Shown: in pieces, positions 1-64,000 of the stretch
How positions within the stretch are numbered: the stretch's first letter is position 1
How the letters are laid out: every line of letters begins with the position of its first letter
Assembly (NCBI GenBank): GCA_045587745.1
Contig: JAZNCU010000047.1
Span: 76-64,075, forward strand
Direction: 5' to 3'
DNA length: 64,000 nt
Origin: Eubacteriales bacterium
GTDB taxonomy: Bacteria > Bacillota > Clostridia > Oscillospirales > CAG-382
Position numbers and translations under genes: made by a program
Notes under the pieces: model-generated
Told to the model about the DNA's origin: nothing
Seen by the model: the letters and a program-made list of their open reading frames with translations, nothing else
The model's database searches: none

Positions 1-1164
1 ACACCTATTCCGAGAACGCTCAATATGGCGATGAGCGGAATAAGAGATATGTCTGTGCTTGAGGAAGCGCCCACCGACCGAGTACCCGTGCAGACCTTCG
101 TGCTGGAGCACGACGAGGCTATGATTGCCGAGGCTATAAGGAGGGAGCTCCGCAGGGGAGGTCAAGTGTTCTACCTGCACAACTTCGTTGATTCGATCTA
201 TTCCAAGGCGTCGAAGATCGCAACCGAATTTCCCGACAGCACCGTTGCCGTCGCACACGGTCAGATGGATAAGGAGATGCTTTCCGACGTGTGGAACGAT
301 ATGGTCGAAGGCAAGATAGACATACTTGTCTGTACGACGATTATCGAGTCGGGCATCAACGTTCCCAATGCCAACACGCTTGTTATTGAGGATTCCGACA
401 GAATGGGACTCTCTCAGCTCCACCAGATCAGGGGCAGGGTAGGCAGGTCGGCCCGTAAGGCTTACGCATATTTTACCTACCGTCCCGATAAGGCGATGAA
501 TGAGATAGCCGAAAAACGGCTTGAGGCGATAAGGGAGTTTACAGAGTTCGGCTCGGGATTTAAGATCGCAATGCGCGATCTCGAGCTTAGGGGTGCGGGC
601 AGTCTGCTCGGAGCCGAGCAAAGCGGTCATCTTGAGGCTATCGGCTACGATCTGTATATCAAGATCCTCGAAGATGCTATCAACGCCGAAAAGGGAATTA
701 TCGAGCCAAAGGCAGAGCGGAACTGCAGTGTGGACATACTTTGCAACGCATTCGTGCCCGAGAAGTACATCTCTTCCTCCGCAATGAGGATAGATATCTA
801 CAAAAAGATTGCGATACTCAAAAATATGGATGAGTTTGATGACCTTTGCGACGAGCTGAACGACAGATTCGGTGATATCCCCGTATCGGTATCTAACCTT
901 ATGCGTATCTCGCTCATACGCAATATGGCAATGGAGTGCGGTTTCACCTCTATCGAGCAGAATACACGTGTAATCAGCCTTTATACACCCAGACTTAATA
1001 TCGAACAGTGTGCAGTGCTTGCATCAGAGGATGAATTTAAGGGCTCCATAATGCTTTCTGCAGGCAACAGACCTCATATTGCATACAGGCTTCGCGAAAA
1101 TGAAACGAACCTTGATGCCACAGAGCGTATTTTGAGCAGATATCTTAAATTGTTACAAAATTAG
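1..1164 (+). CDS. mfd: Transcription-repair coupling factor Mfd, C-terminal part (5' end outside window)
   Basis: Frame 1 is open from nt 1 (TPIPRTLNMAMSGIRD...). SF2 helicase C-terminal motifs TTIIESGINVPNANT and QLHQIRGRVGRS, then a TRCF C-terminal domain. Stop at 1162-1164. Confidence 0.9.
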   Translation, partial: TPIPRTLNMAMSGIRDMSVLEEAPTDRVPVQTFVLEHDEAMIAEAIRRELRRGGQVFYLHNFVDSIYSKASKIATEFPDSTVAVAHGQMDKEMLSDVWNDMVEGKIDILVCTTIIESGINVPNANTLVIEDSDRMGLSQLHQIRGRVGRSARKAYAYFTYRPDKAMNEIAEKRLEAIREFTEFGSGFKIAMRDLELRGAGSLLGAEQSGHLEAIGYDLYIKILEDAINAEKGIIEPKAERNCSVDILCNAFVPEKYISSSAMRIDIYKKIAILKNMDEFDDLCDELNDRFGDIPVSVSNLMRISLIRNMAMECGFTSIEQNTRVISLYTPRLNIEQCAVLASEDEFKGSIMLSAGNRPHIAYRLRENETNLDATERILSRYLKLLQN

Positions 1165-1227
1165 TATAGACAAATCAAAATATGTGTTGTATACTGTAGT
1201 GCAATTATATCGAAAGGCAGTAAAAAA

Positions 1228-2709
1228 ATGAGATTTATAAAGTGTTTCGTGTGCGTGCTTCTTGCCGTTGTGCTGACGTTTTCGTTAAGTGCTTGCGGTG
1301 AGTATAAGGGTGATGTGGTAATGAGCTATGACGGATTTACTATCACTGAAAGCGATTTTATGTATATTTCATCGCTCGTTAAGGACAGTATCATATACAA
1401 TTACCAGTACTATTACTACTATTACTACGGTGAAATGCTTGATGAGGCATCGATCCTTGCGCTTACAGATGACAGCGGAAAGACCGTTGCCGACTATATT
1501 TACGATTCTACGGTCGAAACGGCACAGAGAATTCTCATTGTCGAGAGCCTTTGCTCAAAGGCCGGCGTGACCGTTACGGATGAGGATACCATCGCTGAGA
1601 TTGACAGCTATATCTCGGATCTCGAGTATTCTTACGGCGGCAAGGATAATTTTGAAATTGCACTCGCAAAGCTGGGCTTTGGCAGAGAGTCTGTTGAAAG
1701 ATTTGAGTATTTTAACCGACTTCTTACCCTCTACAGCGACCATCGCTACGGCGATAACGGCGATGCAAAAGTATCCGAGGAAACAGTAACGAATCTTTTC
1801 TTCGAAAATTACGCCAAATTCGAGGGTTGCATCTTTTCTTACTATACGGTTGATGATAAGGGCGCATCGAACCCTATCGTGTTTGACTACACCGACAGCG
1901 AGGTTCAGGATTATTTCTATCAAAATTATGCAAAAGCAACCCACGTGCTTTTTGCTACCGTAGACGCATACACCAAGCCTCTTTCCGATGAGGAAATTGC
2001 AAAGGCAAAAGCAGATGCCGAAAAAGCATGTGAGGATCTTATGGCAGGCTTGACTACCTTTGAGGAAATATGTGCCGAGCATAAGGATAACGCCGCAACT
2101 CTCGTATTCACCGACGGTGAGATGGTCGAGGAGTTTGAAAATTGTGTTTATGATCTTGAGATCGGTACAGCGGATCTGGTACAGACCAAGTACGGCTATC
2201 ATATCGTAGCACGGGAGGCTCTTACCGATGCCGATCTGTTCGGTACGGGTGAGGAGGACAGCAAGGGTATTCGTGATAAAGTTGTCTCCAATATGAGTAT
2301 CAGCCGTATCGAGGGCGAGGCAAAAGCGCTTTATGAAAAGCTTGCCTCGGGTGAGATTACCGAGTTCCCGACAGAGGGAGAGGAGTACTATACGTACGAG
2401 GAGCCCGTGGCATTCACCTCGGGAAGCACCAACTATGCCGATATTGAGGAAGCACTGCTTAAGGCCGAGGTCGGCGAGTATATAATCAAGGATTATTCGG
2501 GTGACGGTGTGTTTATTGTTAAGAAGCTCGAGCTTACCGCCGAGGATCTTGACGATACCATCTACGAGAAAATCGAAAGCTCTCTCGTCAGTGACAGCTA
2601 CTATCAGTATCTCAACTCCTTTATCGACGGCATTGTTATCAATACCGAGGTGCTGGAGCGATTCAACGTTTCGGAGATACCTATGCTTGACGAAAACTTT
2701 TACTCATAA
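1228..2709 (+). CDS. PrsA/SurA-like parvulin-type peptidyl-prolyl isomerase lipoprotein
   Basis: Signal peptide with lipobox LSAC. Parvulin-like segment (ATHVLF...YGYHIV). Position directly after mfd. Contains a YNYQYYYYYYY tract. Confidence 0.7.
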   Translation: MRFIKCFVCVLLAVVLTFSLSACGEYKGDVVMSYDGFTITESDFMYISSLVKDSIIYNYQYYYYYYYGEMLDEASILALTDDSGKTVADYIYDSTVETAQRILIVESLCSKAGVTVTDEDTIAEIDSYISDLEYSYGGKDNFEIALAKLGFGRESVERFEYFNRLLTLYSDHRYGDNGDAKVSEETVTNLFFENYAKFEGCIFSYYTVDDKGASNPIVFDYTDSEVQDYFYQNYAKATHVLFATVDAYTKPLSDEEIAKAKADAEKACEDLMAGLTTFEEICAEHKDNAATLVFTDGEMVEEFENCVYDLEIGTADLVQTKYGYHIVAREALTDADLFGTGEEDSKGIRDKVVSNMSISRIEGEAKALYEKLASGEITEFPTEGEEYYTYEEPVAFTSGSTNYADIEEALLKAEVGEYIIKDYSGDGVFIVKKLELTAEDLDDTIYEKIESSLVSDSYYQYLNSFIDGIVINTEVLERFNVSEIPMLDENFYS

Positions 2710-2727
2710 AAATTGGGGGAATAATAT

Positions 2728-3897
2728 ATGACCAACCGTGAGGCTTATGACATCATAATGAGAGACGCTATAAGCGTTTTCTCTCCCGAGGGACTCCTCG
2801 AAAAACTTGAGAGCGGCAAAAAGCTAAAAATCAAAATGGGCGCCGACCCCTCTCGTCCCGACCTGCATCTCGGTCATTCGGTTGTTCTCCGTAAGCTGAG
2901 AATGCTTCAGGAGCTCGGCCACGAGATCATATTCGTAATTGGTGATTTTACTGCCATGATAGGCGATCCTTCGGGCCGCAGTAAGACACGTGTTCCTCTT
3001 ACCTTTGAGCAGACGCGTGAGAATGCTATCAGCTACTACGAGCAGGTTACAAAGATTCTCGATAAGGATAAAACCACTATTACCTATAACTCCGACTGGC
3101 TCGGAAAGATGAATTTCAGCGACGTACTTGCACTCGCAGGCAAATACACTCTCGCCCGTATCCTTGAGCGTGACGATTTTGCAAAGAGATATAACGAGAA
3201 CCGTCCCATAGGTATGCACGAGCTGTTTTATCCGCTTATGCAGGGCTATGACAGCGTTGCGCTCAATGCAGATATCGAGGTTGGCGGTAATGACCAGACC
3301 TTTAACCTTCTCGTTGGCCGTGAGCTTCAGAAGGACTACGGTCAGCAGTCGCAGGAGGTTATTACCTTCCCGCTGCTTCCCGGTCTGGACGGCGTTGAAA
3401 AGATGTCCAAATCGCTCGATAACTACATAGGTATTGACGAGCCTGCCGAGATTATGTACGAAAAATGCATGAAGGTCCCCGACGCACTTCTTCTTACCTA
3501 TTTCAACCTCACTACCGATATGCACGAGGATGAGTATAAGAGCCTTTGCGAGACCGATATCCGCAAGGCGCATACTCTGTATGCCGAGGCTATCGTAACT
3601 CTCTATCACGGTAAGGATGCTGTTGCAGGTGCGGCTGCAAGATACGCTTCCGTTGCCGGCGGCGGTATTCCCGAGGACATCGAAACTATCGAGGTTGAGT
3701 CGGGTATTCGTATTATTGAGGTTCTGTCCCGCTCGGGTCTTGCTCCCTCCAACAGCGAGGCAAGGCGTCTCGTTCAGGGCGGCGGCGTAAAGCTTGACGG
3801 AGTTCAGATCAAGGATCCCAACACTGTGCTTACCGATGCGGGAGAGTACGTAATCAGCAAGGGTAAAAATAAGTTTACCAAAGCTGTAACCAAATAA
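2728..3897 (+). CDS. tyrS: Tyrosine--tRNA ligase (type with C-terminal S4-like domain)
   Basis: Class I HIGH motif (HLGH) and KMSKS motif. C-terminal S4-like RNA-binding segment (SNSEARRLVQGGGVKLDG). GGGGGA RBS upstream of the ATG. Confidence 0.93.
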   Translation: MTNREAYDIIMRDAISVFSPEGLLEKLESGKKLKIKMGADPSRPDLHLGHSVVLRKLRMLQELGHEIIFVIGDFTAMIGDPSGRSKTRVPLTFEQTRENAISYYEQVTKILDKDKTTITYNSDWLGKMNFSDVLALAGKYTLARILERDDFAKRYNENRPIGMHELFYPLMQGYDSVALNADIEVGGNDQTFNLLVGRELQKDYGQQSQEVITFPLLPGLDGVEKMSKSLDNYIGIDEPAEIMYEKCMKVPDALLLTYFNLTTDMHEDEYKSLCETDIRKAHTLYAEAIVTLYHGKDAVAGAAARYASVAGGGIPEDIETIEVESGIRIIEVLSRSGLAPSNSEARRLVQGGGVKLDGVQIKDPNTVLTDAGEYVISKGKNKFTKAVTK

Positions 3898-3913
3898 CCG
3901 ACAACCGAAAATC

Positions 3914-3944
3914 AAGCACGGATGAGCTTCATTCGTGCTTTTTT
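3914..3944 (+). terminator. Rho-independent terminator after tyrS
   Basis: Stem AAGCACGGA / TTCGTGCTT followed by TTTT. Confidence 0.7.
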
Positions 3945-3955
3945 GATTGGGCAGC

Positions 3956-3987
3956 AAAAAAGACAGCCGCCGAAAAGCGACTGTCTT
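3956..3987 (-). terminator. Rho-independent terminator for the minus-strand gene ending at 4016
   Basis: Stem AAGACAG / CTGTCTT with an inner CGC/GCG pairing. U-tract on the minus strand (plus-strand A-run 3956-3961). Confidence 0.6.
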
Positions 3988-4015
3988 ATGTATTGTTTGG
4001 TACGGTGCGTCAACT

Positions 4016-5227
4016 CTATTCGTCGATCGAGGCGATAAAGAAGAAGTTTGTGGGATCGTCATTTGATGACTTGGGGCTTCCGTCGTCTTCATCATCGAGA
4101 TCGTTGAGCATTACGATGTCGGGATACTCCTCCTCGGTGACGGGTGGAATGTCTTTGATATCTTTCGTCGTGGGTTCCCGGGATTCTTCGGACTCGGCAA
4201 CGGACACCTCGACTTCCTGCACCTGCTCGGTAACCTGTTCGCTATGGGAAACACGGTGAGTAACCTTATCAGAGGAGAGAATACGCTCGATTTCATCAAT
4301 CTTAGAGGAACGTGCCTTGCCGATAAGCTCAAGTAGCTCCTCGGGCATTTCTTCTTCCGCATCGGACTCGTCATCGGAGTCTGCATCAATGTAAACAACG
4401 GTATCCTGCTCGGGCTCGGGACTCGTCTCGGGCTCGTCGCTTGCATCATAAGGAGTCTCGTCATCAACTATGGGTTTGGATTTTTTGGGAGATACAGCAC
4501 TGGCAAGCATCATGCTGTAAAAATCATCGTCCGGAGGCACCGCCCTGTCATTGTCGGTAACGACCTGCAGGCTGTCATCGAGAGCAGGGGAGTATTCGGC
4601 GGTGTGCTGTGCCTCGTCCTCATCGGGCAGTCTTCCAAACGCACGCATTACGTCGTCGGTGGTAAAGGGATTGACCTTTTCTTTTGGAGCATTCTCCTCG
4701 AGAGCTCTCGCCTCGCGGATAAAGCGCTCAAACAGGAGCTTAAGGTCGTAGACGCTGTACCTGATGGCTGATTGAACTATTAGCACGTGAGGCAATTCCT
4801 CAGCAATATTCTCCTGCATATCCTGAGCCGCTTTTTTCGGTAGCGCAGCTATAACCATATCGGGATTTTCGAGTGTAACGCCGAGCACGGGAGCACTGTC
4901 ACCGTTAATGATTTCGACCGAAGCGACGTTTGTCCATTCTATCTCGGTGTCACCGAGATCGGAGTAAAAGCAAAAGCCGTGGGAATTGAGCACCAATGCA
5001 CTTGCGGGATTCATCTCACGAAGCAAAAGCGCAAAGAACATCGAGGCGAAAAATACGAATGCGCCTCCTCCGATCAGGAAAAACATCAGCCTGCGCTCCA
5101 TGGCATACTCCGAAATGAAGGGGAGCAGTGCGAAAAACAGCGCACAGCAAGCAAATAAAAGCCAACAAAAGCCTTTGGCTACAAAAGAGGACGTACGTTC
5201 TTTAATTTCAATACGGCTTGTTTTCAT
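4016..5227 (-). CDS. Membrane protein: two N-terminal TM helices, PH-like (STM3941-like) module, long acidic disordered tail
   Basis: 403-aa ORF with GAGG RBS. Hydrophobic helices in residues ~20-75. The C-terminal ~200 aa are rich in D/E/S/P with no recognisable motif. Confidence 0.6.
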   Translation of the reverse strand: MKTSRIEIKERTSSFVAKGFCWLLFACCALFFALLPFISEYAMERRLMFFLIGGGAFVFFASMFFALLLREMNPASALVLNSHGFCFYSDLGDTEIEWTNVASVEIINGDSAPVLGVTLENPDMVIAALPKKAAQDMQENIAEELPHVLIVQSAIRYSVYDLKLLFERFIREARALEENAPKEKVNPFTTDDVMRAFGRLPDEDEAQHTAEYSPALDDSLQVVTDNDRAVPPDDDFYSMMLASAVSPKKSKPIVDDETPYDASDEPETSPEPEQDTVVYIDADSDDESDAEEEMPEELLELIGKARSSKIDEIERILSSDKVTHRVSHSEQVTEQVQEVEVSVAESEESREPTTKDIKDIPPVTEEEYPDIVMLNDLDDEDDGSPKSSNDDPTNFFFIASIDE

Positions 5228-5245
5228 AAAACAATTACCTCATAA

Positions 5246-5917
5246 CTAAAAAGTAAGATCATCAACTGTGCTGTAGCTCGTTGAATTGCTGTATATTACT
5301 GAGGAAAATACCAACTCTCCATCTGTATTATAAACGGAGAGCGTGTATTTTTTGTCCTCGCGTTTGTCCACAAAGCCTTCAGCCCTGTGATCGACGTTAA
5401 GATCGTTGCTTTCGAGATCAAACTCGGTACCGTCAAAGCAAATACGCTCGTAGCAGTATCTGCCCTGGATATCGGAGGCGCAGGAAATCAATTCGTAGCT
5501 GTTGCCGTCCGAATCGGTCAGTGTGTAGGAAAAAGCGTTTCCGACACTACCGTCCGCTCCCGTAAATTTGTTTTTGTTATACTTTACGCAAATCTCGGAC
5601 ATGCTCGCATCCTTTGCGTAATAAAGGTTATACAGCTGTATTTCACCCTGGTCGCTCATAAAAGTAGCGGGGAAGATGCGGTACATCTCGGCATCACTGT
5701 CTCGCGCGGTGTACATTTCCTCAACCGATTCATTAAAAATCATCCGTGTTACAAGCTCGCTGTCACGGTTGTAAATGAAAGCGTAGAAGGTCAGAAATAC
5801 GAGCAACGAGATCGAAAGACCGTATATCAGAGTTTTGAATATCCTCTTGATTATACGTCCTGCTTTTGTCGAATATTCATTTTGTTCTTCGGGGAAGAAA
5901 TCTCCTCTGTAATCCAT
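5246..5917 (-). CDS. Hypothetical single-pass membrane protein
   Basis: 223-aa ORF with one TM helix (LIYGLSISLLVFLTFYAFIY). Lies 18 nt upstream of the 4016-5227 gene on the same strand. No family recognised. Confidence 0.55.
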   Translation of the reverse strand: MDYRGDFFPEEQNEYSTKAGRIIKRIFKTLIYGLSISLLVFLTFYAFIYNRDSELVTRMIFNESVEEMYTARDSDAEMYRIFPATFMSDQGEIQLYNLYYAKDASMSEICVKYNKNKFTGADGSVGNAFSYTLTDSDGNSYELISCASDIQGRYCYERICFDGTEFDLESNDLNVDHRAEGFVDKREDKKYTLSVYNTDGELVFSSVIYSNSTSYSTVDDLTF

Positions 5918-5977
5918 ACCGAATTCCGTTTCCTTTACGTTACATAATCAGTTTTCATAAAACTGTTACTTTAATAG

Positions 5978-6080
5978 TTTTCCACAGACTTTTGCACATA
6001 TGTGGATAATTTGAAGCCCGAAATCAAGAAAAATTGAGCGAATATTTGTTCTTTTCCACCGAACATGGGAGTTATCCACA
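5978..6080. promoter_or_regulatory. Cluster of four DnaA-box-like 9-mers (two perfect TTATCCACA)
   Basis: TTTTCCACA 5978-5986 (+). TGTGGATAA 6001-6009 (perfect box, minus strand). TTTTCCACC 6052-6060 (+). TTATCCACA 6072-6080 (perfect, +). Confidence 0.6.
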
Positions 6081-6111
6081 AAAATTATGTAAACTCAATC
6101 AGAGCTTTATG

Positions 6112-7668
6112 TCAAAACTTAAAATATTTTCTGTCAAGGCTACGCATTTGAACCGCCATTGCAACGTGCTGCTTTTTGATGATATCCGACTCATCAAAAT
6201 CGGCTACCGTGCGTGCAACCTTGAGTATTCTGTCATATCCTCGTGCCGAGAGACCGAGCCTGTCAAACGCCTGATGCAGCAGTGCCTTTGCACCGTCATC
6301 GGTTATACAGAATTTGCGGATATGCTTCGGCTGCATATGAGCGTTTGCGGTCAGCGGAAGTCCGTTGGCGAGCTTTTCACCGTCAAAGCGGCTCATTGCA
6401 AACTCGCGTGCTCTTCCCACGCGCTCCCGTATAGCCTCACTGCTCTCGCGGGCAACGGTAGTGTCAAGCTCGGAAAATGCAAGAGCCGATACCTCGACCT
6501 GTATGTCTATTCTGTCAAGAATCGGGCCGGATATACGTGCAAGATATGCATTTCTCGCCTGAGGTGAGCAGTTGCAGGGCTTAGTTGGGTGACCGTAGTA
6601 TCCGCAACGGCAGGGGTTCATTGCACAAATAAGCATAAACGAGCAGGGATATTCAACCGTGCCGTTAACACGGGATATGGTAACCGTGCGCTCCTCAATC
6701 GGCTGGCGCAGTACCTCACAGGCGTGTTTGTCAAACTCGGGAAACTCGTCCAAAAACAGAACGCCGTTGTTAGCAAGCGAAATTTCACCGGGCCTGGGGT
6801 TGGTGCCGCCTCCGATAAGGGCTGCCGCCGACAGCGAATGGTGCGGTGACCTGAACGGTCGCTTTGAAAGCAGGGGAGTGAGCTCTGAGGTGTGCCCTGC
6901 GATTGAGTATATTTTTGATGTTTGTATCGATTCCTCAAGCGTGATGGGAGGGAGTATATCGGGTACGCGTGACGCAAGCATACTCTTGCCTGAGCCGGGA
7001 GGTCCGATAAGAAGAACGTTGTGCGCTCCTGCCGCAGCAATCTCCAATGCCTTTTTTGCCGAATCCTGTCCCTTGACGTCGGCAAAATCCAGCTTGATTC
7101 CGCTTGATTCGGTAATAAAATCGCTTTCCTTAAAGGTTTTGGGCAAAATTCTTTCGGGGGTAAGGTAGTGCCTTACAACCTCCATCGCATTACGTACGGG
7201 ATATACCAACAGTCCCTTGGCGGCAGATGCCTCGGATGCGTTTTCTATAGGTACAAAAATCTTTTTAAGACCTGCATCCCGAGCTGCAACAGCCATAGGA
7301 AGAACGCCGTTGACAGGACGCAGATCGCCCGAAAGCGAAAGCTCTCCGATAAAGCAGGCATCCGAAAAATCGCACTTTGACAGACCCGGCTCGTCAATGA
7401 GCGATAGCAGTATCGGAAGGTCGTATACCGTGCCCTCCTTACGGATATCCGCAGGCGCAAGGTTAACAGTGAGAACACCTTTTTTGAGGTTGAGATTCAG
7501 AGTCCTTGCGGCAGAGCGTACTCGCCCCTGAGATTCCTTGACAGCCGTGTCGGGAAGACCGATGATGTCCATTCGCGGAGTTGAGCTTGCGGCGGCAGTC
7601 GCTTCAACAGTAACGATGATGCCGTCTATTCCACGTACGGCGGCAGAATAAAAGGTGCTTACGTTCAT
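6112..7668 (-). CDS. comM: Mg-chelatase-like AAA+ protein ComM/YifB
   Basis: Lon-like N-domain, Walker A GPPGSGKS, Walker B VLFLDEFPEF, ChlI-type C-terminus. Start moved to ATG 7668 (MNVSTF...), which is preceded by GGAG. The 46 upstream codons of the track ORF have no RBS. Confidence 0.88.
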   Translation of the reverse strand: MNVSTFYSAAVRGIDGIIVTVEATAAASSTPRMDIIGLPDTAVKESQGRVRSAARTLNLNLKKGVLTVNLAPADIRKEGTVYDLPILLSLIDEPGLSKCDFSDACFIGELSLSGDLRPVNGVLPMAVAARDAGLKKIFVPIENASEASAAKGLLVYPVRNAMEVVRHYLTPERILPKTFKESDFITESSGIKLDFADVKGQDSAKKALEIAAAGAHNVLLIGPPGSGKSMLASRVPDILPPITLEESIQTSKIYSIAGHTSELTPLLSKRPFRSPHHSLSAAALIGGGTNPRPGEISLANNGVLFLDEFPEFDKHACEVLRQPIEERTVTISRVNGTVEYPCSFMLICAMNPCRCGYYGHPTKPCNCSPQARNAYLARISGPILDRIDIQVEVSALAFSELDTTVARESSEAIRERVGRAREFAMSRFDGEKLANGLPLTANAHMQPKHIRKFCITDDGAKALLHQAFDRLGLSARGYDRILKVARTVADFDESDIIKKQHVAMAVQMRSLDRKYFKF

Positions 7669-7924
7669 CAATCTTCTCCTTTCGGCAAAATACCGTAATA
7701 CAGCACATCTTGTACTGATCAGAGGTATTATAGCATAATATTTAGTGATTTTCAATATTAAATCAAAAAAATCGAATTTTCGAGCCGAATATCCGTTATT
7801 AACCATATATGGTAAAAAAATATGTCGCTGTGAAACGAAAAAATCGCAAAAATACTATTTACTTTCGAAAGAAAAGATGTTATAGTATATCTGTATGAAA
7901 ATATTTTAGGAGGAATCATCTATT

Positions 7925-10900
7925 ATGGCGATAAGAAAAAAATTGTCCATGGACGGTAACACAGCTGCGGCGCACGTATCGTACGCTTTTACTGAGGTTG
8001 CCGGAATTTACCCCATCACTCCTTCTTCCCCTATGGCAGAGGTTACCGACAAATGGTCCGCTGAGGGAAGGAAGAACATCTTCGGTCAGACTGTAAAGGT
8101 TGTTGAGATGCAGTCTGAAGCCGGCGCGGCAGGTACCGTACACGGCTCTCTTGCGGCAGGTGCGCTCACCACTACCTATACCGCTTCTCAGGGTCTTCTT
8201 CTTATGATCCCGAATATGTATAAAATCGCCGGTGAACTTCTTCCCGGTGTTATCCACGTATCCGCACGTTGCGTAGCCAGCCACGCTCTTAATATTTTCG
8301 GTGATCATTCCGACGTTATGGCTTGCAGACAGACCGGATTTGCTCTCCTCTGTGCTTCCAACGTACAGGAGGTTATGGACCTCGGCGCTGTAGCTCATCT
8401 TTCGGCTATCAAGGGCAGAGTTCCTTTCCTCCACTATTTTGACGGCTTCAGAACCTCTCACGAGATTCAGAAGGTAGAGGCTTGGGATTATGAGGATCTC
8501 AAGGAGATGTGCGATTTCGATGCAGTAAAGGCGTTCAGAGAGAGATCTCTCAACCCCGAGCACCCTGTTCTCAGAGGCACTGCTCAGAACCCCGATATTT
8601 TCTTCCAGGCACGTGAGGCTTGCAACTCCTACTACGATGCGCTCCCCGCTATCGTTGAGGAATATATGTCAAAGGTTAACGAAAAATGCGGCACCGACTA
8701 CAAGCTGTTTAACTACTACGGCGCACCCGATGCTGACAAGGTTATCGTTGCTATGGGTTCGGTTTGCGATACTATCGAGGAAACTGTTGATTACATCAAC
8801 GCTCACGGCGGTAAGGTCGGTCTCGTAAAGGTTCGTCTCTACCGTCCTTTCGTAAAGGAAAAGTTTGTTGACGCCATTCCTTCCACCGTCAAAAAGATTG
8901 CTGTTCTTGACAGAACCAAAGAGCCCGGCGCTATCGGCGAGCCTCTTTATAACGATATCATTAGTGCTATCCGCGGTACTGCACTTGACTCCTGCACCGT
9001 TGTAGGCGGCAGATACGGTCTCGGTTCCAAGGATACCACTCCCGCTTGCGTATTCGCGGTTTACAAGAATCTCGATGCAGATAAGCCTCTTGACGGCTTC
9101 ACCGTTGGTATCAACGATGACGTCACCAACCTCTCGCTTCCTATCGAGTCAGCACCCGATACCTCAGCAGAGGGCACGGTTTCCTGTAAATTCTGGGGAC
9201 TTGGCTCCGACGGTACCGTTGGCGCTAACAAAAACTCCATCAAGATCATCGGTGACCATACCGATAAATATATCCAGGCTTACTTTGCATACGATAGCAA
9301 GAAGTCGGGCGGTATCACTGTCAGCCATCTCCGTTTTGGCGATAAGCCCATCCGCTCTACCTATTACGTTTCGCACGCAAACTTTGTTGCTTGCCACAAT
9401 CCTTCCTATATTAATAAATATGACGTGACTGAGGATCTCGCTGAGGGCGGAACCTTCCTTCTCAACTGTCAGTGGACTCCCGAAGAGCTTGAGGAAAAGC
9501 TTCCCGCAAAGGTCAAGAGAGATCTTGCCAACAAGCACGTTAACTTCTACACCGTTGACGCTATATCCATTGCACGCGAGATCGGTCTCGGCGGAAGAAC
9601 AAACACCGTTCTTCAGAGCGCATTCTTCAACCTTGCTAACATCATCCCCGCTGATGAGGCTAACAAGTATATGAAAGATGCTGCATACAAGAGCTTCAAG
9701 AAGAAGGGCGACGACGTTGTTAATATGAACTACGCCGCTATCGATGCAGGTGCTAACGCAGTTGTTAAGATCGAGGTGCCGGCAGCTTGGGCAAATGCTG
9801 TTGATGCTCAGTGCGATGCTGTTGAGCTTGAGGGCAGACCTGAGGTCGTTGATTTCGTTAAGAACATTCTCGGCCCCGTTAATGCACAGAAGGGTGACGA
9901 TCTTCCTGTTTCCATCTTTGCGGGCGACAAGGCAGACGGTACGTTCCCGCAGGGCACCGCCGCATATGAGAAGCGCGGTGTTGCAGTTGATGTTCCCGAT
10001 TGGAATCCCGATAACTGTATCCAGTGTAACTTCTGCTCTTATGTATGTCCTCACGCTACCATCCGTCCTATCGCAATGACCGATGCTGAGGCTGAGCAGT
10101 ATCCCGATTTCAAGCTCGTTCCCATGACCGGTATGCCCGGATACAAGTTTGGCATCACCGTTTCGGCTCTTGACTGTCTCGGATGCCAGAGCTGTGTACA
10201 GATCTGTCCCGGCAGAAAGGGCGAGAAGGCTCTTACTATGAAGCCTATTGACGGTCAGCTCAAATATCAGAACGCATTTGACACAAGCTACAAGTATTGC
10301 GACGATGAGGCGGTTCTCGCAAAATTCAAGCCTGAGACCGTTAAAGGCTCGCAGTTCAAGCAGCCTCTCCTTGAGTTCTCGGGTGCCTGCGCAGGCTGCG
10401 GTGAGACTCCTTACGCAAAGCTTATCACTCAGCTCTTTGGCGATAGAATGTTCATCGCCAACGCTACCGGCTGTTCCTCCATTTGGGGAGGCTCTGCTCC
10501 CTCTATGCCTTATACCGTAAACAAAGACGGTCACGGCCCCGCTTGGGCTAACTCCCTCTTTGAGGATAACGCAGAGTTCGGTATGGGTATGGCTACCGCT
10601 ATGAACCAGAGAAGAGCAAAGCTTGCCGAGGACGTCAAGGCTCTTGCCGAGTCGGATAAATCCTCCGATGAGCTCAAGGCTGCCGCAAACGAGTGGCTCG
10701 AGAATATGTACTGTGCCGAGGGCTCCAAGGCTGCGTCTAAGAAGCTTGTTGCCGCTTGCGAGGCTGTAGATGCTGATTGCCCTGTTATCAAGTCTGTTCT
10801 TGCTAACTCCGACCTCCTCGTTAAGAAGTCCATGTGGATCTTCGGTGGCGACGGCTGGGCATACGATATCGGCTTTGGCGGTCTTGACCACGCTATCGCA

Positions 10901-11473
10901 TCGGGCGAGGATATCAATATCTTCGTATTCGATACCGAGGTTTACTCCAACACCGGCGGACAGGCCTCCAAGTCTACTCCTACCGGCAGCGTTGCGCAGT
11001 TCGCCGCAGCAGGTAAGACTATGAAGAAGAAGGATCTTGCAGCTATCGCAATGTCCTACGGATACGTTTACGTTGCACAGGTATGTATGGGCGCTGACTA
11101 CAATCAGTGCATCAAGGCTATCACTGAGGCTGAGAAGTATCACGGACCTTCTATCGTAATCGGCTACGCTCCTTGTATCAACCACGGTATCAAGAAGGGT
11201 CTCGGCACCAGTATGCTCGTGGCTAAGAAGGCTGTTGGGGCAGGGTACTGGTTCAACTTCCGTTACAATCCCACTCTTGTTGACGAGGGCAAGAATCCCT
11301 TCACTCTCGACAGCAAGGCTCCTACTTCTTCTTACAAGGACTTCATCCTTACCGAGACTCGTTACAGCTCGCTCGGTCTCTCGTTCCCCGAGAGAGCGGA
11401 AAGGCTGTTCAATGAGGCTGAGGAGCAGTCCAAGATCAAGTACGAGATGCTCAAAAAGAAAGCAGAAAACTGA
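7925..11473 (+). CDS. nifJ: Pyruvate:ferredoxin (flavodoxin) oxidoreductase, single-chain
   Basis: 1182 aa. Two ferredoxin-type clusters CIQCNFCSYVCP and CLGCQSCVQICP. TPP-binding GGDGWAYDIG. AGGAGG RBS. Confidence 0.95.
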   Translation: MAIRKKLSMDGNTAAAHVSYAFTEVAGIYPITPSSPMAEVTDKWSAEGRKNIFGQTVKVVEMQSEAGAAGTVHGSLAAGALTTTYTASQGLLLMIPNMYKIAGELLPGVIHVSARCVASHALNIFGDHSDVMACRQTGFALLCASNVQEVMDLGAVAHLSAIKGRVPFLHYFDGFRTSHEIQKVEAWDYEDLKEMCDFDAVKAFRERSLNPEHPVLRGTAQNPDIFFQAREACNSYYDALPAIVEEYMSKVNEKCGTDYKLFNYYGAPDADKVIVAMGSVCDTIEETVDYINAHGGKVGLVKVRLYRPFVKEKFVDAIPSTVKKIAVLDRTKEPGAIGEPLYNDIISAIRGTALDSCTVVGGRYGLGSKDTTPACVFAVYKNLDADKPLDGFTVGINDDVTNLSLPIESAPDTSAEGTVSCKFWGLGSDGTVGANKNSIKIIGDHTDKYIQAYFAYDSKKSGGITVSHLRFGDKPIRSTYYVSHANFVACHNPSYINKYDVTEDLAEGGTFLLNCQWTPEELEEKLPAKVKRDLANKHVNFYTVDAISIAREIGLGGRTNTVLQSAFFNLANIIPADEANKYMKDAAYKSFKKKGDDVVNMNYAAIDAGANAVVKIEVPAAWANAVDAQCDAVELEGRPEVVDFVKNILGPVNAQKGDDLPVSIFAGDKADGTFPQGTAAYEKRGVAVDVPDWNPDNCIQCNFCSYVCPHATIRPIAMTDAEAEQYPDFKLVPMTGMPGYKFGITVSALDCLGCQSCVQICPGRKGEKALTMKPIDGQLKYQNAFDTSYKYCDDEAVLAKFKPETVKGSQFKQPLLEFSGACAGCGETPYAKLITQLFGDRMFIANATGCSSIWGGSAPSMPYTVNKDGHGPAWANSLFEDNAEFGMGMATAMNQRRAKLAEDVKALAESDKSSDELKAAANEWLENMYCAEGSKAASKKLVAACEAVDADCPVIKSVLANSDLLVKKSMWIFGGDGWAYDIGFGGLDHAIASGEDINIFVFDTEVYSNTGGQASKSTPTGSVAQFAAAGKTMKKKDLAAIAMSYGYVYVAQVCMGADYNQCIKAITEAEKYHGPSIVIGYAPCINHGIKKGLGTSMLVAKKAVGAGYWFNFRYNPTLVDEGKNPFTLDSKAPTSSYKDFILTETRYSSLGLSFPERAERLFNEAEEQSKIKYEMLKKKAEN

Positions 11474-11487
11474 TTTCTGTTTAGTGT

Positions 11488-11520
11488 ATGCGGGCGTGTT
11501 AACGCCCGCATATTCAAATT
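11488..11520 (+). terminator. Probable terminator after nifJ
   Basis: Perfect stem ATGCGGGCGT / ACGCCCGCAT, but the U-tract is weak (ATTCAAATT). Confidence 0.5.
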
Positions 11521-11545
11521 ATAAAAATCGTACGGAGGCACTGCT

Positions 11546-12535
11546 ATGAATAATAAAGGAAGCGATTCCTACAAAAATATCTATATGACAACGGGCTTTA
11601 TTTGTGCGTTTATAGGTATACTGCTGGTTGTTATAGTTATCTCCTTGGTTGTGTTTGGCAACTTTGGAAAAGGAAGTGATGTTTTGGATGAGTCGTCTGC
11701 TCCTGAGATATCTGTGCCTGTTGTTGAAGAATCGTCTGTTCCCGAAATATCCGAGGTTGAGGAGGAAACTCTCGCCTCTCAAATCGTTTTTGAACAGTTG
11801 GTGGTAAATAATTTGTCGGTTTACGAGGGTAAACTTGCTGTCATCAGCGCCGAGAATGCTCCGGCAGTACCCTCTGACGAGCTTTATGCCTTTTATAAGT
11901 TTGGAAGCGAGGGAAGCGCATATTCGCTTTCGGGTGTAAGGATCAAGGTGCGTGAGGATGCTCGCACACAGTTTGATGCGTTTCTGGCGGCGTTTTCCGA
12001 GGCAGTTCCCAATACCGGTCTCATCATTGATAAAGGATATGAAAAGGCGGAAGATCTCAGCACGAGCGATCTTTCGGGTGGCTACGTCGATCTTGCATCG
12101 GGCTATTCGGTAAAGTTCTCGTTGCTCAGCAGTAACTATAACTTCAGCAGCACCGAGCTTGCTTATTTATATGAGCAGGCGTATAAATTCGGTATTATCA
12201 GACGTTATTCCGATAATAAAGAAACTGTTACAGGCTTTGAGTCCAATCCTCGTCTGTATCGCTATATCGGAATTGCCCACACACAGTATATGAGCACGTA
12301 TAACCTCTCGCTGGAGGAGTATATTGACGTTCTGAAGAGCAGTACCGAGCCCAGAGAATATGTCAGCTCGCTTGAAGATAACACGGCTTATATTGTCTAT
12401 TACGTGCCTATGAGCGAGGGCGATGACACCACTTTGGTTAACGTTCCTGCTGATGCCGCAAGGTATCCTTACGACATCTCGGGTGATGGATCAAACGGTT
12501 TCATCGTTACCGTAAAGGTAAGCCTTTCCGAGTAA
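11546..12535 (+). CDS. Membrane-anchored VanY/M15B-like domain protein that appears to lack the metal ligands
   Basis: N-terminal TM helix. The C-terminal region aligns by eye with D,D-carboxypeptidase VanY (KFGIIRRYSDNKETVTGFESNPRLYRYIGIAHTQYM...LSLEEYI). The SxHxxGxAxD and EPWH positions read ASGYSVKFS and NPRL. Confidence 0.55.
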   Translation: MNNKGSDSYKNIYMTTGFICAFIGILLVVIVISLVVFGNFGKGSDVLDESSAPEISVPVVEESSVPEISEVEEETLASQIVFEQLVVNNLSVYEGKLAVISAENAPAVPSDELYAFYKFGSEGSAYSLSGVRIKVREDARTQFDAFLAAFSEAVPNTGLIIDKGYEKAEDLSTSDLSGGYVDLASGYSVKFSLLSSNYNFSSTELAYLYEQAYKFGIIRRYSDNKETVTGFESNPRLYRYIGIAHTQYMSTYNLSLEEYIDVLKSSTEPREYVSSLEDNTAYIVYYVPMSEGDDTTLVNVPADAARYPYDISGDGSNGFIVTVKVSLSE

Positions 12536-12551
12536 ATTAATCCGCAAATAA

Positions 12552-12582
12552 AGAGCGTCGGAGCAATTCCGGCGCTTTTTTT
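12552..12582 (+). terminator. Rho-independent terminator
   Basis: Stem GCGTCGGA / TCCGGCGC (one mismatch) with GCAA loop, followed by TTTTTTT. Confidence 0.65.
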
Positions 12583-13016
12583 GTGTAAAAATATTGGGAA
12601 AATAGCGAGAACAAATGTTTTGTGCGAAAGATCATCACGTAAAAAAATTAAGGCTGAATTTGTGCAAAAACACCCATAATTTCCGACAAAAAATCTCGAA
12701 TTTGTGAACAGGCAATCTGCGAATTAACGTACAGTTAATTTTCTGTGCATTTTATTTCGTGATAAAATGTAACCGAAATTTATAATAGCGGTTAACGATC
12801 AAGCTTGCTAGTGCTGAAAAACACCTGGTATTACAGGGAAAATGAAATTCAAACACCAAAATGTTGATTGACATAATTATTTAATTTAATTTTTGAGATA
12901 AAGTTTCATTCCGGAAAATTAACGGTTGAGTTTTGCCGTATTTTGTCCGAAAAAAACCTGCAATTTGCTCAGTGTGTGAAAAATGCATTATTTTGAGTAT
13001 GAGTTTATATGCACTC

Positions 13017-13045
13017 TTGACAAAGAAATGACGATATGCTATTAT
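13017..13045 (+). promoter_or_regulatory. Sigma-A-type promoter of the 13.1-25.7 kb operon
   Basis: TTGACA (13017-13022), 17-nt spacer, TATTAT (13040-13045), with TGC immediately upstream of the -10. Confidence 0.6.
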
Positions 13046-13058
13046 TTCTCATATATTA

Positions 13059-13087
13059 TATACTCGTGCGCATTGTGCGCGAGTATA
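13059..13087 (+). promoter_or_regulatory. Inverted repeat in the 5' UTR (operator or RNA hairpin)
   Basis: TATACTCGTGCGCA ttg TGCGCGAGTATA, located between the -10 element and the AGGAGG RBS (13101-13106). Confidence 0.4.
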
Positions 13088-13113
13088 AGCACTTCTTCGC
13101 AGGAGGAAAAGAA

Positions 13114-16100
13114 ATGACCAAACACTGGAGAAAGACCAAAAACGCATGTGTATTTACGCTGACACTCGTACTGCTGTTTACGGGTCTCGGCGGAATTTAC
13201 GCTTCTGCGGTAGGCGATTATCTCGCCGGGTCCGACTCTCTGTACCGTACCTCGCTGGATGATGTGGAGAACTATTTGACCTCTACCACTTACTCCGATT
13301 ATCTCAGCATTTACGGCTCTACAGAGATGGGTTCCGACGTAGAACTCGACCTGTCCGACGTCAACGTGGAGGGCTCTAACGGCACTTACCTGCTGTTTGA
13401 TTCTTCCAATGCTCCCGAAAACAGTGATGAACTTACCGCAGGACTCGAAAGCGGTGAGAATATCCTGGTTGCCGGTGACGACTGTACCATTACCTGGAAC
13501 GTCAACGTAGCCAAGGATACACTCTACAACGTTTACGTGGAGTATTACACCGGTAACTTCGATCTTGGCGATCACTTGGTTTCCAAATCAGCTACGATCG
13601 AGCGCTACGTGCTCATCAACGGTACCGTTCCCTTTAAGGAAGCACGTTCCGTTGAGTTTGAAAGAGTTTGGAGCGATTTATACAGCGTAGTTGATGCTAA
13701 CGGAAACTACATTCTTGATGAGAACGGCAATCAGCAGACTTTCCTTTCTAACAGTCGGGAATTTCTTGATTTCGTTCTGAATCAGGAAAACAACACTGCC
13801 GAGAGCCATAGGCTTTTTGTCCGCGACAGCAACGGCAATGAGCTTAAGCCCGACAAGGCTCTTGTTTCCAAATGGACCGGCAAGACTGTATTCGACTCGA
13901 CCGGATATTTCAACTCTCCTCTTTGCTTCTTCTTCAAAGAGGGAAGCAATACCTTCTCAATTCAGTCCATCCGTGAGCCGATGGCTATCAAATCCATCAA
14001 GCTCATCGCAGCTGAGACTGTTCCCACCTATGAGCAGTATCTTGCTTCCCATTCCGGCGCATCCGACTATGCCGGCGATGAGCAGATCATAATTCAGGCT
14101 GAGTATGCGGTTTCGACCTCTGAGAGAACTATCTACCAGCTTAATGACAGATCCTCCAGCTCGTCTCAGCCCCAGGATGCTGCTCTTATCCGCCTTAACG
14201 AGATCGGCGGCGATAAATGGCAGTACGTCGGACAGTGGATCACTTGGCAAGTAGATGTGCCCGAGTCAGGCTTCTACTCGATCATTCCCCGTTCGATTCA
14301 GAACTACTACTCCGGTATGTACGTTTCGAGAAGAGTTTACATCAACGGAAAGCTCCCGTTTGAAGAGGCTAACTACCTCCGCTTCGATTACAATCACGAG
14401 TGGATTACCGAGCCTCTCAATGACGGCACTACCGAGTTCAAATTCTATCTCGAAAAGGGTGTTAATGAGATTAAGCTCGAGGTTGCTCTCGGCGACATGT
14501 CGGAGATACTCAGCACTATCGAGAATTCTCTTTCTACCATTAACACTTACTACCGTAAAATACTTATGATCACCGGCCCCGATGCCGACGAGTACCGTGA
14601 CTACGGATTTGATAACCTCATTCCCGACGTACTCAAGGGACTCCAGCAGCAGTCCAAACTTCTTTACGAGGTTTCGGATACGCTTACCGAGCTTACCGGT
14701 GAAAAGGGATCCCACGCTACTACACTTGACCGCGTTGCTCTCATTTGCGAGCGTATGGGTTACTATCCCGATAACATTGCAGCCTCCATGGGCATTCTCA
14801 AGGAGTATTCTGCATCTCTCGGTACCTGGCTTACCGATACTCAGAACCAGCCCCTTGATATCGACTATATCTGCATTCAGGCTCCTTCAGCAGAGGCTCC
14901 CGATGCAGAAGCAGGTTTCTTTGCAAACCTTTGGTATGAGCTTAAAAAGTTCTATCAGTCTTTCTTCAACGATTATAACTCCCTTGGCTCTGTAGAATCC
15001 GAGGAAGATACCTCTAATAACATTCAGGTTGAGGTATGGACCGCTTCCTCCCGTGACCAGGCGCAGATTATACGTACCCTTGCGGACGATGACTTTACGC
15101 CTAACTATGCGGGTATTTCGGTTAATATCAACCTCGTTGCCGGCGGTACGCTCCTTCCCGCTACACTTGCAGGCACAGGCCCCGATATTTATCTCGGCGC
15201 GTCACAGGGAGATCCTGTTAACTATGCTATCCGTTCTGCAGTTCTTTCTTTGAACACCCAGACCGGCAACCCCGAGGTTGGTTATAACTTTAACGACCTT
15301 GAGAATTCTGTCTGGAACTCCAAGGACGAGAGCGGTAACTACAAATATCCCGCATACCACGCTCTTATTGAGAATGGTGCCATCAAGTCCTTTGATGAGG
15401 TCACTGATTGGTTTGCTGATGAGGCGCTCGTTCCCGTTACTATTTACGGTGAGACGTACGCAATTCCCTGGACGATGTCCTTCTCGATGATGTTCTATCG
15501 CAAGGATATCTTTGTTGAGCTTGGAATCGAGGTGCCCAATACCTGGGATGATTTCTACGATATTATATATGCACTTCAGTCTAACTCGCTTGACATCGGA
15601 TTCCCGACCGGTACCGGCGGATCGATGTTTATGATGTATCAGCAGGGTGACGAGCTTTATGATGTCGGCAACTACGATTATTATCTCGATTTGTTCAGGA
15701 GATATCATTACGACGGCGATGACTATGACAGTCTTTCCGCCGAGCAAATTGCCGAAATCGACAAGGAGCTCGATGAGCTTGGATACACCTACAAGGATGC
15801 AGACGGCAACCTTTACACCAAGACCGACGGTATGAGCATCAACCTTGACTCGGATATCGCTCTTGCAACCTTCCAGGACGTTTGCCGCCTGTTTACCGAT
15901 TACAGCTTCCCTGTATCGTATAACTTTGCAAACCGTTTCCGTTCCGGCGAGATGCCTCTTGCGGTTATCGACTATACCTCTTATAACACACTCATCGTAT
16001 TTGCACCCGAGATTAACGGTCTGTGGGAATTCACTCCGCTTCCCGGTACTGCTGATAAGCTTACTCAGGAGGTTAACAACGTTACCATCGGCGCTATTTC

Positions 16101-16566
16101 GACCATTATGATGATGCGCTCTGTTAACGAGGAAACCGCTCTTGCTGCTTGGTCGTTTATGCAGTGGTTTATGAGTGCTGATATTCAGAGCTCCTACGGT
16201 AATGAGATGGTTGCGTTGCTTGGTCCTTCGGCTAAACAGCCTACCGCAAATATTTACGCACTTCAGGATATGGCGTGGTCTACCGATGAGTATAACAACC
16301 TCTTTGCTCAGTTCAATGCGGTTGCGTGTACTCCCGAGTTCCCCGGAAGCTATATTATCGGACGTTACACAGGATTTGCGTTCCTCGACGTGTACAATAA
16401 CGGTGCCAACCCTGTCGACGAGTTGCAGTCCTACATCAACGATATCAACGTTGAGCTTACCAGGAAGAGGGAAGAGTTCGGACTTCCCACTACGGATTTC
16501 ATAAAGGATATGGAAGCCGCTGTCGAAGAAAAATACCCCGATTGGGAGAAAGGAGCAGGTAATTAA
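13114..16566 (+). CDS. Giant extracellular solute-binding protein: duplicated beta-sandwich (CBM-like) modules, helical linker, family-1 SBP domain
   Basis: Start moved to ATG 13114 (MTKHWRK..., signal peptide), 8 nt after AGGAGG. Internal repeat ERYVLINGTVPFKEA / RRVYINGKLPFEEA. The C-terminal ~550 aa are SBP-like (QVEVWTASSRDQAQ..., PWTMSFSMMFYRKDIF). Confidence 0.75.
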   Translation: MTKHWRKTKNACVFTLTLVLLFTGLGGIYASAVGDYLAGSDSLYRTSLDDVENYLTSTTYSDYLSIYGSTEMGSDVELDLSDVNVEGSNGTYLLFDSSNAPENSDELTAGLESGENILVAGDDCTITWNVNVAKDTLYNVYVEYYTGNFDLGDHLVSKSATIERYVLINGTVPFKEARSVEFERVWSDLYSVVDANGNYILDENGNQQTFLSNSREFLDFVLNQENNTAESHRLFVRDSNGNELKPDKALVSKWTGKTVFDSTGYFNSPLCFFFKEGSNTFSIQSIREPMAIKSIKLIAAETVPTYEQYLASHSGASDYAGDEQIIIQAEYAVSTSERTIYQLNDRSSSSSQPQDAALIRLNEIGGDKWQYVGQWITWQVDVPESGFYSIIPRSIQNYYSGMYVSRRVYINGKLPFEEANYLRFDYNHEWITEPLNDGTTEFKFYLEKGVNEIKLEVALGDMSEILSTIENSLSTINTYYRKILMITGPDADEYRDYGFDNLIPDVLKGLQQQSKLLYEVSDTLTELTGEKGSHATTLDRVALICERMGYYPDNIAASMGILKEYSASLGTWLTDTQNQPLDIDYICIQAPSAEAPDAEAGFFANLWYELKKFYQSFFNDYNSLGSVESEEDTSNNIQVEVWTASSRDQAQIIRTLADDDFTPNYAGISVNINLVAGGTLLPATLAGTGPDIYLGASQGDPVNYAIRSAVLSLNTQTGNPEVGYNFNDLENSVWNSKDESGNYKYPAYHALIENGAIKSFDEVTDWFADEALVPVTIYGETYAIPWTMSFSMMFYRKDIFVELGIEVPNTWDDFYDIIYALQSNSLDIGFPTGTGGSMFMMYQQGDELYDVGNYDYYLDLFRRYHYDGDDYDSLSAEQIAEIDKELDELGYTYKDADGNLYTKTDGMSINLDSDIALATFQDVCRLFTDYSFPVSYNFANRFRSGEMPLAVIDYTSYNTLIVFAPEINGLWEFTPLPGTADKLTQEVNNVTIGAISTIMMMRSVNEETALAAWSFMQWFMSADIQSSYGNEMVALLGPSAKQPTANIYALQDMAWSTDEYNNLFAQFNAVACTPEFPGSYIIGRYTGFAFLDVYNNGANPVDELQSYINDINVELTRKREEFGLPTTDFIKDMEAAVEEKYPDWEKGAGN

Positions 16567-17501
16567 TGGCTAGAGAAAAAGCGGTCATAAGATCGGACAT
16601 CTCCTACGCTAAGTGGACCCTTATTGAGATGAAGAAGAACAAGGCCGGCTATTTTATGTCGCTGCCGTTCTTCCTCCTGTTCTTCATATTCACGGTTTCG
16701 CCCGTATTGCTCTCACTCATACTCAGCTTTACTACGTTCAACCTCCTCGAGTGGCCCACATGGGTTTTCGCTGATAACTATATCAGATTGCTCCTGGATG
16801 ACGACATTTTCCTTACGGCGATCAAGAATACCATCAAATTCGCCATTATCACCGGTCCTTGCTCTTATCTTTTGAGTATGCTTTTTGCATGGTTCATCAA
16901 CGAGCTCAGACCTAAACTCAGAGCGTTTGTTACACTTCTGTTCTACGCTCCGTCCATTTCGGGTAACGTATACCTTATTTGGACACTGTTCTTCTCCTCC
17001 GACCAATACGGCTATGTTAATGCATGGGGTATGAAGCTCGGCTTACTCAAAGAGCCCGTGCTTTGGTTCCAGGATGAAAAGTACATTTTCGGACTTATCA
17101 TTGCAGTTGCGCTGTGGACCTCACTCGGTACCTCCTTCCTTACCTTTATTGCAGGATTCCAGGTTGTAAATAAGGATCTTTACGAGGCAGGAGCCGTTGA
17201 CGGTGTTAAAAACCGTTGGCAGGAGCTTTGGTACATCACGTTGCCCTCTATGAGACCTCAGATGATGCTCGGTGCAATCCTTGCTATCACAGGCTCGTTC
17301 GGCTTCGGCGGTGTTATCACCGCTCTCGTTGGTTTCCCCAGTCCTAACTACTGTGCACATACTATTATGCACCACCTCGAGGACTACGGTAACCAGCGTT
17401 TCGAGATGGGTTATGCATCGGCAATCGCAACTATACTGTTCCTTATGATGATCGGTGCAAATCTGCTGGTAACCAAGATGCTTAGAAAGGTAGGTACGTA
17501 A
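16566..17501 (+). CDS. Carbohydrate ABC transporter permease (MalF/LplB type)
   Basis: Six TM segments and an EAA-type loop (YEAGAVDGVKNRWQELWYITLP). TAATG overlap with the upstream stop. Confidence 0.9.
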   Translation: MAREKAVIRSDISYAKWTLIEMKKNKAGYFMSLPFFLLFFIFTVSPVLLSLILSFTTFNLLEWPTWVFADNYIRLLLDDDIFLTAIKNTIKFAIITGPCSYLLSMLFAWFINELRPKLRAFVTLLFYAPSISGNVYLIWTLFFSSDQYGYVNAWGMKLGLLKEPVLWFQDEKYIFGLIIAVALWTSLGTSFLTFIAGFQVVNKDLYEAGAVDGVKNRWQELWYITLPSMRPQMMLGAILAITGSFGFGGVITALVGFPSPNYCAHTIMHHLEDYGNQRFEMGYASAIATILFLMMIGANLLVTKMLRKVGT

Positions 17502-17502
17502 T

Positions 17503-18420
17503 ATGGATTTTCAGGAATTAAAAGCCAAGTACATACGCTACCGTAACATACGTCTTCAGAACAAAACTCAGTTTACGCGTTCCATCAACCGCAGTAAGGG
17601 CGGCGACGTAGGTATATTCATTATGCTTGCAATCGTTGCGGTTGTAATGGTACTGCCAATGGTGTACGCCATTTCTCAGTCACTCAAGCCGCTCGATGAG
17701 CTGTTTGTATTCCCGCCCAGGTTCCTTGTTAGGAATCCTACCATGAATAACTTCCGCGATCTGTTCAATCTTATGAACGATTCCTGGGTGCCTTTCTCGA
17801 GATACATATTCAACACCGTGCTTATCTCGGTAGGCGGTACCTTCGGTAACGTTATTCTTGCATCCTATGCGGCATACGCGCTCGCAAAAATCAAGTTCCC
17901 CGGCAGAAACTTCCTGTTTTCACTGGTTGTTTACTCCCTGATGTTCAACTCTCAGGTTACCGGCATCACCAACTTTATCACGATGTCGGCTCTCCGTTGG
18001 GTTGACTCCTATCTCGCAGTTATCGTACCTGCATGGTGCTATACCTTTGGTCTCTACCTCATGAAGCAGTTTATGGAAACCTCAGTTACCGACTCGGTTC
18101 TTGAGAGCGCAAGACTTGAGGGAGCAGGGGAGAACCTCATTTTCTGGAAGATAGCAATGCCGATGGTAAAACCTGCTTGGATCACTCTTATCATCTTTGC
18201 TTTCAAGGATCTGTGGAATATGGGCGCCAGCCTCTACATCTACAGCGAGCAGCTTAAAACATTCAACTACGCAATCAGCCAGCTGGTAACGGCAGGTATT
18301 GCACTCTCCGGTGTGTCGGCAGCTTCCACTGTATTGATGATGATTGTTCCTATCTTCGTATTCGTTATTACGCAGAGCAACGTTATCACTACGATGTCGA
18401 CCTCCGGTATGAAGGATTAA
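17503..18420 (+). CDS. Carbohydrate ABC transporter permease (MalG/LplC type)
   Basis: TM profile and EAA loop (LESARLEGAGENLIFWKIAMP). Starts 1 nt after the upstream stop. Confidence 0.9.
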   Translation: MDFQELKAKYIRYRNIRLQNKTQFTRSINRSKGGDVGIFIMLAIVAVVMVLPMVYAISQSLKPLDELFVFPPRFLVRNPTMNNFRDLFNLMNDSWVPFSRYIFNTVLISVGGTFGNVILASYAAYALAKIKFPGRNFLFSLVVYSLMFNSQVTGITNFITMSALRWVDSYLAVIVPAWCYTFGLYLMKQFMETSVTDSVLESARLEGAGENLIFWKIAMPMVKPAWITLIIFAFKDLWNMGASLYIYSEQLKTFNYAISQLVTAGIALSGVSAASTVLMMIVPIFVFVITQSNVITTMSTSGMKD

Positions 18421-18436
18421 GAGGGGAGGTTAATAT

Positions 18437-20647
18437 ATGAAGAAAAGAATATTAAGCGCACTTCTTATATGCCTCGCACTCGTTGTCCTTCTCGGCACAG
18501 TAACTGTTTCGGCTATCGTTCCTTATACGTCTTATACATATAACGTATTCGGCTTTATGGCACAAAGCCCCCACGCATACGTGCCTCTTACGATTGTTGA
18601 CAGCACGACCATTTCCTTCTCGGTCACTGACGAGGGTGATGCAAGTGACAACGCAAAGCTTCTTTACGGTGACGGCGCAACCTTTACCGGTCTCGATTCG
18701 CCCAAAGATGTATTTGTTGATGATCTCAACAACCTTTACATTGCGAATACCGGTAAGAATCAGGTTGTAGTTCTTGACGAGGGATACAATCTCCGTCTCG
18801 TAATCAGCACGTTTACCAACCAGTTCGGTGTACCTGATGCACTTTCTTCTCCCAGCGGTATTTTTGTTACCGATAACGAGATTTTTGTTGCCGACACCGA
18901 TAACTCCCGTATTGTTGTTTTCGACAAGCTCGGTAATTTTGTACACATCGTTCCCCAGCCCGAGAGCGAGGTGCTTCCTGAGGGAACCGTATACAGACCT
19001 GTTGCTGTTTCGGTTGACCATGCAGGACGTATCTACGTTGTTGCATCCTCGGTGAACTACGGCGTAATTTCTCTTAACCGTGACGGCTCCTTCAACGGAT
19101 TTATCGGTCCTCAGAAGGTTACCTACAACGCTTGGGAATACTTTATGCGAATGTTCAAAACAGCCGAGCAGCTCGAGGCGAGCGAAAAACAGGTTTCCAC
19201 CGAGTTTAACAACCTCACCATCGACGCTGAGGGCTTCCTCTACGTTACGACCAACTCTATCGATGAGGGTCAGATGGGTGCTGCTATCAAAGGAAACGAC
19301 AAATCCGGTGACTATGCTCCCGTTAAAAAGCTCAATCCCAGCGGTACCGACGTTATGAAGCGCGAGGGATTCTGGCCGCCTTCCGGTGAGGTCGATTTCC
19401 AGAACTTTGCTTCTGCTGAGTTTACGGTAAGCGGTCCTTCCTCTATCGTTGACGTTGCTCTCGGTCCCAACAATACCTGGAGTATTATCGACCAAAAGCG
19501 CAGCAGAGTATTTACCTACGATTCCAACGGTAACCTTCTCCACGTTTTTGGTGATACAGGTAGCCAGATCGGTAATATTACTAACCTCGTTGCTATCGAC
19601 TATCAAGGCACAAATATGCTTCTCCTTGACAGATCGAATAACAATATCACGGTTTACAAGCGTACCGAGTATGGCGATCTTCTTGCTCAGGCTATTCAGA
19701 ACAGCGAGGATAAAAACTACGATAAGGCTGTTGAATACTATATCGCTATTCTTCAGCGCAACAATAACTATGATACCGCTTACGTAGGCATCGCGGACAG
19801 CTTGTACCGTGACGGTGAGTACGTTCAGGCAATGAAGTACTACAAATACGCCTACAATACCGAGGATTATTCCGAGGCTTACCAGGCATATCGTAAGATA
19901 TGGATGGAGGAGAATATCTGGCTGATCCCCTTGGTTCTTATCGTTCTCTTGGTTGCGATTACTAAATTCTTCAAATATGCCAACAAGGTTAACAGGAGAA
20001 TGCGCAAGCTCGACGAGAAGACAACGTTCTGGCAAGAGATTCTTTACGGCTTCCATGTAATCTTCCACCCGTTTGACGGCTTCTGGGATCTCAAGTTTGA
20101 GAAACGCGGTTCGTTCAGAGGCGCCTGCTTCTGGCTGCTCATTACTGCACTTACATTTGTGTATAAGGCAGCCGGTGTTGGATATCTTTCCAACCCCACC
20201 GATGCAGCCCCGAATTACTTTATAAACGCTATTTCGATGGTTCTTCCCGTTATCCTTTGGGTTGTTGCAAACTGGTGTCTTACCACACTGTTTGACGGTG
20301 AGGGAAGCATGAAGGACGTATTCATTACTACCTGCTATGCTCTCGTTCCGCTGCCTATGATCCACATTCCCTGCGTAATGCTTTCCAACGTTATGACGGC
20401 AAGCGAGCTTGAAATGCTTGACATGGCAGCAAGCTTTGCAATGATCTGGTTCGTAATGCTCGTGTTCTTCGGCATGATGGTTATTCACGATTACTCGATC
20501 ATTAAGAACTTCATAACAGCATTGTTCTCGCTCGTGGGAATTGCACTTATCATGTTTATTGCATCGCTCTTCTCGTTCCTTCTTACCAAGCTCTACACGT
20601 TCTTCTTCAACATCTACGTTGAGATTGAACCCCGAATTACATCGTAG
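18437..20647 (+). CDS. Signal peptide, NHL-repeat beta-propeller, TPR segment and C-terminal Yip1-like multi-TM domain
   Basis: Repeats of the type VFVDDLNNLYIANTGKNQVVVLD and GIFVTDNEIFVADTDNSRIVVFD. TPR-like YDKAVEYYIAILQRNNNYDTAYVGIADSLYRDGEYVQAMKYYKYA. About five TM helices in the last ~230 aa. Confidence 0.65.
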   Translation: MKKRILSALLICLALVVLLGTVTVSAIVPYTSYTYNVFGFMAQSPHAYVPLTIVDSTTISFSVTDEGDASDNAKLLYGDGATFTGLDSPKDVFVDDLNNLYIANTGKNQVVVLDEGYNLRLVISTFTNQFGVPDALSSPSGIFVTDNEIFVADTDNSRIVVFDKLGNFVHIVPQPESEVLPEGTVYRPVAVSVDHAGRIYVVASSVNYGVISLNRDGSFNGFIGPQKVTYNAWEYFMRMFKTAEQLEASEKQVSTEFNNLTIDAEGFLYVTTNSIDEGQMGAAIKGNDKSGDYAPVKKLNPSGTDVMKREGFWPPSGEVDFQNFASAEFTVSGPSSIVDVALGPNNTWSIIDQKRSRVFTYDSNGNLLHVFGDTGSQIGNITNLVAIDYQGTNMLLLDRSNNNITVYKRTEYGDLLAQAIQNSEDKNYDKAVEYYIAILQRNNNYDTAYVGIADSLYRDGEYVQAMKYYKYAYNTEDYSEAYQAYRKIWMEENIWLIPLVLIVLLVAITKFFKYANKVNRRMRKLDEKTTFWQEILYGFHVIFHPFDGFWDLKFEKRGSFRGACFWLLITALTFVYKAAGVGYLSNPTDAAPNYFINAISMVLPVILWVVANWCLTTLFDGEGSMKDVFITTCYALVPLPMIHIPCVMLSNVMTASELEMLDMAASFAMIWFVMLVFFGMMVIHDYSIIKNFITALFSLVGIALIMFIASLFSFLLTKLYTFFFNIYVEIEPRITS

Positions 20648-20665
20648 AAAGGAGTGTAATTAATA

Positions 20666-23611
20666 ATGAAAACTAAATTTTTGAGATTAATCGCACTTAC
20701 TCTCTGCGTGCTTATGCTTATGTCTTCGCTACTCTCGCTCACCGCACTTGCTGAAGAATCTGCTGCAAGTGACAGCGAAGAGTCCGAGGATGTCGATATT
20801 TGGGAGACTCTTAAGCCTGCATATATGGCTACGGCATATACCTCTATCACCGATAGAATGAAAGGTGACGATGTTATCGCTCCTATGGAATGCTTCTGCG
20901 TGATCGACGGATACGCATTCTACGGCGATCGTCTTACCGGTGAGATGGTTTTCCTTAAGCTCACCGATCCCACTCTTACCAAAGAGGCTATCGATGAAAG
21001 CGGTGAGATTCCCGAATACACCGCATATTACAGCACCAACCCCTATAATATCGGCTCTGCTTCTGCTCTCGGCAGCACTCAGTCTACTGCCGCTACCGAG
21101 AAGGAAAAGCTCTATTCTCAGATCATTATCAAGTATTCTGAGAATGATAAAGACTCCGAGATGAACTCCTTTGCTTCTGCTGCTGTCAACGATCAGATCA
21201 CTGTTAAGAATATTCGTAACGGTGTCCGTGTTGAATATACCATCGGACGTGAAGAGGTAAAATATCTCGTTCCCCGTCTTATCAGAGCTGAGAAGTTCCT
21301 TGCCCTTAAGGAACAGATTGCTACCAACTCGACCTCCAAGCGTGATGCCGAGGTGTTCAATGCATTCTATCAGGAAAAGGACCTTGATAAGGCCTCCACG
21401 ACAAAGAGCCGTGAGGAAATGAAGGCTGCATATCCCATCACCGAGCAGTTCCCTGTTTACGTATGTGAGCCTATTATTTCAACTCAGGAGCTCCTTCGTC
21501 TTGAGCGCTTAGTTAAATCCTATACCGATTATGACTACGAAACTCTTGATGCCGACCACGCCGAGACTGATTACGTCGCTGCCGATAAGGTTCCTCCGCT
21601 GTTCAAGATGGCTCTTGAATATAAGGTTGACGGCGATGAGATCACTATCCGCTGCAAGGCGGGTAATATCCGTTTCGACTCGTCTGTTTACAAGCTTTCC
21701 GACGTTATAATCCTCCCGTACGGCGGAGCCGGTGACTGCAACAATAGCGGTTACATCTTCTCTCCCGACGGATCGGGCTCGTTGCTCGACTTCTCCGATT
21801 TCTCCAGCTCGTTCACGTATAGCACAAGCCTTTACGGTCAGGACTACGTATATCACACCATTACCGGTGCGCATATGGAGGTAGCAAGACTTCCCGTTTA
21901 CGGCGTATACCAGAAGGTTGAGAACAACTCCACCGCTTTGGAAGAGGTTCCCGTGCTTGATGAGAACGGTGAGCAGACCTACGATGAAGAGGGTAACCCC
22001 GTTACCGAGCTCGTAGAGGTTTCGGTACCTCTCGAGATCGCTTATCTCGCAGTAATCGAGAGCGGCGCATCGCTTGCAAGCGTAAACATTATGTATGGCG
22101 GTGCACTTCATATGTATGCTTCCGTATATACCTCGTTTAACCCGAGACCCAAGGACTCCTATATCCTTGACGGCGGTATTTCGGCAGGCACTAACGCTAT
22201 GTGGACGGTTGAGTCCAAGCGTAAGTACACCGGCGATTATACTATCAGACTGTTCATCCTTGACGGTACCGAGGACGGCGACGTTGCTCCCGGTATCGGC
22301 GATGCAGATAAATCCTACTCGGATATGGCGGCTGCTTACCGTGAGTATCTTACCGGTACGGGCGTTCTTACTCCTGTTGAGGATACAAAGGATGACATTC
22401 CTCTCTACATTGAGACACTTGGTGCTATTCTTACAAACCGTGAGATACTCGGTATTCCTTACGAGACTGCAGTTGCAATGACCTCCTTCCAGGATGACAT
22501 TGATATGCTCACTCTCCTCAAGGGCGAGTACGATATCGACAACGTTAAGCTCATTCTTTCGGGCTGGTGCAACGATGGACTTATTCCTTACGTTCCCAAC
22601 GATATCGATATCGAAAAGGCTCTTGGCGGCGAGGAAGGATTTAAGGCACTTATCGAGTACTGTAAGGCAAACAATATAGATCTGTTCCCTGAGCTTGAGT
22701 TTGCAATTGCGTACCGTGATCTCTCCTTCGACGGCTTTGATCAGGATGAGGATCTTTCTCAGACTATCGACGATCGTTCCGCTATTATGAAAGAATATGA
22801 TCCTGTATGGCAGGGCTTTATCAGATCCGGTATGGGCGTTATCTCTCCCTCGTATATGAAAAAGCTTTATGCTAATGCAAGCGAGGAATACAATCAGTAC
22901 AACGTAGGCGGAATCGCAGTTCCCAGTCTTGGTCAGTATCTGTCGTCTGACTTTAATACCGATAATCCTCTTACTCGTGAGGATTCCAGGATTCTCGTTA
23001 CTCAGCTTCTTGAGGCTATCGACGGTCATAACGATAAGGTTCTTATCGCAGGCGGTAACGACTATGCACTTCCTTATGCTACCGATCTGATCGATGTTCC
23101 TCTTGATGACTCCCGTTATAAGTATTCCTACGCATCCATACCCTTTATGAGTATGGTGCTTCACGGAAGCAAGCAGTATACCGGTACGGCACTTAACCTC
23201 GCCGGTGACCTTGATTATCAGGTGCTCAAGACTATTGAGAGCGGCGCATCGCCCTACTTTGTAGTTGCTGTTAACAACACGTCCGAGCTCAAGCAGTATA
23301 CCTATTCTTCTGTTTCGCAGTACTATTCGGTACGTTACAGCATCTGGCTCGCTGATATCATCGTTACCTACCGTCAGATCAATGAAGCTCTTTGTGACGT
23401 TCAGGATTCTTATATCCTCAAGCACGATATCCTTTCCTCCGACGGAAACGTTGTTAAGGTTACCTATGCTAACGGCATCAGCTTCTATATCAACTACAAC
23501 ATTACCGATTACGTTGTTAACGATGGCGGTGTTGAGTATGAATTGCCTGCAGAAGGATTCGTTAAGGTTTCTGCTGACGGCACAATTGTGATGAAAGGAG
23601 ACAGTGACTAA
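20666..23611 (+). CDS. Large secreted protein of unknown function (possibly a glycosidase-like barrel; DUF5696-like from memory only)
   Basis: 981 aa with signal peptide LSLTALAEE and RBS AAAGGAG. Central segment LILSGWCNDGLIPYVP...FKALIEYCKANNIDLFPELEF resembles a (beta/alpha)8 sugar-active fold. I can place no catalytic motif. Confidence 0.55.
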   Translation: MKTKFLRLIALTLCVLMLMSSLLSLTALAEESAASDSEESEDVDIWETLKPAYMATAYTSITDRMKGDDVIAPMECFCVIDGYAFYGDRLTGEMVFLKLTDPTLTKEAIDESGEIPEYTAYYSTNPYNIGSASALGSTQSTAATEKEKLYSQIIIKYSENDKDSEMNSFASAAVNDQITVKNIRNGVRVEYTIGREEVKYLVPRLIRAEKFLALKEQIATNSTSKRDAEVFNAFYQEKDLDKASTTKSREEMKAAYPITEQFPVYVCEPIISTQELLRLERLVKSYTDYDYETLDADHAETDYVAADKVPPLFKMALEYKVDGDEITIRCKAGNIRFDSSVYKLSDVIILPYGGAGDCNNSGYIFSPDGSGSLLDFSDFSSSFTYSTSLYGQDYVYHTITGAHMEVARLPVYGVYQKVENNSTALEEVPVLDENGEQTYDEEGNPVTELVEVSVPLEIAYLAVIESGASLASVNIMYGGALHMYASVYTSFNPRPKDSYILDGGISAGTNAMWTVESKRKYTGDYTIRLFILDGTEDGDVAPGIGDADKSYSDMAAAYREYLTGTGVLTPVEDTKDDIPLYIETLGAILTNREILGIPYETAVAMTSFQDDIDMLTLLKGEYDIDNVKLILSGWCNDGLIPYVPNDIDIEKALGGEEGFKALIEYCKANNIDLFPELEFAIAYRDLSFDGFDQDEDLSQTIDDRSAIMKEYDPVWQGFIRSGMGVISPSYMKKLYANASEEYNQYNVGGIAVPSLGQYLSSDFNTDNPLTREDSRILVTQLLEAIDGHNDKVLIAGGNDYALPYATDLIDVPLDDSRYKYSYASIPFMSMVLHGSKQYTGTALNLAGDLDYQVLKTIESGASPYFVVAVNNTSELKQYTYSSVSQYYSVRYSIWLADIIVTYRQINEALCDVQDSYILKHDILSSDGNVVKVTYANGISFYINYNITDYVVNDGGVEYELPAEGFVKVSADGTIVMKGDSD

Positions 23612-24597
23612 TGAGTAAAGAAGCAACAGTAAACACTTCTCCCGCAGTCAAGGTAAAAAAGAAGAGAAAAGCCGCATCGCTTGATGTTCAAAAATCCCGT
23701 ATGGGTTGGCTTTTCGTAGCACCGTTCCTTATAGGCTTCGTCCTTGTTTATCTTCCTATGATCTTCGATTCCCTCCGCTATTCCTTCGGTACCATCGTGC
23801 GTGGTGTCGGCGGCGCGGCTTCCACAGTTGAGTGGGTTGGACTCGAAAACTATCAGCATGCTCTTGCCGGCGATCCGGAGTTCTCGACCATACTTATAAC
23901 CAGTATCAAGGAGCTTCTGTTTAACGTTCCCGCGATAGTTATCTTCTCGTTGTTTATGGCAGTAATGCTCAACCAGAAGATGCACGGCAGAGCAGTGTTC
24001 CGTGCAATATTCTTTATCCCTGTTATCGTGTCTACCGGTATTATTGAGTCTATCGACCTTCAGAATACCCTTGCCGAGAATATGGAGAATATGAACACTA
24101 CAGGAACCGAGCTTGATACAGGAGATTCCGGCAACAATATTATTAACGTAATGGATATCCAGGGGCTGTTCCAGGGAATGGCGATAGGCGGAGGACTTGT
24201 AAGCTATGTTGTAACGATTGTTAACGACGTTTACGGTATTGTTGGAAAATCAGGTGTACAGATGCTTATATTCCTTGCAGGTCTGCAGTCAATCTCTCCT
24301 GCAATTTATGAGTCCTGCTACATCGACGGTGCTTCCGCTTGGGAGACCTTCTGGAAGATCACATTCCCGATGATCAGTCCTATGATTCTCGTTAATGCCG
24401 TGTATACGGTTATCGACTCGTTTACATCGCAGTCGAACAGCGTAATGAGCTATATTTCGTCCGTATATAACGGAGCGAACGGCCGTGAGCATGCAACGGC
24501 AATGGCTTGGATCTACTTTGTTCTGGTAGTGCTTATCTTGCTTGTAGTAGCAGGTGTAATACGTGCATACGTCTTCTACCAGAGAAAAGATGTTTAA
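23611..24597 (+). CDS. Carbohydrate ABC transporter permease (MalF type), second pair
   Basis: TM profile and EAA loop (YESCYIDGASAWETFWKITFP). TAATG overlap with the upstream gene. Confidence 0.88.
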   Translation: MSKEATVNTSPAVKVKKKRKAASLDVQKSRMGWLFVAPFLIGFVLVYLPMIFDSLRYSFGTIVRGVGGAASTVEWVGLENYQHALAGDPEFSTILITSIKELLFNVPAIVIFSLFMAVMLNQKMHGRAVFRAIFFIPVIVSTGIIESIDLQNTLAENMENMNTTGTELDTGDSGNNIINVMDIQGLFQGMAIGGGLVSYVVTIVNDVYGIVGKSGVQMLIFLAGLQSISPAIYESCYIDGASAWETFWKITFPMISPMILVNAVYTVIDSFTSQSNSVMSYISSVYNGANGREHATAMAWIYFVLVVLILLVVAGVIRAYVFYQRKDV

Positions 24598-24615
24598 GGA
24601 AGGGAGGGTATTTAA

Positions 24616-25680
24616 TTGGATCTTTCTACAATGACCAAACAGGAATTGAAGGAATACAAAAATCAGCAAAAGCGCGAGGAAGCTCTCCGCCGTATCAGAG
24701 CACAGGAAAAAACTCCGTTCTGGATGCGAATGCGATACAAATACCTCACCTTTTACTTCCTTAAAAAGCTCACATGGTCGATCTTCAGATTCATCCTTCT
24801 TGTCGGTATCTCCTACGTAATCATCTTCCCGTATATTTCAAAAATTGCGGGTTCGTTTATGAGCAGAGAGGACTTTACCGATGTTCAGGTGCTTCTGATC
24901 GCAAAATACCCCACGCTCGACACGTATAAGGCTATTATCCGTGATAATGGGTATTTCAGAGCACTGCTTAATACTACAACGCTCTCACTGCTTTGCGGTA
25001 TTTCGCAGACCTTAATATGCTCTATCGTCGGCTACGGATTTGCAAAGTTTAAGTTCAAATTCAAAGGCATCCTGTTTGCCTGTGTTCTGTTCACTATGAT
25101 CGTTCCTCACGAGACTATTCAGCTCTCGATGTTTATGACGTTCAACAATATTGACAGATTCGGAATTCTTGACCTTTTGCTTGTAAAGACCGGCGTTATA
25201 AAAGAGATTCCCACCTTGCTTAATACGTATTGGCCTTGGGTAATACTTTCGCTTACCGGACTTGCGCTAAAGAACGGACTGTTCATATATATTATGAGAC
25301 AGTACTTCAACGGCGTACCCGATGAGCTCGAGGAAGCAGCCTACGTTGACGGAGCAGGAATTATCAAGACCTTCGTACAGATCATTCTTCCTATGTCTGT
25401 TCCGATGATGGTAACGATATTCATGTTCTCGTTCTCGTGGCAGTGGTCGGATACCTTCTACACCAACCTCTTCTTCGTTAGCTCCAAAGCGCCCATACTT
25501 ATGCCCGATATCGTTAAAATCCCCACCTCTCTTGATACAGACTACGTTTCGCAAACCGCATATGAGGCTGCGATCCGTAACACCTGCGGACTTCTTATAC
25601 TGCTTCCGCTGGTTATCATCTATCTGTTTGCGCAGAGAACTCTTATTGAGGGTGTTGAACGAAGCGGTATTACCGGTTAA
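24616..25680 (+). CDS. Carbohydrate ABC transporter permease (MalG type) with a charged N-terminal extension, second pair
   Basis: TTG start 7 nt after GGGAGGG. EAA loop (EEAAYVDGAGIIKTFVQIILP). Confidence 0.85.
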   Translation: MDLSTMTKQELKEYKNQQKREEALRRIRAQEKTPFWMRMRYKYLTFYFLKKLTWSIFRFILLVGISYVIIFPYISKIAGSFMSREDFTDVQVLLIAKYPTLDTYKAIIRDNGYFRALLNTTTLSLLCGISQTLICSIVGYGFAKFKFKFKGILFACVLFTMIVPHETIQLSMFMTFNNIDRFGILDLLLVKTGVIKEIPTLLNTYWPWVILSLTGLALKNGLFIYIMRQYFNGVPDELEEAAYVDGAGIIKTFVQIILPMSVPMMVTIFMFSFSWQWSDTFYTNLFFVSSKAPILMPDIVKIPTSLDTDYVSQTAYEAAIRNTCGLLILLPLVIIYLFAQRTLIEGVERSGITG

Positions 25681-25696
25681 TAGGTTGTACTTAATG

Positions 25697-25727
25697 AAAA
25701 AGGACTACGTCAATGTAGTCCTTTTTT
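25697..25727. terminator. Bidirectional terminator between the ABC operon and the spoVA operon
   Basis: Stem AGGACTAC / GTAGTCCT (25701-25722), flanked by AAAA on one side and TTTTT on the other. Confidence 0.7.
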
Positions 25728-25731
25728 GTTG

Positions 25732-26085
25732 TTATTTTTGCTTACTTTTGAATATAATCGACCACAAAAGCGATAAAAAGAGGGCAGTGGTGATGCCTGC
25801 GGCGGTACCCTTCAAGCCACCGGAGATTACTCCTATGAGCCCGTTTGCATCAACCGCTTCCTTTACTCCCTTCGCGAGTGAGTATCCAAACCCCGTCAGA
25901 GGTACTGTGGCGCCCGCAGACGCAAAATCTGCAATAGGTGCATAAATACCCAGACCGGCAAGTATAACGCCGCTTACGACATATCCTGTCAGTATACGTG
26001 CGCCCGTGAGCTTTGTTTTATCGATAAGGATCTGTGCAGGTATACATATTAGTCCACCTATCAGGAATGCATATAAATAGTTCAT
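25732..26085 (-). CDS. spoVAEB: Stage V sporulation protein AE (SpoVAEb)
   Basis: 117-aa membrane protein (GLICIPAQILID...TVPLTGFGYSLAKG), directly downstream of spoVAD. Confidence 0.85.
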   Translation of the reverse strand: MNYLYAFLIGGLICIPAQILIDKTKLTGARILTGYVVSGVILAGLGIYAPIADFASAGATVPLTGFGYSLAKGVKEAVDANGLIGVISGGLKGTAAGITTALFLSLLWSIIFKSKQK

Positions 26086-27078
26086 TTATGCCTCCGATTC
26101 AATACATACAGCGTGTGCGATGGATGGTATTGTCCTGCTTTGTAATGCGCTGTTTTTGTTCAGCAGTGCGCCTGTGCCGACTGTAAGAATACGCATATAT
26201 TCACCACGTTTGAGCTTTGGAATGAGATATCCGCCGAGTACGGTTGCAAGGCATCCGCATCCCGAACCGCCCGAGTGCATATCCTGTGCCTCGGAATCGT
26301 ATATCAGCCTGCCGCTATCCTCGTATTTTCCGTGCATTATCATATCCTTGCGCTCAAACAGCTCGCAGGCTATCGAATGACCCTCGTGCCCGAGATCTCC
26401 CGTGATGATAAGATCAAAATCATCAATCTTATATCTGCTCATCTTGAAATAGCGTTCAATCGTATCAACTGCGGCTCCTGCCATAGCCGCACCCATATTG
26501 TTCGCATCGCTTATTCCGCGGTCAATAATTCTACCGATTGTTGCTTCGGTAATCTTTATTCCTGTCTTTTCGCTTGTCAAATAAAATGCGCCGCATCCTG
26601 TGACCGTGTTTTGCGCATCGGGAGTGCGTGAGTTTCCGTATTCCAAAGGAAACCGATATTGACGCTCGGCGGTGCAGTAATGGGAGAGCGCAAAGCAAAC
26701 CGCGTTGCTCGTTTTGCCGCTGTCAACAAATACTCCGCCGCATAACAGCGACTCGGCAACCGTTGAACATGCGCCGTACAGTCCGAGGAAGGGGATATCC
26801 GTGCCGTTGACTGCAAAGCTCGTTCCGGTGCATTGTGAAGTAAGATCCCCGCCAAGTATCAGCTCTGTCTGCTCGTGCGTTTTGTTTGCTTTTGAAAACA
26901 GAATATTGAGGCATCTTCTTGCCATCTCGGATTCCGCTTTTTCAAAGCTGTCCTGTCCAAAATATTCATCGTACTCGCAAAGGTCAAAGCAATTTCCGAG
27001 AGGTCCGTCCGCCTCTTTTTTGCCTACAACCGTTGCTGCTGTCAGAATATTGCAGTTGTTGTATTTTATCATCTTCAT
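26086..27078 (-). CDS. spoVAD: Stage V sporulation protein AD
   Basis: 330 aa, thiolase-like. Typical N-terminus (VVGKKEADGPLGNCFD) and LTVGTGALL near the C-terminus. Sits between spoVAC and spoVAEb. Confidence 0.9.
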   Translation of the reverse strand: MKMIKYNNCNILTAATVVGKKEADGPLGNCFDLCEYDEYFGQDSFEKAESEMARRCLNILFSKANKTHEQTELILGGDLTSQCTGTSFAVNGTDIPFLGLYGACSTVAESLLCGGVFVDSGKTSNAVCFALSHYCTAERQYRFPLEYGNSRTPDAQNTVTGCGAFYLTSEKTGIKITEATIGRIIDRGISDANNMGAAMAGAAVDTIERYFKMSRYKIDDFDLIITGDLGHEGHSIACELFERKDMIMHGKYEDSGRLIYDSEAQDMHSGGSGCGCLATVLGGYLIPKLKRGEYMRILTVGTGALLNKNSALQSRTIPSIAHAVCIESEA

Positions 27079-27515
27079 TATATCACCCCGAATAACCAGT
27101 AAATAAACCCGTAAATAACACTTGCAACCGTTCCGTATACTATAACGGGACCTGCAATACTGAACATGCTTGCGCCAACCCCCGTAACAAACCCCTCGGT
27201 TTTTGCTTCTATCGCCGCCGATGCCATTGCGTTGGAAAATCCCGTTATTGGAACAAGAGTGCCTGCACCTGCGTGTTTTGCAATTTTGTCAAAAATACCG
27301 ATGCCCGTAAGCAGACCTGCTATAAAAATGAGAGTCAGCGATGCATAGAGCAGAGCATCACTTTCAGCGGCGCCAAGCCTTAAACACAGCTGTGCGATAG
27401 CTTCTCCGAGCATACATATAATGCCTCCGAAGAAAAATGCTTTCAGACAGTTAGTAAAACAAGGGGAGGACTTTGAATGCTTGCTTGCGATTTCTTGATA
27501 ATCTTTGTTATTCAT
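27078..27515 (-). CDS. spoVAC: Stage V sporulation protein AC
   Basis: 145-aa four-TM protein (AFFFGGIICMLGE...AGTLVPITGFSNAM). Its stop overlaps the spoVAD start. Confidence 0.9.
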   Translation of the reverse strand: MNNKDYQEIASKHSKSSPCFTNCLKAFFFGGIICMLGEAIAQLCLRLGAAESDALLYASLTLIFIAGLLTGIGIFDKIAKHAGAGTLVPITGFSNAMASAAIEAKTEGFVTGVGASMFSIAGPVIVYGTVASVIYGFIYWLFGVI

Positions 27516-27578
27516 AGTTAAACTCCGTAATGATTTGATATAATTTTGTGCTCTTTTGCTGAAATTATACTGCTATAC

Positions 27579-27607
27579 TTGACAATACGATAAAAATTGT
27601 TTATAAT
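27579..27607 (+). promoter_or_regulatory. Consensus sigma-A promoter for the acyl-ligase/ACP pair
   Basis: TTGACA (27579-27584), 17-nt spacer, TATAAT (27602-27607). Confidence 0.65.
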
Positions 27608-27634
27608 TAAAAGTAATTTGAAAGGAGTATTGCT

Positions 27635-29350
27635 TTGAAGAAGATTGAGATATCAAATAGATTTACTATGCCTGCAAGCATAAGGGAAATGCTCAGCGTT
27701 ACCTGCGAAAAGTACGGCGATAAGATTGCTTATAAAAGTTATTCTGCTTCAAATACACTTGTCGAGATGACATACAAACAGGTTCTGTCATCATATAATT
27801 CTCTCGGCACTGCGATTGCCTCTCTTGATTTTTTCAAAGAGAAGATTTGCATCCTCTCCGAAAACAGACCCGAGTGGATGATTGCCTATATGGCGATTAT
27901 CGGGGGAGGAAATACAGTTATTCCTCTTGATAAGGAGCTCCTTCCCAATCAGATCGAAAACTTTATCAATTATTCCGAGGCAGCCGCAATATTCTGCTCC
28001 GAGAAGTACCTGCCCAAGGTGCTTGAGATGAACATTCCCGGTGTGAGGCTTATTGCTTGCTTTGATGCTAACGAATGCGCCGATGTACGCGTTAAGGAGT
28101 ACAGCGCACTTTTAGCAAAAGGTGAGAAGCTTCTTGCAGCCGGTGATATCCGATTCACAAAGGCACGCTACAACACCTCAAAGCTTTCTGCGCTCATCTT
28201 TACCTCCGGTACTACCGGTGTAAGCAAGGGTGTTATGCTTTCGGAGGAGAATATTCTCACAAGTATGACTGCGTCTGCAAATATGATCAATGTCCCCAGC
28301 GACAGCGTTCTTATCAGTGTGCTTCCCATGCACCATACCTATGAGACGTGTTGCGGTCAGCTTGCCGCATTGATGCTCGGAGTTACGATTTGCATCAATA
28401 ACAGCCTTAAATACTTTATGCGCAACCTCAAGCTTTTCCGCCCCACTACTATGGTCGTTGTTCCGCTGTTTGTCACAACGATACGCAAAAAGATTCAGGA
28501 TGAGATCAAAGCTAAGGGAAAGGAAAAGGTTGTTAATATCGGTGTAAAGGCAACCAAAGCACTTTCCAAGGTCGGCGTAGATGCACGCAAGGTAGTGTTT
28601 GGCGAGATCACCAAAGCGCTTGGCGGACGTCTTACCAATATTATCTGCGGCGGCGCACCTCTTGATCCTGAGTGTGTTGACTGGTTCGGCGATTTTGGTA
28701 TCAAAGTTTCACAGGGCTACGGTATTACCGAGTGCTCACCTCTCGTTTCGGTAAATCCTCTTATTACCAAAAATCCTGCATCTGTCGGTGTTCCCATTCC
28801 CGGTAGCCGTGTTAAGATCATTGATGAGGATGAGAATGGTAACGAATATGACGTTGAAATCGGTGGAATAGGTGAGATTTGCGTAAAAGGCAGTCACGTA
28901 ATGCTCGGTTACTACAACGCTCCCGAGGTTACCGCTTCGGCATTTACCGAGGAGGGCTTCTTCCGCACGGGAGATTACGGCTATGTTGATGAGGACGGTC
29001 TTCTGTATATCACCGGTCGTAAAAAGAATATTATAGTTCTCAATAACGGCAAAAACGTTTATCCCGAGGAAATTGAGGAATATCTTTATAAAAACCCCCT
29101 TATTAAGGAATGCGTTGTTGTCGGCAGAACAAAGGATTCGGGTGAGGTTGTTCTTACCGCTCTTATTTATCCTGATTTTGACAAGTTTAACGGTGCTGCC
29201 GATGAGGTTATCATCAGCCGTATCAAATCCGAGATTGCCGAGATTAACAAGGGCCTTGCATCATTTAAGCAGATCCGCAATATTGAACTCCGCAAAAATG
29301 AGTTCGAGAAAACTACTACTCAAAAGATTATCAGATATAAACTTTCATAA
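27635..29350 (+). CDS. AMP-forming long-chain fatty acid ligase (FadD/Aas-like)
   Basis: AMP-binding motif FTSGTTGVSKGVMLS, plus GYGITE and TGD...GRKKNII motifs. TTG start 7 nt after AAAGGAG. Confidence 0.85.
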   Translation: MKKIEISNRFTMPASIREMLSVTCEKYGDKIAYKSYSASNTLVEMTYKQVLSSYNSLGTAIASLDFFKEKICILSENRPEWMIAYMAIIGGGNTVIPLDKELLPNQIENFINYSEAAAIFCSEKYLPKVLEMNIPGVRLIACFDANECADVRVKEYSALLAKGEKLLAAGDIRFTKARYNTSKLSALIFTSGTTGVSKGVMLSEENILTSMTASANMINVPSDSVLISVLPMHHTYETCCGQLAALMLGVTICINNSLKYFMRNLKLFRPTTMVVVPLFVTTIRKKIQDEIKAKGKEKVVNIGVKATKALSKVGVDARKVVFGEITKALGGRLTNIICGGAPLDPECVDWFGDFGIKVSQGYGITECSPLVSVNPLITKNPASVGVPIPGSRVKIIDEDENGNEYDVEIGGIGEICVKGSHVMLGYYNAPEVTASAFTEEGFFRTGDYGYVDEDGLLYITGRKKNIIVLNNGKNVYPEEIEEYLYKNPLIKECVVVGRTKDSGEVVLTALIYPDFDKFNGAADEVIISRIKSEIAEINKGLASFKQIRNIELRKNEFEKTTTQKIIRYKLS

Positions 29351-29362
29351 GAGGTAATTATT

Positions 29363-29593
29363 ATGTTGGAAAAACTTAAAGCAATCCTCGTTGAGGAAAT
29401 GGACATTGAAGCGTCTGCCATCGTTTCCGAAGCTGAGCTTATGAATGATCTCGGCTTTAACTCTCTTGAGCTTGCCGATCTGGTTGTTCTCTGCGAAGAA
29501 AGATTTGGTATTATTTTTGATGAATCCGATCTTCCCACTCTTCTTACTGTGGGCGACGTTGTTGCTTACCTTGAGGCGAAAACACAAGCATAA
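29363..29593 (+). CDS. Acyl carrier protein-like protein
   Basis: 76 aa. Phosphopantetheine-site context DLGFNSLELADLV. Starts 12 nt after the ligase stop. Confidence 0.8.
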   Translation: MLEKLKAILVEEMDIEASAIVSEAELMNDLGFNSLELADLVVLCEERFGIIFDESDLPTLLTVGDVVAYLEAKTQA

Positions 29594-29611
29594 CTTAAAA
29601 GGGCTGTCGTT

Positions 29612-29647
29612 GGCGTTGTATCCCCTTCGGATACAACGCCGGTTTTA
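29612..29647 (+). terminator. Rho-independent terminator after the ACP gene
   Basis: Stem GGCGTTGTATCC / GGATACAACGCC followed by GGTTTTATT. Confidence 0.7.
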
Positions 29648-29664
29648 TTCGCGTTATGGCGAGT

Positions 29665-29781
29665 TCTATTGCTTCGCAGTGGTATTTGGACTAAAGCCCA
29701 AGTGATATTGCCCGCGGCAGTTTATAGGCGAATAAAATATCGCTAAAACCGCAAGGCTTTAATTTCACTTGACCGCAAGTT
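29665..29781. repeat. Array of about six short hairpins separated by (A/T)ATATC-like spacers
   Basis: Hairpins: ATTGC-ttc-GCAGT 29668-29680; TTGG..CCAA 29686-29701; ATTGCC-cgc-GGCAGT 29707-29721; TTTAT..ATAAA 29721-29736; TAAAACC-gcaa-GGCTTTA 29744-29761; ACTTG-accg-CAAGT 29767-29780. Confidence 0.5.
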
Positions 29782-29809
29782 CAAATATCGGTATATGACA
29801 AAAGTAAAA

Positions 29810-29838
29810 GAAGCACGAAAATTTCGTGCTTCTTTTTT
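29810..29838 (+). terminator. Second terminator, downstream of the hairpin array
   Basis: Stem GAAGCACG / CGTGCTTC, loop AAAATTT, then TTTTTT. An A-run upstream means it could act in both directions. Confidence 0.7.
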
Positions 29839-29899
29839 GCTGTCCTTAAGTATGTCTCCCTTACGGCAGCCCTTTTGGTTTGTTGTCAGTTAATATCTG

Positions 29900-29928
29900 T
29901 TGACTTTTACGGCAGGATGAGGTATCAT
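29900..29928 (+). promoter_or_regulatory. Sigma-A-type promoter for the lyxose isomerase gene
   Basis: TTGACT, 17-nt spacer, TATCAT. Confidence 0.55.
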
Positions 29929-29994
29929 TTAGTAAAAAGAAATACTTGGTTTGTTGCGTACCGTACGCCAAATTTAACCATTAGGAGATTTTAT

Positions 29995-30672
29995 ATGAAG
30001 CGTTCCGAAATCAACAAATTGATACTTGAGAATATCGACTTCATCAAGTCCATGGGCTTTAATCTGCCTCCATTTGCATTTTTTACGCCCGAGCAGTGGG
30101 CAGAAAAGGGAAGTGAATACGATGAGATCCGTGAAAATATGCTGGGCTGGGACGTAACCGATTACGGACACGGTGATTTTGATAGGATCGGACTGTTTCT
30201 GTTTACGGTGCGTAACGGCAATCTTAAAAAGAATACCGTCAAAACCTATGCCGAGAAGCTACTGATCTCTGACGAGGATCAGTACAGCCCGATGCACTTT
30301 CACTTTACAAAGACAGAGGATATTATTAACCGTGGCGGCGGAAATCTGATTATTGAGGTGTATAACGCAACCGAGGACGACAGGCTTGCCGATACAGACG
30401 TTACCGTTAACTGCGACGGACGCTGCTACACCGTACCTGCCGGTACAAAGCTCAGGCTCGCTCCCGGTGAGAGCATTACTCTTCCGCCCAGACAGTATCA
30501 CGCATTCTGGGCAGAGAAGGGAAGCGGCAAGGTGCTTATCGGTGAGGTCTCCTCGGTAAACGATGACAATATCGACAACCGCTTTTACGAGCCGCAGGGA
30601 CGTTTTCCCACTATCGAAGAGGACGAGGCTCCTGTTTACTACCTCTGCAACGAGTACCCAAAGGCAAAATAA
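29995..30672 (+). CDS. D-lyxose/D-mannose family sugar isomerase (cupin)
   Basis: Start moved to ATG 29995 after AGGAG. Collinear with the E. coli O157 D-lyxose isomerase as I remember it (LPPFAFF, MHFHxxKxEDIINRGGGNL, GEVSSVNDD, LCNEY). Confidence 0.88.
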   Translation: MKRSEINKLILENIDFIKSMGFNLPPFAFFTPEQWAEKGSEYDEIRENMLGWDVTDYGHGDFDRIGLFLFTVRNGNLKKNTVKTYAEKLLISDEDQYSPMHFHFTKTEDIINRGGGNLIIEVYNATEDDRLADTDVTVNCDGRCYTVPAGTKLRLAPGESITLPPRQYHAFWAEKGSGKVLIGEVSSVNDDNIDNRFYEPQGRFPTIEEDEAPVYYLCNEYPKAK

Positions 30673-30698
30673 CGATATAATTTTTTCATCATAAAAAC

Positions 30699-30737
30699 AT
30701 AACTGCACTTTTTGGTTTTATCCAAAAGTGCAGTTAT
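30699..30737. terminator. Bidirectional terminator between convergent genes
   Basis: About 16-bp stem ATAACTGCACTTTT(T)GG / CCAAAAGTGCAGTTAT, with A-rich and T-rich flanks. Confidence 0.7.
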
Positions 30738-30747
30738 TGTTATTTTA

Positions 30748-31815
30748 TTATAAATCGAGCTTCAGGTCGCTATCCTTGATCCAACCGAGCTTGCGCATAA
30801 GCTCGCTGAAAATAAGCGTGACAACCGCAGGAAGCAGGAGGCAAACGAGCGCAAGTCCTATCCAGAACATAGTGTCTTTTTCTGCCGCTGCCGATATAAC
30901 GCCGATAGGGCCAACGAGTCCGCAGGTGCCCATTCCTGCCGCAACACCGTTATTCGTTAATTTGAACAGCATAGTTGATATAGGACCGACTATCGCTGAG
31001 GAAAGTATTGTAGGCAGCCATATAATCGGCTTTTTAATAATGTTTCCCATTTGCAGCATCGACGTGCCGAGACCCTGTGCTACAAAACCGCCAAACCTGT
31101 TAGCTCGGTAGCTCATAACCGCAAAGCCTATCATCTGACAGCAACAGCCCGCGGTTGCGGCGCCGCCCGCAAGACCTCCGATGCCGATCATTGCACAAAT
31201 TGCGGCAGAGCTGATGGGAAGCGTAAGCAAAATTCCAACAACGACCGAGACGATAATACCCATAACAAACGGATGGAGCTCGGTTGCGGTGTTTATAAAA
31301 TGTCCGAGCCAATACATACAGTATGCAATTCCCGGACAGCAGAGCATCGAGATTCCGTAACCTATACCTATCGTTACTATAGGTGTAACAAGTATATCAA
31401 CCTTTGTAGATTTATATACCAGCTTTCCGAGCTCGCAGGCAATAAGCACTGCGATAAATGCGCCTGCAGGTCCTGCGGTATAGGAAACAATGCCGTTGCC
31501 GACTGCAATCTCGGCTCCGAGATTGTAGCCTATTGCGCCTACAACGGTAGATGACAGCAAAAGCAGACCCTCGGCTTTGAGAGAAGCGGCAACTGCCACG
31601 CCGATAGCGGCACCGACAAGCATACCGTTCTTTGCAAATACGGCTATTTCAGTGAGAAATGCAATGTCAAAGCTATCGCCGATAGTACCGAGTATCGTAC
31701 CTATCAAAAGTGATGCAAAAAGTCCTTGCGCCATCGCACCCATTGCGGTGACAAAATAAGTTTTTAACGAAAGAGAAATTCCTTTTCTCTCGAGAAAACC
31801 TTTGCTATTCATCAT
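30748..31815 (-). CDS. PTS EIIC-like membrane protein (orphan; no EIIA/EIIB nearby)
   Basis: Polytopic glycine-rich membrane protein with N-terminus MMNSKGFLERKGISLSLKTY...MAQGLFASLLIGTI. Start moved to ATG 31815, 5 nt after GGAGGG (the track ORF begins at a TTG). Confidence 0.6.
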   Translation of the reverse strand: MMNSKGFLERKGISLSLKTYFVTAMGAMAQGLFASLLIGTILGTIGDSFDIAFLTEIAVFAKNGMLVGAAIGVAVAASLKAEGLLLLSSTVVGAIGYNLGAEIAVGNGIVSYTAGPAGAFIAVLIACELGKLVYKSTKVDILVTPIVTIGIGYGISMLCCPGIAYCMYWLGHFINTATELHPFVMGIIVSVVVGILLTLPISSAAICAMIGIGGLAGGAATAGCCCQMIGFAVMSYRANRFGGFVAQGLGTSMLQMGNIIKKPIIWLPTILSSAIVGPISTMLFKLTNNGVAAGMGTCGLVGPIGVISAAAEKDTMFWIGLALVCLLLPAVVTLIFSELMRKLGWIKDSDLKLDL

Positions 31816-31880
31816 ATATCCCTCCAATTAAGAGGTATTTTAGCAATGAATAGAGTAATAGTCAAGATAATTTATAAAAA

Positions 31881-32654
31881 TTACGTCATTTGTGTCCGTA
31901 CTTTTTCAAGCGCACTCTTCTCGAGCCGGCTGACCTGTGCTTGCGAAATACCTATCTCCTGCGAGACCTCGGTTTGTGTTTTTCCGCCGAAAAACCTCAT
32001 TTGAATTATTCTGCGTTCACGCTCGCCAAGGGAGGTGAGCGCATTTTTTATGGCAATATTTTCAAGCCACACCTCGTCGGTTCCCGTCTCGTCCTTTATC
32101 TGGTCAAGCAGATAAATTGAGTCTCCGCTCTCGGAATATATCGGCTCGAATATCGATATAGGCTCCAGAATGGCATCTAATGCACGTGCTACGTTTCGCT
32201 CGCTCTCACCCATTTCTTTGGCGATTTCTTCTATTGTGGGCTCGTGTGTGAGCGTGTGTGACAGCCTTTCCTTTGCGATAAGCGCTTTGTATGCAAGATC
32301 ACGCAGTGAGCGAGGTACACGTATTGCGTTATTGTCGCGAAGATACCTGCGCAGCTCCCCGATAATCATCGGTACGGCGTAGGTTGAAAATTTTACGTCA
32401 AGCGCTATATCAAAATTATCGATCGCCTTGATCAGCCCGATGCACCCTACCTGAAAAAGATCGTCGGCGCATTCGCCTCGATTTGCAAACGACTGAATTA
32501 CGCTCAGCACGAGTCTGAGATTTCCGTTTACAAGCTCCTCCCGAGCATCTTTGTCGCCCTGCTTGGTGCGTTTTAACAGCTCTGCCTTTTCACTTTCGGA
32601 AAGCACCTTCAGCCGTGCTGTGTTGACACCGCATATTTCAACCTTGTTGTACAT
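31881..32654 (-). CDS. sigG: Sporulation sigma factor SigG
   Basis: Near-collinear with B. subtilis SigG from memory (NKVEICGV, GNLRLVLSVIQ, DDLFQVGCIGL, VKFSTYAVPMIIGE(L/I)RRYLRDNN, GISQAQVSRLEK). Start at ATG 32654 after GGAGG. Confidence 0.88.
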   Translation of the reverse strand: MYNKVEICGVNTARLKVLSESEKAELLKRTKQGDKDAREELVNGNLRLVLSVIQSFANRGECADDLFQVGCIGLIKAIDNFDIALDVKFSTYAVPMIIGELRRYLRDNNAIRVPRSLRDLAYKALIAKERLSHTLTHEPTIEEIAKEMGESERNVARALDAILEPISIFEPIYSESGDSIYLLDQIKDETGTDEVWLENIAIKNALTSLGERERRIIQMRFFGGKTQTEVSQEIGISQAQVSRLEKSALEKVRTQMT

Positions 32655-32721
32655 AAAAACCTCCAAAACAGATTACACACATAGTGTGTCCGTTTCGGAG
32701 GTTCTAAAATCGTTTATTTAA

Positions 32722-34008
32722 TTATGAAACAGTAAAATCAAATGAATCGTTTTTTGAATTCTTTTCGCTGCGTATCCGTTTGAACTGACATATAAACGCT
32801 GTTCCATGCTCGGCACTGCTCGAAACCGATATTTTTCCCGAGTTTGTCTCGATAATTCGCCGAGCTATCGAAAGCCCAAGCCCGTAACCGCCTTCACTGC
32901 TTGTCCGTGATGCATCGGCACGGTAAAAACGGTCAAACAGCTTGGGGATGTCATCCTTTGGGATAGGGTTACCCGAGTTGAACACCGATATGCTTGCTTT
33001 GTCGTTGTCGGTATCTATCCTCAGCTCAATGCTTCCGCCGTCATTTGAATACTTAACAGCGTTGTCAAGCAATATATTTATGAGCTGACGTATTGAACCG
33101 GAATTTGCAAAAATCTTAACTCCCGGCTCTATCGAGATACGGAACTGCTTTCCTTTTTCAAAGCAGAGGCTCTCAAACGGCAGGCCAACAGAGTAGGCAA
33201 GCTCGCTGAGATCGATCGTTTCGGCTTGGTCAACACTAAGGCTTTCGTCGGTTTTTGCCAGGTAAAGCATTCCACCTACAAGCGCACTCATTCTGTTGCA
33301 CTCGTCCTTGATGTAGTTCAGCCACTTTTTTTGATCTTCGATCGTCGAGCCCTCGTTGGCGAGCATAATATCTGCGTTTGCCGATATGACCGTAATAGGT
33401 GTTTTTAACTCGTGTGACACGTCCGAAACCAATTGCTTTTGCTGTTCCCAGGATTTTTCAACCGGCTTGACGGCAATTCGTGCTATCCAGATGCTTATCA
33501 GCAGGAAAGCAAGCAGAGTTATTGCGCCGACTGCGATAAACGAAATAATGACGATCCTCAGCCGTTGCTCCTCGCCTGCGGTATCGGTAAGCACAATGCG
33601 CTTTCCGAGCACTGTCTTGACATAATAGTACCTCATTCCGTATTGCTCAAGCAGACCTTTGTTTTTGCCCGACATGTTTACGGAGCTGATTATGCCGTTA
33701 ATGCGTTGTTTGGTTTCGTCGGTAAGATTATCAACGTCGCCGAATCCGTCGATATAACAGGTGTTACTGCGCTCATCAATATCGATAATATATGCATTGA
33801 GATCACTGCTATGCCGATCGTCAAACGTGCCATCCAAAAGGTAGTTGGGCATCCTTCCGCTTGTGGCAATCGATTCAAGTGTTTTGTAGCTGAGCTGTGC
33901 AACAGACTGCGAAAAAATAACATAGCAGGCTACAAAGCCGATAACCACAACAACTGTTACGAGCACCATATTCGTTATAATAAATTTTAATCTGAGACGT
34001 TTAATCAA
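32722..34008 (-). CDS. Sensor histidine kinase
   Basis: Two TM helices, H-box SHELKTPIT, and ATPase N and G boxes (LLDNAVKYS, GYGLGLSIARRI). Confidence 0.88.
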   Translation of the reverse strand: MIKRLRLKFIITNMVLVTVVVVIGFVACYVIFSQSVAQLSYKTLESIATSGRMPNYLLDGTFDDRHSSDLNAYIIDIDERSNTCYIDGFGDVDNLTDETKQRINGIISSVNMSGKNKGLLEQYGMRYYYVKTVLGKRIVLTDTAGEEQRLRIVIISFIAVGAITLLAFLLISIWIARIAVKPVEKSWEQQKQLVSDVSHELKTPITVISANADIMLANEGSTIEDQKKWLNYIKDECNRMSALVGGMLYLAKTDESLSVDQAETIDLSELAYSVGLPFESLCFEKGKQFRISIEPGVKIFANSGSIRQLINILLDNAVKYSNDGGSIELRIDTDNDKASISVFNSGNPIPKDDIPKLFDRFYRADASRTSSEGGYGLGLSIARRIIETNSGKISVSSSAEHGTAFICQFKRIRSEKNSKNDSFDFTVS

Positions 34009-34017
34009 GAGTTAACC

Positions 34018-34689
34018 TCACGTAATTTCAAGGTGATAACCGATCTTGCGAACAGTGGAAATAACGACCTTTGATTTGAGAAAGACGAGCTTTTTGCGTA
34101 AAAAGGATATGTATACCTCTACGTTATTATCCTCAACGTCGGACAGGTATCCCCAAACCCTTGTAATTATATCGTCCTTTGAAAATATCTGGTTTGGGGC
34201 AGACATCAGCAGCTTCATTATTTCAAATTCCTTGTACCCCAGCCGGATTGACAGCTCGCCGCAGGAGAGCGTGCAACTGGTGATGCTAAGAGTAATGTCG
34301 CCAACGCTTAGCTCATCAATTATGACCTCGCCTGTCCTGCGCGATAGTGCGCGAATGCGGGCAAGCAGCTCATCTGTCGAAAACGGTTTTGTGAGATAGT
34401 CGTCTGCACCGCAATCAAGCCCCTTGACCTTGTCGGTCACCTCATCACGTGCCGTAAGCAGAAGCACAGGCGTGCTGATTCGTTTGGAACGAAGCTCCCT
34501 AACCACGTCAAAGCCGTTCATTTTTGGAAGCATGATATCAAGCACTATCACGTCGTAAATACCGCTTTCGGCATAATAAAGCCCGTCAGCGCCGTCATAT
34601 ACGGTGTCGCAGGTATATTTGTTCGAGCGTAGTATCTCGGCTATGCTGTCGGCAAGCCTTTTTTCGTCGTCAACCACAAGAACGTTCAA
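34018..34689 (-). CDS. OmpR-family response regulator
   Basis: Receiver domain (VLVVDDE...DVIVLDIMLP...K) plus a winged-helix output domain (LTxxEFEIMKLL, VEVYISFLRKK). Confidence 0.92.
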   Translation of the reverse strand: MNVLVVDDEKRLADSIAEILRSNKYTCDTVYDGADGLYYAESGIYDVIVLDIMLPKMNGFDVVRELRSKRISTPVLLLTARDEVTDKVKGLDCGADDYLTKPFSTDELLARIRALSRRTGEVIIDELSVGDITLSITSCTLSCGELSIRLGYKEFEIMKLLMSAPNQIFSKDDIITRVWGYLSDVEDNNVEVYISFLRKKLVFLKSKVVISTVRKIGYHLEIT

Positions 34690-34771
34690 CTATATCACCT
34701 CGGATATATTATAACCTTTCGGCTTAAATTCGTCTTAATTCAAAATGGCGGAGCAAGTCCGCCATAATGAT

Positions 34772-35809
34772 TTATGAAATATTGATTGTCTCAACGTTGA
34801 GCTCACGCTTTTTGGGGGCGGTTTTCTCACGGAGAGAGAGGAGGAATATTGCTGATCCGATAGCAGCAAACAACACGCTTGTAGCAAGAAATGCGTAAAA
34901 CTCGCCGGAGTAGGAAATATATTGTTCGGCAACTTCATCGGGAACGGTGTTACGGAGATGAATGAGCCAGAACGAAGCGTTGGAAAGATTTCCGAGTGCA
35001 TATCCGCCCTCTTTGATAAACTGGAACACAATACCGATATACTGACCGATAGCCGTGCATACGACAGAAACGGCGGAAATTATTATGTAGGTACACACAG
35101 TAACCTTTTTGGAGAAAAGTAGATAACCTCTGTATACCAAGAAAGCAGTTACAAGACCGAGGAAGCAGAGAACATATCTGACCTCAAAGGTGATCTTAAT
35201 AGCGGGAGCGGCAAAATAATACGCAATGAAATACAGCGCAATACCGATAATGCCGAAAATCGTTGCGCCCGAAAAGCCTTTTGCGACCGTTCCTTTTCCC
35301 TCGACAGGGGAGGCGACTTCCTTCTTGGCATCCTCGATGGTTTCAAGCGCACAATGCTCACACATAAGATGGTTAAAGCACTCAAAGGTAACCTTTTTGG
35401 GGTTGCGTGAGCCAAACTTGTTTCCGCAGGAGGAGCATCTGCTTGCGCCCTCGATATCGTTATCGATAAGAAGCGAAACGCAAAAATCAATCAGCTTAAG
35501 AAACTCGGTAACGGAGCCCTTGCAGTAAACCGTAAGACCGTCCTCCTCAAGCGAATAATCGCTGACCGAGTATTCCTCCATACGGTGCGAAAAAGCCTCG
35601 GAAAAGGCGTAGCGTTTGCCTGTTTCCTCCTCGTCCTCGCTCTCCGAAAACTTAAAGTTGAAGTACGCTATCTTGCGACTGCCTTCCTCAAAGATCGAAA
35701 TCAGATAACCACCGTATACAGCGTAAGCGTGATCGTTTGCTGAATCGGTACACTTTGAAAAGGAAAAGCCTTTTTCCTCAAGCACTGCCAAAAGATTTTT
35801 TGTTATCAT
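34772..35809 (-). CDS. Hypothetical protein: soluble N-domain, CxxC...CxxC zinc-ribbon-like motif, about five TM helices
   Basis: 345-aa ORF. Contains CSSCGNKF...CEHCA, then hydrophobic helices. No family recognised. Confidence 0.55.
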   Translation of the reverse strand: MITKNLLAVLEEKGFSFSKCTDSANDHAYAVYGGYLISIFEEGSRKIAYFNFKFSESEDEEETGKRYAFSEAFSHRMEEYSVSDYSLEEDGLTVYCKGSVTEFLKLIDFCVSLLIDNDIEGASRCSSCGNKFGSRNPKKVTFECFNHLMCEHCALETIEDAKKEVASPVEGKGTVAKGFSGATIFGIIGIALYFIAYYFAAPAIKITFEVRYVLCFLGLVTAFLVYRGYLLFSKKVTVCTYIIISAVSVVCTAIGQYIGIVFQFIKEGGYALGNLSNASFWLIHLRNTVPDEVAEQYISYSGEFYAFLATSVLFAAIGSAIFLLSLREKTAPKKRELNVETINIS

Positions 35810-35884
35810 AGCAACTCCTTAAACATTACATAACGGTCAAACAGTAGTATAACACCGACGGAGCCTCTATTGGTTAACAATTTG

Positions 35885-36613
35885 TTAACAGTTGAAAATT
35901 AGTTTTCCGGCTATCTCGGCAAGTGAGCATATCACAAATCCGCAGGCAAAACAATAAACCTCGATCTCGTGTTTTTTCATAATCGACGAAACAAGTGCCG
36001 AAAACAAAAATACACCAAGAAGAACACTCGCACCGAACGGAAGCAGAAATTCTAAATCAAGCCCTGCAACAGCATCTATCGTTTTTTCGTACAGCCCGAA
36101 AAACAGGAGTGTGTACGAAAAACTGATTGCGGGCAGTATAAGTGCAAGGGCGAGAGCGAGCCCTGTTACAAACGTTGTGAGAAAGCCCTTTGCGCTTACC
36201 GTATATCCCGTCGAAAGCAGTAGGGTAGTGCAGAGTGATACGAGAGTTCCGGCAAAAACATATGCGTAACCTTTTTTTGTAATTCTTCCGTAAATACTTT
36301 GGCGTATAAACAGTATAAGGCTTACGAGAGAAATTATACAAAAAACGGTATTTGAAAGGGTTGGATACAGGTCTGTAAAAAGCGACAATGGCAGCGAAAA
36401 TGCAAAAACACCCAGCGCACATCCCACCCCAAACGGTAAAAGCGTGAGTGTCGATTTACTGAAGTGCAGGAAGATACTCGAAACCGCATCAAGAACCTCC
36501 TTGAATGCTCCTGTGCACACTGCTACAGTTCCTCCGCTGACACCGGGGATTACGGTGCCTCCGCCCGTTAGAAAGCCTTTGATAAACAACGCTGTATACC
36601 TATTCAAAAGCAT
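35885..36613 (-). CDS. DUF368-family membrane protein (candidate undecaprenyl-phosphate translocase family)
   Basis: PGVSGGT signature (GGGTVIPGVSGGTVAV) and a polytopic profile. Start moved to ATG 36613 after AGGAGG. Confidence 0.72.
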   Translation of the reverse strand: MLLNRYTALFIKGFLTGGGTVIPGVSGGTVAVCTGAFKEVLDAVSSIFLHFSKSTLTLLPFGVGCALGVFAFSLPLSLFTDLYPTLSNTVFCIISLVSLILFIRQSIYGRITKKGYAYVFAGTLVSLCTTLLLSTGYTVSAKGFLTTFVTGLALALALILPAISFSYTLLFFGLYEKTIDAVAGLDLEFLLPFGASVLLGVFLFSALVSSIMKKHEIEVYCFACGFVICSLAEIAGKLIFNC

Positions 36614-36658
36614 AACGCCTCCTTGCATAATATTATGAAATTATGTTGCACCAAAGTA

Positions 36659-36687
36659 TTGACAAAAAGTGCAAAATTCTGTATTAT
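36659..36687 (+). promoter_or_regulatory. Sigma-A promoter of potABCD
   Basis: TTGACA, 17-nt spacer, TATTAT. Confidence 0.6.
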
Positions 36688-36733
36688 TTAACTTGTATTA
36701 GGATATACAAATAACTGTTGTTGGAGTTGAAAA

Positions 36734-37867
36734 TTGAACAAGCATAATTCTGACGCTTTTCTCCGTCTTGAGAATATTTCTGTTAAATTTGATGACGACC
36801 AAATTCTTGACAATATTTCGCTGGATATCGCCGAGAAAGAGTTTGTCACATTGCTCGGGCCTTCCGGATGCGGCAAGACTACCACCTTGCGCATACTCGG
36901 GGGCTTTGTCATGCCCGATAGCGGAAACGTATATTTCGAGGGCAAGCGCATAAATGACGTTCCGCCTCATCAAAGACAGATAAATACTATTTTCCAGAAA
37001 TACGCTCTTTTCCCTCATCTTAACGTTTATGAAAACGTTGCCTTTGGTCTGCGTGTTCAAAAGCTGCCCGAAAAGGTTATCCGTAAGACAGTAAACGAGA
37101 TGCTTGAGCTTGTAAACCTCAAGGGATTTAATAAAAGGGATATCAACTCGCTCTCGGGCGGTCAGCAACAGCGTGTGTCTATTGCCCGTGCGTTGGCCGT
37201 TAAGCCCCGTGTCCTTTTGCTTGACGAGCCTCTCGGCGCTCTCGATCTCAAGCTCCGTAAAGATATGCAAAACGAGCTCAAGGCCATTCAGCAAAGGTTG
37301 GGAATTACTTTTATATACGTTACTCACGACCAGGAGGAGGCTCTTTCAATGTCCGATACCGTCGTGGTAATGGACGGCGGAAAAATTCAGCAGATCGGTA
37401 CTCCGCTTGATATTTACAATGAGCCGGAGAATGCCTTTGTTGCCGATTTTATAGGCGAGAGTAATATTATTGACGGCATTATGCTTGAGGACTATAAAGT
37501 CAGGTTTGCGGGCAAGGTGTTTGAGTGTCTTGACAAAGGATTTGAAAAGAACGAGCCCGTTGACGTTGTTATCCGTCCCGAGGACGTTGACGTAGTGCCT
37601 GTCGATAATGGAATGCTCTCGGGAGTAGTTACCAGTGTGACGTTCAAGGGCGTGCATTTTGAAATTATCGTCGATATCGACGGATTCAAATGGATGATTC
37701 AGTCTACCGATTTTCAGGCTGCAGGCGATACTATCGGCTTGTATATTGAGCCGGATGCGATTCATATTATGAAAAAGAGTGAGTATTCCGGAGTATTTGG
37801 CGATTACAGCTCTTTCAGTGATGAACACGATCATCTTTCCGATGTTAACGAGGGCAATGATGAATAA
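36734..37867 (+). CDS. potA: Spermidine/putrescine ABC transporter ATP-binding protein
   Basis: Walker A GPSGCGKT, signature LSGGQQQRV, Walker B LLLDEP, TOBE-like C-terminus. TTG start after GGAG. Confidence 0.9.
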
Positions 37868-38705
37868 AAAGAAATCGTCTCTTCTTGAGCGTTTCGTTGC
37901 CGCACCGTACATTGCGTGGTCTGTGATGTTTATCATCGTTCCGCTCGTAATGGTTGTATGGTATACCTTTACCGATGCCAACGGTGCGTTTACGCTCGAA
38001 AATATCAAAAATTTGTCGGATCGGGATAACGTGCTGATTTTTGTGCGTTCAATTTTGTATTCGCTTATATCTACCGTGGTTTGTCTGATCATTGCCTTTC
38101 CTCTTGCGTATTTTGTATCACAGGCAAAGGCAAAGGCACAGAGCATGGTCATTATGCTTTTGATGCTTCCTATGTGGACAAACCTGCTGATACGCACCTA
38201 TTCTCTCAGCGTGCTTATTGAGGATACCGGCGTTATCAATACCTTGCTGATGAATATCGGGCTTATAGATACTCCCATCAGGATGATCTATACTCCGTTT
38301 GCAATCATTCTCGGTATGGTTTACAACTTCCTGCCCTATATGGTGCTTCCCATTTATACCGTCATCTCGAAGCTTGACCGTAGTGTTATCGAGGCATCGC
38401 AGGATCTCGGATGCAACAGATTTGCGGTTATTACCAAGGTTATCCTTCCGCTTTCCAAGGGCGGTATCGTATCGGGAATTACTATGGTGTTCGTTCCCGC
38501 AATAAGCTCGTTTTACATTTCACGTGCATTGGGCGGCGGCAAAAACCTACTCATCGGTGAAAAGATCGAACAGCAGTTCGTCGAGATCGGAAACCGTAAT
38601 TTTGGTTCGGCACTCTCGCTCATTCTGCTTGTGCTTATATTTATCTCGATTGCTGTGATGAACAAGTTTTCGGATAGCGAGGAAGGGGGCGGAATCATTC
38701 TATGA
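37857..38705 (+). CDS. potB: Spermidine/putrescine ABC transporter permease
   Basis: Start moved to ATG 37857, overlapping the potA stop. EAA loop [21 protein letters not shown]. Confidence 0.88.
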
Positions 38706-39514
38706 AGTCTCTTTCCAAAGTATACATTTCGCTTGTCCTCCTGCTTTTGTATGCACCCGTTATCGTAATGGTTGTTTTCTCGTTCAACGAGGGCGGAAGT
38801 CTCAGCGAGATGTCGGGCGTTTCGCTCAGGCATTACATTGAGGTCTTTAATAATTCCGATGTTGGTCAGGCTATTAAAAACACCCTGATCCTGGCGGTGT
38901 CTTCAGCCGCTATCTCGGGTGTATTGGGGACTGCCGCTGCTGTCGGAATTGGGAAGCTGCGTAGTAATATGCTCAAAAAGAGCGTACTCTCGGTTACCAA
39001 TATCCCTATGATGAACCCCGATATCGTTACCGGTGTTTCGCTTATGCTTTTGTTCGTTTCGGCGGCGGCTATCATTGGCCTCAGCGAGTCGCTTAATTTT
39101 ATTACCCTGCTTATTTCGCACGTTACGTTCAGCCTGCCTTATGTGATTCTGTCAGTTTTGCCCAAGATTACACAGATGGATAAGCATATACCCGAGGCGG
39201 CGCAGGATCTCGGCTGTACACCTCTTATGTCGTTTTTCAAGGTCGAGCTTCCCTGCATTCTTCCGGGTGTTCTTTCCGGCGTGCTGATGGCGTTCACGCT
39301 GTCGCTCGATGACTTTCTTATCAGTTATTTCGTTTCGGGAAGCAGCTTCCAGACTCTTCCGCTTTATATCTACTCTGTGGTACGCAAGGGCGTACGTCCC
39401 TCGCTTTATGCGATCAATACCGTTATTGTTGTATGCGTTCTTGTGCTTCTGGTTATTATTAACGTTATCGGAGGCAAGGATAACAAATCAAAAAAGGTCA
39501 AAAAGGAGATATAG
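38702..39514 (+). CDS. potC: Spermidine/putrescine ABC transporter permease
   Basis: ATGA overlap with potB. EAA loop PEAAQDLGCTPLMSFFKVELP. Confidence 0.88.
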   Translation: MKSLSKVYISLVLLLLYAPVIVMVVFSFNEGGSLSEMSGVSLRHYIEVFNNSDVGQAIKNTLILAVSSAAISGVLGTAAAVGIGKLRSNMLKKSVLSVTNIPMMNPDIVTGVSLMLLFVSAAAIIGLSESLNFITLLISHVTFSLPYVILSVLPKITQMDKHIPEAAQDLGCTPLMSFFKVELPCILPGVLSGVLMAFTLSLDDFLISYFVSGSSFQTLPLYIYSVVRKGVRPSLYAINTVIVVCVLVLLVIINVIGGKDNKSKKVKKEI

Positions 39515-39516
39515 AA

Positions 39517-40776
39517 TTGAAAAAAGCATTGGTTCTTGCACTCGCTGTTACTGTATTGGCTGTTTTTGCCTCCTGCGGAGCAGGGGAGCCCTACGATCCT
39601 ACCTCGATGGGGTATTCCGAGTCTACTCTTAATATGGATTATTCTCAGTATGCGGGAACAACGCTTCAAGTTTTTAACTGGGGATATTATATCTCGGACG
39701 GTAGCGATGGTACAATTAACGTAAACGAGGAATTCGAAAAGCTTACGGGAATCAACGTTGAATACACTACCTACGATTCCAACGAGAAAATGTATGCAAA
39801 ACTATCTGGCGGCGGCGGAGATTACGATGTTGTAATTCCTTCGGATTATATGATTGGTCGTCTTATCGAGGAGGACTATCTCGCTGAGCTCAATTTTGAT
39901 AATATCCCGAATTACAGATATATCTCAGATACCTATAAAAATACCGAGTATGACCCCGATAATAAGTTTTCGGTTCCTTACTCTGTCGGTATGGTCGGCG
40001 TTATTTACAATACCTCGGTCGTTGAGGGCACTCCCGACAGTTGGTCGCTCATGTGGGATGAGCGGTATGCCGATAAGATTCTTAATTTCGGTAACTCGCG
40101 TGATGCCTTTGCAACCGCGCAGTTTTGTCTCGGCATTGATATCAATACTACCGATAAAGCTGAGTGGGATACCGCTTTTGATAAGCTTGTTGAGCAAAAG
40201 GATATTCTCCAGGGATATGTAATGGACGAGATCTTTAACAAGATGGAAAGCGGTGAGGCGGCTATTGCCCCATATTATGCAGGTGATTTCTTTACGATGT
40301 ACGGTAATAACGATGATCTTGCATTCTACTATCCCAAGGAAGGCACCAACGTGTTTATAGATGCTGCCTGCGTGCTCAAAAATTCCGATAACATAGGTGC
40401 CGCCGAGCTCTATATCAATTTCCTTATGGACCCTGTGATCGCCCAGGCAAATGCCGAATATATTTATTATGCGTCCCCCAATACAGCCGTTGTTGAAAAC
40501 GAGGACTATATTGAGTATCTTGAGGAGCTTCATCCCGACGCGTACGATATTCTTTACGGCATTGATGATGGCTACAACTCTGTTTCGTTCAAAAATCTTG
40601 ACCAAAGCACCAAAGAGTATCTGAACAAGAAGTGGGATGAGCTTCGCAGCGACACATCTGACGGAAGCGATACCTCAATATTTATTATCAGCGGTGTTGT
40701 TATTGCCGCACTTCTGGTGTTCTTTATCGCAAAGGCTTTCATTAAAAAGAAAAGAGAGGCTGACGAAGAGGAATGA
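39517..40776 (+). CDS. potD: Spermidine/putrescine-binding lipoprotein with an extra C-terminal TM anchor
   Basis: Lipobox VFASCG. PotD-like core (LQVFNWGYYI, YDSNEKMYAKL, YDVVIPSDYM). C-terminal helix IFIISGVVIAALLVFFIAKAFI followed by KKKREADEEE. TTG start after AAGGAG. Confidence 0.85.
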   Translation: MKKALVLALAVTVLAVFASCGAGEPYDPTSMGYSESTLNMDYSQYAGTTLQVFNWGYYISDGSDGTINVNEEFEKLTGINVEYTTYDSNEKMYAKLSGGGGDYDVVIPSDYMIGRLIEEDYLAELNFDNIPNYRYISDTYKNTEYDPDNKFSVPYSVGMVGVIYNTSVVEGTPDSWSLMWDERYADKILNFGNSRDAFATAQFCLGIDINTTDKAEWDTAFDKLVEQKDILQGYVMDEIFNKMESGEAAIAPYYAGDFFTMYGNNDDLAFYYPKEGTNVFIDAACVLKNSDNIGAAELYINFLMDPVIAQANAEYIYYASPNTAVVENEDYIEYLEELHPDAYDILYGIDDGYNSVSFKNLDQSTKEYLNKKWDELRSDTSDGSDTSIFIISGVVIAALLVFFIAKAFIKKKREADEEE

Positions 40777-43700
40777 AGAAATTATTGACTTTATTCTTGA
40801 TTGGCGTATTGCTGTTACCCGTTTTTTGCTCATGTAACAGAGATTCGGATAGCAGTTCTGATCCTATTGCGCTTGACGGCTTTTCGTTTGTGATCGTTCC
40901 CAACGATACCGTCTTTACTGCCAAGCAAATCAACTCTATCCCCGACGGAGATAACATTACGGTTTTCACACGTGATTATACCGTAAACGGTACTCCCGCT
41001 TTTACGCTTGACTTTGAGACCGAGGGCAGAACTGCTCTTTTGGTACGTCTTTCGTATACCGATTCGTTCGGATACGAATTCGATATAGTCGAAATGAGCG
41101 AGAACCATAGCGAAATAACCATTCCCGTAAACGGTTTTGCCGTTTCGATCCCCAACGGACTTCTTGACGGTTTGCGTGTTAACGTTGGTCAGATCGTTGA
41201 GGTTGAGGGCTATTTCGATGCCGTTCCCACTTTTGAGCAGGTCGTGCTCGCAAACCTTTCTCCCGTGGGAAAAGGATCAATTGCATTCCGCCGTATATCG
41301 CTCGTCGATCCTGTATCCGACGTTAGCGGCGACAAGATCGTATTCCTGAGCGCCGAGCGTGATGCAGACGTTTCATACCCCGAAAATTCTGTTGTTGCTA
41401 TATTGGAGCAGACGACGTCTACAGGTTACTCTGTTGTCTCCGTTGGCGGTACTGAGCTTCTTGACGTTGCTAAGGCGGCATTTGTCTTCTGCGGAGCCTA
41501 TAATATCGCTTATGCTTCAAAATACGTTTTAGCTGGTGAAAAATTTATGGTCAATAATCTTGATGCTGCAAACTCACTGACCGATCAGTCCGCAATCGTG
41601 ATCGGAGATACCTGCTTTGAGATTCCCGATTCACACAAGAATTCCGATACCCTGTTTGAAGACGGTGTCTATGTTTACGACGGTAATTTTGACGGCGTGG
41701 TCACTCCCGGATGTGACAGCGCAAGGATTGACGTTACGCTCGTCGACGATATCGTCGTTACCGTTTCGGAGCCGGGTGGAAGATCATTTATTCCTTCCGC
41801 AAACGGTTTTACCTTCGTTTTCGTCGGTGAGGACAATGTTGCCGCCGCCGAGACCCTCGGTGTAGGTGATACGCCTGAGCTCCTTCTTATCAGTAAAGTA
41901 GAGCTTCCCGATAGATTTGTTCGAATAGGTGATACCGTTATAGAGGTATCATTGATCGACGGATACCGCCAGCCCGAGGGCGTTGCCGTAGTCTATACAC
42001 CTGCATTCGGTGCAACGACAGGCACGAATTCCTACGGTGTTGAGATTGCTATCAAGGACGATAAGGTTATTGAGGTTGAGCTTTCGACCGGCGATATGGA
42101 AATTCCCGAGGGCGGATACGTTCTCAGCGTTCACAAGGACCATCCCGAGTATCGTGATGCCTGTCTCGTGTCCGAGGGCGAGAGCGTTACTATTTCGCTT
42201 GCAAATAATGATTTTTCGGTTACCACGCTTGAATATAATGCTGTGAATGCCGTTCGTGGCGAGAATATGCTTGTAATTTACGCTAACCGTGCTTCCACCG
42301 GTACCAACGTTTACGGCTATGAGATAGTTGTTGATGCTGATGGCAAGATGGAGAGCGACAGCTATTCCGGTAATGCAATTATTCCTGCAGGAGGATTTGT
42401 GCTCTCGGGTCACGGAACGTCTAAAGAGGCTCTCGAGGAGCTTTATATCAAGGGCGCTACCGTACTGTTCGATGAGGACGATAAGACTATTACGATCATC
42501 AAAAAGCCCGATTTGAATATCGTATCTGCCGAATCGGAGCTCGCTGCTGCTATTGAGAGCTTTGATGCCGCAAAGGATGCGTTGCTTAATATCGATTACG
42601 ATCTCTATGACGAGAGAGTTGCTATTGCCGCTGATATGCTTGCCGAGGCAAAGCAGGCGTTCAATGAATACGATTATTCCCGTGCAATCGCACTTGCGTT
42701 GTCCGTAAGAGAGACTGCAAGCCATATTTCGTATGCAATTATTGATTCTCATTATGCCGAGAACCGTGCCGTTTGGTACCGTGCATCCGAGACAAGCGAC
42801 GAGCAGGTCAGAGCAACCGTTGAAAAGATGGTTTCGCTCAACGTAAATGCTATTTATATAGAGACCTGGTATAACGGCACCTGTATCGGACTTATCGACG
42901 TTGAAAACGTTACCCACACTCCCGTTCACGGCGATTATGATGCACTTGAGGCTTTCGTAAGGATTTGCCACGAATACGGAATTGAGGTTCACGCTTGGGT
43001 TGAGAACTTCTTTGCCGGAACGTTTGACGGCAACCATACTCCCTCCAATCCCATTATTACCGAGTGGAGTGATAAGCTCCTTCTCGACAGCATGGGCAAC
43101 GACTATTACTTCTATCAGGATAATCACTGGTTTGCGTTCCTCAATCCGTATGACAGAGATTGCCGTGATCTCGTGCTTGAGGTATACCGTCAGCTTATCG
43201 AGAATTATGATATAGACGGTCTCCACCTCGATTATATCCGTTTCCCCGAGCTTAATTACCAGCTTTACGATTACGGATACAATGCCGATATAATTGCCGC
43301 ATTTGCAAAAGAAACCGGCTACAAGAGCGATCCTCATAACTTTGTCAGCGGTACCAAGGAACACACCGCTTGGGTCAAGTTCCGCCAGGATATTATTACC
43401 AGCTTTGTCGAGGAGGTATATGACCTTGTAAACGAGCTGGAGCCTGATCTCTGGCTCTCTGCCGCAACCTATCCCGATGTGCCCAACGTTGTAAATACCA
43501 TCTTCCAGGATGTGAGAGCCTGGGTAAACAACGGTTGGATGGACGAGGTTCACTCTATGTCCTACGGCGCAGATAACGTATACGTCAGCAATAACGCTGC
43601 GATGTATGTTGACATCTGTAAGGGCAAAGCGTTTTATTCTACGGGCATTCAGGCATTCGGAGAGACCGCAAAGCTCAACTTTGCTCACCAGCTTACCGAG

Positions 43701-44141
43701 GTGATCGGTGTTGGCGCCGACGGCGTTTCGATCTTCTCGCTCGGAAGCATCACTCCCGATACCTATCAATACGAGATCACCGAGGGCGCATTCCGCACTC
43801 CTTCGGTTCAGGTTTACCGCTGGTCTGAGACGGTTGCCGCACAGCTTCAGTACCTGCTCGACCGTATCGATAATACCGCCTCGCTCGTAACTTTGCTTGA
43901 CAAGAGTGCCTACGATGCGTTTGTCAGCAAAGCAAATGAACTCATCGAAGAGGCAAACGGTGTTGACGTTGATACTGCTGCAAACGCCGTGCTTACGCAG
44001 TATGCAAAAGATACCATCGCTGCTCTTGCTGACCTCGATGCTCTGCTCAAGACCGCATACGGCGATGATAATAAATACAGCTCCGATATTGACCGCCTTG
44101 TTTACTGGCTCAACCTCTCGCTGTACCGTATCGATAACTAA
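40773..44141 (+). CDS. Large lipoprotein with C-terminal GHL10/DUF187 (YngK-like) glycosyl-hydrolase-like domain
   Basis: Lipobox VFCSCN. Internal repeat TNSYGVEIAIKD..IPEGGYVLSVH / TNVYGYEIVVDA..IPAGGFVLSGHG. TIM-barrel-like segment NAIYIETWYNG...HAWVENFF...DGLHLDYIRFPE. ATGA overlap with potD. Confidence 0.68.
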   Translation: MKKLLTLFLIGVLLLPVFCSCNRDSDSSSDPIALDGFSFVIVPNDTVFTAKQINSIPDGDNITVFTRDYTVNGTPAFTLDFETEGRTALLVRLSYTDSFGYEFDIVEMSENHSEITIPVNGFAVSIPNGLLDGLRVNVGQIVEVEGYFDAVPTFEQVVLANLSPVGKGSIAFRRISLVDPVSDVSGDKIVFLSAERDADVSYPENSVVAILEQTTSTGYSVVSVGGTELLDVAKAAFVFCGAYNIAYASKYVLAGEKFMVNNLDAANSLTDQSAIVIGDTCFEIPDSHKNSDTLFEDGVYVYDGNFDGVVTPGCDSARIDVTLVDDIVVTVSEPGGRSFIPSANGFTFVFVGEDNVAAAETLGVGDTPELLLISKVELPDRFVRIGDTVIEVSLIDGYRQPEGVAVVYTPAFGATTGTNSYGVEIAIKDDKVIEVELSTGDMEIPEGGYVLSVHKDHPEYRDACLVSEGESVTISLANNDFSVTTLEYNAVNAVRGENMLVIYANRASTGTNVYGYEIVVDADGKMESDSYSGNAIIPAGGFVLSGHGTSKEALEELYIKGATVLFDEDDKTITIIKKPDLNIVSAESELAAAIESFDAAKDALLNIDYDLYDERVAIAADMLAEAKQAFNEYDYSRAIALALSVRETASHISYAIIDSHYAENRAVWYRASETSDEQVRATVEKMVSLNVNAIYIETWYNGTCIGLIDVENVTHTPVHGDYDALEAFVRICHEYGIEVHAWVENFFAGTFDGNHTPSNPIITEWSDKLLLDSMGNDYYFYQDNHWFAFLNPYDRDCRDLVLEVYRQLIENYDIDGLHLDYIRFPELNYQLYDYGYNADIIAAFAKETGYKSDPHNFVSGTKEHTAWVKFRQDIITSFVEEVYDLVNELEPDLWLSAATYPDVPNVVNTIFQDVRAWVNNGWMDEVHSMSYGADNVYVSNNAAMYVDICKGKAFYSTGIQAFGETAKLNFAHQLTEVIGVGADGVSIFSLGSITPDTYQYEITEGAFRTPSVQVYRWSETVAAQLQYLLDRIDNTASLVTLLDKSAYDAFVSKANELIEEANGVDVDTAANAVLTQYAKDTIAALADLDALLKTAYGDDNKYSSDIDRLVYWLNLSLYRIDN

Positions 44142-44154
44142 CCGATATTCATTG

Positions 44155-44184
44155 GAAGGTGCTGTGCTTCAGCACCTTTCTTTG
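44155..44184 (+). terminator. Probable terminator
   Basis: Stem GAAGGTGCTG / CAGCACCTT(T), followed by CTTTG. The U-tract is weak. Confidence 0.5.
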
Positions 44185-44195
44185 CATAGTAATGC

Positions 44196-44224
44196 TTGAC
44201 ATAGCATATTAATTGTGTTAAAAT
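44196..44224 (+). promoter_or_regulatory. Sigma-A-type promoter
   Basis: TTGACA, 17-nt spacer, TAAAAT. Confidence 0.55.
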
Positions 44225-44253
44225 AGTCCAACAAATATTTTAAGGAGTAAATT

Positions 44254-45009
44254 ATGAAAAAAATCGCTATCCTTCTCGCATTTGTTATTTGCTTTGCGTG
44301 TGCGCTCGTAGCATGTAACGATGCTGCAGACGAGTCCTCTGTGGCTGAGTCTGTTGCTGAGTCTAACGTTGAGTCAGATACCGGCTCTGAGGCTGAGTCT
44401 GATGCTGAGTCCGAGGTTGAGTCCGAGGTTGAGTCAGATACCGAGGATACTTCCTCCGAGGCTGAGGATGTCTCCGAGGAAGATGTTGTTATCAGCGGCT
44501 CGAATGTTGCTGAGGGCAAAGAGTACACCGTTACCGGTTGCGGTACCGGATATATCAACGAGAGTGGTCAGTGGCCTTCCGTTTACAACGCAAGCCTTAC
44601 CGATGGCTTAGCAAGTGAAGAACTCAACTTCGGCACCACCTCCACCTGGTTTGCTTTCTACAACAACAGCTCCAACCCTGAGCTTATCAACGCCCCCGAC
44701 GGACTTGGTGCGATTGTAATCGATCTCGGTGAGGCTTACGATCTCTCCGCAATCAGAGTTCACCTCGGTAACCACTACGCAAACGGCGTGAACAGTCCCA
44801 ACTACGTTAACGTTTACACCTCCGCTGACGGCAACGAGTTCACCATGGTTGGCGAGCTTGAGATCAAGGACGCTGAGGAAACCGACAATGCAGTTCTCGC
44901 ATACTGGAGTGAGATCAACGCAGGAACCAATGCACGCTACGTTAAAGTTGAATTCAGCCTTCGCGGCGTATTTGCGTTCCTTGATGAGATCGAGATCTAC
45001 GGCGAATAA
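44254..45009 (+). CDS. Lipoprotein with acidic Ser/Glu repeat linker and discoidin (F5/8 type C, CBM32-like) domain
   Basis: Lipobox LVACND. ESxAES/EVES repeats. The C-terminal ~150 aa end in ARYVKVEFSLRGVFAFLDEIEIYG, which is typical of discoidin domains. Confidence 0.62.
   Translation: MKKIAILLAFVICFACALVACNDAADESSVAESVAESNVESDTGSEAESDAESEVESEVESDTEDTSSEAEDVSEEDVVISGSNVAEGKEYTVTGCGTGYINESGQWPSVYNASLTDGLASEELNFGTTSTWFAFYNNSSNPELINAPDGLGAIVIDLGEAYDLSAIRVHLGNHYANGVNSPNYVNVYTSADGNEFTMVGELEIKDAEETDNAVLAYWSEINAGTNARYVKVEFSLRGVFAFLDEIEIYGE
44332..44483 (+). repeat. Imperfect short tandem repeats (GAGTCN-based, 12-nt period) encoding the acidic linker
   Basis: gctgagtct / gttgagtca / gctgagtcc / gttgagtcc units are visible in the sequence. 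Confidence 0.7.
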
Positions 45010-45065
45010 TCAGCTTACCGTTAAATAGAAGGCAGACCTTTTAGGCTCCTTCTCATAAGGATGTT

Positions 45066-45099
45066 AAAAACCGACAGACTTTTGTTCTGTCGGTTTTTT
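45066..45099. terminator. Bidirectional terminator
   Basis: Stem CCGACAGA / TCTGTCGG (45071-45093), flanked by AAAAA and TTTTTT. Confidence 0.75.
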
Positions 45100-45151
45100 C
45101 TTTTATGAATTTTAATTTATCTAACTGTTCGACATATTGGAATTGATAATT

Positions 45152-45649
45152 CTATAACAACGCCTCATAGATTTTCGCAGAACATTCGGCTGGCGCCATA
45201 ATAGAAGTGTCCACCGTTAAGTCATATTCGTCCTTCGGGAATAAGTATGTATATGAGGATTCGGCAGACCCCGGGCATCTGTTTTTGCGTGCATTCTCTC
45301 TTTGAAGCAACACATCTAGGGGACAGGTTACATGTACGAAAAGGATACGATATTGTCCCAACATTGCTGTTAGCTGACGAAAAATTCGTTCACTTGTAAT
45401 TACATGGTCAATAATAACGCCCGACGAAGTTTTCAGAGCTTCCAATGCGCTTGTACACATGTCACCTGATATCTCAAATACATCATCCTCGTATATAGTT
45501 TCATCTGTTGACAGTTTCATAAAATCATCAATAGAAATAATAACGTACTTTTCATTTATTTTTTCTTCTATCAGCCCTTGCAATGCTTTGGATAATGTAG
45601 ATTTTCCGCTACTGGATGGACCGTTGAGCAATATTATCTGTTTTTTCAT
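45152..45649 (-). CDS. Chloramphenicol-phosphotransferase-like (CPT family) P-loop kinase
   Basis: Start moved to ATG 45649 after GGAGG. IILLNGPSSSGKST Walker A. Overall layout (DDF..., VIIDHV, LFVHVTCPLDVLLQRENAR, YDLTVDTS) matches the CPT family as I remember it. The gene is visibly AT-richer than its neighbours. Confidence 0.68.
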   Translation of the reverse strand: MKKQIILLNGPSSSGKSTLSKALQGLIEEKINEKYVIISIDDFMKLSTDETIYEDDVFEISGDMCTSALEALKTSSGVIIDHVITSERIFRQLTAMLGQYRILFVHVTCPLDVLLQRENARKNRCPGSAESSYTYLFPKDEYDLTVDTSIMAPAECSAKIYEALL

Positions 45650-45906
45650 GTCGTAGACCTCCGCCAAATTGGAATTTATCGAACTGATTTAGAATATCCA
45701 GCATCGCATTTGTATGCACAAACGCTTATTGGGCTCAACCCAATCTCATTTTAATATAACATTTCAGTCGATATTATTCAAGCTTTATTCCAACTTCGTC
45801 GGAGTTTTATTATTGCTTTTTGGCAATCGTGTTATTAAAACCTTACGTTTTAGTGATATTTTATACGCCAGACTCGGCGTGGCCGAATACCACTATGCGA
45901 AGCATA

Positions 45907-45941
45907 ATAAAACAGCGAGACTTCCTTGTGGGAAGTCTCGC
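45907..45941 (-). terminator. Rho-independent terminator after pck
   Basis: Stem AGCGAGACTTCC / GGAAGTCTCGCT (45914-45941), with a minus-strand U-tract (plus-strand AATAAAA at 45907-45913). Confidence 0.72.
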
Positions 45942-45971
45942 TGATCGCTCTGTTTTTTGATTAAACCGTAA

Positions 45972-47762
45972 TTATTTAAGTCTTGCGATCTGGTCAGCGA
46001 GCTGCTTTCTGAGCTCCTCGGGAATGGTGTCGCCGATCTTAGCGTAGAACTCGGTGACGCTGCCCTCGAGGTCCTCGAGCCAGTACTCGTTTTCGACGGT
46101 GAGAATGCTCTTGAGGTCATCGATAGTGAATTTGTGACCCTCGCAGATGCTGTAATCAAGACCCTCGAGGTTGATGTCCTCGGCGTTGGGAACGTAGCCG
46201 ATAGGAGTAGAAACTGCATCAACTTCGCCCTCGCACCTCTTGATGATCCACTCGAGTACACGGAAGTTGTCGCCAAATCCGGGCCACATAAAGTTGCGGT
46301 CGTCATCAAGTCTGAACCAGTTAACGTGGAAGATCTTGGGAAGGTTGGTAGCCTTGCTCTCCATGTCGAGCCAGTGAGCAAAGTAGTCACCCATATTGTA
46401 GCCGCAGAAGGGAAGCATAGCCATGGGATCACGTCTTACTACGCCGACTGCACCGGATGCTGCAGCGGTAGTCTCGGAAGCCATAATGGAACCAACGAAG
46501 GTGCCGTGCTTCCAATCAAAGGACTGGTAAACAAGGGGAGCGGTCTTTGCTCTGCGTCCGCCGAAAATGATAGCGGAAAGGGGAACGCCTGCGGGATTGT
46601 CAAACTCTTTGGAAATGCAGGGGCAGTTCTTTGCAGGAGCAGTAAAGCGGGAGTTGGGGTGTGCGCCCTTCTCGCCGAGGGTGTGATCCCAGGTCTCGCC
46701 CTTCCAGTTGAGAGCGTTTGCGGGAGGATTCTTGTCAAGGCCTTCCCACCAAACGGTGTCGTTGTCGAGATTATGAACAACGTTTGTAAAAATGGTACCC
46801 TTCTGGGTAGAAATGAGAGCGTTGGGATTGGATTTCATATTGGTGCCGGGAGCAACGCCAAAGAAGCCGTTCTCGGGGTTTGCAGCCCAAAGTCTGCCGT
46901 CAGCGCCTACACGGATCCAAGCGATATCATCGCCTACGCACCATACCTTGTAGCCCTTCTCGGTGTAAAGTGCGGGAGGAATAAGCATTGCGAGGTTGGT
47001 CTTGCCGCAAGCAGAGGGGAATGCAGCTGCAACGTATTTGATCTCGCCGTTGGGATATTCGATACCGAGGATGAGCATATGCTCAGCCATCCAGCCCTCG
47101 TTTTTGCCGAGGTAGGAAGCGATTCTGAGTGCAAAGCACTTTTTGCCGAGAAGAACGTTTCCGCCGTAGCCCGAGTTGATGGACCAGATGGTGTTGTCCT
47201 CGGGAAAATGGCAGATATAACGGTTGTTCTCGTCCATATCAGCTCTTGCGTGGAGACCCTTGATAAAGTCGCCGTCGGTGCCCATTGCATCAAGAACAGC
47301 GGTGCCGACACGGGTCATAATAACCATGTTGAGTACAACGTAGATAGAGTCGGTGAGCTCGATACCGTTCTTGGCAAACTCACTGCCTACAACGCCCATA
47401 GAGTAGGGGATAACGTACATAGTTCTGCCGGCGTAGGAGCCCTTGTAGAGCTTGCCGAGCTTCTCGTAGCATTCCTGGGGATCCATCCAGTTGTTGGTAG
47501 CGCCTGCATCCTCTTTCTTGCGGGAGCAGATAAATGTTCTGCCCTCAACACGAGCAACGTCGTTAACGGCGGTTCTGTGGAGATAGCAGCCGGGAAGCTT
47601 TTCCTGATTGAGTTTGAACATCTCGCCACTACGGCAAGCCTCTTCTCTGAGAGCCTCAATCTGTGCATCGGAGCCGTCGATAAGAACGACATCCTTGGGG
47701 TTGCAAAGCTCGATCATTTCATCAAGCCAAGCGTTGAGTTTGGTGTTGTTGGTAAGTGCCAT
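45972..47762 (-). CDS. pck: Phosphoenolpyruvate carboxykinase (GTP)
   Basis: 596 aa. GTP-type PEPCK hallmarks (FPSACGKTN kinase-1a loop, WxGDDIAW, NWFR). GGAGG RBS. Confidence 0.93.
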   Translation of the reverse strand: MALTNNTKLNAWLDEMIELCNPKDVVLIDGSDAQIEALREEACRSGEMFKLNQEKLPGCYLHRTAVNDVARVEGRTFICSRKKEDAGATNNWMDPQECYEKLGKLYKGSYAGRTMYVIPYSMGVVGSEFAKNGIELTDSIYVVLNMVIMTRVGTAVLDAMGTDGDFIKGLHARADMDENNRYICHFPEDNTIWSINSGYGGNVLLGKKCFALRIASYLGKNEGWMAEHMLILGIEYPNGEIKYVAAAFPSACGKTNLAMLIPPALYTEKGYKVWCVGDDIAWIRVGADGRLWAANPENGFFGVAPGTNMKSNPNALISTQKGTIFTNVVHNLDNDTVWWEGLDKNPPANALNWKGETWDHTLGEKGAHPNSRFTAPAKNCPCISKEFDNPAGVPLSAIIFGGRRAKTAPLVYQSFDWKHGTFVGSIMASETTAAASGAVGVVRRDPMAMLPFCGYNMGDYFAHWLDMESKATNLPKIFHVNWFRLDDDRNFMWPGFGDNFRVLEWIIKRCEGEVDAVSTPIGYVPNAEDINLEGLDYSICEGHKFTIDDLKSILTVENEYWLEDLEGSVTEFYAKIGDTIPEELRKQLADQIARLK

Positions 47763-47782
47763 AATTTCCTCCGTGGGTGAAT

Positions 47783-48610
47783 TTATTTTTTGATTTTAAT
47801 ATACATTTTGTCTGCTATGAGCGAAAAAGCATTGATATCAAGCATCTCGCCCCTGATATCTGCAGTAAGCCCGCATTCCTCGATTGCCGCAGTTATTTCT
47901 GCCTTTGACAGTCTGTCTCCGAATGAAGCAAAGAGTGCATTGGATAGCGTTTTGCGTCTTTGTCCGAACGCCGCACGAATCACCTCGAAGAACATCCTTG
48001 TATCAACAGGACTGACGGGTGGCTTTTCGTGCAGGTCAAACCTGATTACCGCACTGTCGACCTTTGGCTTGGGACTGAAGCAGCCTGCCTTTACTGTAAA
48101 CAGCTTTTTTACGGTTGCATAGTAGGAAATCGAGGCGGTCACTGCGCTGTAGTTCTCGCTTCCGCTTTTTGAACAGAATCTGTCCGCTACTTCCTTTTGT
48201 ACCATCACCGTAATACTGCGAAATCGGTGCATTCCCTCGAGCAGCTTCATAATAATCTCGCTGGTGATGTAGTAGGGGAGGTTAGCGCAGACGCAAACGT
48301 CCATATCTGCAAATTCCTCTTTCAGCAACGCATCAACGTCAACGCTAAGTATGTCGTTGTTGATAATACGGACGTTTTTGCAATCCTTCAGATTCTCGCC
48401 AAGAATAGGTATGAGCTCGCTGTCAATCTCGACAGAAATTACCTTTTTGGCAACCTTACTCAGCTCTCTGGTGAGAATCCCGAATCCCGGTCCTATCTCA
48501 ATAACTCCGTCGTTTTCGGAAATGCCGCTTTCAGCAACGATCCTGCGAGGTATATCGGGATTGGTCAAGAAGTTCTGCCCGTATTGCTTTTTCTTTTTGA
48601 AATCAGTCAT
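47783..48610 (-). CDS. rsmA: 16S rRNA (adenine1518/1519-N6)-dimethyltransferase
   Basis: N-terminus KKQYGQNFL, SAM motif VIEIGPGFGILT, NLPYYI motif. Confidence 0.92.
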   Translation of the reverse strand: MTDFKKKKQYGQNFLTNPDIPRRIVAESGISENDGVIEIGPGFGILTRELSKVAKKVISVEIDSELIPILGENLKDCKNVRIINNDILSVDVDALLKEEFADMDVCVCANLPYYITSEIIMKLLEGMHRFRSITVMVQKEVADRFCSKSGSENYSAVTASISYYATVKKLFTVKAGCFSPKPKVDSAVIRFDLHEKPPVSPVDTRMFFEVIRAAFGQRRKTLSNALFASFGDRLSKAEITAAIEECGLTADIRGEMLDINAFSLIADKMYIKIKK

Positions 48611-49164
48611 TCTTTGTCAATAATTGTTAGGAACTTTGCAGTTCCGCCAACCGCAAACTGACCGTGAGGAATGGACGGCTTGAAGTAAATGCTGTCGCCC
48701 TCATGGAGTATAAATTCCTTGCTTCCGATAGAAATACCGATAGTACCCTCCAGCACGTAGTTAAACTCCTGCCCTGAGTGGGAAACCTGATCGGCCTTTT
48801 TCTCGGAAGGCGTTATGGTAACAATCATCGGCTCCTTATCTCTGCCGATAAAGTTATGTGCAAGCGACTCGAACTTATATCCCTCAAAACGCTCAACGCC
48901 TACACCGCAGCCCTTGCGAGTGATGCAATACTCGGACATACGGGGTGCATCACCTACCAATAGCTCAGTGGAATCAATACCGAGCACGGATGCCGTTTTG
49001 TAGATGATGCTGATAGGAATATCCTTTTCGCCTCTCTCGTACATAAGGTATTCCTCGGTGGAAATACCAATACCCTCGGCAACCTCCGTCTCGCTCATAT
49101 CAAGAACGTCACGCATATATGCGATTCGGTCAGCGATAAGCTTGATTTGTTCGTTAACGCTCAT
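48607..49164 (-). CDS. XRE-family HTH regulator with C-terminal cupin domain
   Basis: HTH_3-like N-terminus (IADRIAYMRDVLDMSETEVAEGIGIS) and cupin segment (HSGQEFNYVLEGT...GDSIYF). Four-nt overlap with the rsmA start. Confidence 0.8.
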   Translation of the reverse strand: MSVNEQIKLIADRIAYMRDVLDMSETEVAEGIGISTEEYLMYERGEKDIPISIIYKTASVLGIDSTELLVGDAPRMSEYCITRKGCGVGVERFEGYKFESLAHNFIGRDKEPMIVTITPSEKKADQVSHSGQEFNYVLEGTIGISIGSKEFILHEGDSIYFKPSIPHGQFAVGGTAKFLTIIDKE

Positions 49165-49189
49165 GTAATACTCCTGAAAGTTTTAAGTG

Positions 49190-50659
49190 TTATTCTTGAG
49201 TTCCCTCGAGAATGTCAACCTGCTCCATAATGGTGTCAATGCTGCTCTGAATGCTGTTGACGTGGGACTCGATCGAGGATGCGATAGCATTGTTTTCGCT
49301 CATGATAAGTCCGGTATAGATGTAGAGCGAGCTACCGAAATCGTAAACGGCCGCAGGATCCCAGATACGGTTCTCAAAAATAGTGTCGAGCATCTTGTCA
49401 TCATCGTCAGAGGTGAACTTCTGAAGCTTGATAGTCTCCTCGTAGTATTTGGGCTGGAGAATCTCCTGACCGTAGTAGCCCAAAGCCTCAAGAGCATAGG
49501 AGATGAATTCAAGGTCCTCTGCACGGGTGGTGCTGGGAAGAGCTATAAACTGTGCCCAGTATACGGTTGCGGGCGAGCAGTAGTTGTTCTGGGTGGAATC
49601 AAACTTGGGCATAGGAAGAATGCCATAGGTAAAATCTGCGTTGGAATCAAGCAGCGTCTGAACGTAAGCGACCTTATTGTACTGGAAGAGCGCTCTGCCC
49701 TCGGCAAAGATAGTATTTGCCTGGAGGTAGTACTCGCTGTTGAAGGCCATCTCGGCAACACAGGTATTCTCAGTGTCGGTGAGAACCTCAAACATCTTGT
49801 CGAATTTAGTGTATGTTTCCTCGTTCTGAACGTTGATGATAAAGCAATCGTCGATATCCTTATCGATCATTTTTTGATCGTAGCTCATCATGCAGGCGAT
49901 TCCGTCATAGGTCTGTGCAATGATGCCAAAGGTATCGTTTTCGTAGTCTGCGGTGGAGCCCTGGCTTGCTACCTTGCTGAGCTCGTACATCTGGTCGATG
50001 GTCCACTCATTGTTATAAACGTAGTCGTAAATGGGTTTGGAGCCGTCAGTATTGAAGAGGTTGTTATACAGATCTTTGTTAACGAAAACGCCCCAGGTTG
50101 CGCCCTGGTCGCTGACGAGAAGATCACCTGTAACAAAGAAAATGTGGTTTTTTACCGAAAGATCACGGATCGAAGCCTGCTCCCACCAAGGGTTGCTGAG
50201 GTTGAGAGATTCAATGTCAGCAAGGTCGTAGAGGAGACCCTCGAGAGCGTATTTAGCAAGATTGAGCGAGCTGTTGACGATAACGTCAAATTCGCAAGTA
50301 TCAGCCTCGATTGAGTTTTTGATAATATCAACGTCGCTGGGCTCACGGTGCTGGGTTACAACGTTAATGCCGTACTGCTCGGCAAGAAGAATGTAACGCT
50401 CGTAGGATGCATCGTTTACAGCGCTACCGTTGGTCTCGTAAGCGGCAATCTCGCAGTTGGTGTAGGTATCGGCATCAACTCCGCCTATAGAGAATACGAT
50501 GTCTTTTCCGCCCCAGTTTTTGGTCTCAAGTCCAAATGGCGTTTTGCCGTCGCCCTCGGATGTGGCTAAGCTTTCAACGTCGCCGTCGCCGTTGCAGGCG
50601 CAAAACAGGGGAATGAGCATAAACAGTGCCAATAAAATTACGATAAATTTCTTGTTCAT
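49190..50659 (-). CDS. Orphan extracellular solute-binding lipoprotein (family-1 SBP-like)
   Basis: Signal peptide plus lipobox-like LFCACNG. 489 aa, with size and composition typical of sugar SBPs. No permease genes adjacent. Confidence 0.7.
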   Translation of the reverse strand: MNKKFIVILLALFMLIPLFCACNGDGDVESLATSEGDGKTPFGLETKNWGGKDIVFSIGGVDADTYTNCEIAAYETNGSAVNDASYERYILLAEQYGINVVTQHREPSDVDIIKNSIEADTCEFDVIVNSSLNLAKYALEGLLYDLADIESLNLSNPWWEQASIRDLSVKNHIFFVTGDLLVSDQGATWGVFVNKDLYNNLFNTDGSKPIYDYVYNNEWTIDQMYELSKVASQGSTADYENDTFGIIAQTYDGIACMMSYDQKMIDKDIDDCFIINVQNEETYTKFDKMFEVLTDTENTCVAEMAFNSEYYLQANTIFAEGRALFQYNKVAYVQTLLDSNADFTYGILPMPKFDSTQNNYCSPATVYWAQFIALPSTTRAEDLEFISYALEALGYYGQEILQPKYYEETIKLQKFTSDDDDKMLDTIFENRIWDPAAVYDFGSSLYIYTGLIMSENNAIASSIESHVNSIQSSIDTIMEQVDILEGTQE

Positions 50660-50712
50660 ATCTGTACCTCCATTTTTTGTCAGAATAATTATACCAAATT
50701 ATATATGTCCAG

Positions 50713-51519
50713 TCAAGTGACACATTGTATATTTTCTATGTTTTCGAGAACTATTTTTTTGCCTTTATAAGCAAATGCGTATTTATTGAATTCACCCTCG
50801 TCGAGATTCTCGATAAATTCCTTGGTTATGCTTCCTTTGCGGGATTCCGAAAAGTATGTAACCGGTGCTACCTTTGCGGCTTTGTTGTACGGACAAACGT
50901 TCTGACATATGTCGCAGCCCCAGACGATTCCCGCTTTTCGAAGCAGCAATAATTCCTCGTTACTCTTTTTCTTTTTTTGCGAAACTGCCGGAAGGCATTT
51001 ATCTCTATTGATGCCGTCATCGGAAATTGCGCCCGTGTGGCAGGCGTCAAGGCAAATGTTGCAGGCGTTGCAGGTGCTTATATCGGTCAGCTTATGCTCG
51101 AGCTCTGCGCTTGTAAGTATCGAAGCAATAAAAACAAAGCTGCCGTATATCTTGTCGATGAACAGGGTGTTTTTTCCGAGCACACCCAGTCCGCACCTTG
51201 CCGCAGCATACTTTTCGTCGATAGGCGATCTGTCCGCAAAGCCGTAAAACCTCTCGCCCGTAAGGCGTTCGAGCTCGGGGCAAAGGGAGTCGAACAAATT
51301 TTCAAAGTATTTATGATAGTCGTATATCCTTGCGTATTCCGAAAAACCGTCCTTGCTCATCTCAAGATCTCCGCATCTGTAAGGAACATCAAATACGACG
51401 GCTGTCTTTACACCGCCTGGCATAAGGTGAGAGTATACGGTTTTGCATTCGCTGATCGGAATCACACCGAAATGGTCAATGCCGTGTCTGCTAAGAAGTG
51501 ATTTAACGGTATCCTTCAT
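50713..51519 (-). CDS. queG: Epoxyqueuosine reductase-like 4Fe-4S protein (short QueG form)
   Basis: YARIYDYHKYF, ADRSPIDEKYAAARCGLGVLGKNTLFI, CNACNICLDACHTGA and WGCDICQNVCPYN are collinear with QueG. The C-terminal HEAT-like part is missing. Confidence 0.62.
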   Translation of the reverse strand: MKDTVKSLLSRHGIDHFGVIPISECKTVYSHLMPGGVKTAVVFDVPYRCGDLEMSKDGFSEYARIYDYHKYFENLFDSLCPELERLTGERFYGFADRSPIDEKYAAARCGLGVLGKNTLFIDKIYGSFVFIASILTSAELEHKLTDISTCNACNICLDACHTGAISDDGINRDKCLPAVSQKKKKSNEELLLLRKAGIVWGCDICQNVCPYNKAAKVAPVTYFSESRKGSITKEFIENLDEGEFNKYAFAYKGKKIVLENIENIQCVT

Positions 51520-51614
51520 ATTGTCCTCAATTCAAAAGAAAAAGGCTCCGTATCTGCCGAATGACAAATAACAGAACCTTTAGCGTAAAATTCAGTCCGC
51601 TATCACCAAATATG

Positions 51615-51950
51615 TCAATCGGTGATGTAGGGAATGAGTGCAAGGTGTCTCGCTCTCTTAACAGCAAGGGTGAGCTGTCTCTGGTGGCGTGCACAGGTAC
51701 CGGTTACTCTGCGGGGAAGAATCTTAGCTCTCTCGGAGAGATTCTTGCGGAGACGAAGGGTATCCTTGTAATCGATGTAATCGATTTTATCTGCACAGAA
51801 AGCGCAAACTTTCTTTCTTCTCTTGTTGCCACGGAAGGGAGCTCTTGCGCCGTCACGCTGCTCGCGAGGCTCTCTCTGCTCTCTGGTCTCGTTTACTTCT
51901 TCAACCTCGGGAGCGGTCTCCTGAGTGTTAACAACCTGTTCGTTATCCAA
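51615..51950 (-). CDS. rpsR: 30S ribosomal protein S18 (with a charged N-terminal extension)
   Basis: [15 protein letters not shown]...[34 protein letters not shown] start 9 nt after AGGAGG. Confidence 0.9.
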
Positions 51951-51973
51951 TGTGATTTACCTCCTTTTAGTTT

Positions 51974-52408
51974 TTAGAAGGGCAGCTCGTCGTCTGCGGA
52001 AAGATCCTCAAAACCCGAATCTGCCGCCGGTGAACTGTAGGTCGGGATAGACTGCTGTGCAGGCTGGCTTCCTGCGGAATCGCTCGACTTTCTCTCGACG
52101 AACTGTGCCTCCTCGGCAACTACCTCGGTGATATAACGCTTGACGTTGTTTGAATCCGTCCAGCTGCGGGTCTGGAGAGAACCGCAAACGAGGATAGGCT
52201 TGCCTTTGGTAAAGAATCTCGAAACAAACTCGGCGGTCTGACGCCATGCAACCACGTTAATGAAATCGGTCTGAGCCTGCTCACCGGGCTTGGTGTAGCG
52301 TCTGTTTACCGCAATGGTAAAGGTTGTAACCTTAATACCGTTAGTGGTGGTTTTAAGTTCGGGATCGTCCGTAAGATTGCCTATGAGAATAACCTTGTTA
52401 AAAGCCAT
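51974..52408 (-). CDS. ssb: Single-stranded DNA-binding protein
   Basis: N-terminus MAFNKVILIGNLTDDPELK, OB-fold, and acidic tip DDELPF. Confidence 0.93.
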   Translation of the reverse strand: MAFNKVILIGNLTDDPELKTTTNGIKVTTFTIAVNRRYTKPGEQAQTDFINVVAWRQTAEFVSRFFTKGKPILVCGSLQTRSWTDSNNVKRYITEVVAEEAQFVERKSSDSAGSQPAQQSIPTYSSPAADSGFEDLSADDELPF

Positions 52409-52432
52409 TGCTCGAACCTACCTTTCGATGAA

Positions 52433-52729
52433 TTACTGCTCGATTCTTACGATGAGCGAACGAAGAATACCGTCGGTGATGTTATAAATTCTGTCAAGCT
52501 CTGCGGGGAAATCGGGAGAAGCCGCAAATTTAACGAGAACGTAATAACCCTCGGTAAGATCTTCGATGGGGTACGCAAACTTTCTCGTCTTCCACTCGTT
52601 TACTTCCTCGATCTCAGCGTTGTCGCCGATGAGGGAAACGAACTTTTCAACGAGAGCCTTAACGGAATCTTCGCCGCCTTCTTTGTTGACAACGAATATC
52701 GTTTCGTACTTGTTTTTAAGCTCCATCAT
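52433..52729 (-). CDS. rpsF: 30S ribosomal protein S6
   Basis: Start moved to ATG 52729 (MMELKNKYETIFVV), 5 nt after GGAGG. rpsF-ssb-rpsR gene order. Confidence 0.9.
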   Translation of the reverse strand: MMELKNKYETIFVVNKEGGEDSVKALVEKFVSLIGDNAEIEEVNEWKTRKFAYPIEDLTEGYYVLVKFAASPDFPAELDRIYNITDGILRSLIVRIEQ

Positions 52730-52752
52730 TACACCTCCTTTTGGACTTTGAC

Positions 52753-52793
52753 CCCGTGTCAATGCACGGGATAAGGAGAAACTAAAAGTTTCT
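52753..52793 (-). promoter_or_regulatory. Structured rpsF 5' UTR (candidate S6:S18-binding leader)
   Basis: Two hairpins lie between the promoter and the RBS: CCCGTG/CACGGG (52753-52770) and AGAAAC/GTTTCT (52777-52793). Confidence 0.35.
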
Positions 52794-52802
52794 AACTATC
52801 AA

Positions 52803-52831
52803 ATTATATCACGCAAACTCACGTTTGTCAA
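52803..52831 (-). promoter_or_regulatory. Consensus sigma-A promoter of rpsF-ssb-rpsR
   Basis: On the minus strand: TTGACA (52831-52826), 17-nt spacer, TATAAT (52808-52803). Confidence 0.65.
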
Positions 52832-52855
52832 TGATAATTTTTGAACAATGTTGAA

Positions 52856-53980
52856 TCAGTCTTTGTTTTGATTGTGTCTCTTGAGAAGACGGCGGATCCT
52901 CGAGGTGCAGTCAAGCAGAGGAGAGATCGACTCGTCGTTGTTAAGAGTGGTGAGGATCTTTGCGATGAATTTGGACATATCAACCTGTACGAACCAGGGA
53001 CGTGTCTTGAGATCCTCGGGAGCGTAGGTGAGGTTGGTAGAATAAACTCTCTTTATAAGACCCTTTTCGTAAAGCTCGTCAAACTTCTCAAGGCCGTGGG
53101 TAAAGAAAGCAAATGTGGTGGCAACATATACGTCCGAGACGTTGCGCTTCTGTATCTCGGTGATAACCTCGATGACCGACTCGCCCGAAGCGATCATATC
53201 ATCGATGATAAGAGCTCTTTTGCCTTCGAGAGGACCGCCAATGTATTCGTGCTGAACGATGGGGTTTTTGCCATCGACAACCCTGGAGTGATCACGTCTC
53301 TTGTAAAACATACCGACATCGAGTCCGAGAACGTTTGCGTAGTAAATAGCTCTCTCCATAGCGCCGGTATCGGGGCTGATAACGGTCATATTGTCCTTAA
53401 ATATATCGTCACCCTCGTTTTGAATAAAGCATTTGAGCATGGAGTAGGTGGGGAAAATGTTTTCGAACGAGGTGTTGGGGATTGCGTTGTAAATAGTACC
53501 GTCGTGAGCATCAAAGGTAAGGATGCAATCTACGCCGAGTGCCTGAAGCTCCTCGAGAGACTGAGCGCAGTCAAGCGACTCTCTGCCTTTTCTTTTGTGC
53601 TGACGGGATGAGTAAAGAAGGGGCATAAGAACGGTAACTCTGTTTGCCTTACCGCCGATAGCGGAAAGAACGCGCTTGATGTCGCGGAAATGCTCATCGG
53701 GACCCATACGGTTTTTATAGCCGAAAAGATCGTAGGTACAGCTGTAGTTTCCGATATCGCAAAGTATGTAAACATCTCTGCCTCTTACGGAATCAGTTAT
53801 CTTGACTTTGCCTTCGCCGTTGTTAAAGCGGATCTCCTCGATGGGGATAATGTAGCTCTCGCTGTCATCTTCGTTCCTGAGCTGACGGATAAACTGATCG
53901 ACCTCAACGCCAAGCTGAGTACAGCTTTTAAGCACGATCAGACCCATTTTTCCGTGAGTAAGGTTAGAATTCGATCCCAT
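52856..53980 (-). CDS. prs: Ribose-phosphate pyrophosphokinase (long form)
   Basis: PRPP-binding loop ALIIDDMIASGES, plus N-terminal Pribosyltran_N-like and flexible-loop regions. GGAG RBS. Confidence 0.85.
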   Translation of the reverse strand: MGSNSNLTHGKMGLIVLKSCTQLGVEVDQFIRQLRNEDDSESYIIPIEEIRFNNGEGKVKITDSVRGRDVYILCDIGNYSCTYDLFGYKNRMGPDEHFRDIKRVLSAIGGKANRVTVLMPLLYSSRQHKRKGRESLDCAQSLEELQALGVDCILTFDAHDGTIYNAIPNTSFENIFPTYSMLKCFIQNEGDDIFKDNMTVISPDTGAMERAIYYANVLGLDVGMFYKRRDHSRVVDGKNPIVQHEYIGGPLEGKRALIIDDMIASGESVIEVITEIQKRNVSDVYVATTFAFFTHGLEKFDELYEKGLIKRVYSTNLTYAPEDLKTRPWFVQVDMSKFIAKILTTLNNDESISPLLDCTSRIRRLLKRHNQNKD

Positions 53981-54143
53981 AGTTACACTCCTTATTGTCG
54001 CAAAATTTGCATCGTAAACATATTTTACAACAAAAACTCCATTTTGTATATAGTGTATTTATACAAATCGTTGCGAATTTCGAGCAAGTTTTACCGAAAT
54101 TCGTCGAAATACTGTATATAGAGTAAAAGGCTGAACAAAAAGA

Positions 54144-54172
54144 TTGACAATATGAAAATGTTGTGATAATAT
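54144..54172 (+). promoter_or_regulatory. recA promoter
   Basis: TTGACA (54144-54149), 17-nt spacer, TAATAT (54167-54172). An alternative extended -10 is TGTGATAAT. Confidence 0.55.
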
Positions 54173-54177
54173 AAAAA

Positions 54178-54191
54178 AGAACAAAAGTTCG
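54178..54191. promoter_or_regulatory. LexA (Cheo/SOS) box upstream of recA
   Basis: AGAACAAAAGTTCG matches the Firmicute consensus CGAAC-N4-GTTCG. It lies between the -10 element and the RBS. Confidence 0.7.
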
Positions 54192-54206
54192 TACGGAGGA
54201 TAAATT

Positions 54207-55253
54207 ATGGCAACTAAAGACAGTAAGGCTATTGCACTGGAGGCGGCGCTTGCTCAAATAGAAAAGCAGTGCGGCAAAGGTTCTATAATGCGATTGGGTG
54301 AGAACGTTGGCATGGAAGTAAAAAGTGTTCCTACCGGCTCGCTCACACTGGATATTGCTCTTGGTATCGGCGGCGTTCCGAGAGGAAGGATCATTGAGAT
54401 ATACGGCCCCGAGTCCTCGGGTAAAACAACACTCGCTCTCCATATCGTTGCCGAGGTTCAAAAGCGTGGCGGCGAGGCAGCGTTTATCGATGCCGAGCAC
54501 GCACTTGATCCCGTTTATGCACACGCACTCGGTGTTGATACCGATTCGCTTCTTGTTTCCCAGCCCGATTACGGCGAGCAAGCACTCGAAATTACCGAGG
54601 CACTCGTGCGCTCCTGCGCTGTTGAGGTCGTAGTAGTTGACTCTGTTGCCGCCCTCGTCCCCAAAAACGAGATAGACGGCGATATGGGCGATTCGCACGT
54701 CGGACTCCACGCAAGGCTTATGTCACAGGCACTTCGTAAGCTTTCGGGTGCTATCGCAAAATCCAACTGTATCGTTATTTTCATTAACCAGCTCCGTGAA
54801 AAGGTCGGCGTCGTTTATGGCAATCCGGAGACCACAACCGGCGGCAGAGCACTGAAGTTCTATGCCTCTGTCCGTCTTGATGTTCGTAAATCCGAGGCGC
54901 TTAAAAACGGAAGCGAGGTTATCGGTAACCACGTTAAATGTAAGGTTGTCAAGAATAAGGTCGCTCCTCCATTCAAAACAGCCGAGTTCGATATTATTTA
55001 TGGTAAAGGCATCTCCCGCGAGAGCGAGATTATCGAGATGGGCATAAGCACGGGAATTATTGAGAAAAGCGGCTCCTGGCTTTCCTATAACGGTGAGAAG
55101 CTCGGACAGGGTAAGGATAAGGTCCGCAGCCTGCTTGAGGATAACGTTGCTCTTGCCGAGGAAATCTCGGGTAAGATTATGGCATCGCTCAGCGTAAACA
55201 GCTCTCCTGCTGTTGTTTCGGCTTCCGCCGAGGACCTTTTTGACGAGGAATAA
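54207..55253 (+). CDS. recA: Recombinase RecA
   Basis: Walker [10 protein letters not shown], plus FIDAEHALD and loop L1/L2 regions. 348 aa. Confidence 0.97.
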
Positions 55254-55256
55254 TAG

Positions 55257-55871
55257 GTGTATACAGTACAAAGCGTTCTTACACACGGCTCCGAGAACGA
55301 GTACACGGTTGTTTGTAACGGGGATTGTTTTTTGATAACCCGATACGATTATGAACAGCTGCAAGTCAATGAGGGAGATTTGATTGATGATGATGCTTTT
55401 GAGGCTCTTTGTTATGCAAGTAAACGCCTCACCTGCATCAAAAAAGCATTTGAGTATCTTTCGTACGGCGACCTGTCGCAAAAGCAACTGTATGATAAGT
55501 TGATTAAAAAGTTTCCAAAAGAGCTTTCGCAGGGGGTAGCTGAGCTTATGACCGAAAGGGGATACGTTGACGATTCCCGTTTGGCAAAGCGCTATGCCGA
55601 GACCTTTTACGAGTTCAAGCTGATGGGGCTCAATCGCATCAGGTCGGAGCTTTTTCGGCGCGGTATATCAAAGGAAAATATCGACCTCGCCCTTGAACCC
55701 TATGAATGCGAGGATCAGGTTCCGCGCGTGCTGGAATATTTACACAAAAAATATGATGTTTCCAAATTGAACGACTATGTATACCGGCGCAAGGTCTACG
55801 GAGGCCTTGTGAGAGCCGGATTTGGCTCCGAGGATATCTCGGACGCACTGAATTCTGCCGAAAGTGAGTAA
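55257..55871 (+). CDS. recX: Recombination regulator RecX
   Basis: 204 aa of helical repeats (ALxYLSYGDLSxKQLxxKL..., RSELFRRGIS), directly after recA. GTG start after GAGGAA. Confidence 0.82.
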   Translation: MYTVQSVLTHGSENEYTVVCNGDCFLITRYDYEQLQVNEGDLIDDDAFEALCYASKRLTCIKKAFEYLSYGDLSQKQLYDKLIKKFPKELSQGVAELMTERGYVDDSRLAKRYAETFYEFKLMGLNRIRSELFRRGISKENIDLALEPYECEDQVPRVLEYLHKKYDVSKLNDYVYRRKVYGGLVRAGFGSEDISDALNSAESE

Positions 55872-55874
55872 ATT

Positions 55875-57203
55875 ATGGCAATTAAAGTAGGATTTGTATC
55901 GCTCGGTTGTCCCAAAAATCTTATTAACACCGAGCAGATGCTTGCGCTTCTCGCTAACAACGGTTATGAGATCGTTGCTGAGGATTATGAGGCTGACGTT
56001 ATCGTTATTAACACCTGCGCTTTTATCGAGAGCGCAAAGCAGGAGGCCATTGATAATATTCTTGATGTTTCCTGGCTTAAGAAGAACCGTGACCTTAAGG
56101 GTATAGTTGTTACCGGTTGTCTCCCTCAGAGATACGGTGACCAGTTCAAAAAGGAGCTTCCCGAGGTCGATTGTATTATCGGCACAGGCTCTGTTGATGA
56201 TATATGCGATGCCGTTGAGGCTGCATATCACGGTAGAGAATATTCCAGTTTCAAGAGCATCGACGACGCTCCTCTCGGAGGAGAGCGTGTTATCACCACT
56301 CCCGAGTATTTTGCATATCTTCAGATTGCGGAGGGCTGCGACAACCGTTGCTCCTACTGCGTTATCCCCGATATCAGGGGTAAATTCCGCAGCAGACCTA
56401 TGAGCGATATCGTTGAGGAGGCACAGGGCCTTGCGGCTCTTGGTATCAAGGAGATATGCTTGGTGGCTCAGGATACAACCAGATACGGCGAGGATCTGTA
56501 CGGCACTTATGCTCTTGACAGCCTTATATCGGAGCTTTCAACTATTGAGGGTATTGAGTGGATACGCGTTCTTTATTGCTATCCCGACCGTATTACCGAC
56601 GGACTTATCAATGAGTTTGCCACCAATAAAAAGCTTGTCAAATACATAGATATGCCCATTCAGCACATCAATGACGATATTCTTTCGGCTATGAATCGCA
56701 GAGGCAATTCCGAGACAATCAAGACCGTGGTCAAAAAGCTGCGTGATGCGGTTGAGGGAATTGTTATCCGCACTACCGTTATCGTCGGATTCCCCGGTGA
56801 GACCGAAAAGCAGTTCAACGAGCTCCGCAGCTTTATTAAAGAGACAAAATTTGAGCGTCTCGGTGCATTTGCCTATTCTCGCGAGGAGGGAACTCCTGCC
56901 TATTCTATGCCTAAACAGGTGACCGAGAAAACAAAACAAAAACGCCTCGATATGATAATGTCGGATCAAAATAGGATTCATAACGATTTTAATGAGCGTT
57001 TTGTGGGTACCGAGCTTACCGTTATATGCGAGGGTTATGATCCCGTGTCCGAATGTCATTTCGGAAGATCCTATGCAGATGCTCCCGATATTGACGGAAA
57101 GGTTTATTTTAATGCACCCCGAAGGATCAAAGAGGGTGAGTTTGTTAAGGTGGACATAACCGAGATACTCGATTACGACCTCTACGGTAAGGCAAAGCGC
57201 TGA
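55875..57203 (+). CDS. rimO: Ribosomal protein S12 methylthiotransferase
   Basis: N-terminus KVGFVSLGCPKNLINTE, radical-SAM CDNRCSYCVIP, C-terminal TRAM domain. Confidence 0.9.
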   Translation: MAIKVGFVSLGCPKNLINTEQMLALLANNGYEIVAEDYEADVIVINTCAFIESAKQEAIDNILDVSWLKKNRDLKGIVVTGCLPQRYGDQFKKELPEVDCIIGTGSVDDICDAVEAAYHGREYSSFKSIDDAPLGGERVITTPEYFAYLQIAEGCDNRCSYCVIPDIRGKFRSRPMSDIVEEAQGLAALGIKEICLVAQDTTRYGEDLYGTYALDSLISELSTIEGIEWIRVLYCYPDRITDGLINEFATNKKLVKYIDMPIQHINDDILSAMNRRGNSETIKTVVKKLRDAVEGIVIRTTVIVGFPGETEKQFNELRSFIKETKFERLGAFAYSREEGTPAYSMPKQVTEKTKQKRLDMIMSDQNRIHNDFNERFVGTELTVICEGYDPVSECHFGRSYADAPDIDGKVYFNAPRRIKEGEFVKVDITEILDYDLYGKAKR

Positions 57204-57227
57204 GTTTCAGGAGGTAATTAAAAGCAT

Positions 57228-57845
57228 ATGAACCTGCCCAATAAAATCACTGTGGCAAGAATTTTTATGATACCGTTTTTCGTATTCTTTCTTGTGTACG
57301 ATATTTTTGACGATCCGATCATCAGCCGTGTAGTTTCAGCATCGTTATTTATAATTGCTTCGATAACCGATTTTGTCGATGGCCACATTGCCCGCAAGAG
57401 GGGACTTATAACCGATTTCGGAAAGTTTATGGACCCTCTTGCCGACAAATTTCTCATTCTCGGAGCAATGTTTGCGATGTGCTTTTCGGACTACGTCTTT
57501 GATTATGCAGCGGTCGGTTTTACTACCGCAGTATCCGCCGAAATAGTCAGACATTTGTTTTTCTGGACAGCAATAATCGTTGTTTTCCGTGAGCTTGCCG
57601 TTACGTCGATGAGGCTCGTTGTGGCAAAATCGAGCGGTGCGGTTATTGCCGCAAGCATGCTCGGAAAAATAAAAACAACTACCCAGATAATAGGCGTTGC
57701 GGTCGTTATTCTCGAACCCGTTATCTTCCGATTTACGCAGGGCTGCTTCTCGGTGGTTTCGCTTGCCGCAATGCTCGTATTCACGGTGCTTTCGGGAGTT
57801 AATTACATTAAAACGTATTGGAAATTTATCAATACAGATAAATAG
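57228..57845 (+). CDS. pgsA: CDP-diacylglycerol--glycerol-3-phosphate 3-phosphatidyltransferase
   Basis: CDP-alcohol phosphatidyltransferase motif DFVDGHIARKRGLITDFGKFMDPLADK. Confidence 0.88.
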   Translation: MNLPNKITVARIFMIPFFVFFLVYDIFDDPIISRVVSASLFIIASITDFVDGHIARKRGLITDFGKFMDPLADKFLILGAMFAMCFSDYVFDYAAVGFTTAVSAEIVRHLFFWTAIIVVFRELAVTSMRLVVAKSSGAVIAASMLGKIKTTTQIIGVAVVILEPVIFRFTQGCFSVVSLAAMLVFTVLSGVNYIKTYWKFINTDK

Positions 57846-57852
57846 GTGAGTT

Positions 57853-59250
57853 ATGCGACTTTTTAATACACTTACAAGACAAAAAGAGGATTTTGAGGTT
57901 AAAAACGGCGAGGTGCGTATGTACGTGTGTGGCCCCACCGTATATAACTATTTTCATATCGGAAACGCAAGGTGCTTCGTTATATTTGATATGCTTCGCC
58001 GATACCTTGAGTATTGCGGACATAAGGTTACCTACGTGCAAAATTTTACCGACGTGGATGATAAGCTCATTCGAGCTGCGAAGGAAAACGGCATCACTGT
58101 AGGTGATATTGCCGATAAATATATCGGTGAGTATTTTACCGATGCTCACGGACTTGGCGTTAACGATGCAACCGTTCACCCCAGAGCGACCGAGAATATC
58201 GATAAGATCATCGAGATCGTTTCCGCTCTTATCGAGAGAGGTCACGCTTACGTGTCGGGAAATGACGTTTACTTTGATTCCCAAAGCGATAGCGATTACG
58301 GAAAGCTCTCGCATCACAATCTCGATGAGCTCGAGGCCGGTGCAAGAATTGATGTGAACGAGGTAAAACGCCATCCCTTTGATTTTGCGCTTTGGAAGGG
58401 CAGAAAGGAAGAGGACGAGATTTGCTGGGAATCCCCTTGGGGACTCGGCAGACCCGGCTGGCATATTGAATGCTCTGCTATGGTCAACCGTTATCTCGGC
58501 ACAGAGATTGATATTCACGGCGGCGGAGTTGATCTTATTTTCCCTCACCACGAGAATGAGATTGCCCAGAGTGAGTGTGCAACAGGCTGTACTCTTGCAC
58601 GTTTTTGGCTCCATAACGGACATATTAACGTTGATAATAAAAAAATGAGTAAATCGGCAGGGAACTTTTTCCTCGTGCGAGATGCAGCGGCAAAATACGG
58701 TTACAAGGCAGTGAGATTCTTCCTCCTCTCGTCACACTATCGCAGCCCCATAAATTACAGCTCAGATATATTGGAGCAGTCTGCGGCAGCTGTAGAGCGT
58801 ATCGGTAACTGCCTCGGAAATATTGCATTTGCCGAAAAGAATGCCTCGGGCGAGCTAAACGAGCGTGAAAGAGCAAGCATTGATTTTCTCATCGAAAAGA
58901 AAGCTTCTTTTGTTTCAGCAATGGATGATGATCTCAATACCGCCGATGCCATAGGATTTTTGTTTGAGATGACAAGGGATATAAACACCGTCATTTCCGC
59001 CGGTGCAAGTGCCGATTATATTTGTTCCGTTAAGGAGCACTATATACCTCTTTGCGATCTGCTTGGATTTGGTAGCGATAACGCCGATGAGGATACCTCT
59101 TATATCGAGGAAATGATCGAAAAACGCACTCAGGCAAAAAAGAACAAGGACTATGCTCTTGCTGATGCTATCCGTAACGAACTTAGAGAAAAGGGAATCA
59201 TCCTTGAGGATACTCCCCAGGGTGTAAAATGGAAAAAAGCACAGAACTGA
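57853..59250 (+). CDS. cysS: Cysteine--tRNA ligase
   Basis: HIGN(A) and KMSKS motifs, Zn-binding Cys context (CGPTVYNYFHIGNAR, WHIECS). Confidence 0.95.
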   Translation: MRLFNTLTRQKEDFEVKNGEVRMYVCGPTVYNYFHIGNARCFVIFDMLRRYLEYCGHKVTYVQNFTDVDDKLIRAAKENGITVGDIADKYIGEYFTDAHGLGVNDATVHPRATENIDKIIEIVSALIERGHAYVSGNDVYFDSQSDSDYGKLSHHNLDELEAGARIDVNEVKRHPFDFALWKGRKEEDEICWESPWGLGRPGWHIECSAMVNRYLGTEIDIHGGGVDLIFPHHENEIAQSECATGCTLARFWLHNGHINVDNKKMSKSAGNFFLVRDAAAKYGYKAVRFFLLSSHYRSPINYSSDILEQSAAAVERIGNCLGNIAFAEKNASGELNERERASIDFLIEKKASFVSAMDDDLNTADAIGFLFEMTRDINTVISAGASADYICSVKEHYIPLCDLLGFGSDNADEDTSYIEEMIEKRTQAKKNKDYALADAIRNELREKGIILEDTPQGVKWKKAQN

Positions 59251-59645
59251 TCAAAAGAGAATACAGCTCTGTTTTGCTCGCATATCTCGGGGATGCGTAT
59301 TATGAAACGCTGGCCCGAGAGTATGTCATTGAGGGCGGCGATTGTAAACTGAGCGACGTAAACAAAAAGATACTTGATCTTGTAACCGCGGTGTCACAGA
59401 GTAAAATAGTCGAAATCATTCTTCCTCATCTTACCGAGGAGGAGGAATGGTTTTACAAATCGGGAAGAAATGCCCATAACACTCACCGCACGCGAAGTGC
59501 TGCCGCTGTGGAATACCGCAGGGCTACGGGACTGGAATGTCTGTTTGGATTTTACTTTCTTTCGGGCAGAGAGACACGAGCAAGAGAGCTGTTTGGGCTG
59601 ATAACTTCCGGTGTCTATAACGATGGGGGAAATAACCATGATTGA
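59229..59645 (+). CDS. mrnC: Mini-ribonuclease III
   Basis: LAYLGDAYYETLAREYV signature and conserved position after cysS. Overlaps the cysS end by 22 nt. Confidence 0.8.
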   Translation: MEKSTELIKREYSSVLLAYLGDAYYETLAREYVIEGGDCKLSDVNKKILDLVTAVSQSKIVEIILPHLTEEEEWFYKSGRNAHNTHRTRSAAAVEYRRATGLECLFGFYFLSGRETRARELFGLITSGVYNDGGNNHD

Positions 59646-60246
59646 GCTGACACAAAAAGAAAAATCGGTTTACGAATATATCAAAAACTGTCTTGAGAAT
59701 AACGGTTATGCTCCTTCGGTGCGTGATATCTGCACCGCTGTGGGCATACGCTCTACATCGTCGGTTCATGAGTATATTCGTAAGCTCGAAACGAAGGGTT
59801 ATATTACAAAGTGCTCGGGCAAGAGCCGTGCGCTCAAAATCGAAAGTAAATCGCCCTCCGAGCGTGGGGCAATGAAAAAGGTGCCCATTCTCGGCAGAGT
59901 TACTGCCGGTGTTCCTATACTCGCTGTCGAAAACTATGAGGGCTACGTTGATTTTCCCGCAGGTATGGCAAGGGGCAAAGCCAATCTCTTTGCGCTTCGG
60001 GTTATGGGCGAGAGCATGATCGAGGCAGGCATTCTTGACGGTGATATAGTTGTTGTTGAAAGCCGAAAGTATGCCGATGACGGTGAGATCGTAGTGGCAA
60101 TGATTGACGATGAAGCAACCGTCAAGCGTTACTTCCGCGATAACGGCAGAATCAGACTGCAGCCCGCCAACAGTGCTATGAGTCCCATTTACAGCCGTGA
60201 TGTTACCGTGCTCGGTAAGGTTATCGCCAATTTCCGCTTTTATTGA
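59638..60246 (+). CDS. lexA: SOS repressor LexA
   Basis: Start moved to ATG 59638 (MIELTQKEK...). Winged-helix N-domain, Ala-Gly cleavage region (VTAGVP), S24 peptidase catalytic GESM...K. Eight-nt overlap with mrnC. Confidence 0.92.
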   Translation: MIELTQKEKSVYEYIKNCLENNGYAPSVRDICTAVGIRSTSSVHEYIRKLETKGYITKCSGKSRALKIESKSPSERGAMKKVPILGRVTAGVPILAVENYEGYVDFPAGMARGKANLFALRVMGESMIEAGILDGDIVVVESRKYADDGEIVVAMIDDEATVKRYFRDNGRIRLQPANSAMSPIYSRDVTVLGKVIANFRFY

Positions 60247-60305
60247 TAATAGTGATAATATACAAAGCTGACATTGGAATAATTTGAATTTTTTTGAAAA
60301 TAACT

Positions 60306-60334
60306 ATTGACATGTGCTTGTCGTTTGTGATATT
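60306..60334 (+). promoter_or_regulatory. Candidate promoter for tRNA-Lys
   Basis: TTGACA (60306-60311) with TGTGATATT extended -10-like sequence 16-17 nt downstream. Confidence 0.5.
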
Positions 60335-60366
60335 CTAATAGGGCGGTTGCAGAGGCGGTTGCACAC

Positions 60367-60442
60367 GATCCATTAGCTCAGCCGGTAGAGCACATGACTT
60401 TTAATCATGGTGTCCGGAGTTCGATTCTCCGATGGATCACCA
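60367..60442 (+). tRNA. tRNA-Lys (anticodon UUU), CCA encoded
   Basis: Folded by hand: acceptor GATCCAT/ATGGATC, D arm GCTC-AGCCGGTA-GAGC, anticodon arm CATGA-CTTTTAA-TCATG, T arm CGGAG-TTCGATT-CTCCG, then A-CCA. Confidence 0.93.
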
Positions 60443-60445
60443 AAT

Positions 60446-60476
60446 GCCGAACACAGTTTCTGTGTTCGGCTATTTT
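60446..60476 (+). terminator. Terminator after tRNA-Lys
   Basis: Stem GCCGAACACAG / CTGTGTTCGGC with loop TTT, followed by TATTTT. Confidence 0.65.
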
Positions 60477-60495
60477 CGTAATTTTGGAGGAAAAT

Positions 60496-61686
60496 ATGTC
60501 AAAAAGATTTATTTTTGTACTTCTTTGCGTTATGATTTGCTTCTCATTCGTTGCGTGCGGTGATAAAAAAGTGAATGATGACGGTAACGTTTACGCACGT
60601 ATTGAGCTTGAGGATGGCAGGAGCATCACGCTTGAGCTGTACCCCGACGTTGCTCCCATAACCGTTGAGAACTTTGTTGACCTTGCAAACGACGGCTATT
60701 ATGATGGGCTTATTTTCCACCGTGTAATAAGCGGCTTTATGATTCAGGGCGGAGATCCCAAAGGTAATGGCACCGGCGGCCCCGGATACACTATCAAGGG
60801 CGAGTTTGCCGCTAACGGTGTAGAAAACAACATTAAGCACACCAGGGGCGTCATCTCTATGGCAAGGCGCGGCGACAGCTACGATTCGGCGGGAAGTCAG
60901 TTTTTTATTATGCACGCCGATGCAGCCCATCTTGACGGGCAGTATGCCGCTTTCGGTAAGGTGCTTGATGGTATGGACGTCGTTGACAGTATCGCTTCCG
61001 TGCCTACCGGCGCAGCTAATAAACCCATTACCGACGTGGTTATCAAGACAATAAAAATTCTTGATGAATATAAATTTGATGAAAGTAAAAATAGCGGAGT
61101 TTCTTCAGCCGACGTGAACTCGGATACAAACGATTCGAGCAGCGCTCCGGCGGTTGAACCCGACTACGAGGATCTTGAATTGGCAGACACCGTATACGCA
61201 AAAATCGAGATGGAGGACGGTGGAGAGATCGTTCTCGAGCTCTACCACAGCATTGCACCCATCACTGTTAAAAACTTTGTTTCTCTTGCTAATAAGGGCT
61301 ATTATGACGGACTTATTTTTCACCGTGTAATAAGCGGATTTATGATTCAGGGCGGCGATCCCAACGGCAACGGCTCGGGCGGTCCCGGATACACCATCAA
61401 GGGTGAGTTTTTTGCAAACGGAGTGGCTAACAACATCAGCCATGTAAGAGGCGTCATCTCTATGGCAAGACGCGGAGACAGCTACGATTCGGCTGGAAGT
61501 CAGTTCTTTATTATGCATGCCGATGCATCTTACCTTGACGGTAAGTATGCCGCTTTCGGCAGGGTTCTTGAGGGTATGGACGTTGTTGACAGCATCGCTT
61601 CGGTTTCTACCAACAATTCCGATAAACCTCTTAACGACGTTGTAATCAAAACAATTACTATCCTTGATAGCTACGATGCTGAATAA
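60496..61686 (+). CDS. Lipoprotein with two tandem cyclophilin-type peptidyl-prolyl isomerase domains
   Basis: Start moved to ATG 60496 after GGAGG (the track ORF start overlaps the tRNA). Lipobox FVACG. FHRVISGFMIQGGDP and SQFFIMH motifs each occur twice. Confidence 0.88.
   Translation: MSKRFIFVLLCVMICFSFVACGDKKVNDDGNVYARIELEDGRSITLELYPDVAPITVENFVDLANDGYYDGLIFHRVISGFMIQGGDPKGNGTGGPGYTIKGEFAANGVENNIKHTRGVISMARRGDSYDSAGSQFFIMHADAAHLDGQYAAFGKVLDGMDVVDSIASVPTGAANKPITDVVIKTIKILDEYKFDESKNSGVSSADVNSDTNDSSSAPAVEPDYEDLELADTVYAKIEMEDGGEIVLELYHSIAPITVKNFVSLANKGYYDGLIFHRVISGFMIQGGDPNGNGSGGPGYTIKGEFFANGVANNISHVRGVISMARRGDSYDSAGSQFFIMHADASYLDGKYAAFGRVLEGMDVVDSIASVSTNNSDKPLNDVVIKTITILDSYDAE
60589..61071 (+). 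repeat. Intragenic direct repeat, copy 1 (cyclophilin domain 1)
   Basis: 483 nt, collinear with 61192-61674. By eye the two copies share long identical runs at the amino-acid and DNA levels. Confidence 0.8.
61192..61674 (+). repeat. Intragenic direct repeat, copy 2 (cyclophilin domain 2)
   Basis: 483 nt, collinear with 60589-61071. Confidence 0.8.
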
Positions 61687-61712
61687 AATTAAGAAAATCA
61701 TAGGTATTTCCA

Positions 61713-63359
61713 ATGCTTGAGAAGTTTTTACCGAGGGTCGACTTCGATTCCTACGAGGATTTTAAGGCAAACTACCGTGTGACCGTGCCGGAGGGCTTTA
61801 ACTTTGCGTATGATATCGTTGACGGATGGGCGGAGCTCGATCCCAAAAAGAATGCGCTTTTATACTGTACGGACGAGGGTGAGCGTAAAATGTTCACCTT
61901 TGATGATCTGCGCCGTCTTTCAAACAGGGTTGCAAATTATTTTACCTCGAAGGGCATAAAAAAAGGTGACAGAGTACTTTTGATGCTCAAGCAAAGACCC
62001 GAGGCGTGGATATCCATACTTGCTCTCTGTAAGTTGGGCGCTGTCTGTATTCCCGCTACATATCAGCTCACCAAAAAGGATATCGTATACCGTTGCAATG
62101 CCGCAAAAGTGCGTATGATTGTTACGGTTGCCGACGGTGAGCTGCTTACTTCGGTTAGCAACGCCGTTACGGAATGCGATAACGAGGTTATCGTTTCGGT
62201 GGTGGATGACAACGTTCCCGAAGGATATGAGGATTTCCGTGCATCGGCGTATTCCCATTCCGATGAATTTGTACGTATTCCCAACGAGAATACCGACCCG
62301 ATGCTTATGTATTTTTCGTCGGGCACTACCGGTATGCCCAAAATGATTCTTCATAACTTTGCTTATCCCGTCGGACACATATTGACAGCAAAATATTGGC
62401 AGCACGCCGAGAACGGCAAGCTCCATCTTACTATGTCCGATTCCGGCTGGGCAAAATTTGCTTGGGGTAAGATCTACGGACAGTGGATCTGCGGCGCTGT
62501 TATTGTTGCCTATGACAACGAGAAATTTAACGCAAAAAACACCCTTGAGCTTATTGAGGAGATTGGGCTGACTACCTTCTGCGCACCTCCTACAATATTC
62601 CGTTTTCTCATAAAAGAGGACATTTCCAAATATAATTTCTCCTCGATCAAGCATTGCTGTATTGCAGGCGAGCCTCTTAACCCGGAGGTATTTTATAAAT
62701 TCAAAGAGTTGACCGGACTTACTCTTACCGAGGGATTCGGTCAGACCGAAACACCTGTTATTATTGCTAATTATGACGGAATTGAGATCAAACCCGGCTC
62801 TACAGGTAAACCTTCTCCCGATTTTGATATAGATATTGTGGATGCGGAGGGAAATTCCTGCGAGGACGGTATAGTCGGCTCAATCGTGGTCAAAAATCTC
62901 TCAAAGCATTATCCCGCAGGTCTGTTTTGCGGATATCAGCAGGATGAGGCGGCAAATGCAAGGGCATTCGTCAATGATTCATACAACACAGGCGATATGG
63001 CTTGGCGTGATGCCGACGGCTATTTCTGGTTCGTAGGCAGAAACGATGACGTTATCAAGTGCAGCGGCTACCGTATAGGGCCGTTTGAGGTTGAAAGTGC
63101 ATTGATGACACATCCGAGCGTGCTTGAGTGCGCCGTTACAGCCGCACCCGATCCGGTCAGAGGTCAGGTTGTTAAAGCCACCATCGTGCTGGCGAAGGGC
63201 TATACTGCCTCGGATGAGCTTAAAAAAGAGATACAAAATCACGTAAAAAAGGTTACTGCACCTTACAAATACCCCCGTATCGTTGAGTTCGTTGACGAGC
63301 TTCCCAAAACCGTAAGCGGAAAGATAAAACGAGCCGACATCCGAAAGAGTGATAGCTGA
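61713..63359 (+). CDS. AMP-forming acyl-CoA synthetase (medium-chain/ACSM-like)
   Basis: AMP-binding motifs YFSSGTTGMPK, GFGQTE, YNTGD and GRNDDVIKCSGYRIGP, plus C-terminal SGKIKR. Confidence 0.85.
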   Translation: MLEKFLPRVDFDSYEDFKANYRVTVPEGFNFAYDIVDGWAELDPKKNALLYCTDEGERKMFTFDDLRRLSNRVANYFTSKGIKKGDRVLLMLKQRPEAWISILALCKLGAVCIPATYQLTKKDIVYRCNAAKVRMIVTVADGELLTSVSNAVTECDNEVIVSVVDDNVPEGYEDFRASAYSHSDEFVRIPNENTDPMLMYFSSGTTGMPKMILHNFAYPVGHILTAKYWQHAENGKLHLTMSDSGWAKFAWGKIYGQWICGAVIVAYDNEKFNAKNTLELIEEIGLTTFCAPPTIFRFLIKEDISKYNFSSIKHCCIAGEPLNPEVFYKFKELTGLTLTEGFGQTETPVIIANYDGIEIKPGSTGKPSPDFDIDIVDAEGNSCEDGIVGSIVVKNLSKHYPAGLFCGYQQDEAANARAFVNDSYNTGDMAWRDADGYFWFVGRNDDVIKCSGYRIGPFEVESALMTHPSVLECAVTAAPDPVRGQVVKATIVLAKGYTASDELKKEIQNHVKKVTAPYKYPRIVEFVDELPKTVSGKIKRADIRKSDS

Positions 63360-63772
63360 TGGATGCATACTACACCGCAAAGGCCAATATCATTAAAGCG
63401 CTCGAATGCTTTATGCTTCCGATAGTGTTTCAATTGCTGTCGGGACTGTTCGATTTCGAAAACATATATGTTTCGTTGCTTGCTTCTCTTGTGCCTATCG
63501 GCTGTCTTTATACCATACCGTTCCGTTTTTCGCTTCGTGCAGTCAGGACTACCAGGGTAGAGAGAATAGGAAAGTATATCGCACTTGATGCGCTTTACTG
63601 CCTTGTTCCCGTTGTGATGTCGTTGATTTTAACCGAGACGGTCACCGTTGCGTATCTTGATGATGCTGCGGGCGCAGGTATTTATACCATTACCGTAAGT
63701 ATAGTCTGTGTAATAATTTCTGCTGTTTTTTGGCTTATGTACTATATTTATTCACGCCAAAAACGCAAATAA
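63359..63772 (+). CDS. Hypothetical small membrane protein
   Basis: 137 aa with about four hydrophobic helices. ATGA-type overlap with the upstream stop. No family recognised. Confidence 0.5.
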   Translation: MDAYYTAKANIIKALECFMLPIVFQLLSGLFDFENIYVSLLASLVPIGCLYTIPFRFSLRAVRTTRVERIGKYIALDALYCLVPVVMSLILTETVTVAYLDDAAGAGIYTITVSIVCVIISAVFWLMYYIYSRQKRK

Positions 63773-63774
63773 AA

Positions 63775-63850
63775 CCGCCCTTAGCTCAGCGGATAGAGCA
63801 ACGGATTCCGATTCCGTAGGCCGGGGGTTCAAATCCCTTAGGGCGGGCCA
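63775..63850 (+). tRNA. tRNA-Arg (anticodon CCG), CCA encoded
   Basis: Folded by hand: acceptor CCGCCCT/AGGGCGG (C1:G72), D arm GCTC-AGCGGATA-GAGC, anticodon arm ACGGA-TTCCGAT-TCCGT, T arm GGGGG-TTCAAAT-CCCTT (two G.U pairs), then G-CCA. Confidence 0.88.
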
Positions 63851-63852
63851 AG

Positions 63853-63882
63853 AAAAAAGCAGGTCAATCGACCTGCTTTTTT
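63853..63882. terminator. Terminator after tRNA-Arg (symmetric A/T flanks)
   Basis: AAAAAA-GCAGGTC-aatc-GACCTGC-TTTTTT. Confidence 0.75.
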
Positions 63883-63886
63883 CTAT

Positions 63887-63997
63887 CCAAGCCGCAGGCT
63901 TGGTATATCATTGACGCACGAAGTGCGGCGCATATCATCAAGGGCGGCTTGTCCGCCCTTGTATCTCATCACGCGCCAGCGTGTATCCACTGCGGAT
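63887..63997. repeat. Array of at least five short GC-rich hairpins separated by TATATCAT-like spacers (runs into the window edge)
   Basis: Hairpins: CCAAGCC-gca-GGCTTGG 63887-63903; CGCAC-gaa-GTGCG 63915-63927; AAGGGCGG-cttgt-CCGCCCTT 63940-63960; CACGC-gcca-GCGTG 63970-63983; ATCC-actgc-GGAT 63985-63997. Spacers: tatatcatt, catatcatc, gtatctcatc. Confidence 0.5.
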
Positions 63998-64000
63998 TAA

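Follow-up and report, generated by a model that had tools for sequence, protein, structure and literature searches.

What might be the function of a gene cluster that combines two ABC permease pairs with a single giant binding protein, a Yip1-domain membrane protein and a large exported protein of the DUF5696 family? This question is raised by a locus in a 64,000-nucleotide stretch of Eubacteriales DNA (contig JAZNCU010000047.1; here termed the window). We lean slightly towards the reading that the seven genes constitute one operon for a surface system that would bind an extracellular glycan, cut it and take up the products.

Operon layout and boundaries

Direct reading of the sequence placed seven + strand genes at positions 13114–25680, flanked by a near-consensus promoter and a bidirectional terminator. 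The original prediction, in which seven same-strand open reading frames are bracketed by one promoter and one such terminator, was thereby confirmed, with all seven frames present at the positions given. The features of the locus are as follows:

11546–12535, + strand: VanY-like membrane-anchored protein (329 aa), a possibly associated neighbour with its own terminator, outside the cassette transcript
13017–13045, + strand: sigma-70-type promoter (TTGACA, 17 nt, TATTAT, with an extended -10 TG; score 11/12)
13046–13113, + strand: 5' leader containing a small hairpin, its ribosome-binding site engaged in CUUC/GGAG pairing, read directly
13114–16566, + strand: 1150-aa extracellular binding protein (Pfam SBP_bac_8 and a weak CBM_35)
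16566–17501, + strand: P1a, MalF/UgpA-type ABC permease of the first pair (BPD_transp_1; EAA coupling motif at residue 207)
17503–18420, + strand: P1b, MalG/UgpE-type ABC permease of the first pair (BPD_transp_1; EAA motif at residue 201)
18437–20647, + strand: 736-aa NHL-TPR-Yip1 membrane protein (Pfam Yip1, E 3e-12, above cut-off; NHL; TPR)
20666–23611, + strand: 981-aa exported DUF5696 protein (E 9e-142), a candidate glycosidase by predicted fold
23611–24597, + strand: P2a, MalF/UgpA-type ABC permease of the second pair (BPD_transp_1; EAA motif at residue 234)
24616–25680, + strand: P2b, MalG/UgpE-type ABC permease of the second pair (BPD_transp_1, E 1e-12; EAA motif at residue 240)
25692–25731, no strand assigned: bidirectional intrinsic terminator, a stem-loop with an A-run before and a T-run after it, common to the convergent spoVAE

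Neighbouring genes of the cassette overlap by 1 nt at the closest junctions and lie 18 nt apart at the widest. Predicted TAATG stop/start overlaps at 16566 and 23611 were read directly, as were the remaining junctions (a 1-nt gap at 17502 and others of 16, 18 and 18 nt), and a GGAGG-like sequence lies ahead of every junction, each gene thus having its own ribosome-binding site. Across the region, 26 promoter-like sites were found against 24.3 expected, which is no more than chance; of 63 related loci, 56 keep the arrangement TTGACAAA...TGnTAT(T/A)AT at this position ahead of the binding-protein gene. A consensus fold of the leader from 11 close loci comprises nine pairs, three of them with compensatory changes, and is weakly supported; neither the leader nor any of six related loci, searched in full, matched an RNA family of Rfam. 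At the distal end, the A-run 5' and T-run 3' of the hairpin make the terminator able to work both ways, and the convergent gene (25732–26085) encodes SpoVAE.

Horizontal transfer of the cassette was rejected because its GC content is uniform with its surroundings (0.46–0.47 in the cassette versus 0.445–0.50 over the window). The open reading frames of 678 aa and 705 aa that run antisense to the two big genes are, most likely, shadow frames without coding function, since the conserved domains sit in the sense frames.

Conservation, genomic neighbourhood and expression

All 62 complete loci share one seven-gene order, and none of the 80 loci, which come from as many species-level genomes, violates it; this conservation reaches down to 37% DUF5696 identity. 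The same order occurs in three more distant loci (L081–L083), which are flanked by different, unrelated housekeeping genes. All seven proteins are conserved across loci, with median identities of 51–79% (79% in the case of P1a). The seven genes have been inherited together as a conserved unit, and the possibility raised in the original prediction that their juxtaposition might be fortuitous was not borne out by the neighbourhood comparison. The cassette is a constant trait of a wide group of uncultured Clostridia, the Oscillospiraceae and their relatives, from ruminant, horse, rabbit, chicken and human guts. In four gut metatranscriptomes, contigs fell on 13.0–25.5 kb and almost none on 11.9–13.0 or 25.5–27.6 kb; these are low-depth assemblies in which DNA carry-over is possible.

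The neighbours of the cassette are core genes (PFOR, spoVA, AlaRS, PurL, PriA and Gmk). In the loci inspected, neither a catabolic gene nor a cytoplasmic sugar-processing enzyme lies within 10 kb of the cassette. No transcriptional regulator came to light either in the window's cassette or among the annotated flanking genes of related loci. Sugar-utilisation loci usually carry an ATPase, processing enzymes and a regulator, an observation which counts against glycan import, and housekeeping surroundings also fit a role in the cell envelope.

Such a role would consist of trimming and recycling the cell's own surface glycopolymer (a secondary wall polysaccharide or capsule) and re-importing the fragments, with no foraging; we regard it as unlikely, if the strongest of the alternatives. 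It accords with the core-gene setting, in which the cassette never adjoins catabolic genes and no regulator is annotated in the flanks, and with a strong, constitutive-type promoter that is conserved across related loci. A homologue of VanY-like peptidoglycan peptidases also adjoins the cassette, upstream in 45 loci and downstream in two (L077 and L080), but the window's own copy (NCBIfam VanY-type, E 7e-23) scores far under the family cut-off, and the PFOR/VanY-like synteny may reflect shared descent in one clade, being lost in L081–L083 where the cassette is kept. Furthermore, CBM35-like modules on a transporter binding protein, as present here, are typical of nutrient capture.

The encoded proteins

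Pfam searches confirmed each of the domain assignments that had been predicted for the seven proteins. The giant binding protein comprises, from N- to C-terminus, a hydrophobic signal/anchor, two CBM35-like beta-sandwich modules, a helical linker and a family-1 sugar-binding domain. No lipobox was found in its N-terminus, and hydropathy analysis identified residues 11–29 as its only hydrophobic segment. Translation most likely starts at ATG 13114, 7 nt after AGGAGG; the first in-frame ATG (13036) overlaps the promoter and was rejected. The SBP_bac_8 match (Pfam, E 1e-11) supplies the family-1 solute-binding component that characterises CUT1 importers, while CBM_35 was detected in six of 26 relatives (best E 1.5e-6). 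A profile search against the PDB retrieved the sugar-binding protein Lin1841 (E 1e-14) along with many other sugar-binding proteins, as well as the CBM35 of CITase (5x7g, E 1e-6).

The MalF- plus MalG-type permease pair with EAA motifs, a further mark of CUT1 importers, is present twice. The best NCBIfam matches of the permeases are of UgpA/UgpE/MalF/MalG type, with UgpE (E 1e-19) for P1b and MalG (E 4e-17) for P2b; P2b starts at a TTG codon (24616), with GGGAGGG 8 nt upstream, and has a charged cytoplasmic N-terminal extension of approximately 55 aa. P2a is 23% identical to P1a and P2b is 22% identical to P1b. The two pairs are old paralogues, both of which retain the motif for docking of an ABC ATPase. 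To our knowledge, there is no characterised precedent for one binding protein serving two permease pairs.

As predicted, potA is the sole ABC ATPase gene of the window: the only gene with a Walker-A and LSGGQ motif encodes PotA (36734–37867), beside potBCD. A sugar-type ABC ATPase (MalK/MsmX) was present within 10 kb in none of 80 related loci, and the cassette thus lacks a locus-encoded CUT1 ATPase. CUT1-type sugar importers of Firmicutes often use a shared MsmK/MsmX ATPase, and the suggestion that this explains the missing gene is consistent with an absence that holds across related loci.

The 736-aa protein contains a signal/anchor, a six-bladed NHL beta-propeller (residues ~30–410), TPR helices (411–492), one membrane helix and a five-helix Yip1 domain, a layout on which its AlphaFold model (pLDDT 73) and hydropathy analysis agree. 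Foldseek matched the model to NHL propellers at E 6.5e-14 (TRIM71, Brat and designed Pizza proteins) and found no match for the membrane domain; as these propellers are generic, they offer no functional clue. The operon position does place a Yip1 membrane domain together with ABC transporter subunits, and this position is conserved; the co-occurrence of DUF5696, Yip1 and permeases, mentioned in the original prediction for Firmicute genomes, is real. YknW, a Yip1-family protein of Bacillus subtilis, modulates ABC transporter assembly (PMC4887032). The YknWXYZ system resembles the cassette in encoding a Yip1-domain membrane protein together with an ABC transporter, which in Bacillus needs that protein (PMC4887032). 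It differs in that YknYZ, a MacB-type exporter, brings its own ATPase and a membrane-fusion protein, and in that YknW lacks an NHL propeller and a TPR ectodomain.

The 981-aa protein scores 474 bits against Pfam DUF5696 (PF18952; gathering cut-off 25.6) and consists of a signal/anchor, an acidic linker, an N-terminal domain, a (beta/alpha)8 barrel (~570–910) and a C-terminal beta-sandwich. Foldseek aligned its predicted model (pLDDT 79) with the GH129 structures 5opq (E 1e-26, TM 0.68) and 5wzn (E 3e-21, TM 0.70; both TM values normalised to the target), followed by GH101 enzymes (~E 1e-12) and then by GH13, GH31 and GH36 barrels. The model has the three-domain fold with a central (beta/alpha)8 barrel seen in GH129 (the NagBb alpha-N-acetylgalactosaminidase and the ZgGH129 3,6-anhydro-D-galactosidase) and in GH101 endo-alpha-N-acetylgalactosaminidases, namely a beta-sandwich, the barrel and a C-terminal beta-sandwich. 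It differs from these enzymes in showing only ~12% identity to them, with no significant sequence or Pfam match, and in possessing an additional N-terminal region of ~300 residues; moreover, in a profile-to-GH129 alignment no conserved Asp stands opposite the 'DGW' Asp of GH129 (Ser in the window protein).

Membership of a CAZy family requires significant sequence similarity to its members, and here phmmer of the protein against the PDB found nothing, glycosidases appeared in the profile search at a non-significant E 0.9–1.7, and glycosidase Pfam models matched none of 34 DUF5696 members. Two weak sequence stretches are collinear with GH129. By sequence, neither of the two large proteins belongs to a characterised family of known utilisation loci. 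The claim that no protein of the cassette can be assigned to a CAZy family consequently stands at the sequence level and fails at the fold level, where the GH129/GH101-like model makes the DUF5696 protein a candidate glycosidase within the cassette. The likeness to glycosidases is one of predicted fold only, a point against the glycan-import reading.

The DUF5696 protein could be non-catalytic. It is improbable, and more so than envelope housekeeping, that it is a relic of the glycosidase fold that functions in glycan binding or docking, e.g. by standing in for a binding protein at the second permease pair, with a ready-made oligosaccharide being imported uncut. The second pair, which lacks a dedicated binding protein, does lie directly 3' of the DUF5696 gene with a stop/start overlap, and both the missing sequence-level match to any glycosidase family and the Pro/Gly, rather than Asp, that follows the predicted fourth barrel strand (the nucleophile site in many related barrels) would suit such a relic. 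However, six barrel carboxylates (D689, D762, E772, D773, D807 and E858) are invariant in 34 sequences down to 48% identity, which suits an active site and makes these residues candidates, by sequence conservation, for catalysis; additionally, the family, which retains the whole barrel, is of great size, with 5149 clusters at 50% identity, of which 3154 reach E <= 1e-30. Certain relatives (1455–2545 aa) carry long C-terminal extensions, in which no Pfam domain was detected and which thus provide no hint as to the substrate. Record names of distant relatives are nearly all blank or 'hypothetical protein [Clostridia bacterium]', and no cultured carrier was identified among them. No indexed paper mentions DUF5696 (PF18952), and a literature search on Yip1 with ABC, solute-binding or glycoside hydrolase returned nothing on the seven-gene system.

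That two unrelated ABC importers and two unrelated exported proteins are chance neighbours is barely credible: the permease pairs, at just 22–23% identity, were admittedly once separate transporters, but chance adjacency is already contradicted by the order conserved in complete loci of different species and in three loci with other flanks, by genes that overlap or abut, and by the single conserved promoter and terminator that they have in common.

Proposed function and known systems

The possible surface machine for polymer capture and import that was raised in the original prediction fits all of the evidence. In the capture, cleavage and import reading which we prefer, the CBM modules of the giant binding protein would keep the polymer at the cell surface, where the DUF5696 protein would cleave it to oligosaccharides, probably at an alpha-glycosidic bond. 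The binding domain would pass the products to one or both permease pairs, with transport presumably driven by an MsmX/MsmK-type ATPase encoded elsewhere in the genome. By analogy with YknW, the Yip1 protein may be a membrane platform that holds the binding and DUF5696 proteins beside the translocators, a role proposed because both of these proteins are without a lipid anchor.

A more specific version, which we put forward tentatively and consider doubtful as yet, is that of an undescribed Gram-positive surface complex, in which the Yip1 protein's propeller and TPR ectodomain holds the un-anchored, CBM-bearing binding protein and DUF5696, as founder of a new glycosidase family, above two ABC translocators such that capture, cleavage and uptake are physically coupled. 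If true, this complex would be functionally equivalent to the Bacteroidetes 'utilisome' while being assembled from unrelated parts. The cassette raises the questions of whether one binding protein can serve two translocators, how non-lipoprotein binding proteins stay attached in a single-membrane bacterium, and what role the bacterial Yip1 domain plays. Its GH129/GH101-like fold makes DUF5696, a large uncharacterised family, a specific candidate to found a new family of glycoside hydrolases, and the cassette may be a main carbohydrate-acquisition route of these gut Clostridia.

Among known systems, gpPULs and Bacteroidetes Sus-like systems likewise co-encode glycan binding, cleavage and import, cleavage being a fold-level candidate here, but the cassette has no detected regulator, recognised CAZy-family enzyme, cytoplasmic catabolic genes or SusC/SusD. 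Of the enzyme, transporter and regulator that together define a gpPUL, the transporter is present, the enzyme is that same candidate and the regulator was not found in the cassette or the flanks inspected. In the bifidobacterial mucin core-1 route, an extracellular GH101 frees a disaccharide which is taken up by a binding-protein-dependent ABC importer. A surface glycosidase of the DUF5696-like fold class there supplies a sugar ABC importer, as is predicted for the cassette; in contrast, the bifidobacterial enzyme, which is anchored to the wall, and its transporter come from separate, regulated loci, with a single permease pair and without a Yip1 protein. CUT1 importers of Firmicutes with an orphan MsmX/MsmK ATPase resemble the cassette in having a family-1 binding protein followed by MalF- and MalG-type permeases with EAA motifs, at a locus without an ATPase gene. 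The cassette departs from them in its two permease pairs per binding protein, in the size and composition of that protein (1150 aa, with CBM35-like modules and a helical linker, and without a lipoprotein signal), and in the two large extracytoplasmic proteins that are encoded inside its operon.

Limits and signals of the cassette

The cassette comprises seven plus-strand open reading frames (ORFs), with no sizeable same-strand gaps between them in the ORF listing, which encode a binding protein, a first MalF/MalG-type permease pair (P1a/P1b), the Yip1 protein, the DUF5696 protein and a second permease pair (P2a/P2b). Direct reading of the junctions identified TAATG stop/start overlaps at 16566 and 23611, one gap of 1 nt and others of 16, 18 and 18 nt, while a GGAGG-like site lies ahead of every start and TTG is the start codon of the last gene (P2b). 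The binding-protein ORF had been listed from the ATG at 13036, a position within the promoter; its start is likely the ATG at 13114, located 7 nt past an AGGAGG, giving a product of 1150 aa with the N-terminus MTKHWRK. The signals in and around the cassette are as follows.

12975–13016: conserved motifs just upstream of the −35 box
13017–13045: promoter-like site, score 11/12, extended −10
13046–13113: 5′ leader
20418–20445 (+): internal promoter-like site, score 10/12
25692–25731: terminator, A-run before and T-run after, facing the convergent spoVAE

The promoter scan alone is no proof, because the region holds no excess of such sites (26 found, as against 24.3 in shuffled sequence). The site itself, however, recurs as a TTGACAAA...TGnTAT(T/A)AT element upstream of the homologous binding-protein gene at 56 of the 63 related loci compared, the most distant included. 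The sequence occurs in gut metagenomes, those of goat and sheep among them, and in four metatranscriptomes of one study contigs of at least 95% identity lie on all seven genes (13.0–25.5 kb), with almost none on 11.9–13.0 kb or 25.5–27.6 kb; these records are assembled contigs rather than reads, of low depth and with DNA carry-over possible. The limits of contig coverage agree with the promoter and terminator boundaries.

The motifs ahead of the −35 box (TGCATTATTTT, approximately 15 nt, TTATATGCA(C/T)(T/A)C) occupy the same place in related loci L001–L012, L050 and L058, and may represent an UP element or the site for a regulator encoded elsewhere. The leader is conserved within sub-clades: those of close loci have in common a small hairpin (GUGU...AUGCAC) and pairing of CUUC with GGAG across the ribosome-binding site, covariation being only weak, while those of the distant L066, L068 and L073–L075 are approximately 270 nt long, GC-rich and conserved. 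Comparison of the leaders with Rfam returned no family match. The internal site (TTGACA, 16 nt, AATGAT, with TG) falls within the 3′ end of the Yip1 gene, ahead of the DUF5696 gene, and could generate a sub-transcript of the last three genes or be due to chance. Antisense ORFs of 606–705 aa opposite real genes (18452–20488, 21509–23626, 9164–11185 and 41949–43769, all on the minus strand) are probably shadow ORFs resulting from avoidance of the codons TTA, CTA and TCA.

Conservation and gene neighbourhood

Relatives were sought in one genome per species, and the best 80 loci among the 313 relatives found were used, all from uncultured Clostridia/Oscillospiraceae-type genomes and mainly from ruminant, horse, rabbit, chicken and human guts, with a few environmental sources. 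The seven genes have the same order and strand in all 62 loci with a long enough contig, so that the gene order on which the original prediction relied proved to be conserved; the remaining 18 loci are interrupted by contig ends, and no violation of the order was seen among the 80, down to 37% DUF5696 identity. Measured against the window proteins, the median identities of the first permease pair are 79% and 75% and those of the second 61% and 66%; the Yip1, binding and DUF5696 proteins have medians of 57%, 55% and 51%, respectively. Two loci, L017 and L018, come from records assigned to different phyla (Clostridiales UBA12491 and 'Candidatus Margulisbacteria' GWF2_35_9), yet have equal gene lengths and identities to the window, and one of these bins is probably contaminated or mislabelled. 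The neighbours of the cassette and further genes downstream are listed below.

7925–11473 (+): pyruvate:ferredoxin oxidoreductase (PFOR)
11546–12535 (+): 329-aa membrane-anchored protein, Ser/Glu/Pro-rich linker, VanY-like C-terminal domain
25732–27515 (−): spoVAE/spoVAD/spoVAC
27635–29350 (+): AMP-binding enzyme
29875–30672 (+): gene of the D-lyxose isomerase family (E 3e-102), 4 kb past the end of the cassette
36734–40776 (+): complete potABCD polyamine importer, source of PotA

Many related genomes share the arrangement of PFOR, the spoVA genes and the AMP-binding enzyme around the cassette, and the organism is therefore a spore-former of an Oscillospiraceae-like clade. Part of the conservation reflects shared descent, since in about 45 loci synteny extends to PFOR and the VanY-like gene on the upstream side. 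The cassette is nevertheless intact despite other flanks, namely AlaRS, PurL and MiaB in L066 and L080, HSP33, YicC, Gmk and PriA in the more distant L081, and ThyX and MatE in the likewise distant L083. The 329-aa protein matches the NCBIfam VanY-type model at E 7e-23, far under the family cut-off, and nothing in Pfam at 1e-3; its homologues directly precede the cassette in 45 loci and directly follow it in L077 and L080, where they are clear VanY (E 3e-31). In other loci nothing tied the D-lyxose isomerase gene to the cassette, and the flanks inspected hold no regulator or sugar-catabolic gene.

A scan for Walker-A plus LSGGQ bore out the original prediction that PotA is the sole ABC ATPase of the window, and extension to 10 kb on each side in the 80 loci added, besides a PotA-like gene, only one unannotated gene with tandem ABC signatures, ABC-F-like in appearance. 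MsmX/MsmK-type ATPases are shared among Firmicute sugar importers, and the absence of an ATPase from the cassette fits this known sharing.

Cassette proteins and the predicted fold of the DUF5696 protein

Pfam and NCBIfam upheld all of the domain assignments previously proposed for the cassette proteins. The binding protein has a single, N-terminal hydrophobic segment without a lipobox, followed by two beta-sandwich modules; a coiled helical linker separates these from a family-1 sugar-binding domain (Lin1841 match, E 1e-14). The CBM35 match of the modules is weak in the window protein and reaches E 1.5e-6 in relatives (6/26), while a profile search matched them to the CBM35 of cycloisomaltooligosaccharide glucanotransferase (E 1e-6). 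The permeases fall into two pairs, each with a MalF-type and a MalG-type member. The pairs are old paralogues rather than a recent duplication, since identity is only 23% between P1a and P2a and 22% between P1b and P2b; all four permeases retain the EAA motif that docks an ABC ATPase. In the model of the 736-aa Yip1 protein (pLDDT 73), a signal or anchor leads into a six-bladed NHL propeller and a TPR stack; a single membrane helix and a basic cytoplasmic stretch come next, ahead of five Yip1 helices. Foldseek returned generic NHL propellers only.

The 981-aa protein matches DUF5696 strongly (E 9e-142) and carries an acidic linker in addition to a signal or anchor. Its fold model, built from 34 sequences (pLDDT 79, pTM 0.77) and searched against the PDB, best matched the GH129 3,6-anhydro-D-galactosidase of Zobellia (E 1e-26, target-normalised TM 0.68), along with the GH129 alpha-N-acetylgalactosaminidase NagBb (E 3e-21, TM 0.70), GH101 endo-alpha-N-acetylgalactosaminidases (about E 1e-12) and then GH13, GH31 and GH36 barrels. 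No significant sequence similarity to glycosidases was detected and glycosidase Pfam models matched none of the 34 members; a profile search again retrieved these GH129 entries, though at E about 1, two stretches being collinear with the structural match. Six carboxylates are invariant in the barrel part (D689, D762, E772, D773, D807 and E858), and the protein may be catalytic. By sequence it falls outside GH129 and GH101, and it is best described as the candidate founder of a new family related to both. DUF5696 comprises 5149 clusters at 50% identity (E ≤ 1e-3), 3154 of these at E ≤ 1e-30. The protein is longer in distant sub-clades (1416–1725 aa in L066–L075 and L081–L083, and 1450–1725 aa in the distant loci with other flanks), with representatives of up to 2545 aa, and no Pfam domains were found in these extensions.

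Proposed function and relation to known systems

The most economical reading is that the cassette constitutes a surface system for glycan capture, cleavage and product import. The glycan would be captured by the CBM35-like modules and the binding domain and cleaved by the GH129/GH101-like DUF5696 protein, probably through alpha-glycosidase chemistry, while the products would be imported by two translocators, both presumably fed by the one binding protein and driven by an ATPase encoded elsewhere. Since neither of the large exported proteins has a lipid anchor and the bacterium has a single membrane, something must hold both at the membrane, and the obvious candidate is the Yip1 protein, which could dock them via its propeller and TPR ectodomain.

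The main alternative is that the cassette does housekeeping work, turning over a surface glycopolymer of the cell itself, in line with the core genes that surround it, its strong, constitutive-type promoter and the persistence of the VanY-like neighbour. Secondly, the DUF5696 protein might be a non-catalytic binding subunit. A fortuitous juxtaposition of the seven genes is excluded.

Neither DUF5696 nor PF18952 is mentioned in any indexed paper, and no publication on the gene combination of the cassette came to light. The cassette is of interest in being widespread, expressed and open to direct testing. Its fixed seven-gene set, twin permease pairs, giant CBM-bearing binding protein and Yip1 protein with propeller and TPR are undescribed. 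The parts themselves belong to known kinds, namely a CUT1-like importer, a glycosidase-like barrel and a Yip1 accessory protein. For the last of these a precedent is found in YknW of YknWXYZ, likewise a Yip1-family protein tied to an ABC transporter, the assembly of which it modulates (PMC4887032).
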